Shown here: piece by piece, positions 1-64,000 of the stretch | Layout: every line of letters starts with the position of its first letter | Numbering within the stretch: position 1 is the first letter of the stretch | Virus genome (UHGV): UHGV-1372779 | Origin: a virus | Direction: 5' to 3' (one strand) | Length of the DNA stretch: 64,000 bases | The notes under the pieces: generated by a model | Told to the model about the DNA's origin: nothing | What the model saw: the letters and a program-made list of their open reading frames with translations, nothing else | Database searches by the model: none | Position numbers and translations under genes: made by a program

Positions 1-1040
1 AATCTCTTAATCCTTCTTTACTTTGGGTATATGTTTCACCTCCTAAATTTAAAGATAATGGAGTATTTTCGGGTATTTTTAACTCAGATCTTAGTTGATT
101 TTCTTGAGTTATTCTTTCCTGTTCTGGAGATAAGGGATTGGGACTAACAGGTTGTTGTCTATTATTTCCACTACCAAATATATAATCTGCCCAGAAATCA
201 CCAAATTTTCTATTTCTTAGTTGTTCAGAGAAGCTCCAAGTGGATTTATTTTTATCAAATATTCTATTCCCATTTGCATCTAATTTATACTGACCATTAG
301 CATCTTTTTCGTATAGATCATCATCTAAAGATTCTAGATCATTAACAAATTGATCATATTCTTCTAAAGATCCAAATGGTAATTCTCCTGCAACATTAAA
401 TGCAGATTTATCAGTAAAATATTCAGCAAATCTATTTCTATTTTCTTTTAAAGTCTTTGCAACATCACTAGTTCTCTGTCTTTCAGTCATGTTGTTATAT
501 GTATCTTGTCTAAATTTGTTTCCCCAGATTGTGCTTAACAACATATTCTTAGGATTATAATCTAAATTGATTTTTTCAGGAGAGCTTACAGAAGTATCTA
601 TTGTAGATAAATTTAGTAAGTTTCTCTTTATTGCATTAGTTAAATAGTCACTACTATACTTATCAGAAGGATCAAAACTTCCGGCGGTTTGATTATTATA
701 TTTAATATCAAATCCTCCTTTTGAGTTTAGATCAATAGATTGTATATCTCCTTGATCAATCATATTCAAGAATCTTTTGTAATCAGAATCTACATTTTTT
801 CCTCTTTTTCTATAAGAAGAAACTAATCCTCTAGCATCATCTGTTCCTTGCCAGTTGATTAATTTTTCTTTAGCTTCAGACTTAGAATACTTCTTACCAT
901 TTATAGTAATGGAATTAGTATCAGCTTCAAGTTGCTTTTTTCTTTTCTTCTCTTCTAATTTGGCCTTCTGATTATTATATTCTTGTAAGTTTTTAGGAGT
1001 TACTTTTCCTCCGTCTTGAAGTTTTTTTATAACTTGTGAC
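1..1040 (-). CDS. Hypothetical protein, partial. The start ATG is at 1040-1038 and the 3' end lies beyond the window start. The N-terminus MSQVIKKLQDGG is shared with the next gene upstream.
   Basis: Open minus-strand frame from the ATG at 1040 to position 1 with no stop; a terminator lies just upstream of its start. Confidence 0.5.
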
Positions 1041-1049
1041 ATAAAAATT

Positions 1050-1080
1050 AAAATAAAAAAGGAGCATTTCTCAATGCTCC
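1050..1080 (-). terminator. Rho-independent terminator. The stem GGAGCAT/ATGCTCC (plus strand 1061-1080) is followed on the minus strand by a T tract (plus-strand A run 1051-1060).
   Basis: 7-bp GC-containing hairpin followed by TTTTTTATTTT, read directly from the sequence. Confidence 0.55.
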
Positions 1081-1096
1081 CCATCTTTATAGATTT

Positions 1097-1405
1097 TTAA
1101 AGTCTCTTACTTACTACCAATTTACCTCCCCTTTTTGCCATTACAGGTTCCGCAGGAACAGGTTCTTGTCCTCCATTCATTTGTTGTTGTGCTGTGTTAA
1201 CTAAAGCTGCACAAACCTGTAGTGCTAATTGACCATCGTTAGCTTGAAGTGCTTGAATTGCAGCTTCGATGATCATTGCCACAGGATCTTGTCCTCCTTC
1301 ACCTTGTGCTGCGGGAGCTGCAGTTGGCTCAGGTGCAGGCGTAGGTTCAGCAGACATCTGACCACCATCCTGTAGTTTCTTTATTAAATTCTCACTTATT
1401 TTCAT
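1097..1405 (-). CDS. Hypothetical Pro/Ala/Gln-rich protein (102 aa). It is visibly more GC-rich than its surroundings and its N-terminus is LIKKLQDGG.
   Basis: ORF track; composition; a TAnnTTTG-like element (rc of 1470-1477) lies upstream. Confidence 0.5.
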   Translation of the reverse strand: MKISENLIKKLQDGGQMSAEPTPAPEPTAAPAAQGEGGQDPVAMIIEAAIQALQANDGQLALQVCAALVNTAQQQMNGGQEPVPAEPVMAKRGGKLVVSKRL

Positions 1406-1499
1406 AATATTAATTTTTAATTTTTAATTTTAAATTTTAATTACAAACTCTTAATCTTGAATTATTTACAAAAATAAAACTTTTTAACCTTGTTTCCTA

Positions 1500-1534
1500 G
1501 CAACCTTGTAAAATTTTAATTTACAAGATGTTGC
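1500..1534. promoter_or_regulatory. Near-perfect inverted repeat GCAACcTTGTAAA-N7-TTTACAAgatGTTGC in the divergent intergenic region; candidate operator.
   Basis: Palindrome seen directly; it lies between divergently oriented genes (the 1405 minus-strand gene and the 1616 plus-strand gene). Confidence 0.3.
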
Positions 1535-1615
1535 GTTATATTATCTAATTTCTTGATCTCTGTGATATAGCTTTTATGGATTTATATATCTAAGAGAGGT
1601 ATCTGCTTATTTTTC

Positions 1616-2038
1616 ATGATTCATATTATTTCAATTGTTGTTATTTCATTATATTTGCTGTTATTAATTTTAAATTTATTCATTATGTCTATTATATCTG
1701 TTGATCCCTTCATGATAAAAGGAAAATCTGAGAATGTTTATCAATTTGTAACTTACCCTCTTGATGCCGAATTTCCAGAAAGTTCTGGTGTATATATTTA
1801 TGCAAAATGTCATGATTCAGATGATTGTTTACTTATTTATTGTGGGAAATCCAATAATTTAAAAAATAGAATAAACAGTCATAAAGATCCAAAAGATAAA
1901 ATAAATGCTCATAATCCTAACTACATATTTATTTACTATACGAACACAAAAGAACAAGCATTAAATATTGAGACAGACATTCTAGCTAATAATAGTTTTC
2001 TTGAGAATCATCAACTTCAGAACAATAAACAGGAATAG
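1616..2038 (+). CDS. GIY-YIG nuclease-domain protein. The likely true start is an internal Met near 1712, because the annotated N-terminus is hydrophobic low-complexity sequence.
   Basis: Motif GVYIY...LIYCGKSNNLKNRINSH (GIY...YIG...R...N/H). It is a free-standing gene on the strand opposite to the structural genes. Confidence 0.55.
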   Translation: MIHIISIVVISLYLLLLILNLFIMSIISVDPFMIKGKSENVYQFVTYPLDAEFPESSGVYIYAKCHDSDDCLLIYCGKSNNLKNRINSHKDPKDKINAHNPNYIFIYYTNTKEQALNIETDILANNSFLENHQLQNNKQE

Positions 2039-2387
2039 TTTCAGTTATTCCTGTATCTGGATTTTTAATAACTTTATAATGGTGGATAACTTTACTTCTC
2101 CATTCTGGATCTTCATATTTCTTTTTTAATAATTCAATTCTCCATCTATCTGGGCAATCTAGTGATTGTAGTGCTTCATGTGCCTCATGAGAAATATATT
2201 TATTAGGGCGAAAAACGCCATCTTTATTTAGTGATAGTAGTATATAACAAGAATCATCTGTTATAATTGCATTTGTGCTGCCAAGTTCTCCTTCAAATAC
2301 TATAACCGGAGTATCTTCTATTATGCGACCACCTTCTTCATCAAAACTCATTTTGATTTTTCCTGTATGTTCTATTTGTTTAATCAT
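1986..2387 (-). CDS. Hypothetical protein (133 aa).
   Basis: ORF track; no motif recognised. Confidence 0.4.
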   Translation of the reverse strand: MIKQIEHTGKIKMSFDEEGGRIIEDTPVIVFEGELGSTNAIITDDSCYILLSLNKDGVFRPNKYISHEAHEALQSLDCPDRWRIELLKKKYEDPEWRSKVIHHYKVIKNPDTGITETIPVYCSEVDDSQENYY

Positions 2388-2406
2388 AATTCATGTTCAT
2401 TTTAAG

Positions 2407-2727
2407 TTATTCACATATATATTCTTTTTCTACACTTTCATATAAGGGAGATTTTAATGCCATTTTAATTAGTTTATCAATCTCTGTTTTCATGTATAAT
2501 ATATCTTCTTTTGTCTTAACTTCCAGACATGTAAATCTGAATTGTTCTTTTTCGAACTCATCAAAATTAAGTCCTTTATCTAAAGATTTTTTCATATCAA
2601 TTAATTCACATATTAAATCCTCATATCCAAAATGTTCTGCAAGTCTTAAACATGTATTAATCATTCTATAAAGTAATTGACTTTTGGGATATATGATATA
2701 ATCTTCTTGATCCTTATTTATTATCAT
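2407..2727 (-). CDS. Hypothetical protein (106 aa).
   Basis: ORF track; no motif recognised. Confidence 0.4.
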   Translation of the reverse strand: MIINKDQEDYIIYPKSQLLYRMINTCLRLAEHFGYEDLICELIDMKKSLDKGLNFDEFEKEQFRFTCLEVKTKEDILYMKTEIDKLIKMALKSPLYESVEKEYICE

Positions 2728-4198
2728 TGTTAAAATTATTTAAAATGGTTAATCCTCCTACTGATGGTAATAATTTTATAACTTCTACCGCTTTAGGAAT
2801 GTTTATATCAGAGTTAAAATGCCTGTTTCCATATTGTTCAATGAATTTATAGGCTTCTTCATCAGTTAAATCTCTTGTTCCAATTTTATTTTCTTCCCTA
2901 AATCTCCATAGATTAGAATGTAATTCTTTGGGAAGCTTACTCCAATCTGAACCCTGATATAATAGCTCTTTTAAATCCTTTGATATAGACATTGAAGGAT
3001 TAATATTAGCAAAATCATCATTTAAATTTATATTAAATAAGTTTTGCATCATATGAGTACCTTCATGTGCTGCGGTTCCTTTTATGTCTTTTAATGTTCT
3101 TAATTTGCCATTTTTATATCTGTTGATTCCGATAATATCATAATCATCTACTGGTGTGTACACTCCATTTGTTGAAGTTGTATTTAATATAAAGGAAGTG
3201 CCATTATCAGCATTGTTAAATCTAGAATTATTCTTTACTGTTGACAATTTTGCAGGAACACTTTTAGAATATCTTTTATTATCATTTAAAAATATTTTTA
3301 ATGTGTTCCATCTATTTAAATCTCCAGATATTGCTCCCATTGGAGGAAATGTATTTTCACTGTACTCACCTAATCCTATTTTAGTTCCTCTGTTTTTTAT
3401 ATTTTCATTTAAAATTAGCTTTTGAGTATTAAAGAAAGGCTGAGAATTATCTAATTTCTCACTTCCATTGAAATTCTTAAGAATAGCTTTTACTCCCTTT
3501 AGCGCACTTCTATCTTGTAATTTAAAGTATCCATTTCTTAATAATGGAACTTTATCTACAACATCATTTAAAATATCTATTTGTGGAATATTTCTAGTCA
3601 CACCACTACTAGCACCAGCAAACATTCCCGGAGAAACCATATTAGCACCAAATCTTAAAACAGGATTCTTTACATCTAAAGCCTCACCTAATTGTGCAGG
3701 TTTGCCAGTAATAGCTTCATATCCTGTATCTATTGCCATACCACCTAATGCACTTCTGCCTAAAGCTCCAAGTGCTTGATTAACACCATTACTTCCAATA
3801 ACTCCATTTGTAATTCTACCAAAATTATTAGAAGCATTTAAGGAGTTAGTAATAACTGGATTAGATAAATATGATCCTATTGAAGGTGCTATTGATGCTG
3901 TAGCTCCTATAGCAAATGGAGCTATCATCATTCCTCCTAAAATCGGAGCCATTTGTTTACCAGTTTCATTAGTTGAATTAATTACTTTTCTACCAAATCT
4001 TTCTCCTTTGTCATAGTTAGAAGGCCTTACTGTTACCTCCTCTAATGGTGAAGATTCAAATGTATCATCTAATATTTGTTTTACTATTTCTCCTTTTGGA
4101 GCAATGGATTTATATGTATCTTTATATTCCTTAGAAGTATATTTCCCTTCTTTTAGGAGTTTTGACAATTTATTTATTTTCTCAAAATCTAAAGCCAT
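2714..4198 (-). CDS. Gly-rich virion (internal or ejection-like) protein with an HExxH zinc-metallopeptidase motif (AAHEGTHMM).
   Basis: Glycine/alanine-rich segments resembling a membrane-interacting region; the HEGTH motif; position at the distal end of the structural module. Confidence 0.45.
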   Translation of the reverse strand: MALDFEKINKLSKLLKEGKYTSKEYKDTYKSIAPKGEIVKQILDDTFESSPLEEVTVRPSNYDKGERFGRKVINSTNETGKQMAPILGGMMIAPFAIGATASIAPSIGSYLSNPVITNSLNASNNFGRITNGVIGSNGVNQALGALGRSALGGMAIDTGYEAITGKPAQLGEALDVKNPVLRFGANMVSPGMFAGASSGVTRNIPQIDILNDVVDKVPLLRNGYFKLQDRSALKGVKAILKNFNGSEKLDNSQPFFNTQKLILNENIKNRGTKIGLGEYSENTFPPMGAISGDLNRWNTLKIFLNDNKRYSKSVPAKLSTVKNNSRFNNADNGTSFILNTTSTNGVYTPVDDYDIIGINRYKNGKLRTLKDIKGTAAHEGTHMMQNLFNINLNDDFANINPSMSISKDLKELLYQGSDWSKLPKELHSNLWRFREENKIGTRDLTDEEAYKFIEQYGNRHFNSDINIPKAVEVIKLLPSVGGLTILNNFNNDNK

Positions 4199-4305
4199 AT
4201 TATCCTCTATGATTTAGGATTTTTCAATTATTACAAATTTAACATATATTCTCATAATTTCCAATATGTTATATATTATTTAGAATGAATATAAATAATT
4301 TTATT

Positions 4306-5514
4306 TTACTCTACAGTACTAATAAATTCACCTTCATCCTTAGTATTATATAATATCTCTCTAACTAATAACTTCCCAGCCTCAATTGCAGCCTCATCAG
4401 TACCTTCTTTAAATAACTCTTCTAATCTTTCAGTCACCTTTGGTCTGAATATAATCTCATTCTTCTCAATCTCAGCTGCTTGTTTAGTGGAACCTCCTTT
4501 TTCCATTAGGACAGGGATTCCTTTGTTAGTGACTACTCCTTCAACATTGATGTTGTGTTTTCTGGCGTGTAATGCTCCGATTGGTAGGAGGTTTACATCG
4601 TTTTCTTTGTCTTTTAGATATTTTCTGTAATGAGTGATGAATTTGGCTCCTTTTTTCCCAAATGTTATATAACTATTACCTCCTAATATTCCGGACTGCT
4701 GAAGTTGTTTTCTATTATTAAACATATCAGTAGATGATGCTTGAATAGCTCTTTGGTCACTTGCTTCTCCTAGAATATCCTGTATTCCAGATTGCCAGAC
4801 CTTAGCTTGCCCAATTTTTTTATTAGCTTTCTTTCTAGCTCTGTTAGAAAGTAATCCATATTTTTTATTAGAATATTGCCCAGCCTTTTGAATATCTGCA
4901 CCTGTTCCTGTATAAGATGAATTACTTACAGCATTTTGGTCAATATCTATTGTATCTGTTTTCTTTCCAAATGCATTATTTACTAGTCCTAAGGCTCCTA
5001 AATTAAAAAAAGAGCTTCCTAGTATTGCATCAGTAGTAGTCATTTTATCTGTTCCAATTCCTACTTTTTCTAAAGCACTTCCTGCTAATTTACCAGCCTT
5101 CATTATTCCTCCTACAACCATTCCTGCAGGGCCAAAAGACATTGCTACATTAGAAATTGTATCATAAGCAGAATCAAGCCCTTGAGTTAGATTACCTTTT
5201 TTACCTGAATAATTTTTTTGGAAGACTTTAAAATTGGATAACATATCTAATCCAGCTCCTATAGCTCCCATAGGATTTGCACCTCCACCTGTTGCTCCAG
5301 TTGTTTCAGCAACTGAAGTAGTAGAGGTATTAATCCCTAATACGGAATTACCAAGATTTCTGAGTCTATCTCCTAAGGTAAAGTTAGGTTTAATAGAATT
5401 TAAACTTGCTCCTTGAGCAGCCATAGCATTTAAAGTTAAGGCTGGAGTTGTTGCTGTGAGTTGGGGATCTGTAAGAACCCCTCCCCACTGTAATTTAAAT
5501 ATTATATGTTTCAT
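4306..5514 (-). CDS. Gly-rich virion protein (402 aa), paralogue-like to the preceding gene.
   Basis: Similar Gly/Ala/Ser-rich composition; ATG/TAA overlap with the upstream 1556-aa gene at 5514. Confidence 0.45.
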   Translation of the reverse strand: MKHIIFKLQWGGVLTDPQLTATTPALTLNAMAAQGASLNSIKPNFTLGDRLRNLGNSVLGINTSTTSVAETTGATGGGANPMGAIGAGLDMLSNFKVFQKNYSGKKGNLTQGLDSAYDTISNVAMSFGPAGMVVGGIMKAGKLAGSALEKVGIGTDKMTTTDAILGSSFFNLGALGLVNNAFGKKTDTIDIDQNAVSNSSYTGTGADIQKAGQYSNKKYGLLSNRARKKANKKIGQAKVWQSGIQDILGEASDQRAIQASSTDMFNNRKQLQQSGILGGNSYITFGKKGAKFITHYRKYLKDKENDVNLLPIGALHARKHNINVEGVVTNKGIPVLMEKGGSTKQAAEIEKNEIIFRPKVTERLEELFKEGTDEAAIEAGKLLVREILYNTKDEGEFISTVE

Positions 5515-8500
5515 TAGTTATAACTTGGTGTATATATAGTTTGTATTGCTGTTATAATTGGCTTATTTTTACCATCATATTTAAATCTCACTCTCATAAA
5601 TTTATCCCTAGGTCTAATTTCCATGAATGGAAGATCTTCTACTGTTACATCTTCTCCATTTTCATAAGTTCTTCTATGAGCTCTCATAGGATCGATTTCT
5701 AAGTAGAATAAGTCTTCTTTATATACAGAATTTCCTAAGATATTTCCCCAAACCTTAATATCCCTAACATCCATGCTCTTTCTCATAGTATATTGGTTTA
5801 ATTTTCTATCTTTAAAGAATTCTGCATTTAATTGATCTAAATATAAAGGTTCTCCAGTATCATCATCATATTGAAGTTTTCCTTTTTTATAATATAATTT
5901 TGGATCGAAGGTTATAATATATTCTGGAACAAATTCTCCATCCTCTTCTTCTTTACCTAATGAAGAAGTGCTAAAATTAGGATCTGATTGATATTTATAA
6001 GAATTTTCTTTACAATTACTAAAAGCATAGGCATCTCCTATTACATCATAGAGAATCTCTACAGGAGGAACATTATTAGATAATATTTGAAAGTTGTCAA
6101 ATATTTTATGTCTGGCTCCTTCTTTATTAACTATAAATTCTAGTTCGAATGGATATTGTCTATCATACCACACACAGTTTTTAATCTCTGTTTGGTTGTC
6201 AATTATTCCTGCCACTCCATGTTTCCAGAAGTATGTAAGTTCATGAGGTTCTTGGAGTTCTGGTATATTATTTAAATAAGATAATCTAATAGTTAAAGTA
6301 TCTCTAAATACTTGTCCTGATACTTCTTTATCTTTATCCACTCCTTCTCTATTTATTTCTACCTCAATATCTAGAGTAGCATAATATTTTCCTTCCAAAA
6401 CATATTTTTTATAGGTATTTTCTGATTGTTTAAACACTATTCTACTTTCTTTGTCAGAAATAGCTTCTATATAAAAATCGTCATTATCATTAGTTTGTCC
6501 TTCATCAGGTTCAATAAATTTATATTTTAAAGATCTAACTTCATTTATATCAATAGAATCTAGCTTAAGACTTAATTCTCCAATTCCTATATCTTTAGTA
6601 TCAGAACTTAACTTAGGAAACTCAACTCCGGGATAAACTACTTCTCTTAGATAATTAGAACTGTATTTATCCCCAGAATTATCATAGCAATTTGATAAAA
6701 CAATTCCCCTCGAAGTGTAGCTATCACTCCAACAAGAGGAAACAGATGATATATTTTTAGCAGAGTCTTTATCATAACTAAAATAAATATTATTAATATT
6801 CTCAGATAATAAAGGAATCCAAGAATATCTGGTTGTCCACAAATTTAATTTTTCATTAAAGCATATATTCCATCCTATTGAATTAATATCATTTCCTAAA
6901 TTATCAGTAGATTTAATATCATCATAGAATGTAAACATTATATCATATTTAAATGCGTTATAATGAGATTTAACATTTCTTATTCCTAACAACGGAAGTA
7001 TTTCCTTTTCAGTTAAAGTTATATTATCATTTAAATAAGATTGTATTTTAAAGTCAGAAATGGTTTCAAAAGATCTTCCATCTGTTCTCCAAATTCTCTT
7101 CCCTACTGTATCTACTCCATATACAAATCTTTCTGATTTAACTATAGAGTCCTTCCATTGTGATCCAAATGTCTTAGACAACATTGTAGGTCTTTCTGGT
7201 AATACTTTATTAGAGTTAATAAAAACCTCTTCTTTATTTTGCCCTTCTCCTAATGGAACTTTTTCATTAACTGGTAATATTCCTACTCCATGTTCAAATA
7301 CTACCAATAAATTGCTATACCATTCTAATATATCAGTTATGGCTCCAAATTCTTTGTTATAATCACTATAATTATTTAATCTAAATATTCTATAAGAATT
7401 TTTAAAGGCATCGGTAGTATATATATCTGAATATATTATTCTATTAGATAGCTCATTTTTTATATAAGGAACATCGGGGAGGATAAAGTTATTCTTCTCA
7501 GAAACTGTGGAGTTAAATCCTGCATTAAATAAAGTAGAGTCAGGAATTTTATAAGATCCATCAGATTGAAATCCATTTATAGGAGCAAAAGTTCTAGGAT
7601 GGCCTACTAACCCCATCTCTGATCCATTAGAGTCATCTTCTACTCTAAGAGATAAATTTATATTGCTCATACATTTAAAGGTTACCCAGTGTCCTATATT
7701 TACAGCATTAACATCTCCTCTATTTATCTCAGCACATTCTTCTAAATCTAAAGCTCCATTTTCAAATCCTGAGTAATGATCTTTCCATGTATTTTGGTTT
7801 ATAAAATCACTGTTAATGGGAGCTTCTGGATCTTGAAAATTCCTACACATTCTATGAGTAAAGTTTCCAATGAAACAATCTCCTCTATAGCAGACAATAA
7901 AATCATCTACAAATCCATATTCTGTTCTATCACATATAGGATAAAAGGGATCGGTTATATTACCTCTTATCTTAAAATAATCCTTTAAAGAATTTTCATT
8001 ATAACCATATGTAAGCACATTGAATATACTTAAAGGATCATTATATCCTTCTATTCCTACATAAGGCCCCCATTCTCCTCTTAATAAATTAGTAGCACTC
8101 TTATTAGGATTTTCTGATTTTAAGTAAGATACTCTATAAGCTTCTTCAGCAGCACCTGCTCTAGAAGAGAATTCCATAGTTCCAGAAGAAGAAAGTTGTA
8201 CACTATCTCCAACATAGGTTAAAGTAGATGTAGTTAAATATTCTGAAGTATTACTAGTATATCCATTTACATAATAGTGCCTAGAATTTTCAAACGAAGG
8301 TTCTAAAACATCGTTCTCTGGCTTAATAGGAGCAGCTACAACTTCATAAGGTATGGCAGAAAATAATTGTGAATATAATTCAGAGTTTAATTCTGCTTCC
8401 GGAATTATTGCAGCATTTATGCCGCAGGAGTCAATAGTTCTTAATCTGTCCTCAAATTCATGATCTAGTACTCTTTCATTAGTTAAAAATGATTCCGTTA

Positions 8501-10184
8501 TATATGTGTATGTTTGTCCTTCTTTTCTAATAGGAATAACAGGAAGATTAGATCCTGAGTCTAGTCCTATAGTTAATCCTTGACAGAGGATAGTTGGAAT
8601 TCTTTTTTGTCTAACTATAAAGAATCCTTTAGTATATTTATTAAGTTCTTCAATAACAGAATTATTAAATGTAAACTCAATTCCTATAGGATAAATATTC
8701 TTCGATGATGAATCTATAATGGGTCTAGAATCTATTTTAACCACTCCTTTACCATTCTCTAGTTGTACTGTTCCATTAGTGGATTTTAAAAATCCATCCT
8801 CATCTAATTCTATATATTTTCTATCTCCACTTACTGAATCATATATATCAAAATTAGTAAAGTCTGGAGAATCTGTTAATACTCCTCCCCTAACATTAAA
8901 TACTGGAGATAATGTATAGTTATTTAAAACATAGACTATTCCAAATCTATACAAATCATTCCAATATCCTAGCCTAAAATATATATTGTTAGGATTAGTG
9001 TATTCACCAGAATTAGAAGAGTTAGAAACATCTAAATATTGTTCATTAATATATCCTATAGACTCTTCTCTATATATTTTGGGGCATATTCTAAGACTTA
9101 AATCAGCTAATTCTTCATAAGGAATATCTGTTTTAGCAACATTTCCAAAAAATAATCTATTTTGTACTTGAGCTTGACCTTTTGCCTTAGAAATTATATT
9201 ATAAGTAGTATTTATTTCATCTAAAGAAATATCTATAAAAGGCTCTAGTCCTGTTATTATTATATGAGCTGATCCAGCTGTTATAGTAAACTTTGAATCA
9301 ACTATATAAGCTGAAGTTAGTCTACTTTTGTTATATGATCCAGTAGTTCTAGTACAATATACTTTAACATAATCATAAGTAGAATCTATATTAGTTAAAC
9401 TAAAAGCTACATATTTATCTGATATTGAATCAGATATATTTCCCTTAGGAGAAGTAGAACTTCCTGAGAAAATACTTACTATTCCAGATTCCCCTACAAA
9501 ATCTGTTTCGTTTCCATCAGAGTCCTCATATTTAAAGTAGAATACATAGTTACCTACTTTCAATTGTCCTCCTGATCTTGTTCCCAAGAATTGAATTTTT
9601 GGTATTTTGTTTATTATTTTATATAATCCTGCATCCCCTTCTAAGGTATCTTCATCATATATATTAGTATCATTATTTCCCGCTCTATCTACTACTTGAT
9701 ATTGATTATTTTCAGTAACAGAAAATCTACTATTTATCAGTTTAGGAGTATTTAAATCATCTGTTAGTATAAGATTAACAGATCCATCATAAGATGGTTG
9801 ACACTCTATATCTACTGGATGGTTTATATCTAAATTTAATTTTTTTGTTCTAAAATCTATTAACTCATTAGCATAATTTTTAATATATAAATGCCCAGAT
9901 TTTGGAGCTTCACCTGGATCAGCTGGTTCTATTGATTTATAATCTGATTCGCTTAGCTCTGAAATATTTTGAGTAGTTATATATTTACCATTTACTATTA
10001 TTGGTTGTGAATTTAGATCTAAATATCTTCCAGTTGTATTTTCTATGAGATACTTGTCTTCTGAAGATCTCATACATAATAAGGGATTATATTCATAACT
10101 TAGGAATCCCTTAACTGGCTTTATTTTGTATGCTACACTAAATACTAGACTTAGTGAGTTTAATATTTTGAAATCTGGAGCCAT
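5514..10184 (-). CDS. Very large virion structural protein (1556 aa).
   Basis: 4.7-kb uninterrupted ORF; beta-rich, N/S/T/Y-rich composition typical of tail or baseplate proteins; translationally coupled to its neighbours. Confidence 0.6.
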   Translation of the reverse strand: MAPDFKILNSLSLVFSVAYKIKPVKGFLSYEYNPLLCMRSSEDKYLIENTTGRYLDLNSQPIIVNGKYITTQNISELSESDYKSIEPADPGEAPKSGHLYIKNYANELIDFRTKKLNLDINHPVDIECQPSYDGSVNLILTDDLNTPKLINSRFSVTENNQYQVVDRAGNNDTNIYDEDTLEGDAGLYKIINKIPKIQFLGTRSGGQLKVGNYVFYFKYEDSDGNETDFVGESGIVSIFSGSSTSPKGNISDSISDKYVAFSLTNIDSTYDYVKVYCTRTTGSYNKSRLTSAYIVDSKFTITAGSAHIIITGLEPFIDISLDEINTTYNIISKAKGQAQVQNRLFFGNVAKTDIPYEELADLSLRICPKIYREESIGYINEQYLDVSNSSNSGEYTNPNNIYFRLGYWNDLYRFGIVYVLNNYTLSPVFNVRGGVLTDSPDFTNFDIYDSVSGDRKYIELDEDGFLKSTNGTVQLENGKGVVKIDSRPIIDSSSKNIYPIGIEFTFNNSVIEELNKYTKGFFIVRQKRIPTILCQGLTIGLDSGSNLPVIPIRKEGQTYTYITESFLTNERVLDHEFEDRLRTIDSCGINAAIIPEAELNSELYSQLFSAIPYEVVAAPIKPENDVLEPSFENSRHYYVNGYTSNTSEYLTTSTLTYVGDSVQLSSSGTMEFSSRAGAAEEAYRVSYLKSENPNKSATNLLRGEWGPYVGIEGYNDPLSIFNVLTYGYNENSLKDYFKIRGNITDPFYPICDRTEYGFVDDFIVCYRGDCFIGNFTHRMCRNFQDPEAPINSDFINQNTWKDHYSGFENGALDLEECAEINRGDVNAVNIGHWVTFKCMSNINLSLRVEDDSNGSEMGLVGHPRTFAPINGFQSDGSYKIPDSTLFNAGFNSTVSEKNNFILPDVPYIKNELSNRIIYSDIYTTDAFKNSYRIFRLNNYSDYNKEFGAITDILEWYSNLLVVFEHGVGILPVNEKVPLGEGQNKEEVFINSNKVLPERPTMLSKTFGSQWKDSIVKSERFVYGVDTVGKRIWRTDGRSFETISDFKIQSYLNDNITLTEKEILPLLGIRNVKSHYNAFKYDIMFTFYDDIKSTDNLGNDINSIGWNICFNEKLNLWTTRYSWIPLLSENINNIYFSYDKDSAKNISSVSSCWSDSYTSRGIVLSNCYDNSGDKYSSNYLREVVYPGVEFPKLSSDTKDIGIGELSLKLDSIDINEVRSLKYKFIEPDEGQTNDNDDFYIEAISDKESRIVFKQSENTYKKYVLEGKYYATLDIEVEINREGVDKDKEVSGQVFRDTLTIRLSYLNNIPELQEPHELTYFWKHGVAGIIDNQTEIKNCVWYDRQYPFELEFIVNKEGARHKIFDNFQILSNNVPPVEILYDVIGDAYAFSNCKENSYKYQSDPNFSTSSLGKEEEDGEFVPEYIITFDPKLYYKKGKLQYDDDTGEPLYLDQLNAEFFKDRKLNQYTMRKSMDVRDIKVWGNILGNSVYKEDLFYLEIDPMRAHRRTYENGEDVTVEDLPFMEIRPRDKFMRVRFKYDGKNKPIITAIQTIYTPSYN

Positions 10185-10185
10185 C

Positions 10186-13100
10186 TTATTTATAGATTAA
10201 GTTCATTGTCTGGAATGACTTTGTTCCGTTATTTCCTATAGAAGACAGGCACTTAGAGATTAATGAATTAGTATTACTATCATTAATTATTGGAGCTATA
10301 TAAGCATTTAATTTATCACTTCTTCCTGCCCCCATAACAATTCCATTATTTCCACTAGAACTAAGTGTTAAAGTTTTTCCATTAACTATGAATAGAGTTT
10401 TAGTAAAACTTGATCCATTTTTAAAGTATAAATAATTATCAGCAGGAGCACTCTCATTTAAATCATGATTATAATCAGTTAATTCTCCCACTATTCCAGA
10501 AATAGTCATGGTATCTCCATCTTTTATTAGATAAAATTTAGATCCTAATAAATCAAACTCTTCGTTAATAGATAAATTAAATTCAAAGCTATCTTTATTA
10601 TAAAAATTACCAGTGAAATATTTGTCATTAGAATTAAATACTAAACCTATATTTGTAATTTCATCTTTCAAAATTATATTTTTTAAAGATTCATAAAAGT
10701 CTTCGTTTAAGGAAGTTTTATTGTTTTTAAACATAGTGACAATCTCAAATCCAGAAACGTTACATTTAGCTATACCTATATTTTTGAATAAAAACTTAGT
10801 ACTCAAGCTAGGAGAGTGTTGCACTTTCGTATTTATATCTGGGACATACATTTCTACTTCCTGAGAACTATTTTGTTGTACATAGGATAATTCGTAAAAC
10901 TTATTTGCAAATGAGCTTATAGCGTTACTCATTCTTAAATCCTTAACAACATCATTATCTACTAGATAGAAATCTGAAGAAATTCCATAATTAGCTTCAC
11001 TATAACTACTAAATTTTCCTTTCACAAAAGGAACTATTCTTACATAGTTTTGAGTATTATATTTACTTTTTTCTCCTATTTCTGGAACATCATACGTTAC
11101 CTTATTTCTAAACGAAGAAGCCCTTCCCCATGCTCCTTTTTTTCCATTTTTATTTTGTATAGCCAAATTAGCAAATATAAAAGGTTTTTGCATACCAGAG
11201 AAAATTCCCTGCTGACTTGTTTTTACAGATACAACCCCATTTTTTTGAATATCTGATTCAGATTTTGGATTTCCTTTTATTCCTGATGCTCCATCAGAAT
11301 CTACTCCAGCAAATTGATCCAAACTGTAAGTGGCTTTATAGAGAGTAGATCCACTTTTTATACTATGAATCTCTAATCTGAAAAAATCATCTTGATGAAT
11401 ACAGTTATTTTGAAAATCCTCTCCACTATCATATATTTGTTTATACTCATTTAAATATTTTGTGAATTTACTTAATCCGCTGTTACATTGTATAGCTCTA
11501 TTTGATCTAAGATTAATATTTACATTAAACTTTGTCCCAGATTCGGCAATAGGTGTACCTTTAGATATAGTAGTGTTTATGCTTTCTACCTCAGATCCGG
11601 TAGCCAAATCCGTGTTATTATCCTCCTCTATAGAGACTCCGCTCACTGAGACCTCTTTAGGATTTAGAATAGCTTGTCCAAATTTTAATTCCCCATATCC
11701 TTTCAGTACTGTATTGTTTGGAACTATGTTAGCTTGAAATGTTTTACTAATTTCACCCTTTACCAATATTCTAGTATTGTACTTAGGAGAACTACTTTTC
11801 TCTGGATCTATAACTATTTCATCATAACTTTGATAAGAATAATTTTCTAAATCAGTTTTAGATAATGCTGCAGGAAGCAGATTTTCCTCACTCCAAGCTG
11901 CTTGAGTAGAGGTAGACTCCATAGAAACAAAATTAGGTATGGATAATGTATTAAAATTCACATCATCTTCCCAGTATTTGTTAAATACCCCAGTAGTCCA
12001 TAAAAAGTTATAAGAAACATACTTATGACACTTTAATTCTTCTTCATTGTTATAAAAATCTAATCCTACTATAGCAACAACATAAAAATTATTCTTCCTT
12101 AACTTACTATTTTCTTTACCTAGATTTATCCCTAAATTATTATACCTAGTTGTATTTCCAAATAGACTCTCTACTTTATAAGCTACTGGTATATTATAGT
12201 TAGAATTAAGTTTCTTAGATAATGTATCTAGATCAGTATACCCAGATGAGTCATCATTATCTATTTTCCCTAAAGCAGCATTATATACTTCTTTATAAGT
12301 TTTATCTATTAATACATAATAATCATTTGATGTTACTAAAGATTGATCAAGTCCCCCTGTTGAGGTCATTTCTGGATTTTGTCCAACAAAACAATCTAAG
12401 GTTATGGTTTTTACATCTTTAATATCAGTAGAGTAGAACATAGAAGTATTACTTATAATATCATAAAACTCTATATAAACAGCATCTACTTTATTTCTTT
12501 GATTCTTAGTCCCTCTAACTATAAACTCATAGAATATTCTCATTTTATCAGAAGTTATCTCAGAATCTAAAGATTCATCTAAATAGTACTTCCAGAATGT
12601 GGATTCCTGAGCTGTAGTTAGTATATTATAATTTATAATATTAGAATATTTTAGATTGGATAGGTAGCCAAATGCAGAATAAGGTTTTATTTCCAGTGAA
12701 ATATTCTTATCTATGTCTTTATTAGATATAGTATGTTCTATTTCAACATGTTCTGCTCCATAAGATACATTGGAAGAACCTGAAAAAACCCCTTCTATAT
12801 TTTCTGTTGTTAAATATTTTTGATCTGCCTCTGCTAATTCAGAATCTAAATCATCAACTTTTACTTCTAGACCAATCACATTATTCATACATTGATTAGT
12901 CACATCAGAAGATGCTTCTATGTCAAAGCTGAATGTATTTGCATCTATTGCATCTTTATGTATATTAGTTATATCTAACGAAAAATTATCTACCTGTTCT
13001 AATTCCAAGGATAACATTAGATAACCATTTAGTTTATTATTATAAACAGCATATAAACTTCCTTCTGAATCATTTAATAACTCTGATTTAGTATAATAGA

Positions 13101-13746
13101 ATGATCCATTGCTTGTACTGAATCTTGGCACTATTTCTTTAACAGATTCACTATATCCAGAGGAGGTTACTCTTAGTAATTTAAATTTAAACAGTCTCCT
13201 TTTTATTAACTGACCTCCACTATATATTTCTAATAGTTTTTCAAAGTTTTGAATTCCCTTGAAATCATCTTCTCCAAGATATATGGCAAACTTATCTCCT
13301 GGCCTTAGTATTTGTTCTGCTAATTCATTATCTATTCTAAAATCTAAATTTAATGTAGTATTAGTTATTCCTTCACTTTTATTGTCAGAATATAGATTGT
13401 CTAATCTTAGTACAGTTTGGGGAGCTTTTTCTATATCAGTAGTTCTAAATATAGTTCTTTCTGGAGAAGGAAAACTTCCAATTTCACATTCTCCTGTAAA
13501 GGGATTCTGTGATACTATATAAATAACTCCTCCATATTCTTTCATTCCTATAGGAATAAAATCCTTTGGAAGTTTACATCCATCTATAGCAGCATTACCA
13601 TCATCACTCTGTAGAACAAATTCATTACCATCATAAGTAATCAATGTTCCATTTAAACAATCTGTTAATACTGAATTTGGAGTAGTTAATGGTTGCATAT
13701 CCATTAACATTCCATCATTAAATGTATTATTAGCTATTTGTCTCAT
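10186..13746 (-). CDS. Large virion structural protein (1186 aa).
   Basis: Long ORF whose stop and start abut the next gene (10184/10186). Confidence 0.6.
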   Translation of the reverse strand: MRQIANNTFNDGMLMDMQPLTTPNSVLTDCLNGTLITYDGNEFVLQSDDGNAAIDGCKLPKDFIPIGMKEYGGVIYIVSQNPFTGECEIGSFPSPERTIFRTTDIEKAPQTVLRLDNLYSDNKSEGITNTTLNLDFRIDNELAEQILRPGDKFAIYLGEDDFKGIQNFEKLLEIYSGGQLIKRRLFKFKLLRVTSSGYSESVKEIVPRFSTSNGSFYYTKSELLNDSEGSLYAVYNNKLNGYLMLSLELEQVDNFSLDITNIHKDAIDANTFSFDIEASSDVTNQCMNNVIGLEVKVDDLDSELAEADQKYLTTENIEGVFSGSSNVSYGAEHVEIEHTISNKDIDKNISLEIKPYSAFGYLSNLKYSNIINYNILTTAQESTFWKYYLDESLDSEITSDKMRIFYEFIVRGTKNQRNKVDAVYIEFYDIISNTSMFYSTDIKDVKTITLDCFVGQNPEMTSTGGLDQSLVTSNDYYVLIDKTYKEVYNAALGKIDNDDSSGYTDLDTLSKKLNSNYNIPVAYKVESLFGNTTRYNNLGINLGKENSKLRKNNFYVVAIVGLDFYNNEEELKCHKYVSYNFLWTTGVFNKYWEDDVNFNTLSIPNFVSMESTSTQAAWSEENLLPAALSKTDLENYSYQSYDEIVIDPEKSSSPKYNTRILVKGEISKTFQANIVPNNTVLKGYGELKFGQAILNPKEVSVSGVSIEEDNNTDLATGSEVESINTTISKGTPIAESGTKFNVNINLRSNRAIQCNSGLSKFTKYLNEYKQIYDSGEDFQNNCIHQDDFFRLEIHSIKSGSTLYKATYSLDQFAGVDSDGASGIKGNPKSESDIQKNGVVSVKTSQQGIFSGMQKPFIFANLAIQNKNGKKGAWGRASSFRNKVTYDVPEIGEKSKYNTQNYVRIVPFVKGKFSSYSEANYGISSDFYLVDNDVVKDLRMSNAISSFANKFYELSYVQQNSSQEVEMYVPDINTKVQHSPSLSTKFLFKNIGIAKCNVSGFEIVTMFKNNKTSLNEDFYESLKNIILKDEITNIGLVFNSNDKYFTGNFYNKDSFEFNLSINEEFDLLGSKFYLIKDGDTMTISGIVGELTDYNHDLNESAPADNYLYFKNGSSFTKTLFIVNGKTLTLSSSGNNGIVMGAGRSDKLNAYIAPIINDSNTNSLISKCLSSIGNNGTKSFQTMNLIYK

Positions 13747-14405
13747 TAATATTCTCTTAATTTATCAGTTTTATACTCATTTATCATACTCTCATAACCA
13801 TCAAAAGTCCTTTTGGCTATGTATTCAGCCTTATTAGACTTATAACCTTGCCTCACTTGTTTATGTCCCATCATAGCTAACATGGGAACTCTAAAAAAGT
13901 GAGTATATTTTATATTTAATTTACATTCATCAAACACTTTAAATAGAACTATATCTCCATAATTGAACTCAGTTCTATTATATCTTTTCTTTCTCTTTTC
14001 TGGATTTTTAAACCAAGGATTCATTTGTGATTCATAATTCTCAAATTGGGAGTCTGTTAATCCAAAGTAATAATATCCATCCCATTTAATTTTTCTTCTC
14101 TTATATAATATTTTAAACTTTAATGATACTTTCTTAAGAATATACCTAACCTTATGAGCTAGACTTTGAAAATTTATTCTTCCAAATAGTAATTTAAAGT
14201 TCTGATTATTTATTTTGCTAATAAAAAATACATCTGCATTCCTATAAATTAGTTTATAAAGATTTCTACTTCCATATTTAATGATATAATCTAAATCTTC
14301 TATACTAAATTCAGGAAACTTTTCTTGTAATTCATGGACATAATCATTATATCTTGTATATCCCTTTTTCTTATCCGTAAACTTTTCCATTATTGATATT
14401 ATCAA
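13746..14405 (-). CDS. Hypothetical protein (219 aa).
   Basis: ORF track. Confidence 0.4.
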   Translation of the reverse strand: MIISIMEKFTDKKKGYTRYNDYVHELQEKFPEFSIEDLDYIIKYGSRNLYKLIYRNADVFFISKINNQNFKLLFGRINFQSLAHKVRYILKKVSLKFKILYKRRKIKWDGYYYFGLTDSQFENYESQMNPWFKNPEKRKKRYNRTEFNYGDIVLFKVFDECKLNIKYTHFFRVPMLAMMGHKQVRQGYKSNKAEYIAKRTFDGYESMINEYKTDKLREY

Positions 14406-14892
14406 AAAATTCTTTATTCAAGGAATAATTTAATATAACCTCTTTTGTTTTAATTTCCTTTTTTCTATATTCATAAAAAAGAGTTATCCTAGGAAGTACA
14501 AATCCAGAGCCTATATAGTCATACATTTCTGAATCTTTTCTTCTTACATACTCTTTTAATTTTTGTCCTTCTAATATTTTAATTCCTAAAATGAAGGTTC
14601 TTCTTATTGGGAATATAAAAGTAATATTATTTCTGATAATATCCAAGATAATTAGATATAAAAAGTAAATAAAAACTCTACAACAGATATTTCTTGTATT
14701 TACATGTTGTCCATATCTATGTTGTAGAGCTTTTCTCTTAACCGATAACTTTTTTATATCAAAATCTTCGAATAGTTCCTCTGCATTGAAATAGTATTTA
14801 ACAAGACTTGATATAAAATTATTATTTTTCATATTATCTAACTGGTTTGTATGATTTACCGTAAGTCTTTCTATCAAATGAGAATTGAGCAT
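14371..14892 (-). CDS. Hypothetical protein (173 aa); overlaps the downstream gene by 35 nt.
   Basis: ORF track. Confidence 0.4.
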   Translation of the reverse strand: MLNSHLIERLTVNHTNQLDNMKNNNFISSLVKYYFNAEELFEDFDIKKLSVKRKALQHRYGQHVNTRNICCRVFIYFLYLIILDIIRNNITFIFPIRRTFILGIKILEGQKLKEYVRRKDSEMYDYIGSGFVLPRITLFYEYRKKEIKTKEVILNYSLNKEFFDNINNGKVYG

Positions 14893-15523
14893 CTAATATC
14901 TTATCTACATCATTTTGTGATAATTTATCAGGAGTTCTTGCTCTCTCACATAATCTTCCCCATTCCATTTGAATATCTTTAGCTATTTGCATAGCATTTT
15001 GATCTCTGTTGGCTATGCCTTGTTTATATAACATTGTATAAGCACAATAAGCTGCAATAGCTTCTGCTTCTTTATCACTTATAAATGGAAGTCCTTCTGG
15101 ATCTAACTTCTCTGCTCTATATAATAATAATACATTATGATAATCTCTATCAAAATATAAAGTATCCCCTGATTGATAATATTTAAGAAGTCTTCCATCA
15201 TCATATAATATTGACTCATTAATTTTCCAATAATTTATATATCTCTCAATAAAGCTACTGGCAATTTGAGGAAACCTTTGTAAATTGGAAGTCATTACCA
15301 TATTTGGGAAGTCAGCAAATACTGCTTCTATACTTAATATATCACAAGGAAGTTGCACTTCTCCATTTTTAACATCTAATATAATTCCTTTCACTTCTGT
15401 ATTTCTGTTACCTATTTTAGTATAAGCAATCATTCCTACAGTTGTAAATTCATTCTGATCCATTGTTAGACCATATTTAGCACTTATATATGTATAAGCT
15501 ACATTAAAGTTTAGTGTTTTCAT
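14834..15523 (-). CDS. Hypothetical protein (229 aa).
   Basis: ORF track. Confidence 0.45.
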   Translation of the reverse strand: MKTLNFNVAYTYISAKYGLTMDQNEFTTVGMIAYTKIGNRNTEVKGIILDVKNGEVQLPCDILSIEAVFADFPNMVMTSNLQRFPQIASSFIERYINYWKINESILYDDGRLLKYYQSGDTLYFDRDYHNVLLLYRAEKLDPEGLPFISDKEAEAIAAYCAYTMLYKQGIANRDQNAMQIAKDIQMEWGRLCERARTPDKLSQNDVDKILDAQFSFDRKTYGKSYKPVR

Positions 15524-15676
15524 TATATCCTTTTAATATTTTAGAATAATGATATTTTCCACATTTAGAGCACTTCCAAATTGATCTTGAATTTAATAGA
15601 TTGACCTCATCTCCATATATATTCCTAATAAATATATTATAATTATGTTTACAAAATAATTGTTTTAAAAATTTCA

Positions 15677-16393
15677 TTATCTTGGAGGAGTTTGGTGATC
15701 AAGGTTTATTGGAGTTGCTAATTGGCGATACCATCTGACTTTTTTCTCTGTTAACCTTCTCTTGATATCATTAGCTATAGAATTGAAGTTTATAACATCT
15801 CCATTATTACAACAAGAGAATCCCAAGACTTGTCTAGGATCTTTAAATACCGCTATAATTGTTACTGTTTTTAATAAAGGAACATTAAACAAGTAACAAT
15901 CATACATATTATTTTCATTAGGTGTAGTATCTATATAAACATAAGGTTTTCTTCCTACCCATCTATCATATTTGTGATATTGATAAGATATATCAGTATA
16001 TACCTTAAATGGAGTTTCTCTATCAATAGTCCCAAAATAATCCACAGCTAAAGATCCTAAATCATTCACAATTTGTGGAATCTCTACATGGGGAATCTCA
16101 GTTTGTTTAAATTTAGATCCTATCCCACATATTCCACATTTTTCTATAGGCTTACAATCTACTTCTAAACATGTTATTGAGGTATATAAATCTTTATATG
16201 GAACTAATCCTTTAATAGCATATTCTTTAATAATAGTAAGCCTCTCATCTATTATATCATCCTCTAACTGTTCCATAGAAATTCTAGGATTAGAGGATAA
16301 TCCAGATAATCCAGCTATTATATCATTATATATAGCACTAGATAATTTGTTTAGCCAATCAATTTGCATATTAGTATATAAAATTAAAGGCAA
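15677..16393 (-). CDS. Hypothetical protein (238 aa).
   Basis: ORF track. Confidence 0.45.
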   Translation of the reverse strand: MPLILYTNMQIDWLNKLSSAIYNDIIAGLSGLSSNPRISMEQLEDDIIDERLTIIKEYAIKGLVPYKDLYTSITCLEVDCKPIEKCGICGIGSKFKQTEIPHVEIPQIVNDLGSLAVDYFGTIDRETPFKVYTDISYQYHKYDRWVGRKPYVYIDTTPNENNMYDCYLFNVPLLKTVTIIAVFKDPRQVLGFSCCNNGDVINFNSIANDIKRRLTEKKVRWYRQLATPINLDHQTPPR

Positions 16394-16425
16394 GCAGGAA
16401 GTTAATCCCGCCTGCCTTATTAATT
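16390..16425 (-). terminator. Possible terminator hairpin (GGCAGGCGGG...CTGCTTGCC followed by TTTAATTTT) after the Ig-domain structural gene.
   Basis: A GC-rich imperfect stem stands out in AT-rich DNA, but the T tract is weak. Confidence 0.3.
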
Positions 16426-16448
16426 AAAATAGTTCTCTTCTCAAAAGA

Positions 16449-17600
16449 TTAGGTTGTTACAGTTACATCAACTGCTTTGAAGTTTCCATCTTCACCACTT
16501 ACAACTACTTGAGTTTCCCCTACTTCAACACCAGTGATAGTTTTATCATCAACAGTAGCTACTTTCTCATCAAGTGACTCTGTGTAGTACATACCACCAG
16601 CAGGATTTGTAGTAATGGTTAGAACGGCTGTATTACCTTTCTGTACAGTTACAGTTTCTGGAGAAACAGTTAAAGATTTAACTTCCAAATCTATATTATC
16701 AACAATAACATCAGCTGAGCTAAGCATTGCATCAAATTCTTCAACAAGATCATCATTTACCCACATAATGTGTTTAGTAATAGATACTAATTCTTCTCCT
16801 ACAGCTCCCATACCAGTAATATCTCTATGATGTCTATAATCTAATACATATTGAGTATAACTTGCTCCAGGTATTAGTCTAGTATCATCATTATCTTGAG
16901 AGAATATATCTGTTCTGTTGCTATTTTGGATTTGGATGTTTTTAAGCATTGTCCAATAAGTTCCAAAGCCTTCTTTACCATCAACTTTAGTATCAGCATC
17001 ATATTTAACTAATGTTCTCCAAACTGGCTCAACTGGATAATAAGTACCTAAAGCAGCAGTATTCCAGTTTACTAATTCTTGTACTTCTACATTATAGAAA
17101 TATTGGAATTCATCTTCACCAGAAAGAACAATAGTAGTTCCTCCATCTGTTTTTAATTTAAAGTTAATAACAAGATTATCATATAAGAAATCTTGATCTT
17201 TTAAGATCTCTACAAATTCTGCAGCTATTCCCTTAGCAGTATCATCTTTAGTGATGGTTAAGTTAGCTACAATAGGTCTTGCTTTAACTCTACTATTATA
17301 AGTAGAATAATCAGATCTAACTGAGCCTCTTCTTCTTACTTCTACCATTAATCTAATATTCTTTACTTCTCCAACCTGTGTAGGAATTATAGAATCAGGA
17401 ATAGTGATTTCGATAGAAGGTTTAATTGGTTGAGACGATGGGGTTTTATAGACAGTTCTATTTACAATATGGTTAGCTTCAAAAGTTCCATATCTATAGA
17501 TTCTAAAGCCACTCCCCTTTGGCAATTTTTCAAATTTTGGTCTGCCGCTATAAGCGTCGATCGCGGAATTAATTAATCGTTCGTTTACAAATTCAAACAT
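16449..17600 (-). CDS. Virion structural protein with a C-terminal bacterial Ig-like (Big_2-type) domain. It could be a major tail/tube or decoration protein, or an alternative major-capsid candidate.
   Basis: The C-terminal ~75 aa (VSPETVTVQKGNTAVLTITTNPAG...VSGEDGNFKAVDVTVT) match the Big_2 pattern; a hairpin follows the gene. Confidence 0.55.
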   Translation of the reverse strand: MFEFVNERLINSAIDAYSGRPKFEKLPKGSGFRIYRYGTFEANHIVNRTVYKTPSSQPIKPSIEITIPDSIIPTQVGEVKNIRLMVEVRRRGSVRSDYSTYNSRVKARPIVANLTITKDDTAKGIAAEFVEILKDQDFLYDNLVINFKLKTDGGTTIVLSGEDEFQYFYNVEVQELVNWNTAALGTYYPVEPVWRTLVKYDADTKVDGKEGFGTYWTMLKNIQIQNSNRTDIFSQDNDDTRLIPGASYTQYVLDYRHHRDITGMGAVGEELVSITKHIMWVNDDLVEEFDAMLSSADVIVDNIDLEVKSLTVSPETVTVQKGNTAVLTITTNPAGGMYYTESLDEKVATVDDKTITGVEVGETQVVVSGEDGNFKAVDVTVTT

Positions 17601-17648
17601 TGTTTTAATTTTTAAAAGTTAATAATATTATCTCACGCATAAATTTAT

Positions 17649-18680
17649 TTATCTTCTAGATCCTTGTTGCTCTTGTTGCACTCCAGCAGGAGGTGCTATT
17701 GTGTTATTAATAGCTGCATTAGTTTGCAGTCTAGGATCAGAATAGTTTTCTAATAATAATTTTACTAAAGTATGCAAAATCTCCTGACAAATATACTCTG
17801 GGAATTCTAAAACCTGAGAAGTATCTATATCCATATCAAATTGTCTTTGAGATAATCTGATATATTGAGGAGTTTTTAAATAGTCAATATATATATTAAC
17901 TACCTTAAATACATCAGTTGCTCCAACTCTTATTTGTAATAATACATTATTATAAGCATCATTTAATATTTGTCTAGCAATATCTGGTGTATCTGCTTTA
18001 ATTAATTTTTCTTTTACTTCTGACTCTATTTCTACACTTTCAAAATCTTCAGCTAGTCTTGATTTATATTTAGTATTTACTTGACCTTTTTGATCAGAGG
18101 TCAAGGCTCTATATATAATATCTAAGGTACTACCCTTCATTCTACTTTTCTCAATGTCTGAAAAATCTTCATCTTGATAATCTATCAAGTGTAAATAGTT
18201 TTTCCAAACTCCATTTGAGTAAGAATTATTTATAATATAGAAATAGGGTGTTCTGTAACTAGGTCTAAAATAAGCATTATTTATTGCATCTGAATTAATC
18301 TCTCCAGTTGCTCTTATTGCTTTATTAGTCCATTTTTGCCCCTTATCATAGCATCTCCAAGTATGCAAAAGTTCAAATTGGACTTGACAAGAAATGAGAT
18401 GATAATAATTTTCTGGGAGTCTTACTTCATATATAGTTCCCATATTATCTTCTTCACTTAGGCTTATATTATTGTCAGTTACAGGAATTTTTATAAAATC
18501 TTTTAATACTCTAAGATCATCAGTTCTTTGCTGATCAGCATTATAGAAATTATAAATAGAATTTACAGTTTGTTGAATGGATTTATTAATAAAATAATTA
18601 TAATCTTCTATTAATAAATTAGGTGCTCCATTTTTCTTAGTCTCAATTATTGCATACTGTAAAAGTTCTTTAACAGTCAT
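17649..18680 (-). CDS. Hypothetical structural protein (343 aa).
   Basis: ORF track; position within the head/tail module. Confidence 0.45.
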   Translation of the reverse strand: MTVKELLQYAIIETKKNGAPNLLIEDYNYFINKSIQQTVNSIYNFYNADQQRTDDLRVLKDFIKIPVTDNNISLSEEDNMGTIYEVRLPENYYHLISCQVQFELLHTWRCYDKGQKWTNKAIRATGEINSDAINNAYFRPSYRTPYFYIINNSYSNGVWKNYLHLIDYQDEDFSDIEKSRMKGSTLDIIYRALTSDQKGQVNTKYKSRLAEDFESVEIESEVKEKLIKADTPDIARQILNDAYNNVLLQIRVGATDVFKVVNIYIDYLKTPQYIRLSQRQFDMDIDTSQVLEFPEYICQEILHTLVKLLLENYSDPRLQTNAAINNTIAPPAGVQQEQQGSRR

Positions 18681-18683
18681 TTA

Positions 18684-19610
18684 CTATTTATTTTTAGTTT
18701 TAGTAGCAGTGGCTGAAACAGTTTCTGCTTCTACTTCTGGAGCAGTTTTTTCAGCGGCTGAGGTTGTAGGATTGATGTCTTCTGCTGTAAATCCATCTTC
18801 TCCCATAGTAAGAGCTTCAGTTACTTCTTTAATAATTCTATCTGTTATTACTTTATTTTTAGGATCTTTGAAGAATCTTATACAGTCTTCCATAGTTCTA
18901 CCTATAACTGTGGTCTCATTATATATAAATAATCCACCCTTGTTTTGAAGAATATTTTTCTCTTTAGCTGTAATAAAGATAAGAGATAATTTCATGTCTG
19001 AGCCAGTATATAGGTTAATAATTTTCTCTGGATCTGTATTAGCTACATTTATAAGGAATTCTTCTATTTCTTCTCTCGTAGAAGTTTTTACAAAACATCC
19101 TAAGATCTTAGCTTTAACAGTTAATCCTGAAGCATTATCTCCATATATGTATGTTTTGGCCTTTACTTTTGTTCTTTCAAGCTGGTTTCTCTTCTTAGTC
19201 TCATCTACTATTCTTTCTACATAAAATAAAGAATTAGCAGGAGCAATATCTGAAGGCTCTTGAATTACTCTACCCTTTTCATCCAATTTACCTCTTGGAT
19301 CAAAAATTAATTCAGAAAATCTAATTGCTTCCCAATTAGCTTTTTGAATAGGATTAGTTAAATCAAAATCTGTTCCATTCTTTATTTCAAAACCATCAGT
19401 TTCTCTAATGAAATAATCAGCTTGATTATCATTTTTATCATAAATAATATCTCCTTTGGAATCTACTCTTCTTACACAAGAAGGGAATTCTCCTGTTAAA
19501 GGATTTCTTACTGGATAAATTTTAGCTCCAGCATGAGCAGGGCCGTGAAAACATCTTATATGTACATTTTCATTTAATTCATTTAAAATTTCAGCATTAT
19601 TCATAGTCAT
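18684..19610 (-). CDS. Hypothetical structural protein (308 aa).
   Basis: ORF track. Confidence 0.45.
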   Translation of the reverse strand: MTMNNAEILNELNENVHIRCFHGPAHAGAKIYPVRNPLTGEFPSCVRRVDSKGDIIYDKNDNQADYFIRETDGFEIKNGTDFDLTNPIQKANWEAIRFSELIFDPRGKLDEKGRVIQEPSDIAPANSLFYVERIVDETKKRNQLERTKVKAKTYIYGDNASGLTVKAKILGCFVKTSTREEIEEFLINVANTDPEKIINLYTGSDMKLSLIFITAKEKNILQNKGGLFIYNETTVIGRTMEDCIRFFKDPKNKVITDRIIKEVTEALTMGEDGFTAEDINPTTSAAEKTAPEVEAETVSATATKTKNK

Positions 19611-19611
19611 T

Positions 19612-19664
19612 TTATTTAATAGTATATAAATAAAAATCTGTAGAGAAGAATATGGTTATATTAT
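19612..19664 (-). terminator. Rho-independent terminator after the capsid-candidate gene. It has a 10-bp perfect inverted repeat (ATCTGTAGAGA...TCTCTACAGAT) followed by a T tract on the minus strand and is also T-rich on the plus side.
   Basis: Seen directly; it lies immediately 3' of the stop at 19688. Confidence 0.55.
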
Positions 19665-19687
19665 CTCTACAGATTTATCTTAAATTT

Positions 19688-20578
19688 TTATTTTCTTCTT
19701 CTGTTTTGTTTAAATATTACAGATCTATAAGGAGCATATACGGTGATTCCAGAATATCCCCAATAGATCATCTTAGATCCTGCAACTGGAGTAGAAGCAG
19801 TACCTCCCTCAAGACCAGTTAGACCTCCAACACCTTTAACATCAGTTTTGATCATATCAGCTCCCTTGAATGTCCAAGACTCAATAGCTGGTTTACCATT
19901 AGCTAAATCTGGTGTTAGATCTAGTATAAATCCAAATGCTTCATCTGGATACTCAACATCTAAAGTTCTATCAGGCATGAAGGTAATAAAGTTACCTGCA
20001 TATTCATAAGATGTAAATGTAGCTCCAACTCTAACTCCAGGAACACTTTCACCTATTGATTTCTTAGTTCCAGAAACTTTAGAATACATTAAAGTATTAG
20101 AAGGATTCCACTTAGCAATTTCATTCATCAAGTTGTCATTAACTTGTCTCCACATTAGAGAGTTACAAACAACAGTGAAATCATTACCAGTCAAGTTATC
20201 AGTCTTACTTGTCATGAAGTTAATTGCTTCCTTAAAGTGAGTTACTAATAACTGATCAAATGTGATAACATAAGCAAATCTTTCGATTTGTGGTATAATA
20301 CCATCACCAATATAAATTGGTCTGTTAGTTTCTGGATCTGTAATAGTAGGTTTACCATTAACGTCTACATTGGATCTAGCAAATAGATCATGCTTACTTT
20401 TAACTTCTAAGAAGTTATCAATTAAGGTTTTCTCCATACTAGTCATGGTAAAGTATCTTTCACTTCCATGAGTTTCAGTATCAGAGATTTTTAAGAATAC
20501 ATCCTCATTAGCTAAATAAGCTTGAGAAGCATCAATATCATTTCTGTGTAGAGTCAGATAATTACGATGCGTCTCCAT
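19688..20578 (-). CDS. Putative major capsid protein, exon 2 (ORF as given; the true 3' splice site is within about 40 nt upstream of 20578).
   Basis: It lies downstream of a group I intron whose S element and P9 sit at 20611-20643. The two exons sum to about 490 aa. A scaffold-like gene lies upstream and a strong terminator downstream. Confidence 0.45.
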   Translation of the reverse strand: METHRNYLTLHRNDIDASQAYLANEDVFLKISDTETHGSERYFTMTSMEKTLIDNFLEVKSKHDLFARSNVDVNGKPTITDPETNRPIYIGDGIIPQIERFAYVITFDQLLVTHFKEAINFMTSKTDNLTGNDFTVVCNSLMWRQVNDNLMNEIAKWNPSNTLMYSKVSGTKKSIGESVPGVRVGATFTSYEYAGNFITFMPDRTLDVEYPDEAFGFILDLTPDLANGKPAIESWTFKGADMIKTDVKGVGGLTGLEGGTASTPVAGSKMIYWGYSGITVYAPYRSVIFKQNRRRK

Positions 20579-20589
20579 GTTTGATTGGT

Positions 20590-21630
20590 ATTTCGTATCA
20601 TTTATGTTAGCTCTATATTACTATAGAGATCAGACTATATCTTAATCTTATTTAATTATACTATAAATACTTAAATATAAATCCTTTACAACTGTTTCTT
20701 TCTCCATTTAGAACTTTTTTAACATTTGCATATCCTGCTTTTCTGCAGTCTCTCAAACATTTAAAAGTTTCCAAAAGATTACCATCAATATCATACTTAC
20801 CAATTGGAATATTCTCATATTTATGATTGGTTTTATTTCCAATTCTTTCTCCAGTATATTGTTTTTTCTTAAACTTCTTCATAAAAGGAAGTTTTTCATA
20901 AGAAAATTGATAACCATGAAATTGATGTCCTTGTTTGATGCTTCTAGGAAGATGCCCAGCACTAACATTTAAGTACTTTGCTGCATCTGTTACAGTTTCA
21001 AATTCTTTAACAAATTCTCCTTCTAGATCATACATATAAACTTTTACCTTTAAAATCTCAGGGCATCCACCTTCACCTCCGAGCTTTATATTATATGTAT
21101 CTTCTCTTTTTATATATTCTTCTGTAACTAACTCAGATTCTAATTTATAAGCCTCTTCTTTATTATCGAATATATTCAGAGTAATTCTTTTAAATTTGTC
21201 TATGCCATATTTATTAACTGCACATTGAAAAGGAGTTTTACTCTTTTTATAAGTTGCAGGTCTATTAATAAACACACCATTTCCTAAATATCCATCAAAT
21301 TTATCAGGATTTAACGTCTCATGAACTCCTATATATTGTTTATTGTTCACCAGACAAATTGTCATATACACTAAGTATTTTTTCATATTTTATATAATTA
21401 ATAAGATTTTCCCCATTTCGAACTTATGAATCTAAGTCCTACTCCTTTCGGATAGTCGTTGAACGTTCTCTAGCACTTCTAAAATAGCTTGTGTACTCTA
21501 GAGCTTCGCTGCTGATTGTCTTTAGATATACCAATTCTAAAGAGTTTCCAGCAATTAAAGGAATTTTTCTTACAACTTCCTCTGTTAAGCTACCAATGAA
21601 CAGATGTATATTGTAAGGGAGCTACTTTTT
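20590..21630 (-). mobile_element. Group I (IA-like) self-splicing intron carrying a GIY-YIG homing endonuclease ORF; the boundaries are approximate.
   Basis: Conserved core elements lie in the canonical order on the minus strand. They are P AATTGCTGGAAA (rc of 21545-21556), Q AATCAGCAGC (rc of 21508-21517), R GTTCAACGACTA (rc of 21453-21464), then the homing-endonuclease ORF, then S AAGATATAGTCTG (rc of 20631-20643), then a P9 hairpin CTCTATAGTAATATAGAG (20611-20628). Confidence 0.7.
20661..21386 (-). CDS. GIY-YIG homing endonuclease (intron-encoded, I-TevI/SegE-like).
   Basis: N-terminus KYLVYMTICLVNNKQYIGVH...R..E...N (GIY-YIG motifs); the ORF is embedded between the intron R and S elements. 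Confidence 0.7.
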   Translation of the reverse strand: MKKYLVYMTICLVNNKQYIGVHETLNPDKFDGYLGNGVFINRPATYKKSKTPFQCAVNKYGIDKFKRITLNIFDNKEEAYKLESELVTEEYIKREDTYNIKLGGEGGCPEILKVKVYMYDLEGEFVKEFETVTDAAKYLNVSAGHLPRSIKQGHQFHGYQFSYEKLPFMKKFKKKQYTGERIGNKTNHKYENIPIGKYDIDGNLLETFKCLRDCRKAGYANVKKVLNGERNSCKGFIFKYL

Positions 21631-22172
21631 AACCCCTGGTCGTGATAATCATAAGGATGAGCATTAGATAAGAAGTGAGTAGTCATTCCTGGCTTACATG
21701 CACTTAAATCTAAGTGTTGTTTTCCATCATTGTCTACAAGAACACAAGTGTATTCAAAATATTGATTAGTTCTCCAAAGAGGTCTTCTTGTTACATATAA
21801 TTGTTGATGAGAACCATCTATAACAAAGATGTCATGTTTTTCATAATATCTTTCTTTTAAAGGTATAATTATCTCGGTATTTCCAACACCGTCTCCAATA
21901 GGTTCTCCTGCAATTTCAATTCTCTTAATGAAATTAACATTAACATCCCATTCTATACAGAATGCATTAATGCTCTTAGTTCCTTTCTTTGGAATATCTT
22001 GGTAAACTAAATTTCCTAATTTATCTACCAATGTAGAAACGGTATGATTTTTGCAAAGGGAAGCAGCTAATCCTACTCTATGTTTAGCTCTTCCTAAAAA
22101 TTGTGAAAAGTCATGATATGTCCGTGATCCAGACACATTGGCTCTATTACTGATGTATTCAGCTACAAACAT
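21585..22172 (-). CDS. Putative major capsid protein, exon 1 (the ORF as given reads through into the intron; the true 5' splice site is probably near 21625-21645).
   Basis: The ORF's C-terminal tail (…LKSSSLTIYICSLVA) is encoded by intron sequence upstream of the P element, and the gene directly follows the scaffold-like gene. Confidence 0.4.
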   Translation of the reverse strand: MFVAEYISNRANVSGSRTYHDFSQFLGRAKHRVGLAASLCKNHTVSTLVDKLGNLVYQDIPKKGTKSINAFCIEWDVNVNFIKRIEIAGEPIGDGVGNTEIIIPLKERYYEKHDIFVIDGSHQQLYVTRRPLWRTNQYFEYTCVLVDNDGKQHLDLSACKPGMTTHFLSNAHPYDYHDQGLKSSSLTIYICSLVA

Positions 22173-22203
22173 TTAATTTAAATTTTAAAGTTTAACTAAT
22201 ATT

Positions 22204-23316
22204 TTATTGTTTAAGTTTAAACAACATACTTAGATCATCCTCATCAGATAGTACTGATGTGCTTTTAACAGTTACATTTGATTTTGGACTAGGTTTGTTG
22301 TTTCCCTTAGGGTTGGATGGATTTTTTAAATTTTGTATTTCTTTATCTTTTTTAGATAATTCACTCATATAAGCAGTGTGAAGATTTTGAAGTAGCTCAT
22401 CACCATGTGCCATGAAGAAGGCCATCTTAAATAACTTTTCAGGGTTATTTAAATCCATTGCCAATTTACTAGCCCCATTTAAGGTAGGTTTAAACGCATA
22501 ATCATAAGTAGAAGTTAAATCTCTATCTTCAAGATCTACACCAGAGAAGTTTTTATATTTATTGCCAGCTTCTTTAAAAGAATTTAAGAATTGCTGTTGT
22601 TCTTCTGTGGTAACTTGTTGATTATTTTGATTATTTTGTTCTTCAAGTTGTTGCTGTTCTAATTCTTTATAAATCTCTCTAAGTCTTTCAACTTTTTTAG
22701 TGAACAGATTAGGATTTTCTTTAGCTCTTTCTACTTCATCATGAATTTCTTCATCTGTCCAATCTTCATATCTCTCTTTAAGATCAAAAGCTAGAATCTC
22801 TTCATCAGAGAGATTATCTACACTGAATTGAACATTATTATCAAGATATTCTTGAATACCTTGTTGTTTATAGTAGTTAATCATTTCCTCTTGAGATAAC
22901 TCATGCTCTCTCATAAATGATATTAACTGTATTTCATCTTTACTTAAATCATAATCTTCATTTGGGGAAGTATTTAAAATTTGTAGCTTCTCCTCATTGG
23001 TCAATTCATCAAATGATTTGGTAACTATTGCTCCAAAATCATTTTCTATTTTAATATTATTAGGATCTTTAAATCCTCTTGCCTTTAGTGCCTCAGTAAT
23101 TAAATCAAATTGCTCTGTGGCTACAGGATTAGATGGATCGGGATTGTTTCCATCTTGGTTCTGTGGATCTGGTTCAGTTGGAGGTTCTGGATTAGAATTA
23201 TTTCCTTCTTGTGAACCATCTGGAAGATTTGTCAGTAATGAAGGATCATTTCCATCAGGATTTGGTTCTCCTTTACCTTCTTCTAATCCTAATAATAAAT
23301 CTAAATCATCATTCAT
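22204..23316 (-). CDS. Scaffolding-like protein: acidic, Gln/Glu-rich coiled coil, 370 aa.
   Basis: Highly acidic low-complexity N-terminus, a central coiled coil (EEQNNQNNQQ...), and a position immediately 5' of the capsid candidate. Confidence 0.4.
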   Translation of the reverse strand: MNDDLDLLLGLEEGKGEPNPDGNDPSLLTNLPDGSQEGNNSNPEPPTEPDPQNQDGNNPDPSNPVATEQFDLITEALKARGFKDPNNIKIENDFGAIVTKSFDELTNEEKLQILNTSPNEDYDLSKDEIQLISFMREHELSQEEMINYYKQQGIQEYLDNNVQFSVDNLSDEEILAFDLKERYEDWTDEEIHDEVERAKENPNLFTKKVERLREIYKELEQQQLEEQNNQNNQQVTTEEQQQFLNSFKEAGNKYKNFSGVDLEDRDLTSTYDYAFKPTLNGASKLAMDLNNPEKLFKMAFFMAHGDELLQNLHTAYMSELSKKDKEIQNLKNPSNPKGNNKPSPKSNVTVKSTSVLSDEDDLSMLFKLKQ

Positions 23317-23336
23317 AGTATATCTATGTTAGTTAA

Positions 23337-23627
23337 TTATAGACTATTAATATAGTCATAGAAAGTAATTAAATCTTTATGTCTAATTGGCCATACAGAT
23401 TTATTAACTATTTTCTTAATAGATTCTATAGACTCAGAAGGAAGATCAAAAGATTCAACTTCAATGTTCTCTTCTAAAACATCCATAAGTTCCATATCTT
23501 TCTTCATTTGTCCTAGTGAAAGTCCTTCTGGACTCGCTTGTCTATACAAAAATAAAAGTAACTTTGCATAATTAGCATCCTCATTCTCTACGAGTCTTAA
23601 TTCCGTATTTCTATTCTCAAATTTCAT
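23337..23627 (-). CDS. Hypothetical protein (96 aa).
   Basis: ORF track; a Bacteroidetes-type promoter lies upstream. Confidence 0.45.
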   Translation of the reverse strand: MKFENRNTELRLVENEDANYAKLLLFLYRQASPEGLSLGQMKKDMELMDVLEENIEVESFDLPSESIESIKKIVNKSVWPIRHKDLITFYDYINSL

Positions 23628-23655
23628 ATCATTTAAAGTTTATAGTTTTATTTTG

Positions 23656-23687
23656 CAAATATAGATATTATTTAGACTGAATCCAAA
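23656..23687 (-). promoter_or_regulatory. Bacteroidetes-type promoter: TTTG (rc of 23684-23687), a 20-nt spacer, then TATATTTG (rc of 23656-23663).
   Basis: Exact match to the TTTG-N19-21-TAnnTTTG architecture on the minus strand, about 30 nt upstream of the ATG at 23627. Confidence 0.45.
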
Positions 23688-23702
23688 TAAACAAAATATT
23701 TT

Positions 23703-24344
23703 TTAATTTTTGATTTTTATTAGCTCTATGTTAATATCACTTCCAAAATCTTTAGCTTTAGCATAAGTTTTATCTATATAATGATTTCTGAAGCCAATTA
23801 AAGAGTACCCATGCTCTTTCCTTTTTCTAAAATTATACCAATGTATAACATCATAGTAATTAGTTACTACTATAGTTAAATCTATTTTTGCATCCTTGAA
23901 TACAAGATCAATTTTGTTATTTTTTATAGTTAATTCTCCTTGAACAGTGATACATTTAATTGGTTCTGTAAAATGTATAATAGTATCTTTAGACGCATCA
24001 ATTTGTTGTACTATAGTATCTTTGAGCGTAATAGTATCTGTTATTGTTATCTTTCCTATTGATGTTAAATTTTTTATCTTTATATCTTTTTCTTTAATTA
24101 TATCCTTATATAATGAATCTTGTTTCAAGATTAAGGTTTTAAATTGCTTTTCAGAAACATTGTATACCTTTTGTATAGAATCTTTTTGAATTAGCTCTGT
24201 AGTGTGGAGGTCTTTTAAATCTCTTATCTCTGTAGCCTGATTCCAACAAGTTTTTGTTATGAATATTATATAAATAATAGCTATTATAATAAGAGTATAT
24301 TTAGTTATTATCTTTTTCATATTCTTTTCTTCCATAATTATCAA
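23703..24344 (-). CDS. Membrane-anchored protein with an N-terminal TM segment (213 aa).
   Basis: The hydrophobic stretch IITKYTLIIIAIIYIIFI lies near the N-terminus. Confidence 0.45.
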   Translation of the reverse strand: MIIMEEKNMKKIITKYTLIIIAIIYIIFITKTCWNQATEIRDLKDLHTTELIQKDSIQKVYNVSEKQFKTLILKQDSLYKDIIKEKDIKIKNLTSIGKITITDTITLKDTIVQQIDASKDTIIHFTEPIKCITVQGELTIKNNKIDLVFKDAKIDLTIVVTNYYDVIHWYNFRKRKEHGYSLIGFRNHYIDKTYAKAKDFGSDINIELIKIKN

Positions 24345-24564
24345 TTTTCTTTTCCTTCACACTAACCCCTAAAAGACCTAATCCTGATGTAATTAAGGTT
24401 CCTATAAAGATTAATATTGATTCATCTATTACTCCAACTGGATCTAGTGATAGAGCAGCTATGTACCCTATTACTATTCCAGACAGAGTTAAAATTGTTC
24501 CTATAATTCTTTTAGAGGATAAATCTCCATTTGTTCCTCTAAAAATTTCTCTAAATATATTCAT
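24301..24564 (-). CDS. Small two-TM membrane protein with a charged C-terminus; a holin-like candidate.
   Basis: Two hydrophobic segments and a Lys/Glu-rich tail across 87 aa. Confidence 0.3.
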   Translation of the reverse strand: MNIFREIFRGTNGDLSSKRIIGTILTLSGIVIGYIAALSLDPVGVIDESILIFIGTLITSGLGLLGVSVKEKKIDNYGRKEYEKDNN

Positions 24565-24566
24565 GA

Positions 24567-27500
24567 TTAATCATCACCCATTCTTCCTTTGATTAGTCTC
24601 CACCCTTCTGATGTATAGATAAATCCGGCTGCTCTTTGTTCTATTAGCCAGAACCATCCATTCATAAGCATTATCTCTATTCTATGAGATCCATAAGTGT
24701 TGGTATTATATATATAACATACTTGTCCTATTCTTCCTCCATTTAAAGAAACATTTCTAGTAGTATCATTAGAATTTATTTCTATGTAAGATATACCATC
24801 CAAATTTAATGGATAGGGATTATCTGAATCTCCAGACGTTATAGTAACAGAAATAGCTTTTGTTAAAGATAGGTCTTTAATTATAGTTTTTCCACTCAAA
24901 ATACATTCATTACTAACTTGGAGGTTATTAAAAACTCCTACAAGACTCCCATTTAGCCTTCCAAAGAATGAATCTTGGTTATACCAATAATTACTAACAG
25001 TATCTTTAGTTCCAAATACTAATCCGAAGATAGACTGTGAAGAAATAGAAGTTTTTACTTTACCCATAGCTAACCCATCTCTGTATCTATCTCCTTCTGA
25101 ACTTCTATCTGGGTCAAAGATTTCATAACTAAAATCTGATAATAGTATATCTCCTATATAATCTCCTACATTAATTTGAAATGCTCCATTTATCACATCC
25201 CCATTCACAAATAATTTACCTCCTTGAGTAACAACAAATGGTGCAATCGGAGTATCACTTGTTCCATTTAGGTTATTCAATACTGTGTTCATAGCTGACT
25301 CTAAAGTTCCTCCTGCCCAGTATCTAACTAGATCATCTCCTGATAAACTACCTTGATCTTTAGATGCAGTAATTCCTGATTTAGGAGCAAGCATGGTAAC
25401 ATCTCCATCTGAATTCCAATACAAATTATTATAGGCTAATAATCCACTACCATCATTATTAAATCTCCAAGGGTTATTATTATCATCACTCATTCTTAAC
25501 CCGTACATAGTTCCATCTGGGAGAAATTTAACATGAGGCCTCTCTACAGTAGTTACTACTCCATCAAGGGAAGTTGATTCTACTAATTCTATTCCTCCTG
25601 TAATACCCTCTTCACTAAATCTCCACTTAGTTATTATATCCTCTCCTGATATGGCTTTTATTTCTATTTTAGAACTTCTCATATAGTCTCCTTCTGGAAG
25701 TTTGCTACCTATATATATGTCAGCTTCTAATATTCTGGGATTTATATATCCATTTTTTATGATCATTCTATTAGAGGTAGCCCAAGATACCATATCTATG
25801 TATCCAAGATATCCTATTTTAGATGCAAAGTCTTCTCTTAACCCAGTTTGAATAGTGTTAAATCTTTCCCAATCAGAGACATTTCCAGGCTTAGAAGTTA
25901 TTCCTTCTTCTATTTCTTCTTTAGTTAATTCTATAGAAGAATTACATACTAATATTTCATAGTCATAATTCATCCAGAAATCTCCAACTGCATAGGGTCC
26001 TTTAGGCACATTCTTAGAAAAATATAGAGTTCCATTTGAACCTAGTATTTTTAAGCTATTACATATGCTAATTTGAAGAGGAACTAAGTCTACTTCTATG
26101 TATGTGGGGTCTTCTGGGTCTTTAGGACTAGGATAAGTAGTCACAACACTCCCATCAATATAACAAGTTGTAGATCCATTTTTAGTATAGTTATAAACAT
26201 TCAAACTAGCTCCTCCAGAAGGAATTTCCATAACTTTTTCTATATACATAGGAGGTCTGTCTGGAAAATTATCACTATATGTGGGATCCATTTTTTTATT
26301 AGGATCAGTATCATAGTTATAGTCTTCACTTCTCATATCTGGAACAACGTATTCTGGATTTTTGATAATTCTCTTTTCGCCTGGGCTATAGTCTCCATTA
26401 TAAAAAGCTAAACAGTCTGAATCTTCATTAGTTATGAATTCTTTTAATAAATGCGCCTTAGAAATGTTTATAGAATTTGCTTCTATAAAATTTCCAACAT
26501 CTACTAAATTTGATTTATTATGTCCATATACAGATGATCTTCCGATTATATAAGAATTATTACTATATAATCCACACTCATTCTTTAAACTTAATCCCCT
26601 ATAAATAGAGTTAGATAAATCTCCAAATTTACATTTAGAATCTTCTGAATATTCTGTATTATTTACTTCTTCTAAAATTTCTACTATAGGTTTATTACTG
26701 TCAAAAGCTGAAAGATAAATTATATTTTGTCTATTTATATCTACTACATTACCAAATTGACACAGTTCATCCCCAACTTCTATCATTCCACTTATATCTT
26801 CTATTACAGTAGGAGATTCATCTTCCTCATCCTCATCTTCTGAAGGTATGTCTTCATCTTCATCTGGATTAGGATACTTACTAAATTGATCTATATCAAT
26901 ATATACTTTACTATCAATTACATCCCTAATCCAAACTATATAATCTTTAGATCTAGGGTATTTTAAAGATTTGCATCTTACTAGATCATTCTTAGTAAAT
27001 GGAAGAAATTCTTCATTAAATGTTAGTTCATATACATCTACATTAACTAGATTACCTGTTTTTATATAGTTTTCATCTACCTCTTCGAACTCCATCTCTT
27101 CTATAATAGAGATTCCTTTAATTATAGCACTGCCCTGAGACATTACTGTGGCCCCTCTTATGGATCTAGCTTTTTCTAGTGTAAGTTCTGGAATATTTAA
27201 ATCATCTCTTACTAATATTGAATCTATCTCTAGAGTATATTTTCCTCCATCTTCATATATACTATATCCAGACCCATCAATACCAGGAGAGAAGTCATAG
27301 GATTCTACATTAGAAGTAGTAATTCCTCCATTTACGGAGGTTTCTATTCTATTATCAACATAAAGGTCTCCTGATATATTAGTATTTACATTTATATTTA
27401 AATTTTCTTCTGATAACTCTATTTTTGGAGATTCTTCATTATTATAGTATATTCCTAAAGAATCTTCAACTAGCTTTAATTTAAATAGTATAGAGTTATT

Positions 27501-28109
27501 ATATAAAGAGACTAGGTCTTCTCCTATTATATTTATTTTAGAATTGAGTATAGGATTTTTGGAGTCCCCAAAAGTTACATTTCCTTTAACAACTCCTCCA
27601 TCTTTTAAATTCAAATATATTTCTTCAAAACCATTAGCGGTTTTTAGAAAATGTCTTCCTTCGCTTATAATAAAGTAAGGATAGTTAATTGGGAGTTCTA
27701 CAGAATCATCAGTTTTATAATTAAGTATCTGCTTTAAATTACCTAATACTAGTTTGATTTGATCTTCAGTTAAGCTTTGTTTATTATTATAGGACAAAAA
27801 TCCTTCAATGCTTCCACCTTCTCCCTGAATAGATAGATTTATTAAAGAATTTCCATATTTTATATAGAATTGTCCTTCATCTTTTGTAAAATATATACCA
27901 TCAGACTTAATATCTGAGGCAGAGGTGACTTCATTGATTATTGGAGGGAAAGTAACATCTATTTTACCATTTTTAATTAGGTTCAGGAAAGAATTCCCGA
28001 ACCTAACTTTAACATTACCTTTTCCATTTAATATAACATCAGTAGTGCCATCGCCTACTATAGTATATATTTTATCTAATATTCTTTCATGTTTTACTAA
28101 CTCTCCCAT
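24567..28109 (-). CDS. Large virion structural protein (1180 aa) with an acidic DE-rich insert.
   Basis: Long ORF; NPDEDEDIPSEDEDEEDE segment; structural-module context. Confidence 0.55.
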   Translation of the reverse strand: MGELVKHERILDKIYTIVGDGTTDVILNGKGNVKVRFGNSFLNLIKNGKIDVTFPPIINEVTSASDIKSDGIYFTKDEGQFYIKYGNSLINLSIQGEGGSIEGFLSYNNKQSLTEDQIKLVLGNLKQILNYKTDDSVELPINYPYFIISEGRHFLKTANGFEEIYLNLKDGGVVKGNVTFGDSKNPILNSKINIIGEDLVSLYNNSILFKLKLVEDSLGIYYNNEESPKIELSEENLNINVNTNISGDLYVDNRIETSVNGGITTSNVESYDFSPGIDGSGYSIYEDGGKYTLEIDSILVRDDLNIPELTLEKARSIRGATVMSQGSAIIKGISIIEEMEFEEVDENYIKTGNLVNVDVYELTFNEEFLPFTKNDLVRCKSLKYPRSKDYIVWIRDVIDSKVYIDIDQFSKYPNPDEDEDIPSEDEDEEDESPTVIEDISGMIEVGDELCQFGNVVDINRQNIIYLSAFDSNKPIVEILEEVNNTEYSEDSKCKFGDLSNSIYRGLSLKNECGLYSNNSYIIGRSSVYGHNKSNLVDVGNFIEANSINISKAHLLKEFITNEDSDCLAFYNGDYSPGEKRIIKNPEYVVPDMRSEDYNYDTDPNKKMDPTYSDNFPDRPPMYIEKVMEIPSGGASLNVYNYTKNGSTTCYIDGSVVTTYPSPKDPEDPTYIEVDLVPLQISICNSLKILGSNGTLYFSKNVPKGPYAVGDFWMNYDYEILVCNSSIELTKEEIEEGITSKPGNVSDWERFNTIQTGLREDFASKIGYLGYIDMVSWATSNRMIIKNGYINPRILEADIYIGSKLPEGDYMRSSKIEIKAISGEDIITKWRFSEEGITGGIELVESTSLDGVVTTVERPHVKFLPDGTMYGLRMSDDNNNPWRFNNDGSGLLAYNNLYWNSDGDVTMLAPKSGITASKDQGSLSGDDLVRYWAGGTLESAMNTVLNNLNGTSDTPIAPFVVTQGGKLFVNGDVINGAFQINVGDYIGDILLSDFSYEIFDPDRSSEGDRYRDGLAMGKVKTSISSQSIFGLVFGTKDTVSNYWYNQDSFFGRLNGSLVGVFNNLQVSNECILSGKTIIKDLSLTKAISVTITSGDSDNPYPLNLDGISYIEINSNDTTRNVSLNGGRIGQVCYIYNTNTYGSHRIEIMLMNGWFWLIEQRAAGFIYTSEGWRLIKGRMGDD

Positions 28110-28124
28110 TGTTTATATTTTAAA

Positions 28125-28445
28125 TCACCCTTCTAGTGCTGCAACTCTTGCTTCTAAGCTAGATACCTTAGAAGCTAAAGTCTGAAGTAATTCTTTATCA
28201 CTATTAGTATAATCATTAGAAGATAGTCCTTTACCAGATACCTTATCCACCTTACCTTCTTCTAACTCATTAGTCTTATTAGTAAATTTAGTGTCTAAAT
28301 CATCTATAGACCCTTCTAACTCATTCTTAGTATCTTCAATAATTTCTAAAGTCTCATCTTGGTTGGAGTTTATCTTCACTACCATATCCCTCAGATTATC
28401 TCCACCCTGATTGTTTGCTAATCTTCCTAAAATAAGTTTATTCAT
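28125..28445 (-). CDS. Small protein carrying the conserved tail-fibre N-terminal anchor motif plus one fibre repeat (GKGLSSNDYTNSDKE).
   Basis: Its N-terminus ILGRLANNQGGDNLRDMVVKIN parallels the N-termini of the 30130-32406 and 32436-39128 fibre genes. Confidence 0.5.
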   Translation of the reverse strand: MNKLILGRLANNQGGDNLRDMVVKINSNQDETLEIIEDTKNELEGSIDDLDTKFTNKTNELEEGKVDKVSGKGLSSNDYTNSDKELLQTLASKVSSLEARVAALEG

Positions 28446-28448
28446 ATC

Positions 28449-28811
28449 TTAATTTATTCCTAATTCTGCACAATCAGAATCAACTATAGATTTAATTTCT
28501 GCTCTTATATTCAAGAAATCTAAATATTTCTGAATATAAGATTCATCTAATAACCCCTCTTTCGCAGAGTTATAATCATTGATTAATTTCTTTTCATCTT
28601 CGTTAGTCCAAATGGACTCAATTGCTGCTTTTAAAATAGTATCACTATCTGGTTGTCCATAGAATACAATCTCATTACATTTATATTGAGTTGCAGGCTC
28701 TTCACCTTCTTCTCTCTCAACTGTAATTTGTTCTATGCCCCATCTATAGAAATACTTATTATTAACTATTTTTTCTAATTTTTCAGGCTGAAAGTCATAA
28801 TATGCGTTCAT
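28449..28811 (-). CDS. Hypothetical acidic protein immediately 3' of the DGR RT, overlapping its stop by 17 nt.
   Basis: ORF track. It is acidic, so it does not resemble Avd. Confidence 0.4.
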   Translation of the reverse strand: MNAYYDFQPEKLEKIVNNKYFYRWGIEQITVEREEGEEPATQYKCNEIVFYGQPDSDTILKAAIESIWTNEDEKKLINDYNSAKEGLLDESYIQKYLDFLNIRAEIKSIVDSDCAELGIN

Positions 28812-29808
28812 AATCTTGTCTAATTAAATGTTTCGGATTATAAATTTTGTTTAATAAATTCTGTGAATTACAATGTTTAGCCCAACTCCTATAACTAGAC
28901 ATTATCATTTTATATTGTCTGTAGCATAAGTATCTTTTATTAGTTCTAGCAGCTAATTTAGCAAACTTCTTCTTTGTCTTTTTTCTTAACAAAGTATGAG
29001 TATGCCTAAATACATATCCTACAAAGTCTATTCCTCTTATGGCAACAGGAAAGACTTGATAATTTTGTTTAACAGTTAATTTTAATGTTGCAAGATATTC
29101 CTTGATTTCTATTAATAAGTTATGAAGAAATTCTTTATTAGAATGTAATATAACTATATCATCGGCATATCTGTAATAAAATTTAACTCCTTTGACTTCT
29201 TTCAACCAATGGTCAAAATATGCTAAGAATAAATTAGCAAAGAATTGTGATAGATAGTTACCTATAGGAACCCCAGGTGCAGAGTCTATTATCTCATCTA
29301 ATAGAGATAATAGTTTTTTATCCTTTATCTTTTTCCTGATTATCTTCTTCAATATATCATGATCTATTGAAGGATAGAATTTTTTAATATCAAGTTTAAG
29401 ACAATATTTAGTTTCCTCTACATTTTGTCTAAGTTCTTTTTTTAATTTTCTAACTATTCTATGTATTCCTCTGTTTTTAATACAACTATATGTATCAGCA
29501 GTGAATACAGAAACCCAAATTGGCTCCATGATATTCATTATAGCATGGTGTACTATTCTATCTGGATAATATGGAAGCCTAAAGATTTCTCTTTCTTTAG
29601 GCTCATATATTTTAAATATTTTATATTCTGAGGTTTTATATGTACCAGATTTTAATTGTTCATGAAGTTTAAGAATATTTTCTTTTCTATTCTTATCATG
29701 TTTCATTACTCCAAAACTTCTGGTTTTGCCCTTTCTAGCTTTAGAATCAGCTAACTCTAGGTTTTCTATACTAATTATTTGCTCAAATAAATTATTGATT
29801 CTTTTCAT
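28795..29808 (-). CDS. Diversity-generating retroelement (DGR) reverse transcriptase.
   Basis: YADD catalytic box (YRYADDIVIL); the DGR-specific motif VPIGNYLSQ (I/LGxxxSQ replacing the group-II QGxxxSP); the TR lies immediately upstream and the VR is in the adjacent gene. Confidence 0.85.
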   Translation of the reverse strand: MKRINNLFEQIISIENLELADSKARKGKTRSFGVMKHDKNRKENILKLHEQLKSGTYKTSEYKIFKIYEPKEREIFRLPYYPDRIVHHAIMNIMEPIWVSVFTADTYSCIKNRGIHRIVRKLKKELRQNVEETKYCLKLDIKKFYPSIDHDILKKIIRKKIKDKKLLSLLDEIIDSAPGVPIGNYLSQFFANLFLAYFDHWLKEVKGVKFYYRYADDIVILHSNKEFLHNLLIEIKEYLATLKLTVKQNYQVFPVAIRGIDFVGYVFRHTHTLLRKKTKKKFAKLAARTNKRYLCYRQYKMIMSSYRSWAKHCNSQNLLNKIYNPKHLIRQDYERIL

Positions 29809-29974
29809 ATTTTTGTTTTCTAATGGGAACTTTCAAATTGCATTTGCATTGCAATTACTACACTATGGTATTTTTGCACTGTTGCACTTTTACTAATACC
29901 CTCTGAAGGGTTTATTTTTTGCCAAGAGGCAAGGCCTTCACAAGTATATATTAGTTTTTGATATTCTTGAAAAC
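29809..29974 (-). ncRNA. Spacer between the DGR TR and the RT, with several short hairpins; candidate structured RNA element of the TR transcript.
   Basis: Non-coding, contains GC-rich hairpins (TTGCCAAGAGGCAA; CCCTCTGAAGGG; TGCATTTGCATTGCAA), and lies between the TR 3' end and the RT start. Confidence 0.4.
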
Positions 29975-30083
29975 ACTAAGCTGGCCGCTGACATTGGCAT
30001 TGGCATTAGACACGCTGTTGTTCGAATTACAGTAGCTGAAACTGGAGTTGGCACTGTTATTACAAGAGCTACCAAGCAGCAAC
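29975..30083 (-). repeat. DGR template repeat (TR), 109 bp.
   Basis: 89 of 109 bases identical to the VR. All 20 mismatches fall at plus-strand T, which is adenine on the coding (minus) strand. In the VR frame the TR encodes runs of AAY (Asn) and AGY (Ser) codons. Confidence 0.85.
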
Positions 30084-30129
30084 AAGGTTGTGAACAGCCT
30101 ATATTATATTGTTTTTAACTCATAATATT

Positions 30130-32406
30130 CTAGATTAGGTAACAAAGCCGGCCGCCGACATCGGCATAGGCAGCAGACACGCCGCGGTGCGAATAACAGT
30201 AGCCGAAACCGGAGAGGGCACCGCTATAACAAGAGCCACCAAGCAGCAACGTACGCAAGCTACTTGAGCTTATAGATGTATAAAAATAATCACACCAATA
30301 AGTAGTAGAACCTCCACCATTATCAGAAGGAGCAAATTCACCATTCTCTCCAAAGATTAATTTAGTCACATAACCATCTTTCCTTGGGACATTTCCAACT
30401 TTAGTGAATCCTTCTAAGGTATCTCCGAATTTAGTTTTATCACTAGTTGTATAGAACTCACTTGTGCCTCCATCAGCATCAGTTTTAATATCAAATATAG
30501 CTCCTTCTACATTAGTCCAAATATGACCAAAAGGATTCTCAATTCCTCTATATCTACAACAAGCTAATGTAGTAGGAGTATCAACCTTATAATCATCTGG
30601 AAGATTTACAATAACTTCTCCAGATCCAGATGCCAATGAGTTAGATGCTCCACATTTTAACATTGGATAATAGCTATTATAAGCACTCCAATCAGAAGAA
30701 GCTAATGTAGTAGCTCCATTTCCTAAACCACCTTGCTTATATCCTTCAGCAGTTAGTTCTGAATTAACAGCAGCCTGGCAGTTTCTGTTAGCATATTCTA
30801 CATAATATAACCAGAATACAGTCTTCCAAGATTCATAATCCATTTCATTCCAATTATCCCCTCTATTTCTAGCTCTAGTTCTCATAGTAGCTCTAGTCAT
30901 ATATGTAGCACATTTTCCTAATTGAGATTTAGATAAAGTATCCCAATCAGCTTGATTGTTTCCACCTCTATATTGTTCTGTTTCATTACATACAGAGGCT
31001 AGTTTATTATTAGTTCTATCTAAAGCAGCTTCATAAGCTCCTACATAGACCTTAGGAACTTTAGTAAATCCAGTACATTTACCTTCTGATAAGTAACATC
31101 TTCTAATATTACCGTCTTCTTCAAATTTTCTGTAATGTTCTGGTATTTCTATCATAACTTGTCCATCAGTTCCATCTAGATTAGATGCTTCTCCTGTGAT
31201 TTTCTTACTCCAATCATTAGGATTTAAGTAATAATTTACACTTCCATCATCATTTAAAAGACAAGCTTTCATTTTAGATTGAATAGGCAGAGATTTATGT
31301 AATGACATATCTCCTATTCTTGTACAAGTTGGATCAGATACAGTAGTATCCCATTCTATACCATAGACTTTGTTTAGATAAATCTCTCCTTCTGAGTTAA
31401 ATGAGAAATCAGAGGATAATTTAACTGCTCCTAGAGTAGATTCTGTTGCAGGTCTAAGGTTATCATTAACTGTATCTTCTATATTATCTAACATTGATTT
31501 ATAATTATTCGAAAAGTCATTGGTGGAAAGAGATTTACCTTCGACTTTATCTACTTTATTTCCTAGTTTAGTTGTTAATTCAGCATTGGTGTCTAGTTCA
31601 TCTAATTTAGTTTTTAGATCATTAGTGAAGTCATTAGTTGATAATGATTTACCATCAATCTTGTCCACTTTGTTAGATATAGTTGCTACTAGATTCTTCT
31701 CAGCTGTTGTATAATTGTTATCAGAAAGAACCTTAGAACCGTCTTTATCGACCTTAGTTTCTAAATCAGATTCAATAGTTGCAATCTTCGCAACTTGTTC
31801 TTTTTCTGCTGTAGTATAATTATTATCTGATAACACTTTTGATCCATCCTTATCTACTTTTGTGTCTAATTCAGTATTAATTGTACTGATATTTTCATTG
31901 ATTGTGTCTATATCACCTTCTATAGTTGAGATGTTTCCCTCTATAGTTGTAATATCAGATTCAATAGTAGGAATTTTGTTTACATTTGTTTTATCTCCAT
32001 CAGAGAAGTTATTATCTGATAATACTTTGTCTCCGTCTTTATCGACCTTGTTAGCTAAAGTTGTTTCTATGTTAGAAATTTTAGCTACTTGTTCTTTTTC
32101 TTGATTTGTATAATCATTAGTTGAGAGACCTTTTCCTTCTATTTTATCTACTTTAGTATTTAGTTTTTCTTGTGTTAATTGCTCTAAGTCAGAGATAGAA
32201 TTATTAACTGATGTTTCTAGATCATTTAATTTCTTATCAGTGTCTTTTTCTAGATTAGAGATACTTTCAGTGACTTCTTTTTGTAGTTCAGTAACTTCCT
32301 CCTTAGAAGCTGTTTCTGAAAGGTTTCCATTTAGTTTAACTACAATGTCTCTTAAAGTATCTCCTCCCTGATTATGGGGAGGGATACCAATTTTAAATTT
32401 TTCCAT
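30130..32406 (-). CDS. DGR target: tail fibre or receptor-binding protein. It has the N-terminal anchor motif, multiple phage-fibre repeats (GKxLSxND(F/Y)Tx), and a C-terminal C-type-lectin/FGE-like fold containing the VR.
   Basis: The VR lies within the last 37 codons. The C-terminus (…TTYWCDYFYTSIS…LLLGGSCYSGALSGFGYCY…) is typical of DGR CLec-fold variable proteins. Confidence 0.8.
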   Translation of the reverse strand: MEKFKIGIPPHNQGGDTLRDIVVKLNGNLSETASKEEVTELQKEVTESISNLEKDTDKKLNDLETSVNNSISDLEQLTQEKLNTKVDKIEGKGLSTNDYTNQEKEQVAKISNIETTLANKVDKDGDKVLSDNNFSDGDKTNVNKIPTIESDITTIEGNISTIEGDIDTINENISTINTELDTKVDKDGSKVLSDNNYTTAEKEQVAKIATIESDLETKVDKDGSKVLSDNNYTTAEKNLVATISNKVDKIDGKSLSTNDFTNDLKTKLDELDTNAELTTKLGNKVDKVEGKSLSTNDFSNNYKSMLDNIEDTVNDNLRPATESTLGAVKLSSDFSFNSEGEIYLNKVYGIEWDTTVSDPTCTRIGDMSLHKSLPIQSKMKACLLNDDGSVNYYLNPNDWSKKITGEASNLDGTDGQVMIEIPEHYRKFEEDGNIRRCYLSEGKCTGFTKVPKVYVGAYEAALDRTNNKLASVCNETEQYRGGNNQADWDTLSKSQLGKCATYMTRATMRTRARNRGDNWNEMDYESWKTVFWLYYVEYANRNCQAAVNSELTAEGYKQGGLGNGATTLASSDWSAYNSYYPMLKCGASNSLASGSGEVIVNLPDDYKVDTPTTLACCRYRGIENPFGHIWTNVEGAIFDIKTDADGGTSEFYTTSDKTKFGDTLEGFTKVGNVPRKDGYVTKLIFGENGEFAPSDNGGGSTTYWCDYFYTSISSSSLRTLLLGGSCYSGALSGFGYCYSHRGVSAAYADVGGRLCYLI
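30142..30250 (-). repeat. DGR variable repeat (VR), 109 bp, ending 9 nt before the target gene's stop codon.
   Basis: Position-by-position alignment with the TR; the 3' end is GC-rich (GGCGGCCGGCTT). Confidence 0.85.
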
Positions 32407-32435
32407 AGAATTTTAATTAAAATTATGATTATATA

Positions 32436-35400
32436 TTATGAAGTTTTAAGAGCTTCTAATTGTTCTAATACCCATTCTTGAGTAGCTAATTTTTTTATTG
32501 CTGACGCACCTAAACTTGATCCCCAGTAAGCACCATCAGATTTAATAAGAATGCAAGAATTATCACTTGATCTTTGGATAAAAGGTCCTCCACTAGTTTC
32601 AGACCATCCAACTAAGAATCTATTGTAACCTTGTACTCTGAAGATTTGGATTATATCAGTTCCATCAGGGTTATGATTATTAATTACAAAAGGAGTTGAA
32701 CCATTTCCACTGATAGTTAATGGGCCAATTTGACCTCCTCTTTCTGTAATTATTTCATATTTTGCCCCAGTTGTTATTTGATGATATAATTTTTGATCAG
32801 CAGCAGTTCTTAAAGTCACATGTGTTGCCGCACTATTTCCTACTACTACTCCACCATCGTTGGAGAACCAGTACCATATTCCTCCTTTAGTACAGTTTCC
32901 AATACCTCCACCAGCTCCTTCACTTCCAGCATAGAAATCTAAACTTTCTCCTGTAGATAATGCTCCTCCTTTTGATGTGAGTACATTATATTCGGTAACT
33001 GTCACGTCTTCGCCTGCTGTATATGCTTTAGTTTCTCCTACACCTAAGGTTAAAGCTCCAGCATGTATTTTTAGATAAGTTGGAGTTCCTGTTGTTGCGT
33101 ATGGGACATTATATCCAGCTTTCCCCATATTAGGATTGATAAATCTATACAGTACTAATGCTCCAGAAGAATATTCTGAACCCATTCCTCCTCCCATAGT
33201 TCCTGCGTAATATAGACCATATCCTAACTGACCATTAGTAATATTATTAGAGTATCCTACTAACATAGCAGTATCTGATTGGATTCTTCCTGATGAAAAT
33301 ATTCCGCCACTAGGTACTAAAGTTGTATTTGAATAATTAGGTGATACTAATAATGAACCAACTTTTAATTTTTTAGCTGTTCCGGTGTTTAATAAGCCTA
33401 TTTCATCAGCATTTCCTTCTAAGTGCATTCCAGTGCCACCAAAGTAATAATTATTAGCATAAATGTTAGCTGTATACACTTTTTGGAATGCCCACTCACT
33501 TGTACCTAATGATGACATACCTCCTGATGATAGATCAACCTTTGAATTAGGAATAAATCCAGCTGTTGGAGATCTTAGCCATGTTAATTCAACACTATTC
33601 TCAATAGACCATAATCCAGGGTAAGCACCTTCACCTATAACATATCCTGCTGGCTTTTCATCTGCAGTTATTACTCTCTTCCAGTTGGATGAATCACCGT
33701 ACCCTAGGTTGTTGGGAGTTCGGAAGTACATGTAACGAGTACTACCAGCGACATTATGATTAACGTCAAAGGCAAGTTGAGGCATTAATGAGAGTGAACT
33801 TCCTGATCCACTACCCCATATTTGGAGAACTGTACCATATTGCATATTAGTCGGACCGTTTATCCAGTAAGAAGGTCCTGTGTAATTATATGCAAGTTTA
33901 CCCTTATCTGGTCCTACTAAATCTATGTTTAAATCATAGGATGTTTTGTCTTCATGAACGAACCCGTAAGTCCACTTAGTGTTAGGTATGACAGATTCCC
34001 AGTTGAATTCATCAAGTATTTTATAATTAGTAGAGTTTTTAGTATGATATAAATCACTGTCTCCACTTCTGATATATGTTACTCCAATAGCTCTACCTAG
34101 ATGTTGTGAATCAGCATTATTATACAAAATAAGAAAAGTATCAGTTCCTGAATCTACCAACTCCCATGATGATGGCACATATAATTTATCTGGATAGAAT
34201 TTATATTGAGCAGAATAATATGCTACATCTCCTAACCCTATGTAAGCATACTTAGCATTAGTATCATTCCCGTATCCTGCGAACCTAATCATAGAATTTT
34301 GATTACTATTAGCCTTTAAACTTAAACCACGATCCCATCCCTCACCTTCTGAAACTGATAAATTAACTGTAACATCATTATCTGAACCTATTATAAACGA
34401 CCCAACGTTAAACTGTCCAGCAGTGAAGGAGTTATTACCTGTAAAGACATTATCTCCAGACTTTGTTACTGGATCTGAGAGGTTGCTAGCATCCCATATC
34501 TTATAATCAGTTAATCCCTTTCTATGAATCAAATCCACGGCTCCACTCCTTATCTTGGTGGTTCCTGATGAACGACCAAAAGTAGCAAGACTTTCACCTT
34601 CCAAATTAATAATAGTGTTATTTAAATCTTTCAAACACCATATTGATGGAACATTCCAACTTATTATATCAAACTTGTATTGTGCAGTACGAGAAGGAAC
34701 TCTACCAAAACGGAGATAAAAGTAATCAACATCACCTTCACTACCCCAACACCCGATCGAAACTGGGATTTTTCCAAGATTATTGTTGGTCCACGTAATA
34801 CCACTTTCAAAATTACTAGTTTCTGGTATGTGTATTACCATTGATCCTTCACTCAATACCTCTAACGGACCCACTGAAAAATTTCCTGCGACGAAACTGT
34901 TAGTCCCGGTGAAAGCGTTATTCCCTGATTTAGTAACAGGATCAATAAGATTATTTCCATCCCAAATCTTATATTCTGAACCAGATGTATAATGTACTAA
35001 ATCAGAATTAGAATATAAAACAGTCTTACCACTTGCTACTCCAACTCCTAATACATTATTACTGTCTAATCCTAGAACAGTTCTGTTATTCCCTTCTGAA
35101 TCTTTAATTATATACCCAGAATTATTAGGAGTTATAAATGCAGATCCTTCTATTTGAGCATCAGATGATAGAATATTCTCTTCTGATCCAGATACCTTAG
35201 TGCCATTAGCAAAATATAAATCACCTGTTAATTTATTCTCTGAACCAGCTGATAAGGGCAGATAATCAGTTAATACTACTTTCTTATAAGTACCATCATC
35301 CGATAGAAATCTATTACCTGTTCCAGATTTAGGCAAGGCAAAAAAATTCTCTTGAACAAAAATAGAACTTCCCGCAGTAATTTGAACACCATAATTTGCA

Positions 35401-38400
35401 ATATTTAAATCTAAAATTGCAGATCTGGAACCAGGAGTAGTACTAGTTATATAACTAGCAAATAATATTACTGAATCTCCAATAGAGGCAACAGCATTTA
35501 CTAATCTAAGTTCTGGCTCACTTCCAAATTTAAGATAAATATCTCTTCCAGATTTATGAGCCTGATAAATTTCTGTTATTTCTTCAGAAGTATATACTTT
35601 TTCTGTATCATTTATATCAATAACTATAGGCGATATAGAAGGAACTTGAATTTCTTTATATGTACCATCATTAGATAAATACTTATTTCCATTCCCAGTA
35701 CCTATAAGATTAGTATACTCACTACTAACTTGAATAGAACTACCTTCAGATAATTCATATTTATAGGAGATTAATATAGTATCTAATCCTGTATCTCCTG
35801 ATTTTTTCTCATGTAATATTTTAGGAACATAAAAACTTAAATAAGCCATTCCTTCTCCCTGACCTCTTTGTCCTACAACTTCTGTTGCTCTTATTATATT
35901 TTCTCCATCCAATATAAAGATAGGAACTCCTTTTGAATAAGCTTCTAATATACTATGTATTTCTTCTCTAGTGTATACTTTATTATCCTCTGAATCTATA
36001 ATTATTGGGGATATAGAAGATTCTATTTCCTTATAAGTTCCATCATTGGATAAAAATTTAGTTCCATTACCTAAAGAATCTAATACAAAATCCCTATCTC
36101 CATTAAACATTAAAGTAGGATCTTTTAATGTTACAGTATTATTAGCTTTGTCTAGTAAATAAGTGCCTACACTAATCATTGCATAATTTATACTGTTTCC
36201 TGCAATTATATTAAGAGAAATTATTGTATCACTTATAGGAATTACTGTACAAGGATAAATAGTTCCATTTACATTTAAATAAATCGCATACTTAGATTCT
36301 GCCTTTTCTTTAATCTCATCAAAATAATTTAATAATTCTGAATTATCATTGAATTGAGGTATAATATAAACTTTATCTAATAAGGACTCTTTAATACTAA
36401 ATTCTCTATAAGGAACCTTATTCTCATCTTCTTTTTTATCTCCTATATCAAATTGTTCTTTATTAGGCAGTGGAATTTCAGTAACATATTCTTTTAACCA
36501 TGCAGGATTATATAATCCTCCATAAGGCATTACACTTGAATTTGAAGGATAGGGATAAATTGTCGGATAGTTTTCTACTATTATTTCATTATTTTCAACT
36601 TTATGAGAACTGAAAGTTAAATAGAAATACTTATCGACTCTATAAGAGGATAAAGAAGGGTTTGCAAAATTTGACAAAGATCCATCAGGGATTCTACAGT
36701 TAAACTCTAAATAATTCCCATTCATTGACATTTGAACATTTAGAGGCAAAATTTGTGAATATCTTATATTTAAATTCTCTTTGTCCGCATCTGGCATATA
36801 GCCTCCTATCGCTGGGTTCTTTAAAAAGCAAGTTCTTATAAATATCGGAGTTCCTTCTTTAACTGCTTGGATAAATTTATTCCAAAAATCTAAGGTATAA
36901 AATTTAGGGTAAAGAACAAAACTCGGATATTTATCATAATCCACACCTGCGAAATCCCCATATCTAGACATATTTGAATACATTTGACTTAAAGCTCCAT
37001 AAATAGTATAGATGCCTCCAGTTCCTGTAACATTGGGATTCTCTTGCTCAGCAAATGTCATGTCCCAAACAAAGCTTCCTCCTTTAACTTCTAAATATTC
37101 ACCATTATCAGATAAATATTTATTACCTTCTCCACTAGTAATAATCTTATCAACTTTAGATTTATCAGAATCAGAATAATCATTACTAGATAATCCCTTA
37201 CCTTCTTCTTTGTCAACCTTCCGATTTAATAACTCCTTAATATCATTAATCTCTTCTCTAGAAATATTATCTCCATACTTAATACCTTGGAACATAATAT
37301 ATCTATTATCAGTAATGAAGTATAAAGTACCTTGATCTATCTCATTTAAAGATGAATATTCTTGAGAAGTTACATATTTTAACTTAATTTCTTGATCTTC
37401 TCCATCCCATTTAAATTGGGCTACTAACCCATCTTCAGTTTTAACTAATCGAACTCCACTATCACTTTTAGCTAAAACTAAATTAGCTTGAAGTCCTATA
37501 CTTGTTTGGATTAATTCAACAGTAGGAAGAGGATTAGAGTTATCTAATGATATACTAGAAGGTCTTTTTATAATAATAACATGAAATGTACTTTCAATAG
37601 TAATCTCAGTTGTAGTAGTTCCGTCTGTAATGACTAAGAAAATATCCCTATTAGTGAAATTTAAATACTCTTGTCTTATAACTGAATATGTAATAACATT
37701 AATAGGCTCAGCAGCTCTAAGACTGAATGGAGAAACATCCGATCTATTTATAGAATTTAAAACAATGTGTCTATTATTTATAATAGCATTAGCTATTTTA
37801 TTATAAATTTCTTCAGTTACATATTCTACTTGTAGATCCTCTATGTTTATAATCTCAATATCAGAGAATATAATTCCTTCTCCAGTTATTTCTACAAATG
37901 TTCCATTATCCATAAGAGCCTTGTTTCCGGCCCCAGTTAGTTCTGGATAACTGTCTAACTTATTCTTTCTTGCTTCAGTTAAATCATATGTAGATAATCC
38001 TTTTCCTTGAACCTTATCAACTTTGTTAATAATAGTTCCTACTAATGTTTTTTCTTCACTTGTGTAATCATTACTGGATAATCCTTTTCCAGGCTCTTTA
38101 TCTACCTTATTATCCACTGACTCTTTAGTTGCAAGTTCAACTTTCTCAGTTTTGATTAAATTATTGAGCTTGGAGATAATTATATTTTTCTCTGTTAAAT
38201 TATTATCCTTAACTGTTAATATAATCTCATTATCAGTGTCTGATATTAATATGACTGATTTAATTAATCCTGTATTATCAGTAGTATAAATATCTGCATT
38301 ATTCTCTATAGCTAGAACTAATCTATTGTAATTCTCATCTGATATTCTTCCTCCGCTTGGTATATCATTTATTTCTGATAAAATTAAAGTTTCTGAGGAT

Positions 38401-39128
38401 GGAGCTAAAGATTCAGTTAAACTAGGAGATCCTATTAATTCCTTAGTATTAGAATTATATGTAAATTTAACTGTTATTAAATTTTCTCCAGTTATAAATT
38501 TTAGCTCATGTGCTATTTCATTATCTGAAACAATAGTAGATAATATAGATTGATGAGGAATAAGATTAGTAGTTGAAGAATTGTCTTGAATAGATAACTC
38601 AACACTGTTACTATTAGAAGGGTCTTTTAGAGCCTCTCCAACTAATTTTAAATCCTCCTCATCTATAAATTCTAGAGGTTTAGTTCTTATTCTTATAACT
38701 CTAAAACCACTTATATTATATTCTCTTTTACTATTTTCTGAAGTTACATTAAGAATATTACCCTCAGAATCTAAATCGCAAGTAATAATATAAGTACTAG
38801 ATACAATCTTACCATCTTTTATTATAGATCCTTCAAAAATCAAGTTTACTTTATCATCTGAGAACTCTATATCAGAAAGGAAATGATAAATTCCGTCATA
38901 GTAAACATAAACTAAATAATTTAGCTCATTACTTATCTTATCATTTATTACTTGTATTAGCTTCTCAATGTTGTTTATTGTTATTAAATTATCTGGATCA
39001 ATAGAAACTCCTCCTTGTCTAAGAAGATCTTCTATCAATGAGAAATTATAATTTAACTTAACAACAACATCTCTAAGTAAGTCACCTTGAAAATTAAATG
39101 GATACCTACCTATTCTAAATCTCTCCAT
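32436..39128 (-). CDS. Giant tail-fibre protein (2230 aa).
   Basis: N-terminal anchor motif (RIGRYPFNFQGDLLRDVVVKLN), fibre repeats, a YLPLSAG fibre motif, and modules shared with the 1740-aa fibre. Confidence 0.65.
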   Translation of the reverse strand: MERFRIGRYPFNFQGDLLRDVVVKLNYNFSLIEDLLRQGGVSIDPDNLITINNIEKLIQVINDKISNELNYLVYVYYDGIYHFLSDIEFSDDKVNLIFEGSIIKDGKIVSSTYIITCDLDSEGNILNVTSENSKREYNISGFRVIRIRTKPLEFIDEEDLKLVGEALKDPSNSNSVELSIQDNSSTTNLIPHQSILSTIVSDNEIAHELKFITGENLITVKFTYNSNTKELIGSPSLTESLAPSSETLILSEINDIPSGGRISDENYNRLVLAIENNADIYTTDNTGLIKSVILISDTDNEIILTVKDNNLTEKNIIISKLNNLIKTEKVELATKESVDNKVDKEPGKGLSSNDYTSEEKTLVGTIINKVDKVQGKGLSTYDLTEARKNKLDSYPELTGAGNKALMDNGTFVEITGEGIIFSDIEIINIEDLQVEYVTEEIYNKIANAIINNRHIVLNSINRSDVSPFSLRAAEPINVITYSVIRQEYLNFTNRDIFLVITDGTTTTEITIESTFHVIIIKRPSSISLDNSNPLPTVELIQTSIGLQANLVLAKSDSGVRLVKTEDGLVAQFKWDGEDQEIKLKYVTSQEYSSLNEIDQGTLYFITDNRYIMFQGIKYGDNISREEINDIKELLNRKVDKEEGKGLSSNDYSDSDKSKVDKIITSGEGNKYLSDNGEYLEVKGGSFVWDMTFAEQENPNVTGTGGIYTIYGALSQMYSNMSRYGDFAGVDYDKYPSFVLYPKFYTLDFWNKFIQAVKEGTPIFIRTCFLKNPAIGGYMPDADKENLNIRYSQILPLNVQMSMNGNYLEFNCRIPDGSLSNFANPSLSSYRVDKYFYLTFSSHKVENNEIIVENYPTIYPYPSNSSVMPYGGLYNPAWLKEYVTEIPLPNKEQFDIGDKKEDENKVPYREFSIKESLLDKVYIIPQFNDNSELLNYFDEIKEKAESKYAIYLNVNGTIYPCTVIPISDTIISLNIIAGNSINYAMISVGTYLLDKANNTVTLKDPTLMFNGDRDFVLDSLGNGTKFLSNDGTYKEIESSISPIIIDSEDNKVYTREEIHSILEAYSKGVPIFILDGENIIRATEVVGQRGQGEGMAYLSFYVPKILHEKKSGDTGLDTILISYKYELSEGSSIQVSSEYTNLIGTGNGNKYLSNDGTYKEIQVPSISPIVIDINDTEKVYTSEEITEIYQAHKSGRDIYLKFGSEPELRLVNAVASIGDSVILFASYITSTTPGSRSAILDLNIANYGVQITAGSSIFVQENFFALPKSGTGNRFLSDDGTYKKVVLTDYLPLSAGSENKLTGDLYFANGTKVSGSEENILSSDAQIEGSAFITPNNSGYIIKDSEGNNRTVLGLDSNNVLGVGVASGKTVLYSNSDLVHYTSGSEYKIWDGNNLIDPVTKSGNNAFTGTNSFVAGNFSVGPLEVLSEGSMVIHIPETSNFESGITWTNNNLGKIPVSIGCWGSEGDVDYFYLRFGRVPSRTAQYKFDIISWNVPSIWCLKDLNNTIINLEGESLATFGRSSGTTKIRSGAVDLIHRKGLTDYKIWDASNLSDPVTKSGDNVFTGNNSFTAGQFNVGSFIIGSDNDVTVNLSVSEGEGWDRGLSLKANSNQNSMIRFAGYGNDTNAKYAYIGLGDVAYYSAQYKFYPDKLYVPSSWELVDSGTDTFLILYNNADSQHLGRAIGVTYIRSGDSDLYHTKNSTNYKILDEFNWESVIPNTKWTYGFVHEDKTSYDLNIDLVGPDKGKLAYNYTGPSYWINGPTNMQYGTVLQIWGSGSGSSLSLMPQLAFDVNHNVAGSTRYMYFRTPNNLGYGDSSNWKRVITADEKPAGYVIGEGAYPGLWSIENSVELTWLRSPTAGFIPNSKVDLSSGGMSSLGTSEWAFQKVYTANIYANNYYFGGTGMHLEGNADEIGLLNTGTAKKLKVGSLLVSPNYSNTTLVPSGGIFSSGRIQSDTAMLVGYSNNITNGQLGYGLYYAGTMGGGMGSEYSSGALVLYRFINPNMGKAGYNVPYATTGTPTYLKIHAGALTLGVGETKAYTAGEDVTVTEYNVLTSKGGALSTGESLDFYAGSEGAGGGIGNCTKGGIWYWFSNDGGVVVGNSAATHVTLRTAADQKLYHQITTGAKYEIITERGGQIGPLTISGNGSTPFVINNHNPDGTDIIQIFRVQGYNRFLVGWSETSGGPFIQRSSDNSCILIKSDGAYWGSSLGASAIKKLATQEWVLEQLEALKTS

Positions 39129-39178
39129 TTAGTTTGATTTTAATTATTCATAATTTTTGTACTTCTCTACTTATCTTG

Positions 39179-39210
39179 CAAATATAGTAAAAACTTAAAG
39201 TCTTTCCAAA
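39179..39210 (-). promoter_or_regulatory. Bacteroidetes-type promoter upstream of the giant fibre gene: TTTG-N20-TATATTTG.
   Basis: Minus-strand TTTG (rc of 39207-39210), 20 nt, then TATATTTG (rc of 39179-39186), about 50 nt upstream of the ATG at 39128. Confidence 0.45.
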
Positions 39211-39225
39211 TATAATATATAGACA

Positions 39226-39262
39226 TAAAAAAAAGAAGAGGATTACTCCTCTTCTTTACTTT
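39226..39262 (-). terminator. Rho-independent terminator (GAAGAGGAGTAATCCTCTTC followed by a T8 run) that overlaps the stop codon of the 39243-39965 gene.
   Basis: 8-bp stem with an A run on one side and a T run on the other; potentially bidirectional. Confidence 0.55.
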
Positions 39263-39965
39263 TTAAAAATCTATGGAAATGCCAAAATGCTTTACCATCT
39301 GGTATACACTCATCCTTTAACCAAGCATGAGCACATTTAGCATATGACTGAAGGTTATCTTGTAAAACTGATGAGAATAAGAAATACATTAGATTTAGTG
39401 CATAAGTCCAATCATGTTTATTAAACTCTTCACCAAATTTAACCCCAAATTTCTCTGCGATTTGCTTAGCTTCTTCACATTTCCATCTAGGCTCTCTTTT
39501 TCCAAAATGTTCAGCTACTTCTTCTAAAGCATCTTCTACATAATCTTCATCAAAATGTGGGCCTTTTATAGCTTTCCATAAATCACATTTTAACATACAG
39601 AATAATTCTGGATCTTCTTTCTTAATCTCTTCAATATATTCCCAAACTTCTTCTTCAAGGTCTTTTAATTCTTCAGGAACTTCTCTATCATCCTCGTCGT
39701 CCTCATCATCAAATCTATTTCTCATAGATCTGTTTCTATTGGATCTTCCATACCTTTCTCTTTCTTCCTCTTCCTCATTCCTTCCAAATCTTCCTCTTCT
39801 ACTATATCTATTCATTCTACTATTGTCTTCTTCATCGTCTTCATCTCTAAAACCTCTTCTAGAGTATCTACTATCTTTTCTTCCAAATCTGTCTTCCATA
39901 TCATGTTTGTGGTAAGGTCTTTTGTTCCGACCCATTTCCTCTAACAGTCTCTTGATTTTTTCCAT
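39243..39965 (-). CDS. Highly charged protein with RYSRRG(F/R) repeats and Asp/Glu runs in the N-terminal half and a Trp/Cys-containing helical C-terminal domain.
   Basis: ORF track; low-complexity composition. Confidence 0.45.
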   Translation of the reverse strand: MEKIKRLLEEMGRNKRPYHKHDMEDRFGRKDSRYSRRGFRDEDDEEDNSRMNRYSRRGRFGRNEEEEERERYGRSNRNRSMRNRFDDEDDEDDREVPEELKDLEEEVWEYIEEIKKEDPELFCMLKCDLWKAIKGPHFDEDYVEDALEEVAEHFGKREPRWKCEEAKQIAEKFGVKFGEEFNKHDWTYALNLMYFLFSSVLQDNLQSYAKCAHAWLKDECIPDGKAFWHFHRFLKSKEEE

Positions 39966-40470
39966 TGCTTATAAGTTTAGTAAGTTCTTCAATTTTCTTT
40001 TCCAAAGCTAAAAATCTACTATCATCTGGGATATTAGGAGATAAATTAGGTTCCTCACCTAGTAATTCTTTTTCAACTCTCTCACATTCTTCAAGGATTT
40101 TATTATATCTATCTAGAGATTTAAGTTGATTAGTAGCATCAGTTTTTCTGACTCTTATTTCTTGTAATACATCTTCTCTAGTTATACATATTGTCCTATT
40201 ATCAGCTCTAGCTATGGACATCTCTTTAGTTACTGTGAAAGGAAATTGAACTCCATTGAATAATGCTGTGATTGTAATACTCTGAGGAGGTTGTTGGTTA
40301 CCCAATCCGGCCTTCTGCATGAGTTGATACATATTATTCATGTTATCCTTAGGTGGTTCATTAATTACAGAGGATTGTACTAATCCTTTTATATATGTTA
40401 GATCCTTCTTAAATTGATTATAATCAATTAAATATAAAGTATCACCTGGTTTTAATTCTCCAAAATTCAT
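39901..40470 (-). CDS. Hypothetical protein (189 aa).
   Basis: ORF track. Confidence 0.45.
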   Translation of the reverse strand: MNFGELKPGDTLYLIDYNQFKKDLTYIKGLVQSSVINEPPKDNMNNMYQLMQKAGLGNQQPPQSITITALFNGVQFPFTVTKEMSIARADNRTICITREDVLQEIRVRKTDATNQLKSLDRYNKILEECERVEKELLGEEPNLSPNIPDDSRFLALEKKIEELTKLISNGKNQETVRGNGSEQKTLPQT

Positions 40471-40498
40471 ATGACATAGATTTTTAAATTGTTAATAA

Positions 40499-40924
40499 TT
40501 AAGCTGCGGGTGCTGCTGCTACATTAAATTCTAATGTAACATTTCTTACAAATTTATTAAATGCTCCGTCTGGACATCCACCGCAGGTGTTTATAAATGT
40601 TTCATCTCCTAAAACTGTAGTTTCATCTATTGTTGGCAATGTACCTACTGCTGGAGGATTAGTTAATCTTAATGGAATAGAAATTGTGTAGTTCTTTACA
40701 GTGGTCTTAAGATTACATTCTGTAACAGGTCTATAGGTCATCGTGTGCACTAGCGTATAATTTACTAGGAATGTATCTGAAGTTCCTTGTCTGATTATAT
40801 TCTTTTCCACTACATTAATTAAACTAGAGAATCCTTCTCTTGCTACATTAACTGGGAATCTTTCTACAACTTGTAGATAGGTAACTCCTGTGTCTACAAA
40901 ACCTTTATTATTTATTACACTCAT
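40499..40924 (-). CDS. Hypothetical protein (141 aa).
   Basis: ORF track. Confidence 0.45.
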   Translation of the reverse strand: MSVINNKGFVDTGVTYLQVVERFPVNVAREGFSSLINVVEKNIIRQGTSDTFLVNYTLVHTMTYRPVTECNLKTTVKNYTISIPLRLTNPPAVGTLPTIDETTVLGDETFINTCGGCPDGAFNKFVRNVTLEFNVAAAPAA

Positions 40925-40979
40925 AACTTATTAATTTAAAGAAAGGGAGATTTCTCTCCCTTAGTTATTATTAATTAAA

Positions 40980-41915
40980 TTAGGCAGGCGTTACAGTTGT
41001 TGAAGCAGCTGCACATCCGCATCCACATCCAGTTTGAGGAGCTATATAAGCTGGAACTGGTCTAGGTGGGATTATACACTCTAAATAAGATAATTTAGTG
41101 TTTATAGGATTGATAAGAGCTTGCAATGCATTGTATTGTTGTAATGTTTGAACATTATTATTTAACTCAGCATTTCTTAATTGTAAGCTTTCGATCTTAT
41201 AATCACATAACATATCTTTCAAGTTTTGGAATCCTTGATTGATAGCAATAGTTTGCTGATCTATCTTAGCTCCTACATTAGCAAACCCAACATTCATATT
41301 ATTATTAATGTTGCAAGTTTGTTCTTGACATCTTAATTGTTCTTGATAACCTAAGCTAGTTAAGTTTAGATTTACAGCATCAATTGATCTTTGAGTTGTG
41401 CAGCAGCATTGGTTAATAGCATTTTCTATACTACATCCTGTAGATTGTACAGTTGTTAAGATTGCACTATTAGATTGGCAGATTTGATTGATTATATCTT
41501 TCTGTCCTAATCCCACTGTTTGAGCAACTTGGTTGATTGCATTTTGAATTGCATTAGTGTCACAATTTAATTGTGTAGCTAAATTCTGTACGAAATTAGC
41601 ATTATCTTTAGAAGCTGTTTGGATAGCTGTTAGTAAGTACTCATTAGATAAAGCTGATTGAACTTCTGGTGTTGATAGAACTCCTCCAAGTCCTCCACCT
41701 CTGTTTCCAAATCCACCCCATCCGCCGTTACAGAAAGCTAAGATGAAGATTAACCAAACTGCCCATTGTCCTCCCCAACCATTATCGTTGTTGTTATTAC
41801 CATCTCTTGTAAGAGCTAGTAACCCAGGAAGATCATTCATTCCACTTGATTTACTCTCAGGAATAAAATTAAAAATGTTAGGCATTCCTTCCATGCCTGC
41901 ACTATAATTTCCCAT
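40980..41915 (-). CDS. Membrane-anchored Gly-rich, Gln/Asn-rich coiled-coil protein with a Cys/Pro-rich C-terminus (type-II topology; spanin-like or virion-associated).
   Basis: TM segment WAVWLIFILAFC; GGWGGFGNRGGGLGG; C-terminal PPRPVP…GCGCGC. Confidence 0.4.
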   Translation of the reverse strand: MGNYSAGMEGMPNIFNFIPESKSSGMNDLPGLLALTRDGNNNNDNGWGGQWAVWLIFILAFCNGGWGGFGNRGGGLGGVLSTPEVQSALSNEYLLTAIQTASKDNANFVQNLATQLNCDTNAIQNAINQVAQTVGLGQKDIINQICQSNSAILTTVQSTGCSIENAINQCCCTTQRSIDAVNLNLTSLGYQEQLRCQEQTCNINNNMNVGFANVGAKIDQQTIAINQGFQNLKDMLCDYKIESLQLRNAELNNNVQTLQQYNALQALINPINTKLSYLECIIPPRPVPAYIAPQTGCGCGCAAASTTVTPA

Positions 41916-41940
41916 AATTTAAAATAATTTAAAATTAGAC

Positions 41941-41994
41941 ATAAAAAAACTATCTTCGCGCTATTGATCGTTTTCAATAGTACAAAGATAGTTC
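41941..41994 (-). terminator. Terminator-like hairpin (AACTATCTT…AAGATAGTT with an inner stem, then T7) after the DnaA-like gene.
   Basis: 9-bp outer stem followed by a T run on the minus strand. Confidence 0.4.
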
Positions 41995-42000
41995 ATTTTA

Positions 42001-42309
42001 TTAGGATTTTAAATTATTTTCTATCTGCAATTCACACATGCGATATTTTGTATAGAAGTCTTTATCTAAGCCTTTAAGTGATTCACATTTGTTTACTGAT
42101 CTAATGATTATACTATGATGTTTATCATAGTATCTTGATAATCTATAGAAGGAGATGTAGTACTTAACATGCAATATGTGGAATAATACACTCCTTGCAT
42201 CAGTATGAGATCTAAATTTTCTATTTCCTCTAAGATCTTCTAGAGTTATATTGAATACTTTACAGACTATTTCTTCTATTTTAGGAATAAGGTTCATATT
42301 CTCATTCAT
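42001..42309 (-). CDS. DnaA C-terminal (domain IV)-like helix-turn-helix DNA-binding protein.
   Basis: The pattern LEDLRGNRKFRSHTDARSVLFHILHVKYYISFYRLSRYYDKHHSIIIRSV resembles Bac_DnaA_C. Confidence 0.4.
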   Translation of the reverse strand: MNENMNLIPKIEEIVCKVFNITLEDLRGNRKFRSHTDARSVLFHILHVKYYISFYRLSRYYDKHHSIIIRSVNKCESLKGLDKDFYTKYRMCELQIENNLKS

Positions 42310-42330
42310 AATATTATAAGTTTAGATGAA

Positions 42331-42404
42331 TATTAAATTACTCCCTCAATGTCAAAAAGATTGTATTAAATTACTCCCTCAATGTCAAAAAGATTGTATT
42401 TAAT
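42331..42404. repeat. Tandem direct repeat of a 33-bp unit (TATTAAATTACTCCCTCAATGTCAAAAAGATTG), 2.2 copies, upstream of the DnaA-like gene.
   Basis: The copies at 42331-42363 and 42364-42396 are exact, followed by a partial third copy. Confidence 0.8.
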
Positions 42405-42444
42405 ATAGATTAATGTTATAATATATGATGAGATATGATATTAA

Positions 42445-45400
42445 TTATGCATCTGTTACTATATATATTGTAGTGCTTGACCTGGATGATGGAAGCTGTG
42501 ATTCTGTTCCTACCCAGATGTCATAACCATTCCATTTAGTGGCCGTAGTAGAGGTAGCTGCATTACCAGTAATTGATACTCCTAAAGTAGTAGAACATTG
42601 AGTAATGGTTCCTGCATTCATATAAACTGGAACTGTTGAGGAGCCTACTGTGGCTGAACAAGCTGTTGCAGTACCTGCACTTAGATAAATAGGTTTAGCT
42701 GTACCTCCTACTGTAGAAGAGCCTAATTTAGATGCAGTAGTTGCTGTTGTAGCATTTCCACTTAAAGCTCCTACAAATGTTTCTGCAGTAATTTTTACTC
42801 CTGAATTGGAACCTTGACCATTACAAAATTTATACTCAGTAATAGGATTAGTAGTATTTCCACTAACTCCTGATCTATAATTAATATATATACTAGTAGT
42901 ATTAGTATTGGCAAAGTTAAATTCATTTGAATTAACTATAAGATTATTACCACTTGCTTGTACAGCATAATTTTTATTATTTACCCACGATTGAGTGGCA
43001 TATCCAGAAAGAGAAGAACTAGTTAAGAATCCACTATTGTTGGTTAAATCACTTGTTCTAGTAGGAATTTCATCAGTTGTGGCTAATTTTTTTCTAACCC
43101 AAGTAGATTTATCAGTGCTATTTGGTCCTGACATTATGTAAGCACTAGGAGTTGCAGCTTTTACTACTCCAATAGCTGTTGCATAGGGCACATCACTCCA
43201 TGAATATGCATTCATTAATATCCAATCACAATATCCTCCTCCACTTGATTCAGCATTAGTATACATCATGTTACATTGTAATTTGTATGTGCCTATAGAA
43301 CCTGGAGCTATAACACCTCCAGAACCAGTATATCTACCAACAATATATTCATGAGTATGTGCAGAAGGAGTAAATGAGGAAGGTTTTCCTGTAATATCAT
43401 TCCATGATACTGACACAGACGCTGATCCTTTAGTAACTGTTAGGGTATGCCCACTTGCTGATATTCCTGTTACTACACTGCCACTTCCAGAAGTAGTTAT
43501 AGAGATAGATGGTATAGTAGGTATTTGATCTACTGTTGCAAGTGTTTTATTACCAAAAGTAACTTTATCTGTATAGACCTTAAGATTATTTACAGCAGAA
43601 TAACTTAAGTTTGTGCCAACACCTATATAAGCATAACTTGGAGTGTCTCCATTTCCATATCCACCAAATGTAACTCCAGATGTACTAGCTGAATTAGTAT
43701 TTCCAATCCAATAACCTCTAGCCCAACCCCCTGTTCCAGCATTAGCAGCTAAATACACTCCACTAGTAAATAATGGAGAAGATGATCCAGATTTATAATA
43801 ACCTTGACTAGTAACCCAGTTTTGAGTTGCAGGATTTGGGAGATTATAAGCATCCCACATTACATAATCTGTTCCACTAGAGCCATCTGTACTTCTATAG
43901 TGTAATATATCAGAAGCATTAGATAAAAGGAAAGTTCTCATCTTACTAGTATAATTACCTATCATTACATAACCAGCACCATCTGACTTATTTACATTAA
44001 TGGCATTATGATATGACCCATTGTGGGAATATTGTAATATGGCTTGCCCATCACACTGGAGTGATGTGGTTGCCCTAATAAATCCATTTGCTATGATATA
44101 CCCAGTTCTAAAATTATACCATCCTGGGGTACTATCCCACCATTCTAAATATTTAGCAGCTCCTGCTGAAGCTTGTGCAGCTTTAGATAAACTTACATTT
44201 ACATAATTTTCTCCTCCAACTGCAGTTATAACATTATCATCTGTAGTAAGGAGTTTTACATTAGAGCTAGGTGTTCCAAAATAAGCACCATCAGTTCCTA
44301 CAAATAAATATTTATTGCTTTCATAGTTATATATATAGCTTCCAATGCTAGACAAGAATCCAATAGCTGCCTTATCAGTTCCGTTTAATTTAACCTTAAT
44401 AAAAGATTCGTTTCCACCAGAACTTGTATTATTTATTATTAGTGAATTAGATGCTGCATTGATAATTAATTGTCCAGTTAATGTTCCTCCTGTTAGTGGT
44501 AAATAGCCAGCAGCTTTAGAATTTACATAATCTTCAGTAGCTAATACTGTCCAATTATTCCATTCTACAGAAGAATAAGTTTTAGTACTTCTATATCTTA
44601 ATTTACCATTATTTTCAGCAGTGTTAGTTTGATCAATCCATAATTGAGTGTTCCAATGCCCTGATCTGCTATTAATTTGTAATACACTTCCATAAGCACT
44701 AGGTTTGTTTTCTGCATCTGTACTAACTCTCCAAACTTTTAAAGATCCTTCAACCTCTTTATAAACACCACCTTCATTAGTCCAATCATTATTTGAGAAT
44801 GCAAGCCATCCTCCATTTAATCTAAGACTACCAGTCATAGTATCTCCACTCTTAAGAACATATCTACTATCTCCAACACTAGAGATATTAGACCATGTGG
44901 GAACACCACCAGTAGAAGTTAGCACTTGACCACTAGTTCCAGCAGCAGTTGGAGCATATATAGATGTAGTAGCTGCATTAGTTGCTGATAAGAAAGTCCA
45001 TTGAGAGCCATTAACTCCTAGATTTCTGTTATAAACAGTTGTTGGAGTTGCAGCAGTGCCTGAAGCATATAATAATGGAGAAGTGAGGTTAAAAGCATCC
45101 CATATTCTATATGAGGTCCCATTTCTTATATGAGAAATATCTGCAGCATCACTATATAAGAATGTATGCCCATCAGAATCTCCAATATAAGTTACATTAT
45201 CACTTCCCTTTCCAATTAATCTTTTTGAATTGCCACTAGAATCTTTAGATTGTATAGTGATATTATTACTCATTATAATGCTGCCAGTCATAGTGCCCCC
45301 AGCCAATGGAAGATAATTACCAGCCACAGAAGTTATCTTATTACTAACCCAATTAGTATCAGCTAAAAATTTCCAAGTACCAGAAGCTCCAGTAGAAGGA

Positions 45401-47667
45401 GTATATCTTCTATACGCCATTCCAGTGCCATCAATATCTCCCACAAGTTGGAAGGCAAAATCACCTTGCCAGAAGTAAGTTAAAGCAACTCCATCATTTA
45501 TTACCTGACTACTTATAGGATCAGTCCCTGGCCTATTTTCAGGATCATTTGCAAATGAGGAAATATGTAACACATCGTTTCCAGTCCTTGCTATAGTAAG
45601 ATTGGAGATTCTAAAATCACTTGTAAATCCTGTGTATGACTTAATAGCTCCTTTAGAATATATTCCATTATTAGGAACTTTTGTCTCATCACTATAATTA
45701 TTAGAAACAAGTAATGATCCTACATTCATTCCAATAGCAGCTCCTGTTGTTTTAGCAGATATTCTAGTTGTAGAAGCATCTAAGAATACATCATTTGTTC
45801 CAAAATAATATTTATTAGAATGATTATTGGCTATATAAGCATTAGCAAATGCCCAACTACTAGTTCCTAAATATCCATTACCTCCAGAAGCTAGATTACC
45901 ACTAACATTAGGTAAAAATCCACTCGTACAGGCTCTTAAATACCCTGGAGAAGTTCCATCCTGATTTATTATTTCTGGATAACCATTAGCATCATATTTA
46001 TATACTGCAATTCTATTATTTTCTATTGCCCAATAACTTCCATAATATCCCATATTAGAAAGTTTATTCCCATCTTGATCTACCGAAGATATAAGATTAT
46101 AATTATCTTCATCAGTAGATTTAAGATAAAGTTTAACATCATTTGGGCCAGCAATAATGATATAATTCTTAAATTCAGTATTCTCTAAATCTGCATGATA
46201 TAATACTTCTGAACCATCAGAAGCTCTGTTAAAAGTGATAGCTGTTACTGGGACAGTAAACTGTGCAACTGTATCTTTTAGAGATAATTTAGTAACATCA
46301 CTTCTTTTAAATAGAAAATCAGATACAGAAGATATTGTACTAGGAAGTAAAATATTTTTGTGGAAATAGAAACCAGTTTTATCTGTATCTAAATTAAGAT
46401 TAGTGTTTCCTGCACTTATAAATATTCCTCCTAATGAGTTAGAATACCTTAGTGTTTGATTTAAAGCATCTCCTGAAAATGAGTGACTTGTTAATTGAAG
46501 ATAAGAATTATTATCTGTAAAAGCTAACTTCCTATCAGAGGGAATTATATTAGTAGTTTTCAATCTTTTAGTAGAAGAATCCCAAGATGTAAACATTCCA
46601 TTTAACATATCAGCATCATCATCTCTAAGAGCTAGACACCATAAATCTCCTTCCTCTCCAGCTTTAAATCTCCTATCTGATTCATCAAATAATATTTGGA
46701 ATTTAGGTAACGTACCTCTATCAATTTCAATTCCTGCAAATCCTTTAGATACCCCTGCTGCAGTTTCTCCTCTATTTAAAAGAATTGTATTATCTCTCAC
46801 CTCAACTGTCTCAGCTTGAGTTATAAAACTCTCTCCTTTTTGAGTTACATTTCCTTCTATAATTATATCCCCTAACGTAACAGGAGCATAGGAGTTATCT
46901 TGATTATTTCTTACTTCTAACTTACCTCCACTGTTTTTGATAATAACTCCCCCATTTGGATCTAATCTAGTATCTATATCACTTTTCTGTAATTGCCAAG
47001 TTTGAGAAGTAGTCCCTGTATTAGATAATCCATCAGCATTGTCCATCCAGTGTTTCTTTTCTGGAGAAACTAATCCATTATTATCATCTGTAACAAGAGG
47101 AATGTTTAAATTAGTAGTAACAGATTCATCAGTATCTGGATTATATTTAGTAACAGTTAAAAATAATGATTCTGTTTCTGCATCAGATATAATCTTAGCA
47201 TCTGTTTGATAACCAGTTACATTATTTAATCTATTAACATAGAACTTAGAAAGTAATCCATTATATAATGTTCCATCACCTAAAACTGTAGCTTCTGGAA
47301 TACTATAATCTCTTAAGGAGGTTATATTAGTATTAGGATCATAACTATGTTCTCTATATAATAAGTTATTATCTTTATCATAGATAATCTCTGTATCTAC
47401 TAGATAATTTTTTATATTCTCTAATTTATCTTTTTCTTCTTTTTCAAATTTGGATAATATTACCCATTTATTTTCATCTTTATGATACACATATTCACTA
47501 TCTGTTTCTTTCACATATACCTTCATTCTATCATAGGCTATGTGTTTAGTTACAAGAGAATCTCTCTCTTCTATTGTTTCAGGATTTAACCTAGGATCTA
47601 ATGGAACCTCCGATTGTATTTTTAAACTATTTATAACCGGAGTCCCATTAGCATAAAAAAGATTCAT
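42445..47667 (-). CDS. Long tail-fibre protein (1740 aa).
   Basis: YLPLAGGTMTG and YLPLTGGTLTG fibre motifs, the ITGKPSSFTPSAHTHEY (HxH) motif, and C-terminal repeats (VGGTAKPIYLSAGTATAC / VGSSTVPVYMNAGTITQC). Confidence 0.7.
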   Translation of the reverse strand: MNLFYANGTPVINSLKIQSEVPLDPRLNPETIEERDSLVTKHIAYDRMKVYVKETDSEYVYHKDENKWVILSKFEKEEKDKLENIKNYLVDTEIIYDKDNNLLYREHSYDPNTNITSLRDYSIPEATVLGDGTLYNGLLSKFYVNRLNNVTGYQTDAKIISDAETESLFLTVTKYNPDTDESVTTNLNIPLVTDDNNGLVSPEKKHWMDNADGLSNTGTTSQTWQLQKSDIDTRLDPNGGVIIKNSGGKLEVRNNQDNSYAPVTLGDIIIEGNVTQKGESFITQAETVEVRDNTILLNRGETAAGVSKGFAGIEIDRGTLPKFQILFDESDRRFKAGEEGDLWCLALRDDDADMLNGMFTSWDSSTKRLKTTNIIPSDRKLAFTDNNSYLQLTSHSFSGDALNQTLRYSNSLGGIFISAGNTNLNLDTDKTGFYFHKNILLPSTISSVSDFLFKRSDVTKLSLKDTVAQFTVPVTAITFNRASDGSEVLYHADLENTEFKNYIIIAGPNDVKLYLKSTDEDNYNLISSVDQDGNKLSNMGYYGSYWAIENNRIAVYKYDANGYPEIINQDGTSPGYLRACTSGFLPNVSGNLASGGNGYLGTSSWAFANAYIANNHSNKYYFGTNDVFLDASTTRISAKTTGAAIGMNVGSLLVSNNYSDETKVPNNGIYSKGAIKSYTGFTSDFRISNLTIARTGNDVLHISSFANDPENRPGTDPISSQVINDGVALTYFWQGDFAFQLVGDIDGTGMAYRRYTPSTGASGTWKFLADTNWVSNKITSVAGNYLPLAGGTMTGSIIMSNNITIQSKDSSGNSKRLIGKGSDNVTYIGDSDGHTFLYSDAADISHIRNGTSYRIWDAFNLTSPLLYASGTAATPTTVYNRNLGVNGSQWTFLSATNAATTSIYAPTAAGTSGQVLTSTGGVPTWSNISSVGDSRYVLKSGDTMTGSLRLNGGWLAFSNNDWTNEGGVYKEVEGSLKVWRVSTDAENKPSAYGSVLQINSRSGHWNTQLWIDQTNTAENNGKLRYRSTKTYSSVEWNNWTVLATEDYVNSKAAGYLPLTGGTLTGQLIINAASNSLIINNTSSGGNESFIKVKLNGTDKAAIGFLSSIGSYIYNYESNKYLFVGTDGAYFGTPSSNVKLLTTDDNVITAVGGENYVNVSLSKAAQASAGAAKYLEWWDSTPGWYNFRTGYIIANGFIRATTSLQCDGQAILQYSHNGSYHNAINVNKSDGAGYVMIGNYTSKMRTFLLSNASDILHYRSTDGSSGTDYVMWDAYNLPNPATQNWVTSQGYYKSGSSSPLFTSGVYLAANAGTGGWARGYWIGNTNSASTSGVTFGGYGNGDTPSYAYIGVGTNLSYSAVNNLKVYTDKVTFGNKTLATVDQIPTIPSISITTSGSGSVVTGISASGHTLTVTKGSASVSVSWNDITGKPSSFTPSAHTHEYIVGRYTGSGGVIAPGSIGTYKLQCNMMYTNAESSGGGYCDWILMNAYSWSDVPYATAIGVVKAATPSAYIMSGPNSTDKSTWVRKKLATTDEIPTRTSDLTNNSGFLTSSSLSGYATQSWVNNKNYAVQASGNNLIVNSNEFNFANTNTTSIYINYRSGVSGNTTNPITEYKFCNGQGSNSGVKITAETFVGALSGNATTATTASKLGSSTVGGTAKPIYLSAGTATACSATVGSSTVPVYMNAGTITQCSTTLGVSITGNAATSTTATKWNGYDIWVGTESQLPSSRSSTTIYIVTDA

Positions 47668-49545
47668 TTACTTATTGTAATTAAAATTAATTGCAAAATT
47701 ATCAACAGTAGTTAAATTTGATGCATAGAATATATATGGAACTGATGTATTATCTGTGGTCAACGTAGCATAAATCTTTTTAAAGAATCCGTTGACATTT
47801 AACCCATTTTCATCCCTTATAATAGCTAAATCTCCATAATATTCTGGATAACCAAATACTAATCTCTGATAATCTGCAGTAAAATCTACTTGTTTATTGG
47901 ATTTTAACTCCACTATTTTCTCTAACCTATCGAAGTTTATATCTTCCTCATCTGCCATTACTCCATAGAAGTATGGGTAAATAAACTGGAACTTCTTTGT
48001 GAGTATTTCTACTTGTCCATTTTGCTTATCTGTAACTCTTACTCTAAAAAATATCTCACTTCTATTAGTTGTATCTAGTATTTTTGGAACATTAAAGTTA
48101 AACACTCCACCATCTTTTATATATAAATCATTAAATGTATAAAGAAGATTATAATTATCATCTAATATCTCTATCCTATCTATATCATAGGACTTTTTAG
48201 TTACTCCAATTTCCAGAATATTTAACTTAACCTCTGATTCTTTTTCAAATACCCCACCATTAGGATCAGTATAAGCAAAATTAATAATAGGTTTAAGATG
48301 AGGATATAAGATTTTATTAATTAAATCGTCATAAGGAGTATCTTCAAAAACTTCTCCTTTCTTAAATCCTCTAAAATCTTCTACTATTGGAGTTAAATTG
48401 GTAAATGTGCCTAGGCTTTCATATATTTCCTTATTAAATAATCCTGCTCTCCCGGTTTTAGGGTCATAAGATTCAATAAGAATATCAGTGCCATCATTAC
48501 CTTTTATATAATAATTATTCTGATCTCTAGTTACTTTAAATTTTTCATTAGTTAATAAAGCTCCATCATATCTAACCTCTGATATAGCCTGATTTACATA
48601 TGAAAAAGAAAACTTATCAATCATTCTCTTGTCAAATTTAGAGAATAATCCATTAGTATTCTTAGTAACTAAAGGAATAGTTATAGAATGTGTCTTAGTT
48701 TGTAGAGTATAAGGGTCTTTAGTTATGTAAAAATAAGTAAGACCATCTTCATTAGAGGTAAATTTAGAATCTATTTCAATAACTGATTCATAGAAACTTT
48801 CTAATAGTTCTTTATGTTCAGGAGTCATTAATCCATTTTGGGTTAATGTTACTTCTGGAAGTAAGAAAGTTTCTTCAGTAGTTTCATTATTCTTTACATT
48901 ATAATGAACTACCTTCATATATATGTTAGGAGATAGATTATCTTCAACTAAATCAGTGTCAGTTATATAGCCTCTAATTCTATCTAATTTAATCTTATCC
49001 TCAGAAGTCATTACTCCGGCCTTAGAATGTGTAGCAGGGGTTAATGTAATCCCATCTCCTTTAGAGTTTGAGATATTTATATAGGAATCAGTAAATTCTA
49101 TATCTAAATCTACATTAGAGACATTAGTTAGTTCTCCATTTTCTAATCTATATTTAGTCTTAGTTTTTAAATCATAGAACTCATATCCTTCTTCCAACTT
49201 AACACTAAAATATCTATTTAATTTATCACTCCATGAATAATAGTAATACTCAGAACCTTCTTTCCTTACTATATGAGTGTTTTCACTTATCTTTAATGGT
49301 AGTTCTTCAGATGTTATATATAGAACAGGATTCAAGTGGGATAAATCTTCTAAAGTTATCCCACTTTTAATTTTCACTTTCTTAACAACATCTGGGTTTT
49401 GTTTGACAAGTAATTCAAATGTATATTCATTATACTCAACATTTTTAATCCTAAAGTCTATATATTGAGGAACTGAACAATTTGGATTCTCCATACCATA
49501 TAGGTTATCACTGCAATTGCTGGAAAGTTGTGTTGTTAAGTCCAT
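47668..49545 (-). CDS. Virion structural protein (625 aa).
   Basis: ORF adjacent to and coupled with the fibre gene. Confidence 0.5.
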   Translation of the reverse strand: MDLTTQLSSNCSDNLYGMENPNCSVPQYIDFRIKNVEYNEYTFELLVKQNPDVVKKVKIKSGITLEDLSHLNPVLYITSEELPLKISENTHIVRKEGSEYYYYSWSDKLNRYFSVKLEEGYEFYDLKTKTKYRLENGELTNVSNVDLDIEFTDSYINISNSKGDGITLTPATHSKAGVMTSEDKIKLDRIRGYITDTDLVEDNLSPNIYMKVVHYNVKNNETTEETFLLPEVTLTQNGLMTPEHKELLESFYESVIEIDSKFTSNEDGLTYFYITKDPYTLQTKTHSITIPLVTKNTNGLFSKFDKRMIDKFSFSYVNQAISEVRYDGALLTNEKFKVTRDQNNYYIKGNDGTDILIESYDPKTGRAGLFNKEIYESLGTFTNLTPIVEDFRGFKKGEVFEDTPYDDLINKILYPHLKPIINFAYTDPNGGVFEKESEVKLNILEIGVTKKSYDIDRIEILDDNYNLLYTFNDLYIKDGGVFNFNVPKILDTTNRSEIFFRVRVTDKQNGQVEILTKKFQFIYPYFYGVMADEEDINFDRLEKIVELKSNKQVDFTADYQRLVFGYPEYYGDLAIIRDENGLNVNGFFKKIYATLTTDNTSVPYIFYASNLTTVDNFAINFNYNK

Positions 49546-49735
49546 TATTTAAGAAATATTCTAGTATTGAGTTAAAATAAGAATCTTTTATACAGTCTGT
49601 ATCTAATAATTTCATGAATTGAAGTTCTTCAAATAGGAAGGAATAATCAATTGGGTATCTTCCATATTCAAAGTCTTCTAATATTTCATTAAATTCTTCT
49701 AATGCTTTTTCTAGTAATCTGTCCAATTTGCTCAT
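49508..49735 (-). CDS. Small hypothetical protein (75 aa).
   Basis: ORF track. Confidence 0.35.
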   Translation of the reverse strand: MSKLDRLLEKALEEFNEILEDFEYGRYPIDYSFLFEELQFMKLLDTDCIKDSYFNSILEYFLNNGLNNTTFQQLQ

Positions 49736-49736
49736 A

Positions 49737-50189
49737 TTATTCTATAGTTATTGAACTAACATTAAAACGGTAATTCCAATATTGATCCTGAGAATTTCTT
49801 ATAGATGCTCTCCAATATTCTCCTACTGGTATATCCTTGTCTGTATAATAATCCCAATGTTCTGATGTGTCAGTTGTGAAGATATTGATTATATAATCCT
49901 CTCCAGAATTATTCTTAATATCTATTACTAGATCAGAGAATCTTGGAAGATTAAGATCATTTGGAGTTATTCTAAATACTACATTATTATTTTCATCTCT
50001 ATATTGAGATAGTGAAAATGTATATACTTGAAGACGATATTGATAGAAAGTATCCTCATAAGCTAAGTGAAATGTAGAATCTACTCTTCCAATAATATTA
50101 TCATCTTTATAAATTAATCCTAAGTATATTGGAACTGGCTTACCATCTTTGAATACATAAATACTCTCAGCCTTCATTATATTACTCAT
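49737..50189 (-). CDS. Hypothetical protein (150 aa).
   Basis: ORF track. Confidence 0.45.
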   Translation of the reverse strand: MSNIMKAESIYVFKDGKPVPIYLGLIYKDDNIIGRVDSTFHLAYEDTFYQYRLQVYTFSLSQYRDENNNVVFRITPNDLNLPRFSDLVIDIKNNSGEDYIINIFTTDTSEHWDYYTDKDIPVGEYWRASIRNSQDQYWNYRFNVSSITIE

Positions 50190-51829
50190 CTTCCAGGAGC
50201 ATTATAAGGTTTAATCCATATAGCACCATCTACTCTTAAATTAGGATCAGTAGGTTCTGTATCACTAACTGTCATAATAGGTTTAGCTAATGTAACATCC
50301 ACCCATTCTCCATTTGCATTAAGAATTTTATTAGCTTTAGTAGCTAATCCCAATGTTGAAGGAACTAGAGCTCTTTTAACTCCAACTGAAGTTAATACTT
50401 GAGGTGCATTTTTTATATAAGCTACATCTTCTGGATCTGTTATATCATAATCAGCTTGCTTTTGAACCATTACTGATAATGAGTCTAATTTAATTTTATC
50501 ATCTTTAGATAATAAACCATTTCTAGTTACAGTAGCAGTAGGTAAAGCAAAGTAATCTGAGATTAAATCTCCAGAATTAGCATTGTATTTCTGATAAGTA
50601 ATTCTTAAATCTTCAAGATTGTGCTCATATCCAACTAATGTTATCATTCCAGTTATTCCATCTAATTTTTCCATGTTTTCTCCTGAAATGACTCCATCTT
50701 TATAGTTCTTATCCTGATAAGAAGCTATAGGAAAAGGAATTTTATCAATACTAATAGATCCAGAATCTAAATCAACTGTAGTATTTTCTAATATTAGTGT
50801 GGATCCATCATGATTTAATGAGGAATTACTTGTTTTATTAGGTAAACTAGTTAGTCTAATTTTATCAGTAGATGAAAGTAGTCCGTTAGTAGTATCAGTA
50901 GCTAAAGGAATGATTATATTCTTAGGAGCTTCTGATTGAGATTCTAATACTCTCTCTGTGTAATTTAAGGATAATCCTCCTTGATTTTGAACTAATCCAT
51001 CTATAGTCTTTATTCCAGAAAATTTAGATATTGCATCTTTAGAATCTGCAGATAAAAGTCCTGCAGCTTGTGAAGTTGCTGACTGTATAGTAACTCCTTC
51101 TCCAGCTGAATTAGATATAACATTAGTAGTCCTACTTGTTTGAATACCTAAGTTTACCTTAACACTTGTAGTTCCTATTACAACCCATTTAGACCCAGTC
51201 CATAAGAGAACATCTTCTGATTTATAAGTTTTATCATCATATGGATTTACTATAGTTTTAGATGGATCTCCTAAATCAGCTATATTATACATCATTCCTT
51301 GAGATAAATTATCCGGATTTGGGAATCCGGTACTTAAATTTATCTCTCCCATGTACTTCATTTGAGATAAAGTAACCCAAGTTCCTTTAGAGGTTAAATA
51401 ATGCTCTTCATCTTGAGTTTTTGGACTTGGAACAGTTCCAGAAGTTGTTACCTCAGTAAATTCTTCAATGTAAAATCCATTTCTATCTAAATGTACATGT
51501 TCATTATTAGCTTTAAGAGTTAAGGTGATTTTAGTTCCAGATAATTCTCCTCCTCCACCTAATCCATCTGTTGTATCTATTACAAAAGTATTTTCTACTT
51601 TATTTTTATTTAAAGTATCTATATCTGACTTAAACCCCTCTAATTGAGGTATTTTAGCTTTTAAAATATTTCTAGGATTCTGATATATTACTAATGTATC
51701 TCCATTCTGAAGTTCAAACTTAGTAATTGTGTAATCAAACTGATCATAGCAATTAGTTCTTACATGTTCAGTAGAGTAGCAGCTTTCAGATCCTAACACT
51801 GTAGGGTTTCCACTTGTTTTCATTAGCAA
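50186..51829 (-). CDS. Virion structural protein (547 aa).
   Basis: ORF track; overlapping start and stop with its neighbours. Confidence 0.5.
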   Translation of the reverse strand: MLMKTSGNPTVLGSESCYSTEHVRTNCYDQFDYTITKFELQNGDTLVIYQNPRNILKAKIPQLEGFKSDIDTLNKNKVENTFVIDTTDGLGGGGELSGTKITLTLKANNEHVHLDRNGFYIEEFTEVTTSGTVPSPKTQDEEHYLTSKGTWVTLSQMKYMGEINLSTGFPNPDNLSQGMMYNIADLGDPSKTIVNPYDDKTYKSEDVLLWTGSKWVVIGTTSVKVNLGIQTSRTTNVISNSAGEGVTIQSATSQAAGLLSADSKDAISKFSGIKTIDGLVQNQGGLSLNYTERVLESQSEAPKNIIIPLATDTTNGLLSSTDKIRLTSLPNKTSNSSLNHDGSTLILENTTVDLDSGSISIDKIPFPIASYQDKNYKDGVISGENMEKLDGITGMITLVGYEHNLEDLRITYQKYNANSGDLISDYFALPTATVTRNGLLSKDDKIKLDSLSVMVQKQADYDITDPEDVAYIKNAPQVLTSVGVKRALVPSTLGLATKANKILNANGEWVDVTLAKPIMTVSDTEPTDPNLRVDGAIWIKPYNAPGR

Positions 51830-52635
51830 TTACATCCTCCAGTTTTTATTTTATTATTAAATTTACTTAGAGTTTTAGTACAGAATGTATTACAAGTACT
51901 TATCCTTTCTAGCAATCTCTGTGCCTCAAAGAAATTACATTGAGAGATTAATCTTCTTATAAGCTCCAAAGCCATCCATACTATATCTCTATTTCTATAT
52001 ATATTATTTAAATCATTATCTTTATATAAACAGGCTTCAAATAAATTATTATATAATATAAATTTAATCATATCCTCATAACATTTTTCTAGTTTTCCTA
52101 TTAAGAACAATTGTTCTTCAATTCCTACTAGATTTATATTATTTAAATGTTCTTTTATATAATATATATCAATTTTATGGGCTGTATAAATTCCAGATAC
52201 TATATCTAATTGAAGATACTCCTGTGAATCTGTATCATATACTATATATGATCCATCAAATAGAACTTCTTCACTTCTAGCTGCACCTGCCACAGTTTCT
52301 GCAACAAAGTTTTTCATATAATTTAAAGTAGGAAGAACTAAATGGTCAACTGTAAACCATCCATCTACTGTAGATTTATATTCTAACTTATAAGCTTCAT
52401 ATCTAGCATCTGATCCAACCACATATTTAAATCCTGTAAGTTTATTATCTGATAATTTATTATAATTTACTAAATCTAAAAATATTACATCTGATGTTCT
52501 ATAATACTCTGAAGACACCCCAGACTGTTCTGGCATAAATTTTAAATACCCTATACCTGTTGTATCTTTTAAAGTAAACCCAGTAGTTCCATTTTCAGAA
52601 AAGGTTGCTTTTAAGTTTATATTTACGTTTCTCAT
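51823..52635 (-). CDS. Hypothetical protein (270 aa).
   Basis: ORF track. Confidence 0.45.
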   Translation of the reverse strand: MRNVNINLKATFSENGTTGFTLKDTTGIGYLKFMPEQSGVSSEYYRTSDVIFLDLVNYNKLSDNKLTGFKYVVGSDARYEAYKLEYKSTVDGWFTVDHLVLPTLNYMKNFVAETVAGAARSEEVLFDGSYIVYDTDSQEYLQLDIVSGIYTAHKIDIYYIKEHLNNINLVGIEEQLFLIGKLEKCYEDMIKFILYNNLFEACLYKDNDLNNIYRNRDIVWMALELIRRLISQCNFFEAQRLLERISTCNTFCTKTLSKFNNKIKTGGCNC

Positions 52636-54851
52636 TAGTATTTAACTTCATTATTATGAGGATTATTATCAAACATCTGTGCTAATTCAAGATCAACCTT
52701 TTTATTGTCAACCTCAATCTTACTCTTATTAAATTCATCTTGTAATTTAACTTTAGCCCATTCAATTTTATTTTTCTCTGAATCATCCTGAGCTTGTTGT
52801 AATTGTTGCTGAGCTTGTTGTAATTGTTGTTGCATTTGTTGAAGTTGCTGTTGAAGCTCTTTAATAACTTGATCAGATTGTTCAAGATTTTGTTGCATTT
52901 GTTGTATCTGTCCAGCTTCTTCTTTTCTTCTCTTAATAGCTTCAAGACTTTTTTGTTTATAATCGGTAAGACTTTTACATCCAACTGTTGATAAAACTAC
53001 TTCTGCATCAACTTGTCCAGCTTTAACTAATTCAAGATTTAATTCTCTAATACTTTCCATATCTCTAACAGCCTCTTGTCCATCTGCTATATGTATATCA
53101 AAGTCTGTAAGAGTATAATATTCTGGTAGAGCAGTAAAGATTTTTTGTCCTTTATCTCCTAATATAATAGCTCCAGTCAATCCATCCTTGTAAACTATTT
53201 TCCCTAAATTTAATGCATCTAACATTAGCTCTTTTAATATTAGATTCATATTAGCAAAATAAGACTTAGTTATTATAAAGGACTGTTCCATACCTACTTT
53301 AACATTGTGAACAGCATCTTTTTGCTCTATTCCCCCAATCATTTCTCTAAATACTCCTGTAATACTAGATGCTGAAAGTTCTACTCTCTCTAATGATATA
53401 TCAATGGCTTGAATTGCATTAAGAGGAACTGTATCATCATATCCATTATATATTGTATTAACAGGTGCAACTCCAGGTTCTATTTGAGAAAAATCTAATG
53501 GTGCGAATCCTTGTTTTTTATATCCTACGAATTTAAGTAATCTCATAGTCTCATCTTCGTCTAGCCAAGTTGGAATTTTACTTACATCAATGTATCCTCC
53601 TTTAGATCCTGAATTGGCTATAAGATTTTCTCTATGGAAATGTAAAATATTATACATATCTTGAAGATCAGCAGTAGCTAAGACTAATGAAAATGGTTGA
53701 TTTTGTCTAGTAGTCATAAATACTCCATTGATTGATAAAGTACAATGTTTCTTATTATCTACTGATCTAATAACATTTATATCTTTCTTTCTTATGATAT
53801 AAATATCTTCTCCAATTTTGGCATCAGAATATCTATGTTCTACACCATGTTCATCAGTATCTATATATTCAATCTCATGAACTACTATATCTCTTCTTGA
53901 TGCTGTATATATAGAATAATTTCCATCCCAAGTAGGAGATACTTCTAATCCTCCTAAAACTCCAGTACCTAATTCTGTGTTATTATCAGTTACAGCACTT
54001 ACTGGACCAGTAGATCTAATTACATAAACTTGTCCATCTTGACTTCCATGTCTAATTAATCCTTCTTCAAGTTTTTTCCTAGACTCATCGTCTAATTCTT
54101 TATGATATTTGTGAAGGATTTGTTCTGGAGTCATGTAATATCTACATACTGCTCTAGGTGAATCTTTTAAATAATAACTATTAGGATTTCTTTCAATAAA
54201 AGTATTTATAGGATTTAATGTTTCTAATTCTATATTATTTCCACTTTCACTAGGATACTCTTTATAATAAGCTGTACCTGTTATCAATAAGTCTGTAAAT
54301 AAGATTCTAGATTTAGTTCTTAAATCTATATTTCTAGATTGAGATAAATATGTAATAAGATTCTGAGCAGTTATTTCATACTCTGAAATGAAGTTCTTAT
54401 TTAAATCATTAACTAAATTATTTAAATATTCCTCTGTTAAAGGGTCAGTGGGAGGAGTTCCTTGAAGTCCAAATTTAGTTAATATTTGATTTTGAAGATC
54501 TTTGATATATATGTCTCTTATTTGGGAATCTATATATAATTGTTTTTCTCTAAATATATTAGATAATGTATTAGAATCTTTACAAGATATTTGAATATTT
54601 AAAGGTAAATCTAAAAAGTGTCCCACCAATGCATCTACATGTTTTTTAATTAATGGAATAAATTTAATTTGTGTGGGAGTTCCTATTCCATAATTTTCTT
54701 CTAGATGTTTATATTGATCTAAGTCCATTTTACCATGATAATAATTATAGGCTTTCTTTAAAGCTATCTTATCATAAACAAGATCCGAGATTGTATGATT
54801 TATTTTCTGAATTCTCTTGTCCCGCTCTTCTGTTTCTTTTTTTGTAGTCAT
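52635..54851 (-). CDS. Putative portal protein (738 aa) with a Gln-rich coiled-coil C-terminus.
   Basis: Size and position immediately downstream of the large terminase. Confidence 0.4.
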   Translation of the reverse strand: MTTKKETEERDKRIQKINHTISDLVYDKIALKKAYNYYHGKMDLDQYKHLEENYGIGTPTQIKFIPLIKKHVDALVGHFLDLPLNIQISCKDSNTLSNIFREKQLYIDSQIRDIYIKDLQNQILTKFGLQGTPPTDPLTEEYLNNLVNDLNKNFISEYEITAQNLITYLSQSRNIDLRTKSRILFTDLLITGTAYYKEYPSESGNNIELETLNPINTFIERNPNSYYLKDSPRAVCRYYMTPEQILHKYHKELDDESRKKLEEGLIRHGSQDGQVYVIRSTGPVSAVTDNNTELGTGVLGGLEVSPTWDGNYSIYTASRRDIVVHEIEYIDTDEHGVEHRYSDAKIGEDIYIIRKKDINVIRSVDNKKHCTLSINGVFMTTRQNQPFSLVLATADLQDMYNILHFHRENLIANSGSKGGYIDVSKIPTWLDEDETMRLLKFVGYKKQGFAPLDFSQIEPGVAPVNTIYNGYDDTVPLNAIQAIDISLERVELSASSITGVFREMIGGIEQKDAVHNVKVGMEQSFIITKSYFANMNLILKELMLDALNLGKIVYKDGLTGAIILGDKGQKIFTALPEYYTLTDFDIHIADGQEAVRDMESIRELNLELVKAGQVDAEVVLSTVGCKSLTDYKQKSLEAIKRRKEEAGQIQQMQQNLEQSDQVIKELQQQLQQMQQQLQQAQQQLQQAQDDSEKNKIEWAKVKLQDEFNKSKIEVDNKKVDLELAQMFDNNPHNNEVKY

Positions 54852-55128
54852 TTAAGTCTATTTTTTCTCCTACACTAAATTTAGTTAAATTGAGGTTTCT
54901 ATTTAAGAGATCCTCTCTTACATAGTCTAGAAACTCATCTATTGAAGTACATTGTACATAGATTTTACATGTAGGAGTAAGAAAATCTTTATTCATATAA
55001 AGACTAAGAATAAATCCATCCTCTTTTTCTTCTATCTTCATTTTTCCTACATATATTGCTTCATATACTTCAAGTATTATATCTTCTATTTTGCAAATTA
55101 GCTCTTGCTCTTGCGACTTTGTCATCAT
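54772..55128 (-). CDS. Hypothetical protein (118 aa).
   Basis: ORF track. Confidence 0.4.
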   Translation of the reverse strand: MMTKSQEQELICKIEDIILEVYEAIYVGKMKIEEKEDGFILSLYMNKDFLTPTCKIYVQCTSIDEFLDYVREDLLNRNLNLTKFSVGEKIDLNDYKKRNRRAGQENSENKSYNLGSCL

Positions 55129-56731
55129 TTATATCATATTGTAAATTAGCTAAATCTTGTAAATCTTGAATTGGATCAGGCTTAACTCCATAGTGTTTAA
55201 TCCCATTATCATCATACCAATATCCAAAAGGTTTCATCTTATTTGCATTCATTTTCTTTGCAACAGCTCCCCATGTTCTCATCTCTTGATCACCTATTTC
55301 ACACATCCCCATCGCAGCAATAATATCGAATTTTCTCTTGTCTTCAAAAGAGTATTTACTTAACTCTTCTAACATAGCTAAATCATCTATTGTAAAGCAA
55401 TATTCCAACACAAAATCAGCTATAAGTTCTAGATAATATTCAATTGTTTGTTTAGATGGGTATACCCCAAACATATCAGTATTAGTTACTTTATTAGTAG
55501 GGTTAACTGAGCTTGGCCGCCTCATTAAAAGACCTTGCTTTTTTCTATCCTTAAAATGGTTTACAATAGCAGTTCTTGAACTTTCAAGTACAGCTTGACA
55601 ACCATAAAATTCTAATAATTTAATTGTTTGATTATATGCTTCTTTAATATTTCTAGGACGATCTTTATATATAGCCACATATTTAGGAGGCTCCAATCCA
55701 AATGTTCTTCTTTTAATTACTAAACAGTAATCAGAAACATCTTTTTGACCAGTCGATTGATCTATACCTTGGTCAATAGAGTCAATTCCTGCTACATACA
55801 AATTCTTAAACAGAGCTCCATTCTCATCATGTCTGGGAAGCTCATATATTCTAACTTTGCCATTAGGAGAAGGTAAAAATTTGAGAATGTCTTGATTTAA
55901 ATCTTTACTATAGGAGTAGTCTACTATTCCAACTTTAGGTTTAATTCCGGAACCATGAACTTTAATATCCGTTATTCTAGCTGCTATAGCTACTGAATCA
56001 AAGATATTATCACCCTGTCTAGAAAGTGCTTCATCTGGGTTGTAACAATATTCAGCACAATATGTAAGATAACCTTCTGGAGATCCAGCTTTGGCATCTC
56101 TTTTCTTATTATAGTACTCAATCGCTTTTTTCTTATTACATACTCCTCTTTTATCTATAATTCCATCTATAATAACTACACTATATGCAGGAATAAAATA
56201 AGATGTAACTACATATTCACCATCTGCCGTGTGATTATGTTTATATGGAAGTATATCATATTCTTTTGGGTTATAAAATAATTCATTTAATCCAGCTACG
56301 GCAGGACCTTCATCACCTCCAGTACCATATCCTATCTTAAATCCTATTCTAGATCCACCCACTATAATAAGAGCATCACCTTGAATCCATTTTTTAATCA
56401 AAACTGGATCAGATCCAACCTCTTCATATAATAACATCTCAGCTCTATCACCTCTAACCTTACTAGGTTTATCAGCAACAATTCCAGTAATCATAGATCC
56501 AAAACCAGACTCATTACCTTCTCTATCTTTCTTAGAGGCTTTTTTCTGAGTAGCTGTATTAACAGCTTGTCTAAGATGTTTAAACCCTCCTTCTGTTTCT
56601 GTATTTAAATAGTCTAATTGTCTCCAACATTTTTCTAATGTCTTAGAAACAAATAGATCTGTGAATGCTGTGTATATAGCTTGTTGTCTTCTCTTAACTG
56701 TATAAAGATTTACACCTAAACAGGCTCCCAT
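55070..56731 (-). CDS. terL: Terminase large subunit, exon 2, containing Walker B and the RNaseH-like nuclease domain.
   Basis: MLLYEE (Walker B hhhhDE) and the nuclease motif LYVAGIDSIDQGIDQSTGQKDVSDYCLVI. Confidence 0.7.
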   Translation of the reverse strand: MGACLGVNLYTVKRRQQAIYTAFTDLFVSKTLEKCWRQLDYLNTETEGGFKHLRQAVNTATQKKASKKDREGNESGFGSMITGIVADKPSKVRGDRAEMLLYEEVGSDPVLIKKWIQGDALIIVGGSRIGFKIGYGTGGDEGPAVAGLNELFYNPKEYDILPYKHNHTADGEYVVTSYFIPAYSVVIIDGIIDKRGVCNKKKAIEYYNKKRDAKAGSPEGYLTYCAEYCYNPDEALSRQGDNIFDSVAIAARITDIKVHGSGIKPKVGIVDYSYSKDLNQDILKFLPSPNGKVRIYELPRHDENGALFKNLYVAGIDSIDQGIDQSTGQKDVSDYCLVIKRRTFGLEPPKYVAIYKDRPRNIKEAYNQTIKLLEFYGCQAVLESSRTAIVNHFKDRKKQGLLMRRPSSVNPTNKVTNTDMFGVYPSKQTIEYYLELIADFVLEYCFTIDDLAMLEELSKYSFEDKRKFDIIAAMGMCEIGDQEMRTWGAVAKKMNANKMKPFGYWYDDNGIKHYGVKPDPIQDLQDLANLQYDINDDKVARARANLQNRRYNT

Positions 56732-56734
56732 TTC

Positions 56735-57771
56735 TGACCATCCTCATGGTCTTGTTGTCCTATAAGCTTTTTATCCTATAGTTCTGGGAGTTTCCTCCTT
56801 ACTTATTACCGAAATAGAAATAATAAGATATTCTGATTTAATCATCAGACAGTTCAGCGTACATTTTCACCCAAACAATGGGGCCGACACTCTTGGAGAT
56901 ATTATTTCAATCTCTACGCGTTACGGTGGTCAATTAATAATTGACTTACCTCGGTATTAACATAGTAATTAAATTTATTGAACTTTCTACTCATATAAAA
57001 ATTAGAATTATCATATAGTAAATGGAATATTTTAGAAACCTCCTTCTTTGATGATGTACTTATTCTATACATATCATCTCTAGATAAATAATTTAAGTTG
57101 ATTTTAATATTATTTAATCTAAAGAAATCTATTATATCTTCTAATATAGAAGAATATTTAGAACAGATCTCAAACTTAAATCTAAACCTATCTGATTTCC
57201 CTTTTTCAGAAGCAATCCATCCAATAATAGATCCATCTCCATCAAAATACCCTCTAATAAAATGAGGAATGAGATCTTGAGAAATATTAGGAATTTTTAA
57301 TTCTTTATAAGTTTTATTATAACCAAATCCTATATCATTTAGAGAATTTACCAATATGGTGCTATTTATATCAACTCCTTCTTGAGGTCTTCCAATATAG
57401 GTTTTATCTCCTCTTCCTTTAATTTCATAAGAATCAATATGAAACCTTCTACTATTAGGAGAAATATATTTAGATATTAACTCTATAATGTCCCTGTCTT
57501 CTTCACATAATTTAACTCTAAAAGTTTTTCTTTTCTCATCAATAGACCCATCAGCAGCAAAAAATCCTAATAGGTATGCTTGAATTTCAGTTACAATATT
57601 ATTAAAAAATTCATGTCTAACTTCTCTTTTACTTCCATTATTAGTATATAATGGACAAATCTTGTTAAGAATCACTTCTTGGTCATTTACATTCATAATT
57701 TTTATATTTTTAATCGTGTTATTTTTTAATCACCTTAGCCTTCACCGATTTTGCCGGATTTAAAATATACA
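56735..57771 (-). mobile_element. Intron (probably group I) carrying a LAGLIDADG homing endonuclease; it interrupts terL within the Walker A region.
   Basis: The flanks are non-coding with multiple stops and contain GC-richer structured segments and hairpins (CTTATTATTTCTATTTCGGTAATAAG; TCTGATGATTAAATCAGA). The homing-endonuclease ORF is in a different frame from exon 2 and is separated from exon 1 by stops. Confidence 0.55.
56914..57696 (-). CDS. LAGLIDADG homing endonuclease (double-motif).
   Basis: Two motifs, LLGFFAADGSI and IRGYFDGDGSI. Confidence 0.8.
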   Translation of the reverse strand: MNVNDQEVILNKICPLYTNNGSKREVRHEFFNNIVTEIQAYLLGFFAADGSIDEKRKTFRVKLCEEDRDIIELISKYISPNSRRFHIDSYEIKGRGDKTYIGRPQEGVDINSTILVNSLNDIGFGYNKTYKELKIPNISQDLIPHFIRGYFDGDGSIIGWIASEKGKSDRFRFKFEICSKYSSILEDIIDFFRLNNIKINLNYLSRDDMYRISTSSKKEVSKIFHLLYDNSNFYMSRKFNKFNYYVNTEVSQLLIDHRNA

Positions 57772-58617
57772 TTACTGTATATTGGGACAGGCATTTATCC
57801 CTCTAGACTTTAATGCGAAGACATTTAGTCCTAATTTTTTACAAAGTTCCACATAGTGGAAATATTTATATTGTTCTGCAATAAATGTAGGAAATGAATC
57901 ATTTCTTACAGTTACCTTAGCCTTAGAATCAGATTTAAGAACAGCAGGAGAATCCATTCTATAGAAATTTAAATAGAAGTAATTATCTCCTGTTAAAGTA
58001 TATCCATTATATGTATAACCATATATACATCTTCTTTGTTGCTCTAACCAATATTTAACATAAGAAGGACCATTTATCTCAAATGAACTATACTTGCCAG
58101 TAGCTTCTTTAGTCATAGCAGGCTCTCTAAACCAATCTGGATCAAAATCTAATCCCTGTGTTTCAGTGATTGGTCTATATCCAGTTAATTCATAAGATAA
58201 ATCTGGGTCAAAATATTCTATTGGATCATCTATTCTCACATCCCAATTTGTGAACTTAACATCTTCTCCATTTACATGATATAACTTTCTAAATTCTTCA
58301 TTATCAAAGTTTTCTCTAGTCTGATCTGCAATTTCTAAAGATTGTCTTATGTAATCATTATCGTACAAAACTAAATCTTCTTCTTTTGGATCATCTAATA
58401 AATGCTCTGGAATGTGATAAATAGTTGCTATTTCTTCATCTACTAAATCTTGAGAGTTTATTTTATCTAATAATTCCTGTGTTGTTTCTCTTTTACGATA
58501 AGCTCTTTTAGGCTTAGATTCCTTTTCGAGTTTAGCTTTTTCCCTGGCTTTCTTCTCTTCCTCTTTCTTTCTAAGCTTTTCAGCATTACCTTTAGCCCCA
58601 AAAGTCTTCTTAGCCAT
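57772..58617 (-). CDS. terL: Terminase large subunit, exon 1 (N-terminal part, ending at the start of a lambda-like Walker A, …ALKSR); the first ~100 aa are Lys/Glu-rich.
   Basis: It ends with KSRG, resembling the lambda gpA P-loop KSARVGYS. Exon 2 begins near (E)MGAC, and Walker B lies about 95 aa further on. Confidence 0.5.
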   Translation of the reverse strand: MAKKTFGAKGNAEKLRKKEEEKKAREKAKLEKESKPKRAYRKRETTQELLDKINSQDLVDEEIATIYHIPEHLLDDPKEEDLVLYDNDYIRQSLEIADQTRENFDNEEFRKLYHVNGEDVKFTNWDVRIDDPIEYFDPDLSYELTGYRPITETQGLDFDPDWFREPAMTKEATGKYSSFEINGPSYVKYWLEQQRRCIYGYTYNGYTLTGDNYFYLNFYRMDSPAVLKSDSKAKVTVRNDSFPTFIAEQYKYFHYVELCKKLGLNVFALKSRGINACPNIQ

Positions 58618-58619
58618 AA

Positions 58620-59198
58620 TTAATCAAATAAACCAGGAGTCTGATCTCCTTTGATTTTACTTTGCTTTTCTAATGCCTTCTTATATCTAATCTCAGCATC
58701 TTTAATTTCATCTAATAATGGCCCAACACTTTTAGCTTCAGCTATTACATCTTTAGCCTTAAACACAGGACTTCCATCTTCTTTTCTCTCATTTAGATCT
58801 ACCAAATAATCAAAATATATAGTTAATTTGTCTACTATATTATATACTGATTTAAGAAGTTTCCAAGTCCTATCATTCTCCTTCATCTCTTTAAAAGCTC
58901 TACAAGCTTTTCTAAATGTTTCATCATCAAACTCAGCTTGAGTCAGTTTAGAGTCTTTTAAAGCCATCTTATGTCTATCCTGCTCAGGATAATCAGCATA
59001 AGGAGATTTCCAATTAAGCATTAGGTAAATATATTTAAATTCCCTAAATGCTCTTAATTTATATCTCCCTTCTACATCCTCAACACATTTATTTCTTTCT
59101 GGTTCTATTAATGCCTCAAACTCTTCCGTTAGTAAAATCGCAGGTTCTACTAACTCTAATTGTCCAGTAGCATTATTATACTGAAAAAAGTCTAACAT
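58620..59198 (-). CDS. Possible terminase small subunit (192 aa).
   Basis: Position immediately upstream of terL only. Confidence 0.25.
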   Translation of the reverse strand: MLDFFQYNNATGQLELVEPAILLTEEFEALIEPERNKCVEDVEGRYKLRAFREFKYIYLMLNWKSPYADYPEQDRHKMALKDSKLTQAEFDDETFRKACRAFKEMKENDRTWKLLKSVYNIVDKLTIYFDYLVDLNERKEDGSPVFKAKDVIAEAKSVGPLLDEIKDAEIRYKKALEKQSKIKGDQTPGLFD

Positions 59199-59264
59199 AT
59201 ATCATTATTTAAATTAAAAAAGAGTAACATAATTTTTATCTAAAAATTACATTACTCCTTAAAG

Positions 59265-59516
59265 TTATTCACTGGCTTTAACCAGTTCTAAATCTTTAGT
59301 TGAAATCACCATTTCATGAGGAACTTCTTCCTTATCAAACCACAAGCACTTCATTCCTAGAAGCACTTTATTGCAATCAGTTACTTTTTGTGTAATAAGC
59401 ATATTTATTGGAGTATTCTGTAATTCAGAATGTTTAATTCTTACTATATCTCCTGGTTTGAACATTACGTCTTTTTTATTCTCATAGTACATATTACTCT
59501 TCTTTTTTAAATCCAT
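59265..59516 (-). CDS. Hypothetical protein (83 aa).
   Basis: ORF track. Confidence 0.4.
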   Translation of the reverse strand: MDLKKKSNMYYENKKDVMFKPGDIVRIKHSELQNTPINMLITQKVTDCNKVLLGMKCLWFDKEEVPHEMVISTKDLELVKASE

Positions 59517-60078
59517 AAACTACTACATTACCTCCTTGAATAATATACCATGTATCATCTCCTTCATCAGTAGTTACTGGAAGAGATCTTTCTCCTCCTT
59601 TTATATACATGATTTCCATTCCAGGTTTTATATTTTTAACATCAGGTCCAACTTCTAAAACTAAACCAGTTCCAATAAATCTCATATCCTCCATATCTTC
59701 AGTAGTTCCAGATTTAGAATTATATACTTTATCTCTTACTAAAATTATACCACTATTTCCAACTTCTGGAGCTAAATATGGACTTCTTTCATAGGGTTTA
59801 AACATAATAAAATTTCCTGTTACTTGAAGACACCAGTTTTTGCTCAATCTTTCCTCATATAGAGCTTTTTGTTTTCCATATTCTGTTTGTTGAACCTCTT
59901 CAATGTTTCTTCTTTTTCTTTCTGCCTCTAAAGAATTCCTTTTATTATCCTCTCTTAGTTGTTCTAAGGTCATTGGGATATTATTAAGTTCACAATCTTT
60001 AAGAGTTTTTCTTTCTAAATCAGTCATAATTTCATTAAATTCTTTACTCATATTCATTAATTTTAAATCATTAAACAT
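59494..60078 (-). CDS. GroES/Cpn10-like co-chaperonin domain protein with an N-terminal coiled-coil extension.
   Basis: The C-terminal 100 aa follow the GroES pattern (GIILV…IGTGLVLEVGPD…KPGMEIMY…WYIIQGGNVVVYGF). Confidence 0.35.
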   Translation of the reverse strand: MFNDLKLMNMSKEFNEIMTDLERKTLKDCELNNIPMTLEQLREDNKRNSLEAERKRRNIEEVQQTEYGKQKALYEERLSKNWCLQVTGNFIMFKPYERSPYLAPEVGNSGIILVRDKVYNSKSGTTEDMEDMRFIGTGLVLEVGPDVKNIKPGMEIMYIKGGERSLPVTTDEGDDTWYIIQGGNVVVYGFKKEE

Positions 60079-60348
60079 TTACCATTTATTTATAATACAA
60101 TGATTATCTTTATTTCTAGCTTTAGCTCTTAATCTGCATCCACATCCTCTAAACCAACCATATAATGGAATATCAGATGTTTCATTAGTATCTGGATTTA
60201 TCCATAAGGAACTATCACACATACCACCTAATTTATCTAAGTACAGAGGACATTGTTTGCATATTTTAATTCTCTCTAAATATAAGTCCTCATTTAATTC
60301 TAAGAACTCTTTAACATGTCCTCCAACTATATCAGAAATTTTCCCCAT
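60079..60348 (-). CDS. Cys-rich putative zinc-binding protein (89 aa).
   Basis: CKQCP…C…C…CGC…C pattern. Confidence 0.4.
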   Translation of the reverse strand: MGKISDIVGGHVKEFLELNEDLYLERIKICKQCPLYLDKLGGMCDSSLWINPDTNETSDIPLYGWFRGCGCRLRAKARNKDNHCIINKW

Positions 60349-60349
60349 A

Positions 60350-61318
60350 TCAAAATATAACAGGTTTATTTCTCTCTTCTAAGTCTTGTAAAACAAGTTG
60401 TTTTTTATAATATTTAAGCATCCTAATTATATCTTCTTTTCTGTAATCAAGAACATATTCATTAACTTGACCATCATGGGTAAAGTGAACTATTCTTAAT
60501 TCATCTATAATAAAATTAGGATTCATTTTTTGAACCATCCAAGCATATAAGGATAATTGTAATGTATAATGCATGTAATTACAATCTTGGATATTATTTA
60601 AAGGATATTTCATCATTTCATGAGATCCTTTTTTCTTATCATAATAAGACTCCATTTTTAGTTCCTTATTAGTCTTCCAGTCCCAAATTTTAATATGATT
60701 ACCATCTTTAATAAGTAAATCAGATTGACCAGCTATTCTTAATAATCCATCTTTAGATACTGATGATAAAAGTATTTCAGGATAAATAGCTCTTTCTAAA
60801 TCTAATTTATGGTAATTTTTATTTACTTTGAATTTATTCCCAACATTAAATTTATCAATCATTTTCTGTGGGTTCATGTAAAAAGTATTTTCTTGTTTGG
60901 CATGAACTCTAGTCCCATGCTCACAGGCTTCTTTATTAGTGTCTTTCCACCCAGATTTAACCTCTTCACATTTAGATTCAAAGTCTTCTGGAGAGATTCC
61001 AAAATTTAAATAATAAGAATCATCCCATATTTTTTTATCTAATAACTTCTTTTTTACTGAAGAAAATTGATCAGCTCCAACTAAAGCTTCTAAGGCTTTA
61101 TATTTACTCCAAAAATCACCATCGAATTTATTCTCAAATAATCCTATTAGAGTAGTCACTGATATAAACTTTTTATCTTGTACTAATCCAGACTTACCTA
61201 CGTATATATGCTTTTCATCATTATATACAACATCATCTGTTTCCTTATCTATCACTAATTCTTCACCACCAAATCGGAAATGTTTACTTACATCTCCATC
61301 ATTCATACTCATTGTCAT
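60350..61318 (-). CDS. PD-(D/E)XK family exonuclease (YqaJ/lambda-exo/Cas4-like).
   Basis: D…DWK followed by a Y..QL..Y motif. Confidence 0.5.
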   Translation of the reverse strand: MTMSMNDGDVSKHFRFGGEELVIDKETDDVVYNDEKHIYVGKSGLVQDKKFISVTTLIGLFENKFDGDFWSKYKALEALVGADQFSSVKKKLLDKKIWDDSYYLNFGISPEDFESKCEEVKSGWKDTNKEACEHGTRVHAKQENTFYMNPQKMIDKFNVGNKFKVNKNYHKLDLERAIYPEILLSSVSKDGLLRIAGQSDLLIKDGNHIKIWDWKTNKELKMESYYDKKKGSHEMMKYPLNNIQDCNYMHYTLQLSLYAWMVQKMNPNFIIDELRIVHFTHDGQVNEYVLDYRKEDIIRMLKYYKKQLVLQDLEERNKPVIF

Positions 61319-61325
61319 AATATCA

Positions 61326-62009
61326 TCATTTTTTCTTTAATTTTCCCTCATAGTCAAATAGATCACTTAAATCCCTTAATGCAACTGATTCCTCATAGAA
61401 AATTTTATTAGTATCTCTATAAGTAGAATCAGCATAACTTACTCCAACAAACCCAATCGGTGTGCCATGTAATTCAAAATACATCAAGTACATTTGTTTA
61501 GTAGAATTCTTTTTAACCATAGTATAAGTAATAGGATCATAATATTTAATTTCCTCTATATCCCTTATTGCTACAGTATTCTCAGTAAACACTCTTGACA
61601 TAGTTTTAAAATTGGAATTGTTTTGCTTTTGGTAATTACTGGCAATTGAAGTAATTCCGGGTTTAACATCTTCATTATTAATGGTAAAGTATAAGAAGTG
61701 AAGTCCAGTTAATCCAGTAACAGTGTTACTATACTCACCAAGAAAAGTTCTGTCAGCACCTAATCTAAGTCTTAGATTTTTTAAGATTTTATCAATCTCT
61801 CCAGAAATCTCTCCTCGATATTTAATAATCCTATCTTGCATATCTCGTCTTTCCACAAAAACAGAATGAACTCCATTTTCAATAGCATTCTTTACATAAC
61901 TAGGAACGCCAAGCATAGCAAGTATAAGAACTGTTATTAAAAAACACTTAGGATGTTTAATGACTTTGTGCTTTATCAAAGTATTAAACAATTCAATTAA
62001 TTTTATCAT
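61326..62009 (-). CDS. Membrane-anchored hypothetical protein (227 aa).
   Basis: N-terminal TM segment CFLITVLILAMLGV. Confidence 0.45.
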   Translation of the reverse strand: MIKLIELFNTLIKHKVIKHPKCFLITVLILAMLGVPSYVKNAIENGVHSVFVERRDMQDRIIKYRGEISGEIDKILKNLRLRLGADRTFLGEYSNTVTGLTGLHFLYFTINNEDVKPGITSIASNYQKQNNSNFKTMSRVFTENTVAIRDIEEIKYYDPITYTMVKKNSTKQMYLMYFELHGTPIGFVGVSYADSTYRDTNKIFYEESVALRDLSDLFDYEGKLKKK

Positions 62010-62059
62010 TCCTATACCCTAATTAATTTATGATTAGATTTACTTTTTATTCTGCAAAT

Positions 62060-62075
62060 ATAATTATATCTTGCA
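62060..62075 (-). promoter_or_regulatory. TAnnTTTG (-7) motif (rc of 62064-71, AATTATATTTGCAGAA) in the divergent promoter region.
   Basis: Same TATATTTGCA motif as the two stronger promoters, but the -33 element is imperfect. Confidence 0.3.
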
Positions 62076-62120
62076 ACATAAAAAAGATATAATATGAGTT
62101 TTTAAAATTTTTATCATGAA

Positions 62121-62438
62121 GTGATTATTAGACAATTAAATTATATTGATATGAGTTTAAGTATAAAAGATTTTCAAAATTTAAACATAGACTTATCTGG
62201 CATAGACTTGTCAGAATATATAGATGAAACAGAAAATTCATTGGATGAACAAATGGAATTATTTCTAAAGAAAGGTGGTAAGATACATATAAAGAAAGCT
62301 AATAGAGGTAAGTTTACTAAATATTGTGGAGGAAAAGTTACTTCCAAATGTATTGCTAAGGGAAAGAATAGTTCTGATCCCGCAGTTAGGAAGAGGGCTA
62401 CCTTTGCTCAAAATGCCAGGCGCTGGCATAAGAAATAA
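62121..62438 (+). CDS. Basic hypothetical protein (105 aa).
   Basis: ORF track; the first plus-strand gene after the strand switch. Confidence 0.45.
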   Translation: MIIRQLNYIDMSLSIKDFQNLNIDLSGIDLSEYIDETENSLDEQMELFLKKGGKIHIKKANRGKFTKYCGGKVTSKCIAKGKNSSDPAVRKRATFAQNARRWHKK

Positions 62439-62446
62439 TTCTAAAA

Positions 62447-63106
62447 ATGGGAATTAAGAAATTTAAAAAGTGTTCTTGTTGTGAAAAAGAGCTCCCAGCT
62501 AATAAAAACTATTTTAAAAGAATAAAAAATAAAGAGACTTCTAAGGAAGAACTAAGTAATGTTTGTAGAGGGTGTGAAAACAAATTACTGTTAGAAGAGA
62601 ATTGGAAGGACGGTAAATTAAAATGTTTTATATGTGGAGAATATTTAGATGAAGATAACTTTTCACATAGTGAGCATTACGAGTATAGAAATCATAGAGA
62701 TAAAAGATGTACAAAATGTAAAACTTTACAAAGTAAATTAGCAAGATCAAAATATTCAGATGATCAGAAGCTGGAGAAGACTCTTAGAAATAGACTAGAT
62801 GGAGCTAAAAGAAGAGCCATAAAGAAAAATATTCCTTTTGATTTAGATTTGGAATTTATAAGAAAACTGTGGGATGAACAACGTGGACTGTGTAAAGTAT
62901 CTAAGCTGCCTATGACATATACTTTAGATAGTGGAAGAACTTTTTCTAATGTAAGCATTGATCAAATAAATCCTTCTTTAGGATATACTAGAGATAATAT
63001 ACAACTTGTATGTATGTCTATAAATCAATTAAAATCAGATTTTGATATGAATACAGTTTTACTAATTTGCTCTAATGTAGTTAAAAATTACGAAAATGTC
63101 AAGTGA
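62447..63106 (+). CDS. Zn-finger plus HNH-like nuclease-domain protein, with the first catalytic His replaced by Gln.
   Basis: CxxC pairs (CSCC…CRGC…CFIC…CTKC) and the C-terminal SIDQINPSLGYTRDNIQLVCMSINQLK, compared with the HNH pattern DHIxPxxxGGxxxxxNLQxLCxxCNxxK. Confidence 0.4.
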   Translation: MGIKKFKKCSCCEKELPANKNYFKRIKNKETSKEELSNVCRGCENKLLLEENWKDGKLKCFICGEYLDEDNFSHSEHYEYRNHRDKRCTKCKTLQSKLARSKYSDDQKLEKTLRNRLDGAKRRAIKKNIPFDLDLEFIRKLWDEQRGLCKVSKLPMTYTLDSGRTFSNVSIDQINPSLGYTRDNIQLVCMSINQLKSDFDMNTVLLICSNVVKNYENVK

Positions 63107-63821
63107 AAAATATGTAAAAGATATTAGTAAATTTCAAATGGGAGGAACTATGAATGGTTTATCTCCTTTACCCATTTGGAGTTTATTTAAATCTAGTAAA
63201 GAAGTTAGGGAAGAACCTAAAAAAGTATCTAAACAACCTCAATTTGAATCTAATAAATCAATCTATGAGGATAAAATTAAATCTAATCCTAAATTTGATA
63301 AGAGAATAAATTGGGATAATATAGATTGGCTACAGCAATTTTTTCATAAAAATCTAGGATATAAAACATCCTTAGGAATATTACCCTCTGTTATTAAAGA
63401 AAGTTTTGGGAATCCTAAAATTAAACAGATAGGTGGAGGGCCTGGATATGGATTATTACAGTGGGAGAAAGGATCTGATAGATATAATAGAATGATGAAG
63501 TATCGCACTGATAGTATTATTCCAGGAGTAGATCCAGAGCTTCAAAGGCAAGCAGAATTTATTATTAACACTACACTTGACTCTCAGCATCCAGATGATT
63601 GGCATCATGGAGGTAAAGGAAGTGGGTTTAATACTGCTGAAGATGCAAGAAAGGCTTTTATTAGTAGAAAAAGTTCTGCTGAAGAAAAAGCTTATGCATT
63701 GTCTGCTGGATATGTAAGACCTAAAGAAGGATTAAATGAAGCTAAGAGAAGAAGTAAAATGACACACTCATTAGATTCTTTATATAATAGTAAGTATTTT
63801 AAAATGTTATCAAATAAGTAA
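63096..63821 (+). CDS. Hypothetical protein, possibly lytic-transglycosylase-like (weak).
   Basis: ES…GGPGYGLLQW loosely resembles the SLT E-S…GLMQ signature. Confidence 0.25.
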   Translation: MSSEKYVKDISKFQMGGTMNGLSPLPIWSLFKSSKEVREEPKKVSKQPQFESNKSIYEDKIKSNPKFDKRINWDNIDWLQQFFHKNLGYKTSLGILPSVIKESFGNPKIKQIGGGPGYGLLQWEKGSDRYNRMMKYRTDSIIPGVDPELQRQAEFIINTTLDSQHPDDWHHGGKGSGFNTAEDARKAFISRKSSAEEKAYALSAGYVRPKEGLNEAKRRSKMTHSLDSLYNSKYFKMLSNK

Positions 63822-63823
63822 TT

Positions 63824-64000
63824 ATGTTAGGAGGAATAATATTTGTATTCATAGTTTGGTTCGTCCCTATGATTTTATGGTTGATATTCCAAAATCCATT
63901 TAAAAAGAATTCTTCTTGTGAAAGTGGTAAAACTGAGAATAAGTTAGATAAGAAAATATTTTGGGCTGCTTTATCTATTGGTATAGCAATTTTATTAGGA
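63824..64000 (+). CDS. Membrane protein, partial (runs off the window end).
   Basis: The ATG at 63824 opens a stop-free frame to 64000, with two hydrophobic segments. Confidence 0.4.
   Translation, partial: MLGGIIFVFIVWFVPMILWLIFQNPFKKNSSCESGKTENKLDKKIFWAALSIGIAILLG

Follow-up and report, generated by a model that had tools for sequence, protein, structure and literature searches.

The minus strand of this locus carries three consecutive open reading frames (ORFs), 22172-21585 (195 aa), 21386-20661 (241 aa) and 20578-19688 (296 aa), which raises the question of whether they represent three separate genes or the pieces of a single one. The window, i.e. the whole analysed stretch of 64,000 nt from the virus genome UHGV-1372779, encodes several crAss-type proteins, namely a muzzle protein (5514-10184), ring protein 2 (15677-16393), a P22-like portal protein (52635-54851) and a crAss-like large terminase. 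A first-pass annotation had proposed a putative major capsid gene, split by a group IA-like intron at 20590-21630 that bears a GIY-YIG homing endonuclease. Our results lead to a closely similar answer. The major capsid gene of a crAss-like gut phage is very probably split by a group IA intron with its own GIY-YIG homing endonuclease, with splicing deduced from the nucleotide sequence. The intron stands where it had been placed, and its exact boundaries shift to 21631..20599.

Joining the RNA after U21632 and after G20599 combines 541 and 911 nt into an ORF of 483 aa with the junction ...YHDQG-Y-TKYQSNMETH..., at which the joined RNA reads ...GAC CAG GGG U + AU ACG AAA.... The ligated-exon sequence predicted across 21632|20598 is GACCAGGGGTATACGAAATACC. 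At these sites, the last base of the 5′ exon is a U that is paired as U·G with the guide sequence, and a terminal G directly precedes the 3′ exon. This is the sole in-frame join following the U/G rule that both restores the conserved protein and agrees with the DNA of an empty site. In detail, the spliced window DNA, GACCAGGGGT|ATACGAAATACCAATC, equals the intron-less allele of the related locus L003, GATCAAGGTTATACAAAATATCAATC, base for base; the intron-less site of this type reads ...CATGATCAAGGTTATACAAAATATCAATC... in its sequence context. Alignment to intron-less capsid homologues, a check named in the first-pass annotation, thereby fixed the splice sites, and the joined product expected there at about 490 aa is retained with a length of 483 aa.

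The spliced protein was compared with known proteins on several levels. In a large protein search it aligned without gaps to the intron-less allele P0001 (482 aa) with 87% identity and 100% coverage, and full-length alignments were also obtained to hundreds of crAss-like capsid homologues of 470-476 aa. A tblastn search against MT835470.1 recovered residues 1-478 in one piece. The motif GY(T/V/I)KYQSN is kept in the full-length homologues, whose alignment is gapless at the junction. Furthermore, the Pfam profile Crass_capsid (PF23898) matches the spliced protein with 49.8 bits (cut-off 27), covering residues 94-379 against profile positions 103-380 and thus spanning the junction, compared to 31.3 bits when only the exon-2 ORF is searched; the exon-1 ORF alone gave no match in Pfam and PHROGs searches. 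This end-to-end agreement supports the assignment of the two flanking ORFs as putative halves of one crAss-type major capsid gene, as had been suspected.

The same arrangement could have arisen from a free-standing homing endonuclease gene inserted between two independent genes, with neither intron nor splicing. Seg-like GIY-YIG genes outside introns are commonly annotated in phages, and when the related loci L005 and L004 were compared, two ring-protein genes turned out to be separated by one additional endonuclease ORF. At the capsid locus, however, a complete group I core is distributed over both sides of the ORF, and the flanking ORFs match successive parts of a single capsid family that is encoded by single uninterrupted genes in relatives. 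We therefore regard an insertion between independent genes as extremely unlikely.

For an intron-split capsid gene, the consequences for annotation are direct. The ATG at 20578, which gene callers choose as the start of the 296-aa ORF, is located 20 nt inside exon 2, and the C-terminal 15 residues of the upstream 195-aa ORF, LKSSSLTIYICSLVA, would be encoded by the intron. From this capsid gene, gene callers yield the 195-aa ORF, a “free” endonuclease and the 296-aa ORF; public gene calls on related contigs display the same pattern, with pieces of ~194 and ~295 aa on either side of an endonuclease ORF. Both the intron-encoded tail and the truncated gene calls had been foreseen by the first-pass annotation. 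With exact splice sites, the complete 483-aa capsid protein can be reconstructed, which is useful for the taxonomy of crAss-like phages and for structural work. The strong terminator expected downstream of the capsid gene is represented by a hairpin (Table 1), which a simple terminator scan missed because of its long loop. For the upstream ORF 22204-23316 (370 aa), described as scaffold-like in the first-pass annotation, Pfam and PHROGs searches gave no match, and this description is not retained.

The RNA core was searched with the Rfam group I intron model RF00028, the gathering score of which is 50 bits, using cmscan limited to 20400-21800 (~1.4 kb). On the minus strand, two matches were obtained: 21572-21408 with 42.2 bits (E 4.9e-9), covering model positions 42-158 (P3 to P3′), and 20645-20613 with 27.5 bits (E 1.2e-4), covering model positions 219-251 (J8/7, the P7 3′ strand and P9). 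They are co-linear and lie one on each side of the 241-aa ORF. The conserved catalytic core P3-P8 is thus present with P, Q, R and S in order, and the succession of P, Q, R, ORF, S and P9 hairpin noted at first inspection was confirmed (Table 1). A single match of at least 50 bits was not obtained in this region, each piece staying below the gathering score because the 726-nt ORF in P8 splits the model; this is a limit of the model, with no element missing. For the same reason, Rfam scans of the whole window, at the gathering score and at E<=0.01, list no group I intron; the scan at the gathering score yielded no match of any kind.

Table 1. Features of the interrupted capsid locus (all on the minus strand of the window).
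Feature	Position	Strand	Details and basis
Major capsid protein exon 1 (predicted)	21632..22172	-	541 nt = 180 codons + base 1 of Tyr codon
Exon 1 terminal 5 bases GGGGU	21636-21632	-	5′ strand of P1
Group IA intron (predicted), 1,033 nt	20599..21631	-	5′ splice site after U21632; omega (terminal) G at 20599
Internal guide sequence GCUCC (P1 3′ strand)	21618..21622	-	G21622 and splice-site U21632 form U·G wobble
P2 hairpin CUUACAA...UUGUAAG + inner helix	21569..21617	-	minimum-free-energy fold
P3 5′ strand (21563-21558), P4 (“P” and “Q” elements), P5 hairpin (21543-21519)	21508..21563	-	RF00028 and pair count
P element AATTGCTGGAAA	21556-21545	-	sequence inspection
Q element AATCAGCAGC	21517-21508	-	sequence inspection
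P6 CUCUAG...CUAGAG	21468..21503	-	RF00028; 2 compensatory pairs
R element, P7 5′ strand (21457-21453), P7.1 (21452-21443), P7.2 (21439-21420), P3 3′ strand (21414-21409)	21409..21464	-	RF00028, pair count
R element GTTCAACGACTA	21464-21453	-	sequence inspection
P8 5′ strand	21393..21408	-	pair count, sequence inspection
Predicted intron-encoded homing endonuclease, 241 aa	20661..21386	-	in P8 loop; GIY-YIG + NUMOD1 + I-HmuI-type NUMOD-like
P8 3′ strand (20660-20644), S element: J8/7 + P7 3′ strand UAGUC (20637-20633)	20631..20660	-	RF00028, pair count
S element AAGATATAGTCTG	20643-20631	-	sequence inspection
P9 hairpin CUCUAUA-GUAA-UAUAGAG	20611..20628	-	RF00028; 2 compensatory pairs
Major capsid protein exon 2 (predicted)	19688..20598	-	911 nt incl. 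stop codon
Terminator-like hairpin 3′ of capsid gene	19634..19676	-	13-bp stem, -18.1 kcal/mol, z -4.96, then U-run

Beyond the model matches, a complete secondary structure was derived. P1 is formed by the exon bases GGGGU and the guide GCUCC; the minimum-free-energy fold, which recovers both P1 and P2, lengthens P1 to GGGGUUA/UAGCUCC. An equivalent of the P2 hairpin exists in the related intron of L004, similar in structure and different in sequence. The core helices are P3 (UUCCUU/GGGGAA), P4 (UGCUGG/UCAGCA), P5 (UCUUUAG/CUAAAGA) and P7 (GACUA/UAGUC), followed by a P8 of 16 pairs (21408-21393 with 20660-20644) whose loop contains the ORF. P10 is weak, with 3 bp between UAC of exon 2 and GUA. 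In the RF00028 alignment, 35 nt are inserted after the P7 5′ strand and before the P3 3′ strand, and this insertion folds as P7.1 (UCC-GAAA-GGA) and P7.2 (GGACUUA-GAUUCA-UAAGUUC). The presence of P7.1 and P7.2 at this place assigns the intron to subgroup IA, as first proposed.

The structure was examined by counting base pairs in an alignment of five related intron cores from ~3 lineages, in which the ORF was replaced by a short loop and P7 was treated as a pseudoknot. Standard pairs occupy 96.1% of the cells in these five introns, in a structure whose distal P8 part was chosen by hand, versus 35-48% when the 3′ partners were slid by 1-3 columns. In total, 10 pairs changed on both sides, and these are located in P3, P5, P6, P7.2, P8 and P9. 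P7.1 and P7.2 are 100% paired in all five sequences, with one compensatory pair in P7.2. P4 and P7 do not vary among these sequences and hence carry no information on covariation. The helices, including the P3/P7 pseudoknot, are thus backed by covariation at the depth of five sequences and ~3 lineages.

These data also bear on the idea of a decayed, non-splicing relic, which would make the capsid gene a pseudogene or leave the capsid to be assembled from two polypeptides. Such a relic would accord with splicing being a deduction from the sequence, with the Rfam scores below the gathering score, and with the ATG and stop codon that each flanking ORF possesses. All core helices are nevertheless intact, with compensatory changes across lineages, and the exon frames are kept across the join in nine loci, the window included, while the capsid exons show a dN/dS of ~0.08. 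Furthermore, the junction falls where conservation of the protein is highest, adjoining the invariant residues E189, H191 and R192, and the sequence (Y)TKYQSN upstream of the downstream ATG is conserved, yet it would be untranslated under a two-protein model. A relic is therefore very unlikely.

If the capsid gene is split by a functional intron, the 241-aa ORF would be its mobility gene. Pfam searches identified GIY-YIG (25.4 bits, cut-off 22.6) at the N-terminus, followed by NUMOD1 (47 bits, cut-off 22.8) and a C-terminal I-HmuI_NUMOD-like domain (29.8 bits, cut-off 27); the profile SegE_GIY-YIG matched weakly (16.8 bits versus a cut-off of 25). In PHROGs, the ORF matches phrog_314, annotated as “homing endonuclease”, with an E-value of 2.1e-28, whereas a phmmer search against PDB sequences gave nothing at E<=1. 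In comparison to L004, the dN/dS of the endonuclease is 0.10 and that of the capsid exons 0.08; the endonuclease value is comparable to that of the capsid exons, and the gene is therefore maintained by selection. Taken together, the domain matches support the early assignment of this ORF as a GIY-YIG homing endonuclease, with predicted cleavage activity; the peripheral loop that holds it is now identified as that of P8.

Removal of the intervening sequence by another route, i.e. as an intein, as a group II intron or through translational recoding or bypassing, was considered as well. Inteins and stop-codon recoding are reported for the same phage group by Yutin et al. 2021 (PMC7886860). In the present locus, the endonuclease ORF is not in frame with the exons and stop codons lie between them; neither a reverse transcriptase nor a group II RNA match was found in the locus, and the group I rules fit, with the 5′ splice site marked by a U·G pair and the intron ending in G. 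The probability of such a route is close to negligible.

The preferred reading of a group IA intron is extended by the related loci. In L004, L005, L006, L009, L010 and L012, on contigs reaching 182,872 bp, an intron of the window type is present at the same site (1,027 nt, with a 243-aa endonuclease). The loci L007 and L008 contain a sibling intron of 1,187 nt with a 277-aa endonuclease that is 57% identical to the window type. Its P3-P9 core is similar and its P1-P2/guide region unrelated to the window type, and its insertion point lies 1 nt upstream (GGT|TAC, phase 0, versus T|AT, phase 1). When the 5′ end of L007 was folded by minimum free energy, no convincing P1 was recovered, and P1 of this intron is therefore given as a 4-bp proposal. 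Applying the same splice rule, intact frames of 482-484 aa were obtained in all eight related loci with an intron at the capsid site. In L003 the site is empty and the capsid gene intron-less. The capsid site is also empty in L013, where another interruption follows after about residue 388, together with a 317-aa NUMOD-type endonuclease ORF.

Sequence comparison of the exons revealed two patterns. First, L004 and L007 share 99.5% identity in their capsid exons despite different introns and endonucleases, and six of their seven differences are located at -14, -11, -8, -5, -2 and +1 from the insertion site. Second, the intron-less L003 and the intron-bearing L012 are 96% identical overall, with zero mismatches in about the last 600 nt of the gene. 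Presence/absence polymorphism thus occurs at an identical site, with exon differences clustered there. Indirectly, presence and absence, replacement, and the site-focused exon changes point to homing with co-conversion, which would be expected to leave this pattern. If the pattern between L004 and L007 reflects recent replacement, it would provide an example of 1-nt retargeting of a group I intron. Two sibling lineages of intron and endonuclease may contest the capsid site, natural retargeting by 1 nt being brought about by exchange of the P1-P2/guide region and divergence of the endonuclease, a proposal to which we give slightly less than an even chance. In that case, the six differences at third codon positions (-14 to +1) could serve both as guide matches and as immunity to cleavage. 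Since both an empty-site allele and a competing sibling intron exist, homing is accessible to a direct test.

Other phage sequences were searched as well. A megablast search of the locus against GenBank phages gave no match, and blastn of the 5′ half of the intron against phages found only core segments of ~30-68 nt in unrelated phages; among curated phage records, no close DNA similarity to the locus or the intron core was found. A scan of IMG/VR for the P...Q motif detected at least 120 contigs, which shows that this motif is widespread in phage contigs.

Based on these data, we propose the following course of events. The capsid gene would be transcribed as a single pre-mRNA from 22172 to 19688 on the minus strand, in which the 1,033-nt intervening RNA would fold as a group IA ribozyme with the core order P3-P4-P5-P6-P7-P7.1-P7.2-P3′-P8-P7′-P9 and a P3/P7 pseudoknot. 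In P1, the exon end GGGGU would pair with the guide GCUCC and place the splice-site U in the U·G wobble. An external guanosine would then attack after U21632 in the first of two transesterifications, and the freed exon would attack after the terminal G20599, so that presumably autocatalytic splicing would yield the mRNA for the 483-aa crAss-type capsid protein. During co-infection, intron-less capsid alleles are most likely cut by the endonuclease from the P8 loop, and repair from the intron-bearing copy would transfer the intron and a short tract of flanking exon into the cut allele.

In addition to the capsid locus, the window was surveyed for comparable elements. The large terminase gene is interrupted too: the ORFs 58617-57772 and 56731-55070 match successive parts of one terminase profile, and a 260-aa LAGLIDADG ORF (57696-56914) lies between them. 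A join after U57797 and after G56745 would give ...LKSRG-I-GWSEMGACLGV..., and this product can be aligned to ...LKARGVGFSEIAASLGV..., its uninterrupted counterpart in MT835470.1. RF00028 gave no match to this interruption even at E<=10. With relatives from IMG/VR, a core could be delineated that consists of P3, P4, an ORF in the P5 region, P4′, P6, P7, P3′, P8 and P7′; in seven sequences, 95.8% of the cells are paired, with 9 compensatory pairs, and slid controls reach at most 59%. Its P1 covaries with the exon (GGGAU/GUCCC, GGGGU/GCCCU, GGAGAU/GUCUCC and GGAGU/GCUCC). The terminase gene thus probably harbors a second group I intron, of the LAGLIDADG kind, which is missed by Rfam.

A diversity-generating retroelement (DGR) directed at a tail protein is present in the window as well, with a reverse transcriptase ORF at 29808-28795, a near-gathering match to the RT-17 RNA at 29936-29840, a template repeat at 29975-30083 and a variable repeat at 30142-30250, the latter at the 3′ end of a tail-protein gene (32406-30130). 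The variable repeat is altered at 25 adenine positions of the template repeat, and within the repeat core no other differences occur. A further intron considered at a near-match to the S element (42265-42275, within a 530-nt gap at 41916-42444) was rejected, since this gap gave no RNA match and contains a small ORF and a tandem repeat.

The td, nrdB and sunY introns of phage T4 belong to subgroup IA2 and are associated with I-TevI and I-TevII; their ORFs are located in P6 or P9.1. The capsid intron shares several features with them: it is a group IA intron containing P7.1/P7.2, its P, Q, R and S elements are close to consensus, a GIY-YIG ORF occupies the loop of a peripheral helix, and its predicted homing involves co-conversion of the flanking exon. 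In contrast to the T4 introns, which interrupt genes of nucleotide metabolism, its host gene is structural, its ORF is placed in P8, and its putative endonuclease combines GIY-YIG, NUMOD1 and I-HmuI-type NUMOD-like domains. The N-terminal 105-125 residues of this endonuclease are 44-52% identical to Seg-like/SegD homing endonucleases annotated in T4-like phages. Unlike these, it is encoded within an intron and has an unrelated C-terminal DNA-binding half, the matches covering less than 70% of the query. Another phage IA-type intron likewise bears a homing endonuclease within an essential gene, but this enzyme is an HNH nickase, and endonuclease family, host gene and phage lineage all differ.

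The closest precedent comes from the crAss-like phages themselves. In Yutin et al. 2021 (PMC7886860), group I introns are described in capsid genes of the Delta and Zeta groups, which are rich in group I introns and inteins, especially Zeta. The capsid gene is named there as a typical intron host, with one example in five fragments, and introns were detected via protein domains of endonucleases. Since capsid-gene introns were thus published in 2021, the present intron is a further instance of a documented phenomenon, alike in host gene family, kind of element and kind of phage. The window has several endonuclease genes and, within its structural block, a DGR, features also described for Zeta-group phages; variable endonuclease genes and a DGR cassette in the structural block are reported for Zeta crAss-like phages in a 2025 paper (PMC12386605). 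PMC7886860 gives 145-192 kb for the large-genome family of crAss-like phages, which we take as Zeta, and the relatives found here reach ~183 kb. From the size of these relatives and the gene content, and not from a phylogeny, we infer that the window belongs to the Zeta group. The understanding of group I introns or crAss-like phages is unchanged by this finding. For this intron, the available text of Yutin et al. contains neither an RNA structure nor splice sites or insertion positions. Boundaries, helices, the position of the ORF in P8 and an empty-site allele are defined in the present case, which adds one example, dissected in full, to the many introns already known from large crAss-like phages.

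The major capsid gene, which carries a group IA intron in the window, was found to be interrupted by further elements in related contigs. In L007 and L008, a sibling intron with an insertion point 1 nt upstream of the window's capsid site was detected (see table). Its P1-P2 region is unrelated to that of the window intron, its GIY-YIG endonuclease of 277 aa is only 57% identical, and a P1 helix of 4 bp can be proposed for it. The capsid exons of these phages are 99.5% identical to those of L004, a contig with the window-type intron at the same site, and of the seven differences in these exons, six are located at positions -14 to +1 of the site. A related capsid gene in contig L013 (4001-6676) is uninterrupted at the window's site and is broken after approximately residue 388, where a NUMOD-type endonuclease ORF of 317 aa and an ORF of 96 aa follow; this break suggests that introns insert at a second site in this capsid gene.

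Besides the capsid gene, the near-identical contigs L005 and L004 are distinguished, at 10917-11699 and 10908-11072 respectively, by a NUMOD-type endonuclease ORF of 260 aa in L005, which sits between the genes for tail ring protein 2 and ring protein 1 and may be free-standing or intron-borne. No endonuclease ORF like that of L005 is present in the window at 15524-15676.

The window also harbors a diversity-generating retroelement (DGR), in which 25 of 25 differing template adenine positions are altered in the variable repeat. A degenerate family of 64-nt direct repeats (31495-32155 and 28191-28254; seven copies with 61-73% identity to the reference copy) is located within the tail-protein gene targeted by the DGR, with one copy near 28191, and probably codes for a repeated protein domain. 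Furthermore, a 35-nt unit occurs in tandem in the gap that separates the ORFs 40980-41915 and 42445-47667, where a small ORF lies downstream of it. The search for RNA families in this tandem repeat region gave no match.

Features of the window and of related capsid loci
Feature	Sequence	Position	Strand	Remark
Diversity-generating retroelement	window	28795-32406	-	
DGR reverse transcriptase ORF	window	28795-29808	-	
RT-17 RNA match	window	29840-29936	-	39.4 bits (gathering score, 40.4)
DGR template repeat	window	29975-30083		
DGR variable repeat	window	30142-30250		3' end of 758-aa tail protein gene
Tandem 35-nt unit	window	~42330-42405	-	aatacaatctttttgacattgagggagtaatttaat, two units
Large terminase exons flanking intron	window	57797-58617 and 55070-56744	-	
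Terminase intron (second in window)	window	56745-57796	-	1,052 nt, inside large terminase gene
LAGLIDADG ORF in terminase intron	window	56914-57696	-	260 aa
Sibling capsid intron	L007			directly upstream of exon-2 ORF 2241-3128
Sibling capsid intron	L008			directly upstream of exon-2 ORF 2732-3619

For the second intron of the window, joining of the terminase exons regains the Walker-A region (...LKSRGIGWSEMGA...) and matches uninterrupted homologues. The Rfam group I intron model RF00028 gave no match at this intron at E<=10. Among 7 related copies compared, the group I core was 95.8% paired with 9 compensatory pairs, and P1 covaried with the exon; these sequence comparisons support a predicted group I core. 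Members of this intron family are found at different terminase positions in the IMG/VR relatives L137 and L142 (4 nt downstream; C-terminal region). In L144 (~2469-2800), the terminase-type core is present and the LAGLIDADG ORF is almost wholly deleted, thus representing a natural mini-intron. In-frame stops interrupt the endonuclease ORFs of L141, L142, and L143, which could reflect either decay or stop-codon recoding, the latter being reported for the same phage group (PMC7886860).

Follow-up and report, generated by a model that had tools for sequence, protein, structure and literature searches.

The window is a 64,000-nt stretch (64 kb) of UHGV virus genome UHGV-1372779, and the locus described here lies on its minus strand, where recomputation of coordinates and counts gave the order target gene, VR, 58-nt gap, TR, 166-nt spacer, and reverse transcriptase (RT) gene (Table 1). 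VR occupies the 3′ end of a 758-aa ORF, and TR lies between genes, with 166 nt separating it from the start of the RT gene downstream. A preliminary description had read this arrangement as a complete diversity-generating retroelement (DGR); the TR and VR coordinates that it gave, their 109-bp lengths, the 9 nt between VR and the stop codon, the 58-nt gap, and the 166-nt spacer were all reproduced, and the TR- and VR-encoded peptides that it quoted are exact translations.

Table 1 Features of the DGR locus (positions are those of the 64-kb window)
Feature	Position	Strand	Description
120-aa ORF	28449-28811	-	acidic, pI 4.35; overlaps the RT stop by 17 nt; phrog_11557
DGR RT	28795-29808	-	337 aa, pI 9.9; GNYLSQ at residue 183, YADD at residue 214
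TR-RT spacer	29809-29974	-	166 nt; conserved core CCTTGCC..GGCAAAAAA..TWGGTA
Structured RNA motif, match to Rfam RT-17 (RF03020)	29840-29936	-	full-length match, 39.4 bits
TR	29975-30083	-	109 nt; non-coding; 27 adenines; 9 AAY codons in the VR frame
VR-TR gap	30084-30141	-	58 nt; last three codons, stop codon, and AT-rich sequence; no ORF
DGR target gene	30130-32406	-	758-aa tail-fibre protein; phrog_5302 'tail protein', E = 2.9e-119
C-terminal receptor-binding domain	30133-31365	-	approximately residues 348-758; FGE-type C-type-lectin fold, TaqVP class
VR	30142-30250	-	109 nt; target residues 719-755; 9 nt (YLI) before the TAG stop
IMH-like VR 3′ end	30142-30159	-	putative; differences from TR the same in all strains

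Our alignment of the two repeats returned the 89 identities and 20 mismatches counted before, and every mismatch is again at a TR adenine (A>G 11, A>T 5, A>C 4). VR differs from TR at 20 of the 27 TR adenines, and the hypergeometric probability that 20 of 20 mismatches fall on adenines is P = 2.5e-16. All TR adenines are at codon positions 1 or 2. When adenines were masked, the TR pattern matched only TR and VR in the 64-kb window (shuffled sequences lead one to expect 0 matches). The search for further VR copies elsewhere in the genome, proposed in the preliminary description, was run on the window and on a 129.6-kb IMG/VR contig, and neither contained a second, remote VR.

The RT is recognized by Pfam RVT_1 (E = 1.3e-19) and phrog_1423 (E = 2.6e-126). 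Its best match among solved structures is 8ub7 (E = 2.6e-47, vs. about 1e-18 for group II intron RTs), which we identified as the bRT of phage BPP-1 by a 100% tblastn match to the BPP-1 brt gene. Both YADD and the DGR-diagnostic motif named in the preliminary description are present, in agreement with the profile searches and the bRT match; judged by these matches, the RT belongs to the DGR clade and its motifs are intact. One could suppose instead that the RT comes from another retroelement (a group II intron, a retron, or a defence RT) and that VR became hypervariable through nothing more than diversifying selection and recombination between fibre alleles. NCBIfam does return weak, subthreshold matches of the RT to group II, Drt, and retron RT models, but these are far below the cut-offs, whereas bRT is the best solved match and GxxxSQ is a DGR-type RT motif (PMC12386605); moreover, Rfam shows neither intron RNA domains nor a retron msr/msd.

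The target protein begins with an N-terminal motif common to the neighboring fibre genes, continues through six copies of a KVDKxxGKxLSxNDYT-type fibre repeat (repeat family D1), and ends in a CLec domain. The repeats and the CLec-type C terminus had both been proposed from the sequence, and both are borne out, the first by the count and the second by a predicted structure that matches solved DGR variable proteins. Neither Pfam nor NCBIfam recognizes the CLec domain, which structure comparison alone detects; the AlphaFold model of the C terminus was built with a 66-sequence alignment, the single-sequence pLDDT being only 34.6. About 10 codons at the tip of this one tail-fibre protein constitute the part rewritten by the DGR.

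VR sequences differ between strains in the manner that adenine-specific mutagenesis predicts. Eight related strains, near-identical in DNA, carry seven distinct VRs, in which 21 of 21 variable positions are at TR adenines and not one difference is at another base; in the first five strains the count was already 19 of 19 (P = 2.8e-15). Strain L004, 97.7% identical to the window, has the same TR and RT protein, and its VR differs at 11 sites, all 11 at TR adenines (P = 3.4e-8). TR itself is nearly constant, being identical in five of the nine related TR-bearing contigs (window included) and differing by one or two A/G changes in the other four. At the protein level, no two of 15 variants (95-97% identical) share a VR peptide, and only residues templated by AAY or TAC are hypervariable (4-8 residue types per site); among the 393 remaining residues, 27 columns vary, none with more than four residue types and most with two. 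In a sister family, non-A polymorphisms of TR are mirrored in VR. These comparisons of natural strains show, at the level of sequence, information flow from TR to VR and adenine-restricted VR diversity. The fibre module is also a hotspot of recombination and indels, which favors an origin of VR diversity by selection and recombination: the neighboring 2230-aa and 1180-aa fibres vary between strains in length and sequence, and the target ranges from 658 to 758 aa. Such processes, however, cannot confine 21 of 21 variable sites to the adenine positions of a nearby non-coding repeat, and we give this explanation, with its RT from another retroelement, next to no chance.

About one-quarter of DGRs lack a homologue of any accessory gene (PMC7290462). 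None of twelve small ORFs searched in the 64-kb window of this ~180-kb genome matches Avd (PF05635), and no other recognizable accessory gene was found in the window. Neither the 58-nt gap nor the 166-nt spacer contains an ORF, so there is no room for avd between VR and TR. The 120-aa ORF was examined as a possible substitute for Avd on two grounds: its overlap with the RT stop and its fusion to the RT in two related strains (L084 and L085), where 10 nt are deleted between ATTA repeats and the ATG of the ORF itself remains intact. This candidate was rejected: the protein has an acidic pI, and in phages with no RT nearby, as in Porphyromonas phage005b and crAss cr111_1, homologues are found downstream of fibre genes of the same type. 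The ORF is not Avd; it tracks the fibre gene rather than the RT, as its conserved downstream partner, and probably lies outside the DGR.

The spacer between TR and RT is probably the 3′ part of the DGR RNA. Its conserved core (Table 1) is common to 52 distinct spacers. The match of the window to RT-17 scores 39.4 bits (E = 1.7e-6), 1 bit short of the gathering score of 40.4, and three relatives have RT-17 at the same position above the gathering score (L005, 46.7; L073, 42.9; L006, 42.7). The inner P2 stem of the window does not fit the Rfam model. The P1 hairpin has one compensatory pair and is the only element recovered by RNAalifold from nine spacers; for the remainder of the RT-17 structure we rely on the Rfam model. 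In the available text of the paper that described the RT motifs, RT-10 alone is named as likely to belong to DGRs, the other RT motifs, including RT-17, being treated as speculation (Weinberg et al. 2017; PMC5737381).

At its 3′ end, VR differs from TR by three changes (CAG>CGG twice and AGT>TGT, at indices 94, 101, and 106) that every strain shares. Two of these changes give rise to a GC hairpin found only in VR (GTCGG-CGG-CCGGC, 30147-30159), which TR cannot form, and in a related family of 56 loci the extreme 3′ site of VR is not transferred from TR. By analogy, this GC-rich end may serve as the homing site. Downstream of VR, no hairpin in the window has a perfect stem of 5 bp or longer; a GC hairpin 3′ of VR like that of BPP-1 is absent from the window and sporadic in its relatives.

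The missing canonical hairpin, together with the failure to find Avd, would suit a fossil DGR, that is, a TR/VR pair recording past mutagenic homing by an element now inactive in this phage. Against this, the RT ORF is intact and its protein is 100% conserved between the window and L004, although the strains differ by ~2% in DNA; near-identical strains have already diverged into different VRs, every protein variant has its own VR peptide, and no VR difference is at a non-adenine position. Decay would also add non-A mismatches between TR and VR, and 0 of 20 are of that kind. We therefore consider a fossil very improbable. Judging from differences between assembled strains, from which activity is inferred, the DGR is real and appears recently active. 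Mismatches outside adenines, an RT lacking the DGR motif or YxDD, and an invariant VR had been named beforehand as observations that would contradict a DGR, and none of them was observed: between strains, VR varies at TR-adenine positions and nowhere else, and TR is near-constant.

If the element works as BPP-1 does, TR and the 166-nt spacer 3′ of it, with its RT-17-like structured motif, would be transcribed, and the resulting cDNA would replace VR at the 3′ end of the fibre gene. Nine AAY codons and one TAC codon would thereby be rewritten on the ligand-binding face of the TaqVP-like C-type-lectin domain, which would alter the receptor specificity of the fibre. Analogy with BPP-1 is the ground for proposing an RNA intermediate, self-priming by the spacer RNA, and an influence on host range.

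A megablast search of 16 kb against 50,697 phage records gave no match, so the phage has no close deposited relative and was placed by protein searches. TerL shares ~29% identity with that of Suoliviridae and 45% with that of an unclassified 117-kb gut phage, and the portal matches phrog_6547. Related contigs are 176-185 kb, and GC content is 30%; these values fit Table 1 of PMC12386605, a genome of ~155-177+ kb being expected for zeta crAss-like phages. Together the data suggest a genome of ~180 kb that is distantly crAss-like and probably of the zeta type.

Avd-less DGRs occur in crAssphage LMMB (Intestiviridae), in Suoliviridae such as cr53_1 and cr115_1, and in zeta crAss-like phages; they are lineage 3, or CLec3, in the scheme by Wu et al. 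2018 (cited in PMC7290462). The window shares with them the target-VR-TR-RT layout without avd, a tail-fibre target, and an RT of the GxxxSQ type that is 55-63% identical to the RTs of Suoliviridae and Intestiviridae; cr53_1 has the same gene order, and the VR of the window has the ...G(S/G)RLC ending that characterizes CLec3 VRs. The window differs from them in its much larger genome (~176-185 kb) and in the longer N-terminal fibre stalk of the target. The comparison with the prototype BPP-1 (Mtd/Avd/TR/bRT), made in the preliminary description, also stands: the RTs are homologous over 305 residues, and the two have in common the adenine-specific mutagenesis signature, a VR at the 3′ end of a receptor-binding tail-fibre gene, and the CLec fold. 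Each has a structured RNA motif between TR and RT, RT-10 in BPP-1 and the RT-17 match in the window (PMC5737381), whereas a clear GC-rich hairpin downstream of VR, which BPP-1 needs, is lacking in the window. The variable protein TaqVP of Thermus aquaticus (PDB 5vf4) has 16% sequence identity with the target, and it is bacterial and without a phage-fibre stalk.

The DGR is of a known type because it lacks Avd, has a layout published for crAss-like phages, carries a match to the RT-17 motif in its spacer, and resides in a ~180-kb, distantly crAss-like genome; DGRs of this type are already described in several groups of crAss-like phages. Anatomy, RT family, fold, adenine-only differences between TR and VR, and strain-level variation of VR all hold, so the claim of a complete DGR is upheld. 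That the window contains a functional DGR, in the compact Avd-less target-VR-TR-RT order and within the tail-fibre module of a ~180-kb distantly crAss-like gut phage, we regard as almost certain.

The TR adenines are not equally variable. In the window, ~19-21 of the 27 vary between strains, and seven adenines in AGY or CAG are G in all or nearly all strains, so that the protein has Gly where TR encodes Ser. Across 76 related DGR loci, whose 41 distinct TRs form four clusters, VR has G at 149 of 154 internal AG sites of TR (~97%) and never C or T, vs. only ~14% G for other internal TR adenines. TRs drift freely between A and G at AG sites, and VR is unaffected. Amino-acid selection for Gly was considered as the sole cause of the fixed A>G sites, but at synonymous third-codon positions (GCA>GCG) there are 54 G, 3 A, and 0 C/T, so protein-level selection cannot explain the pattern. 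It is an even bet, in our judgment, that in this Avd-less RT lineage a template adenine with G as its 3′ neighbor is copied near-deterministically as G, AG being a cryptic GG, because the RT, having just copied G, would place a second C across from the adenine. For the bRT of BPP-1, a template-slippage model was recently described, as was an influence of the base on the 3′ side of the template adenine (the “−1” base) (PMC12875486), and the AG rule would be an extreme natural case of both. With seven adenines nearly always read as G, the real diversification space of the window comprises not all 27 adenines but ~19-21, or ~1e11 peptides.

This side observation may be new and, if confirmed, would outweigh the finding of the DGR itself, which leaves existing knowledge of DGRs unchanged. 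If the AG rule is true, the usual diversity estimates of 4^(number of TR adenines) overcount, and it explains why Ser or Gln codons in TRs of this class invariably correspond to Gly or Arg in VR, the conserved ...SRLC ending among them; the rule would also be predictive for engineering DGR templates and designing synthetic TRs. The window adds a well-supported, evidently active DGR to the poorly sampled group of ~180-kb crAss-like gut phages, and its natural strain series (eight DNA alleles and 15 protein alleles) reveals which residues of the fibre tip vary, which is useful for studies of host range and receptors in uncultured crAss-like phages.

The minus strand at 28300-32500 matched the preliminary description of a diversity-generating retroelement (DGR) exactly, and the observation as described there was confirmed. 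A repeat finder returned a single pair of 109-nt direct repeats (82% identity), the template repeat (TR) and the variable repeat (VR), with homology ending abruptly on both sides. The claim that only adenines differ held in a scripted comparison: 20/20 mismatches fell on TR adenines (20 of 27 altered: A>G 11, A>T 5, A>C 4), with P = 2.5e-16 that 20 random mismatches all land on 27 adenines among 109 positions. These adenines occupy codon positions 1 or 2 of the target frame without exception. Both repeat peptides reported earlier were exact on recomputation, as were the 9 nt between the VR end and the target stop, the VR-TR gap of 58 nt, and the TR-RT spacer of 166 nt. A suggested search for further VR copies with an adenine-masked TR pattern, for which no chance match is expected in the window, found only the TR and VR there. 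The RT (337 aa, pI 9.9) has GNYLSQ at 183 and YADD at 214, in agreement with the motifs first noted, and matched Pfam RVT_1 (1.3e-19) and phrog_1423 (2.6e-126). Its top solved-structure relative was 8ub7 (E = 2.6e-47, residues 2-313), 100% identical in sequence to Bordetella phage BPP-1 brt; group II intron RTs were far behind (~1e-18), and the NCBIfam group II, retron, and Drt RT models all scored far under cut-off.

Coordinates of the DGR, its neighbors, and other features of the window
Feature	Coordinates	Strand	Remarks
Target fibre gene	30130-32406	-	758 aa
VR	30142-30250	-	109-nt direct repeat copy
VR 3'-end hairpin	30147-30159	-	
TR	29975-30083	-	109-nt direct repeat copy
Rfam RT-17 motif	29840-29936	-	full-length match in TR-RT spacer
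RT	28795-29808	-	
Acidic 120-aa ORF	28449-28811	-	phrog_11557; 17-nt overlap with RT stop
Shared N-terminal motif	28360-28445, 32320-32406, 39040-39128	-	
DGR-flanking fibre genes	24567-28109, 32436-39128	-	
Large terminase, apparently split	55070-58617	-	
TerL piece	57772-58617		residues 168-273 match TerL profile positions 71-187
TerL piece	55070-56731		matches TerL profile positions 242-734
LAGLIDADG homing-endonuclease ORF	56914-57696		Pfam 1.8e-9
GIY-YIG nuclease ORF	1616-2038	+	Pfam 4.1e-7
DnaA C-terminal helix-turn-helix ORF	42001-42309	-	102 aa; Pfam 1.8e-9

A second strain from IMG/VR (L004), 97.7% identical over 5.1 kb, has the RT protein and TR of the window, and the 11 differences between the two VRs all fall on TR-adenine sites (11/11, P = 3.4e-8). 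Further contigs, obtained through protein variants and pattern scans, gave eight strains with seven VR alleles; varying VR positions lay at TR adenines in 19 of 19 cases in the first five strains (P = 2.8e-15) and in 21 of 21 cases in all eight, so that, in assembled sequences, VR heterogeneity between strains was restricted to the positions proposed at the outset. The TR of related strains had two polymorphisms only, both A/G. Among 15 protein variants (95-97% identical), the VR peptide was different in every one; the sites with 4-8 residue types coincided precisely with the TAC codon plus the nine codons templated by AAY, and the remaining 393 residues included 27 variable columns with at most four residue types each, mostly two. 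In a sister family of 56 loci, non-adenine TR polymorphisms recurred faithfully in the VR paired with each TR, a direct demonstration of TR-to-VR flow; only the extreme 3' position departed from this, its VR base being constant irrespective of the TR base, and it represents a non-transferred zone resembling the IMH (the putative homing site at the VR 3' end). In the window, two fixed A>G differences allow the VR 3' end to fold into a GC hairpin (GTCGG-CGG-CCGGC, with TTTGTT after it), which the TR counterpart (GTCAGCGGCCAGC) is incapable of forming; this hairpin could be what distinguishes the VR from the TR as the target for homing. From the between-strain comparison, we conclude that the DGR appears to have operated within the recent history of the phage population.

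The RT-17 match in the window (E = 1.7e-6) scored 39.4 bits, short of the gathering score (40.4). RT-17 exceeded the gathering score at the equivalent spot in three related loci (L005, 2623-2717; L006, 4918-4999; L073, 4917-4994), and was detected in 7/7 short-spacer relatives examined. Its first hairpin (UGCC/GGCA) is conserved with one compensatory pair; in many relatives, its loop contains a large insertion. Weinberg et al. (PMC5737381) located RT-10 at the equivalent position in BPP-1 and ventured the guess that the remaining RT motifs serve other DGRs. RT-17 appears to be the counterpart of BPP-1 RT-10 for the DGR lineage of the window. No ORF was found in the VR-TR gap or TR-RT spacer, and none of the 12 small ORFs of the window had a Pfam match of the type of Avd, the accessory protein of BPP-1-type DGRs. 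The window, in which no avd was found, shares its target-VR-TR-RT layout with the published cassette of crAss-like phages, which also lacks avd and is placed in lineage 3/CLec3 of Wu et al. (as cited in PMC7290462), and most zeta crAss-like phages are likewise avd-less with this order (PMC12386605).

The closest deposited relatives of the RT were Suoliviridae cr115_1 and cr53_1 (62.7%), the latter with the same gene order as the window, and crAssphage LMMB (55%). TerL was closer to an unclassified gut phage of 117 kb (45% identity) than to Suoliviridae (only 29%). We provisionally place the phage in the zeta crAss-like group, which the related contigs of 176-185 kb and the window GC of 30% fit; DGRs with GxxxSQ RTs occur in 18/43 genomes of this group (PMC12386605). 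The scan took in the window region and 83 fetched RT-related loci; an adenine-specific TR/VR pair was recognisable in 76 of these 84, and VR-TR gaps were mostly 58-150 nt and TR-RT spacers mostly 90-170 nt, so a compact layout is the rule.

Starting the element at 28449, as was done originally, includes the acidic 120-aa ORF. Loss of 10 nt joins this ORF in frame to the RT in two related strains, L084 (5078-6427) and L085, which hints at a DGR accessory factor. We rejected this role because homologues lie 3' of the same fibre-gene type in Porphyromonas phage005b and crAss cr111_1 with no RT nearby (loci compared: L088, 3471-3899, and L089, 4001-4360); the ORF thus travels with the fibre gene and probably belongs with it rather than with the DGR. 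It looks as if the TR-RT unit was inserted between fibre gene and ORF; our guess is that the ORF product serves in fibre assembly or as a partner of the fibre.

A common N-terminal motif, M.(K/R)(F/L).(I/L)G......(Q)GGD.LRD.VVK(L/I)N, opens three genes in a row, which encode 106 aa, the 758-aa target, and a 2230-aa fibre; it may be a shared module by which several fibres attach to one baseplate. With a coiled coil and a single KVDK..GKGLS.NDYT repeat, the 106-aa product resembles a mini-fibre. The DGR-flanking fibre genes differ greatly between near-identical strains (window, L004, L084, L086, and L087): in the 2230-aa gene, L004 is missing ~3.7 kb and other strains have versions of 2031 or 2036 aa; the 1180-aa gene shows <91% identity or has a length of 1210-1211 aa; and changes in repeat number give targets of 658 to 758 aa. 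The module therefore varies by recombination and indels besides the DGR. Elsewhere, the terminase gene is probably interrupted by an intron or endonuclease, with the LAGLIDADG ORF between its pieces; the GIY-YIG ORF, on the strand opposite to nearly all other genes, is probably another, free-standing homing endonuclease; and the DnaA-like ORF lies amid the structural gene block.

Eight of the 27 TR adenines of the window behaved unlike the rest: at the seven preceding G (AGC, AGT, CAG), every or almost every strain had G in the VR, and at the last one (AGT) every strain had T. At these sites the TR templates Ser or Gln, and the protein invariably has Gly or Arg. Across 76 loci (41 distinct TRs), the VR base was G at 96% of 236 TR adenines followed by G. 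AG sites closest to the 3' terminus may simply lie inside the IMH; at internal AG sites, i.e., those flanked by ordinary variable sites, which came from four TR clusters, the VR had G in 149/154, A in five, and C or T in none, compared with 44% A, 25% T, 18% C, and 14% G at the remaining internal adenines. Selection on the protein was ruled out as the cause, since the rule extends to synonymous third positions (GCA>GCG, 54 G and 3 A; TCA>TCG, 5 and 1); nucleotide-level selection or repair bias may produce the pattern. The TR toggles between A and G at AG sites with the VR steadily G (15 vs. 6 distinct TRs at one site, and likewise at index 13 in the window's family), and the rare exceptions in that family (A kept once, T once) indicate that AG sites are still transferred. 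The simplest reading, to which we give an even chance, is a strong, near-deterministic context effect of the RT, by which C would be inserted again opposite the adenine following a template G. With BPP-1 bRT, errors depend mainly on which base lies 3' of the adenine, C is the most frequent misincorporation, and slippage has been put forward as a way in which the previous template base is used again (PMC12875486; 10.1101/2025.08.18.670894). For that enzyme, however, the rate averages ~30%, compared with ~97% for the AG rule here. The natural BPP-1 TR offers few if any AG sites because 20/23 mutable adenines are in AAC (PMC12875486). No statement of a near-deterministic AG rule was found in the literature searched.

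The DGR interpretation was thus upheld, and the evidence supports a recently active, Avd-less crAss-like DGR aimed at a CLec fibre tip. Elements of this kind are already known, and the one in the window is a new, well-documented example of modest specialist interest, the AG-to-GG regularity being the sole item that might repay experiment. Effective diversification here involves ~19-21 mutable adenines (nine AAY codons and TAC), by arithmetic ~1.5e11 peptides, vs. 4^27.

Follow-up and report, generated by a model that had tools for sequence, protein, structure and literature searches.

A probable mobile group I intron in the large terminase gene of a crAss-like phage

The essential packaging gene terL, which encodes the large terminase, is cut in two in the virus genome UHGV-1372779. 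The stretch of 64,000 nucleotides analysed here is called the window below. Gene callers present its split terL as three separate ORFs, without domain hits.

The split gene and the predicted splice junction

The three ORFs lie on the minus strand at 58617..57772, 57696..56914 and 56731..55070, where the first-pass annotation had put them. According to the ORF list, the first encodes 281 aa and ends with ALKSRGINACPNIQ, and the third encodes 553 aa and begins MGACLGV; the middle one encodes a putative homing endonuclease. As had been described, the first and middle ORFs share a frame (58617 - 57696 = 921 = 3 x 307) and are separated by several stops (TAA, TAA, TGA, TGA), and the third is in a different frame (58617 - 56731 = 1886). 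The sequences flanking the endonuclease ORF, estimated beforehand at about 75 and 180 nt, measured 75 and 182 nt. They were also said to be hairpin-rich, which agrees with the folding of the 3' 226 nt (z = -2.7), and comparatively GC-rich, which is weakly true: the 3' flank (35.5%) is above the window (30.3%), whereas the 5' flank (28%) is below it.

Splice sites were set by aligning both protein and DNA with alleles free of the intron and by applying the U(-1)/omega-G rule. As had been proposed as a check, the predicted spliced TerL was compared with uninterrupted homologs. It aligned without a gap through ALKSRGIGWSEMGACLGV with the TerL of L001 (MT835470.1), a relative whose terL carries no intron, and the TerL of P0001 and P0002 (84% and 81% identical) reads exactly ALKSRGIGWSEMGAC; across the junction, an intronless relative with 84% identity thus has the same sequence as the spliced product. 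At the DNA level, the corresponding site of L129, which is uninterrupted, reads CGTGGTAT|TGGATGGTCAGAAATGGG versus GGGAT|AGGATGGTCAGAAATGGG for the window exons. These alignments place the intron between the second and third base of the isoleucine codon in K-S-R-G-I|G-W-S-E-M. The junction is therefore read as KSRGI|GWSEMGAC and not as KSR|EMGAC, as first thought, and the intron as 56745..57796 instead of an interruption at 56735..57771; the earlier bounds and junction deviated by 10-25 nt, namely by 25 nt at one splice site and by 10 nt at the other. A shift of both sites by 1 nt would leave the product unchanged, as A is the first base of the intron and of exon 2 alike.

With these boundaries, exon 1 (58617..57797, minus strand) ends GCA TTA AAG TCT AGA GGG AU, its last base being U57797, 25 nt ahead of the stop codon of its ORF. 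Exon 2 (56744..55070, minus strand) starts A GGA UGG UCA GAA AUG, 13 nt ahead of the ATG of the third ORF, and contains the Walker B motif AEMLLYEE and the nuclease domain. The predicted ligated-exon sequence is GCATTAAAGTCTAGAGGGAT|AGGATGGTCAGAAATGGGAGCC, and the predicted junction-spanning peptide is SRGIGWSEMGAC; GIGWSEMGACLGVNLYTVK. The predicted spliced TerL (...ALKSRGI|GWSEMGAC...) has 831 aa and was matched by PHROG 6681 (TerL) in a single stretch, residues 168-773. The spliced junction was not found by exact search of JGI metagenome contigs, nor was a degenerate version of it found in IMG/VR, so that these searches provided neither transcript support nor an identical intronless allele. 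TerL would presumably need splicing of its mRNA to be functional.

The intron had been proposed to lie inside the Walker A motif of TerL, and this agrees with the strand-loop-helix character of K-S-R-G-I-G-W-S, with its invariant residues and with the terminase-like predicted fold. In 13 homologs, K274, R276, G277, G279, S281 and E282 are invariant, in a segment KSRGxGxSE; the predicted model shows a strand at 270-272, a loop and a helix at 280-294. No terminase was retrieved from the PDB by sequence, either with the spliced TerL or with a profile as query, and structure prediction with Foldseek was therefore used. The best Foldseek matches of the predicted fold were the large-terminase ATPase domains of P74-26, T4 gp17, HK97 and Sf6. 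Confidence in the model was low overall (mean pLDDT 59) and 74-87 in the ATPase part, and the Walker A assignment follows from predicted topology and conservation, not from residue-level superposition. The motif at the insertion site is without the canonical GK[ST] lysine, and we take it to resemble the KSARVGYSK motif of lambda gpA.

Structure and family of the intron

The intron (56745..57796, minus strand, 1052 nt) begins AAAUGCC and ends GACCAUG, with the omega-G at 56745, and it matches a family model described below. P1 (57784..57801), read from the sequence, pairs the exon GGGAU (57801..57797) with an internal guide GUCCC (57788..57784), the pair at the splice site being U57797·G57788. 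P1 is kept with changes in the introns found at the same site in relatives: it is GGGGU/GCCCU in L056, where the Rfam alignment gives the same P1, and GGGGC/GCCCU in L002 intron 1. These changes affect both sides (A-U to G-C), and the splice-site pair of L002 intron 1 is C-G. A candidate P10 of 3 bp only could be formed by CCU (57791..57789) and exon 2 AGG (56744..56742). The P2 hairpin (57764..57783, AAUAUAC-AGUAAU-GUAUAUU, 7/7 pairs) corresponds to CUUAC.../...GUAAG in L056 and to CUAUAAG/CUUAUAG in L002 intron 1.

All the core helices are intact in the window copy, and all lie on the minus strand. P3 is formed by CCGGCA (57752..57757) and UGUCGG (56884..56889), with 6/6 pairs. After J3/4 AAA, the P4 5' strand UCGGUG (57743..57748) pairs at all six positions with UACCGA (56956..56951). 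The 5' strands of P5 (GGC) and P5a (GGUGAUU) occupy 57728..57740 and their partners are GUU (56961..56959) and AAUUACU (56970..56964), so that the 3' strands of P5a, P5 and P4 follow each other at 56951..56970 as AAUUACU AU GUU AA UACCGA; L068, a family member that lacks an ORF, has GUGAUUAAUCAC at the P5/P5a position. P6 (GGU/ACC) and the P6a hairpin (GUCAAUU-AUU-AAUUGAC) lie at 56925..56950. The P7 5' strand (56915..56921), A-(C bulge)-GCGUA, is that of the putative guanosine-binding helix and is partnered by UACGCU (56861..56856): A876 pairs with U941, C877 is bulged and pairing resumes from G878-C940 onward. P7 and P3 cross and so form a pseudoknot. The P7.1 hairpin (56896..56914, GAGAU-UGAAAUAAU-AUCUC) is followed by a conserved CAAGAG, and the P8 hairpin (56870..56882) is CCCA-UUGUU-UGGG. 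J8/7 (UGAAAAUG) and the P7 3' strand UACGCU occupy 56856..56869. P9 (CUG/CAG) closes three hairpins within 56784..56852, namely P9a (UCUGAU/AUCAGA), P9b (CUUAUUA/UAAUAAG) and P9c (GGAG-GAAA-CUCC, with a GNRA tetraloop), and the same extended P9 is present in L025. At the 3' end (56745..56781), the P9.1 hairpin CUAUAGG-AUAAAAAG-CUUAUAG is followed by the tail GACAACAAGACCAUG, which ends in the omega-G; the tail also ends in G in L056, L068, L008 and both L002 introns, whose junctions were checked against the host coding frame. The weak spots of the window copy are one U/C mismatch at the outer end of P3 and the length of P8 (only 4 bp). A P4 of CCG/CGG and a long-range CGGUG/CACCG pair, both proposed by eye, were dropped, as the family alignment gives P3, P4 and P6.

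The family was defined by the pattern CCAAGAGT..GAAAATGTACGC, which has an exact match in at least 120 IMG/VR contigs, and 38 independent homologs were aligned with the window left out. RNAalifold recovered nine helices from this alignment (P3, P4, P5, P6, P6a, P7.1, P8, P9 and P9.1), P4 being family helix 2 and P8 family helix 6. When P7 was added, 97.4% of the cells were paired and 43 of the 57 pairs changed on both sides. These values were reached by none of 500 shuffles, and slid controls gave 32-41% pairing. Pairs covaried in P3 (6/7), in P7.1 (family helix 5, 4/5, with an inner arm in some members) and in P9.1 (family helix 8, 7/7, with an invariant loop); in P6/P6a (family helix 3), 10 of the 11 pairs had changed on both sides. 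The outer pair of P7 covaries across the bulged base (GC 20, AU 16, CG 2) and its five inner pairs are invariant. Family members have one P7.1 hairpin between P7 and P3', and a second, independent P7.2 was not seen. J8/7 AAAAUG / GAAAAUGUACGC is invariant in the 38 homologs, yet it is part of the collecting pattern, so that its invariance carries no independent weight.

A covariance model built from the family without the window (R1) gave one match in the window, 56744..56993 on the minus strand (98.4 bits, E=4.2e-30), an intron signal far beyond chance for a window-free model. A covariance scan of 56700-57800 for group I and group II introns had been suggested beforehand; with Rfam this proved negative. 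No group I or II match was obtained on 56500-58000 and 56720-56960 in E-value mode (E<=10), nor on the whole window in gathering mode. The window copy escapes Rfam because a 757-nt L5a loop, consisting mostly of the endonuclease ORF, lies between the two parts of the core. RF00028 recognised the ORF-less intron of L056, which occupies the identical terL position, with 50.8 bits (gathering score 50, E=3.4e-12) and a full-length alignment to model positions 1-253. The P1, P2, P3, P4, P5, P6, P8 and P9 assigned by RF00028 in L056 coincide with the helices derived here, and its J8/7-P7' segment was aligned to the group I consensus gAAGAUAUAGUCu. RF00028 reached its threshold only on ORF-less family members, under lax filters; on 13 other family loci in gathering mode, Rfam gave no intron match and one tRNA only. 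Against GenBank phages, a 'distant' blastn search with the 3' core returned only seven weak partial matches and a megablast search with 54000-60000 returned no match. Its structure places the intron in group I and, probably, in the IA-like type of phages.

The endonuclease and the distribution of the intron

The ORF in the P5a loop (56914..57696, minus strand) encodes 260 aa and, as had been announced, carries a double LAGLIDADG motif: Pfam LAGLIDADG_3 matched it in two stretches (1.8e-9), LAGLIDADG_1 covers residues 148-243 of the 260, and PHROG 4645 'endonuclease' gave 1.1e-32. The two motifs, LLGFFAADGS and FIRGYFDGDGS in the translation, each have a putative catalytic acidic residue and are in one chain. 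From intron position 827 the ORF overlaps the ribozyme core (56970..56914, 19 codons including the stop), where it covers P5a', P5', P4', P6/P6a, J6/7 and the P7 5' strand. Translation and folding could therefore interfere with each other.

The presence of the intron is polymorphic among relatives. Besides L056, it is found at the same terL site in P0021 and L002; L129 is devoid of it but has two other introns of the same family in terL. Members without an ORF (L056, L068 and many others) occur at this site and elsewhere. The identical 260-aa protein is encoded by 10 contigs, and the six shown come from different ENA assemblies or samples and reach 186 kb; ERZ27261176 is one of the samples with the contig. 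A candidate target for cleavage is the intronless site of L129, CGTGGTATTGGATGGTCAGAAATGGG / CTTAAATCTCGTGGTATTGGATGGTCAGAAATGGGCGC.

Expression of the terminase and comparison with known systems

We conclude, with a probability of about 0.93, that the insertion in terL of this large crAss-like phage is a mobile, phage-type group I intron (IA-like) with a homing endonuclease gene in its P5a loop. The pre-mRNA would fold into P1, with the U·G pair at the 5' splice site, P2, and the P3-P8 and P4-P6 domains, with the P3/P7 pseudoknot and its bulged P7, P7.1 and the extended P9/P9.1. Exogenous guanosine bound in P7 would attack after U57797, and the freed exon 1 would then attack after the terminal G56745, so that the resulting mRNA would direct synthesis of one 831-aa TerL. 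The 260-aa endonuclease presumably cuts the intronless terL of co-infecting relatives, into which the intron would be copied (homing).

Splicing might depend on a protein, either the LAGLIDADG protein encoded in the intron, as a maturase, or a host chaperone, in which case TerL synthesis would be gated by that factor. Some phage introns splice in vivo and not in vitro (PMC11878797), LAGLIDADG maturases are known, one bacterial case included (PMC3984707), and the overlap between the ORF and the core from P5a' to P7 calls for a coordination of translation and folding. However, the core elements are all present and conserved, and the ORF-less members (L056, L068 and others) must splice without an intron-encoded protein; we consider a dependence of this kind unlikely.

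It is very improbable that the ribozyme is dead and terL a pseudogene, in a defective phage or through an assembly artefact, as might be argued from the failure of Rfam to recognise the window copy. The same arrangement, with the identical endonuclease ORF, is present on 10 contigs, the six shown being from different samples. No core helix is disrupted, the 98 bits scored by the window copy with R1 equal the score of the L002 intron 1 ortholog, and the reading frames of the endonuclease and of the two exons are open.

Phage genes split by the insertion of an endonuclease gene are known, and the three genes given by gene callers, together with the in-frame ATG of exon 2 at 56731, could mean that a free-standing endonuclease gene divides terL into two polypeptides that reassemble without RNA splicing. 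Such a division would fall inside the invariant K-S-R-G-x-G-x-S-E loop, and the separate ORFs would lose I-G-W-S-E and gain INACPNIQ; furthermore, a complete, covariation-supported ribozyme surrounds the ORF and the joined exons match the sequence of a relative exactly. We consider reassembly extremely improbable. The probability of an intein, typical of TerL in Delta-group crAss-like phages (PMC7886860), or of a group II intron, a class that occurs in phages (PMC12350094), is negligible, since reading frames and RNA model contradict both: four stops lie between exon 1 and the endonuclease ORF, exon 2 is in another frame and Pfam gave no Hint/intein match, no reverse-transcriptase ORF or group II RNA family match was found, and the sequence fits the group I model. 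The earlier view that the interruption is an RNA intron rather than an intein is thus upheld by the stops and the frame shift, the group I core and the gapless alignment of the spliced product.

The RNA intron in the window shares its layout with introns that we take to form the phage IA2 type (Twort orf142-I2 and T4 td/nrdB/sunY). Their common features, as we understand them, are P1-P2, a short P4-P6 domain and a P7.1 hairpin between P7 and P3'; a J8/7-P7' of the AAGAUAUAGUC type, which is GAAAAUGUACGC here; and a 3' end of the form CUGAAC-[P9]-GAA-[P9.1]-(G)AUAACAnnnUG. An ORF in a peripheral loop and an essential phage gene as target are presumably also common to this type, and the P2 sequence AUAUACAGUAAUGUAUAU is, we believe, close to the P2 of Twort. 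In contrast with IA2-type introns, the window family has P7.1 alone instead of P7.1 and P7.2, and P7 is GCGUA/UACGC instead of GACUA/UAGUC. Inteins in the P-loop of TerL, as in mycobacteriophage terminases, presumably follow the same homing logic, into the most conserved nucleotide-binding motif; they are in frame and spliced at the protein level, which the stops and the frame shift exclude here.

Terminases are typical targets of group I introns (PMC3984707), and large crAss-like phages (145-192 kb) are intron-rich (PMC7886860); the window intron adds one to those already documented in phage terminases and in large crAss-like genomes. Splicing of TerL introns in Bastillevirinae, e.g. SIOphi, has been shown in vitro and in vivo (PMC11878797), whereas the window intron is known from sequence. 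Those introns are likewise group I and mostly IA-like, and most of their ribozymes are split by a homing-nuclease loop that defeats covariance models on one side, as is the case here (PMC11878797). However, Bastillevirinae are Bacillus myoviruses and their TerL endonucleases are of the HNH/VSR type (PMC11878797), whereas the present phage is a Bacteroidota-associated crAss-like phage with a LAGLIDADG enzyme. The introns of Zeta and Delta crAss-like phages (Yutin et al., 2021, PMC7886860; PMC12386605) belong to the same phage order. Their genomes are 145-192 kb long, compared with 185.9 kb for the source contig of the window, and likewise combine LAGLIDADG-bearing group I introns in core genes with stop-codon recoding; among the present relatives, L002 has an in-frame TAG. 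Those studies found introns via endonuclease domains and gave no RNA structure or exact splice sites, and in Delta phages TerL inteins were described (PMC7886860), not introns, unlike the terL of the window. TerL similarity and size would suggest a placement of the window in the Zeta group.

For annotation, an essential packaging gene is repaired from three ORFs to an 831-aa TerL, the marker protein of crAss-like phage phylogeny, and the covariation-supported consensus and model of an abundant phage intron family make similar split genes in gut viromes repairable. The locus is another case of a homing element that targets the best-conserved catalytic motif of a phage enzyme, and it opens no new question. 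The family has a signature (a single P7.1, the invariant L9.1 loop AUAAAAAG, a GAUAACA tail and a GCGUA/UACGC P7) and is essentially missed by standard Rfam scanning. A broader reading, speculative and rather unlikely, is that it is a large coherent clade (at least 120 IMG/VR contigs, in many genes and lineages), possibly outside the described subgroups, and that splicing and the onset of packaging are possibly tied to the translation of the endonuclease or to maturase activity; if true, the coupling would arise from the overlap between the ORF and the core. On this reading, the endonuclease ORF would have changed place between L1 and L5a within the clade, with two sister lineages inserted in terL at Walker A sites 4 nt apart.

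Predicted exon junction of the split terminase gene

The terL region contains three ORFs, all on the minus strand: ORF 1 (58617..57772, 281 aa, C-terminal end ...NVFALKSRGINACPNIQ*), ORF 2 (57696..56914, 260 aa, a double-motif LAGLIDADG protein) and ORF 3 (56731..55070, 553 aa, N-terminal start MGACLGVNLYTV...). TAA, TAA, TGA and TGA codons separate ORFs 1 and 2 although these share a frame, and ORF 3 is in a different frame. The 260-aa product matched Pfam LAGLIDADG_3 (1.8e-9, two stretches) and PHROG 4645 (1.1e-32). Together the outer ORFs make up a crAss-like large terminase; their tblastn matches were TerL proteins from uncultured crAss-like phages (cr1_1 among them) and two closer gut phage records that carry no annotation. 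The first-pass annotation had described this split terL with a LAGLIDADG ORF between its halves, and the ORF positions, frames, stops and domain matches bear it out. It had also called the flanks GC-rich, which holds marginally for the 3' flank (35.5% versus 30.3% for the window) and fails for the 5' flank (28%).

The frame of ORF 3 is open 5' of its ATG, where it encodes G-W-S-E, and the residue following SRG in exon 1 is I. With ...AGA GGG AU (ending at base 57797) fused to A GGA UGG UCA GAA AUG (beginning at base 56744), the product is ...ALKSRGIGWSEMGACLGV..., and the predicted spliced TerL aligned without gaps (46% identity, 697 residues) to the uninterrupted 758-aa TerL of L001 (MT835470.1), which reads ...ALKARGVGFSEIAASLGV...; this comparison with uninterrupted homologs, proposed at first pass, located the junction. 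Two further homologs uninterrupted at this point were retrieved from the database with the junction as query, P0001 (84% identical) and P0002 (81%), both exactly ALKSRGIGWSEMGAC. At the DNA level, the 84%-identical relative L129 (ENA ERZ16268081 scaffold_36) reads CGTGGTAT|TGGATGGTCAGAAATGGG at the site, compared with GGGAT|AGGATGGTCAGAAATGGG in the window exons. Because the join is gapless and exactly matches intronless relatives, the intron is placed at 57796..56745 (minus strand, 1052 nt), preceded by U and ending with G; shifting both splice sites by 1 nt gives an identical product. The limits given initially differ from these by 25 nt (5' side) and 10 nt (3' side), and the junction KSR|EMGAC missed G-I-G-W-S. 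The spliced 831-aa protein gave one unbroken match (168-773, E=8e-69) to PHROG 6681, the terminase large subunit. The spliced junction had no match in the metagenome and viral contig collections searched.

The interrupted segment, L-K-S-R-G-x-G-x-S-E, has K, R, G, G, S and E invariant in 13 homologs. In an AlphaFold model of P0001 (overall pLDDT 59, which is low; 74-87 in the ATPase part), it forms a strand (270-272), a loop and a helix (280-294), and the best PDB fold matches of the model are the large-terminase ATPase domains of P74-26, T4 gp17, HK97 and Sf6 (E ~6e-6, probability 1.0). About 100 residues further on is ...LLYEE, which is Walker B-like. The invariant residues, the predicted strand-loop-helix and the fold matches support the original proposal that the intron site lies inside the P-loop, the match being at the level of the fold and not residue by residue. 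This Walker A motif is deviant, lacking the GK[ST] lysine, and resembles that of lambda gpA.

Other features of the locus were observed. TerL carries an N-terminal extension of about 125 aa (58245..58617, minus strand), lysine/glutamate-rich and weakly conserved, which is missing or different in L001 and several homologs and modelled with low confidence. The portal gene (52635..54851, minus strand; Pfam P22_portal in the gene table of the source contig) lies downstream of terL and its product ends with a glutamine-rich repeat, QQQLQQMQQQLQQAQQQLQQAQ; a 118-aa ORF (54772..55128, minus strand) overlaps terL at its end and the portal gene at its start.

A group I core in an abundant intron family

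The covariance-model scan suggested in the first-pass annotation was negative with Rfam, which found no intron in the window, permissive mode included. L002 (MT835539.1) has a homologous insertion at the window's site and a second one deeper in terL, and comparison of these three copies revealed conserved blocks. An exact scan of IMG/VR with the pattern CCAAGAGT-N(12-42)-GAAAATGTACGC returned at least 120 contigs, from which 38 diverse members with a contiguous core, excluding the window, were aligned. RNAalifold recovered P3, P4, P5, P6, P6a, P7.1, P8, P9 and P9.1; P7, which crosses P3 as the classical pseudoknot, was added. In the full structure 97.4% of cells are paired, with both-side changes in 43 of 57 pairs, a level matched by none of 500 shuffles, and slid controls were 32-41% paired. 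The family P7 pairs G/A/C-(bulged base)-GCGUA with UACGC-C/U/G. Covariation is seen in its outer pair (GC in 20 members, AU in 16, CG in 2), and its bulged geometry is as expected for the putative guanosine-binding helix.

The covariance model built from this alignment had a single match in the window, 56744..56993 (minus strand, 98.4 bits, E=4.2e-30); the 5' strands of P3, P4, P5 and P5a lie ahead of the ORF, at intron positions 40-69, about 760 nt upstream. Every helix is intact in the window's copy: P1 (GGGAU/GUCCC, with U·G at the splice site), P2 (7 bp), P3 (CCGGCA/UGUCGG), P4 (UCGGUG/UACCGA, after a J3/4 of AAA), P5 (GGC/GUU), P5a (GGUGAUU/AAUUACU), P6 (GGU/ACC) with P6a, P7 (A(C)GCGUA/UACGCU), P7.1 and P8, J8/7 (UGAAAAUG), a three-armed P9 with a GAAA tetraloop, and P9.1 followed by the 3' tail ...CCAUG. 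L056, an intron without an ORF at the same terL position (...SRGV|GFSEIGA...), matched Rfam RF00028 (Intron_gpI) over its full length (50.8 bits, gathering score 50, E=3.4e-12), and the Rfam P1-P9 assignment agrees with the helices derived here. Rfam misses the window's copy because its P5a loop is 757 nt, mostly endonuclease ORF. The window's element is a group I intron, IA-like in architecture with a hairpin between P7 and P3', and its 3' end is arranged like those of introns in Twort and T4.

At its 3' end the endonuclease ORF overlaps the core: its final 19 codons, counting the stop (56914..56970, minus strand), also form P5a', P5', P4', P6/P6a and the P7 5' strand. The motif ...YYVNTEV... 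at the ORF end is conserved in other copies with the ORF in L5a (L008, L078, L002 intron 1), presumably through RNA constraint. Whereas the window's intron carries its ORF in L5a, many family members apparently have it in the loop of P1, after the 5' splice site and before the guide GCCG (as at L002 3839-4054 and upstream of it, and at many loci where ...UGCCG-[hairpin]-UUA precedes P3); the ORF appears to have been gained or moved independently inside one ribozyme family.

Introns with the defining pattern CCAAGAGU...GAAAAUGUACGC are very common, on at least 120 contigs of 4 to 300 kb (L003-L122), and their host genes appear varied. Thirteen of these IMG/VR loci gave no intron match with Rfam in gathering mode; therefore routine annotation probably misses most members.

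Mobility and relation to known introns

The terL of L001 has no intron, and P0021 and L002 have one at the window's site. L129 lacks the Walker A intron and has two other family introns in terL (5675-5940 and 7315-7525), one at G-T-G|G-D (...GYGTG|G..., with a 272-aa LAGLIDADG ORF at 4844-5662) and one near ...CE|IGDQE... (...MGMCE|IGDQEM...); so in this clade terL offers a minimum of three or four alternative positions for introns. In L008, L028, L057 and L068 a sister lineage, which lacks P2 and whose P1 (GUCGGU/GYCGAC) runs straight into P3, is inserted 4 nt downstream of the window's site (...RGVG|FSE...), after the next Gly codon, whereas the introns of the window, L056 and L002 (intron 1) follow base 2 of the GI/GV codon. 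Such presence and absence among close relatives is the pattern that homing elements make. Exactly the arrangement of the window was read on 10 contigs, six of them from different samples and up to 185.9 kb, which makes an assembly artefact or a dead phage less likely. In conclusion, the interruption of terL is real, and its first interpretation as an intron was correct.

By analogy with the established group I pathway (PMC3984707), the pre-mRNA would fold, guanosine bound in P7 would attack after U57797, and the 3'-OH of exon 1 would then attack after G56745, P1 and P10 holding the exons on the guide sequence, to yield a continuous terL mRNA. The LAGLIDADG enzyme would cut intronless alleles in co-infecting phages, and repair would copy the intron in.

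Conserved phage targets that suit intron homing endonucleases include the terminases (PMC3984707). Splicing TerL introns are documented in Bastillevirinae, where ORF-bearing loops defeat covariance-model detection as in the window's copy (PMC11878797), and large crAss-like phages are densely populated with group I introns and inteins, which were detected via endonuclease domains (PMC7886860); the 185.9-kb source contig is within the 145-192 kb of that crAss-like family. The present intron adds to a kind already known; the analysis contributes its exact splice sites, its secondary structure at base resolution, and a model for a phage intron family that is abundant and is missed by default Rfam scans.

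In L002 (MT835539.1 29000-35000), whose two family introns are at the Walker A site and at G-T-G|G, in-frame TAG codons occur throughout the terL exons and the endonuclease ORF (900-5400), indicating TAG recoding. A small ORF of this locus (563..847) contains a duplicated MAEEIKRKRGRPKKIPTVIDD segment around an intron endonuclease fragment (EKRKTLRVELQKGDSEI...ISEDARLYQTKEKDFM), which may be a misassembly or a rearrangement, the record being flagged UNVERIFIED.
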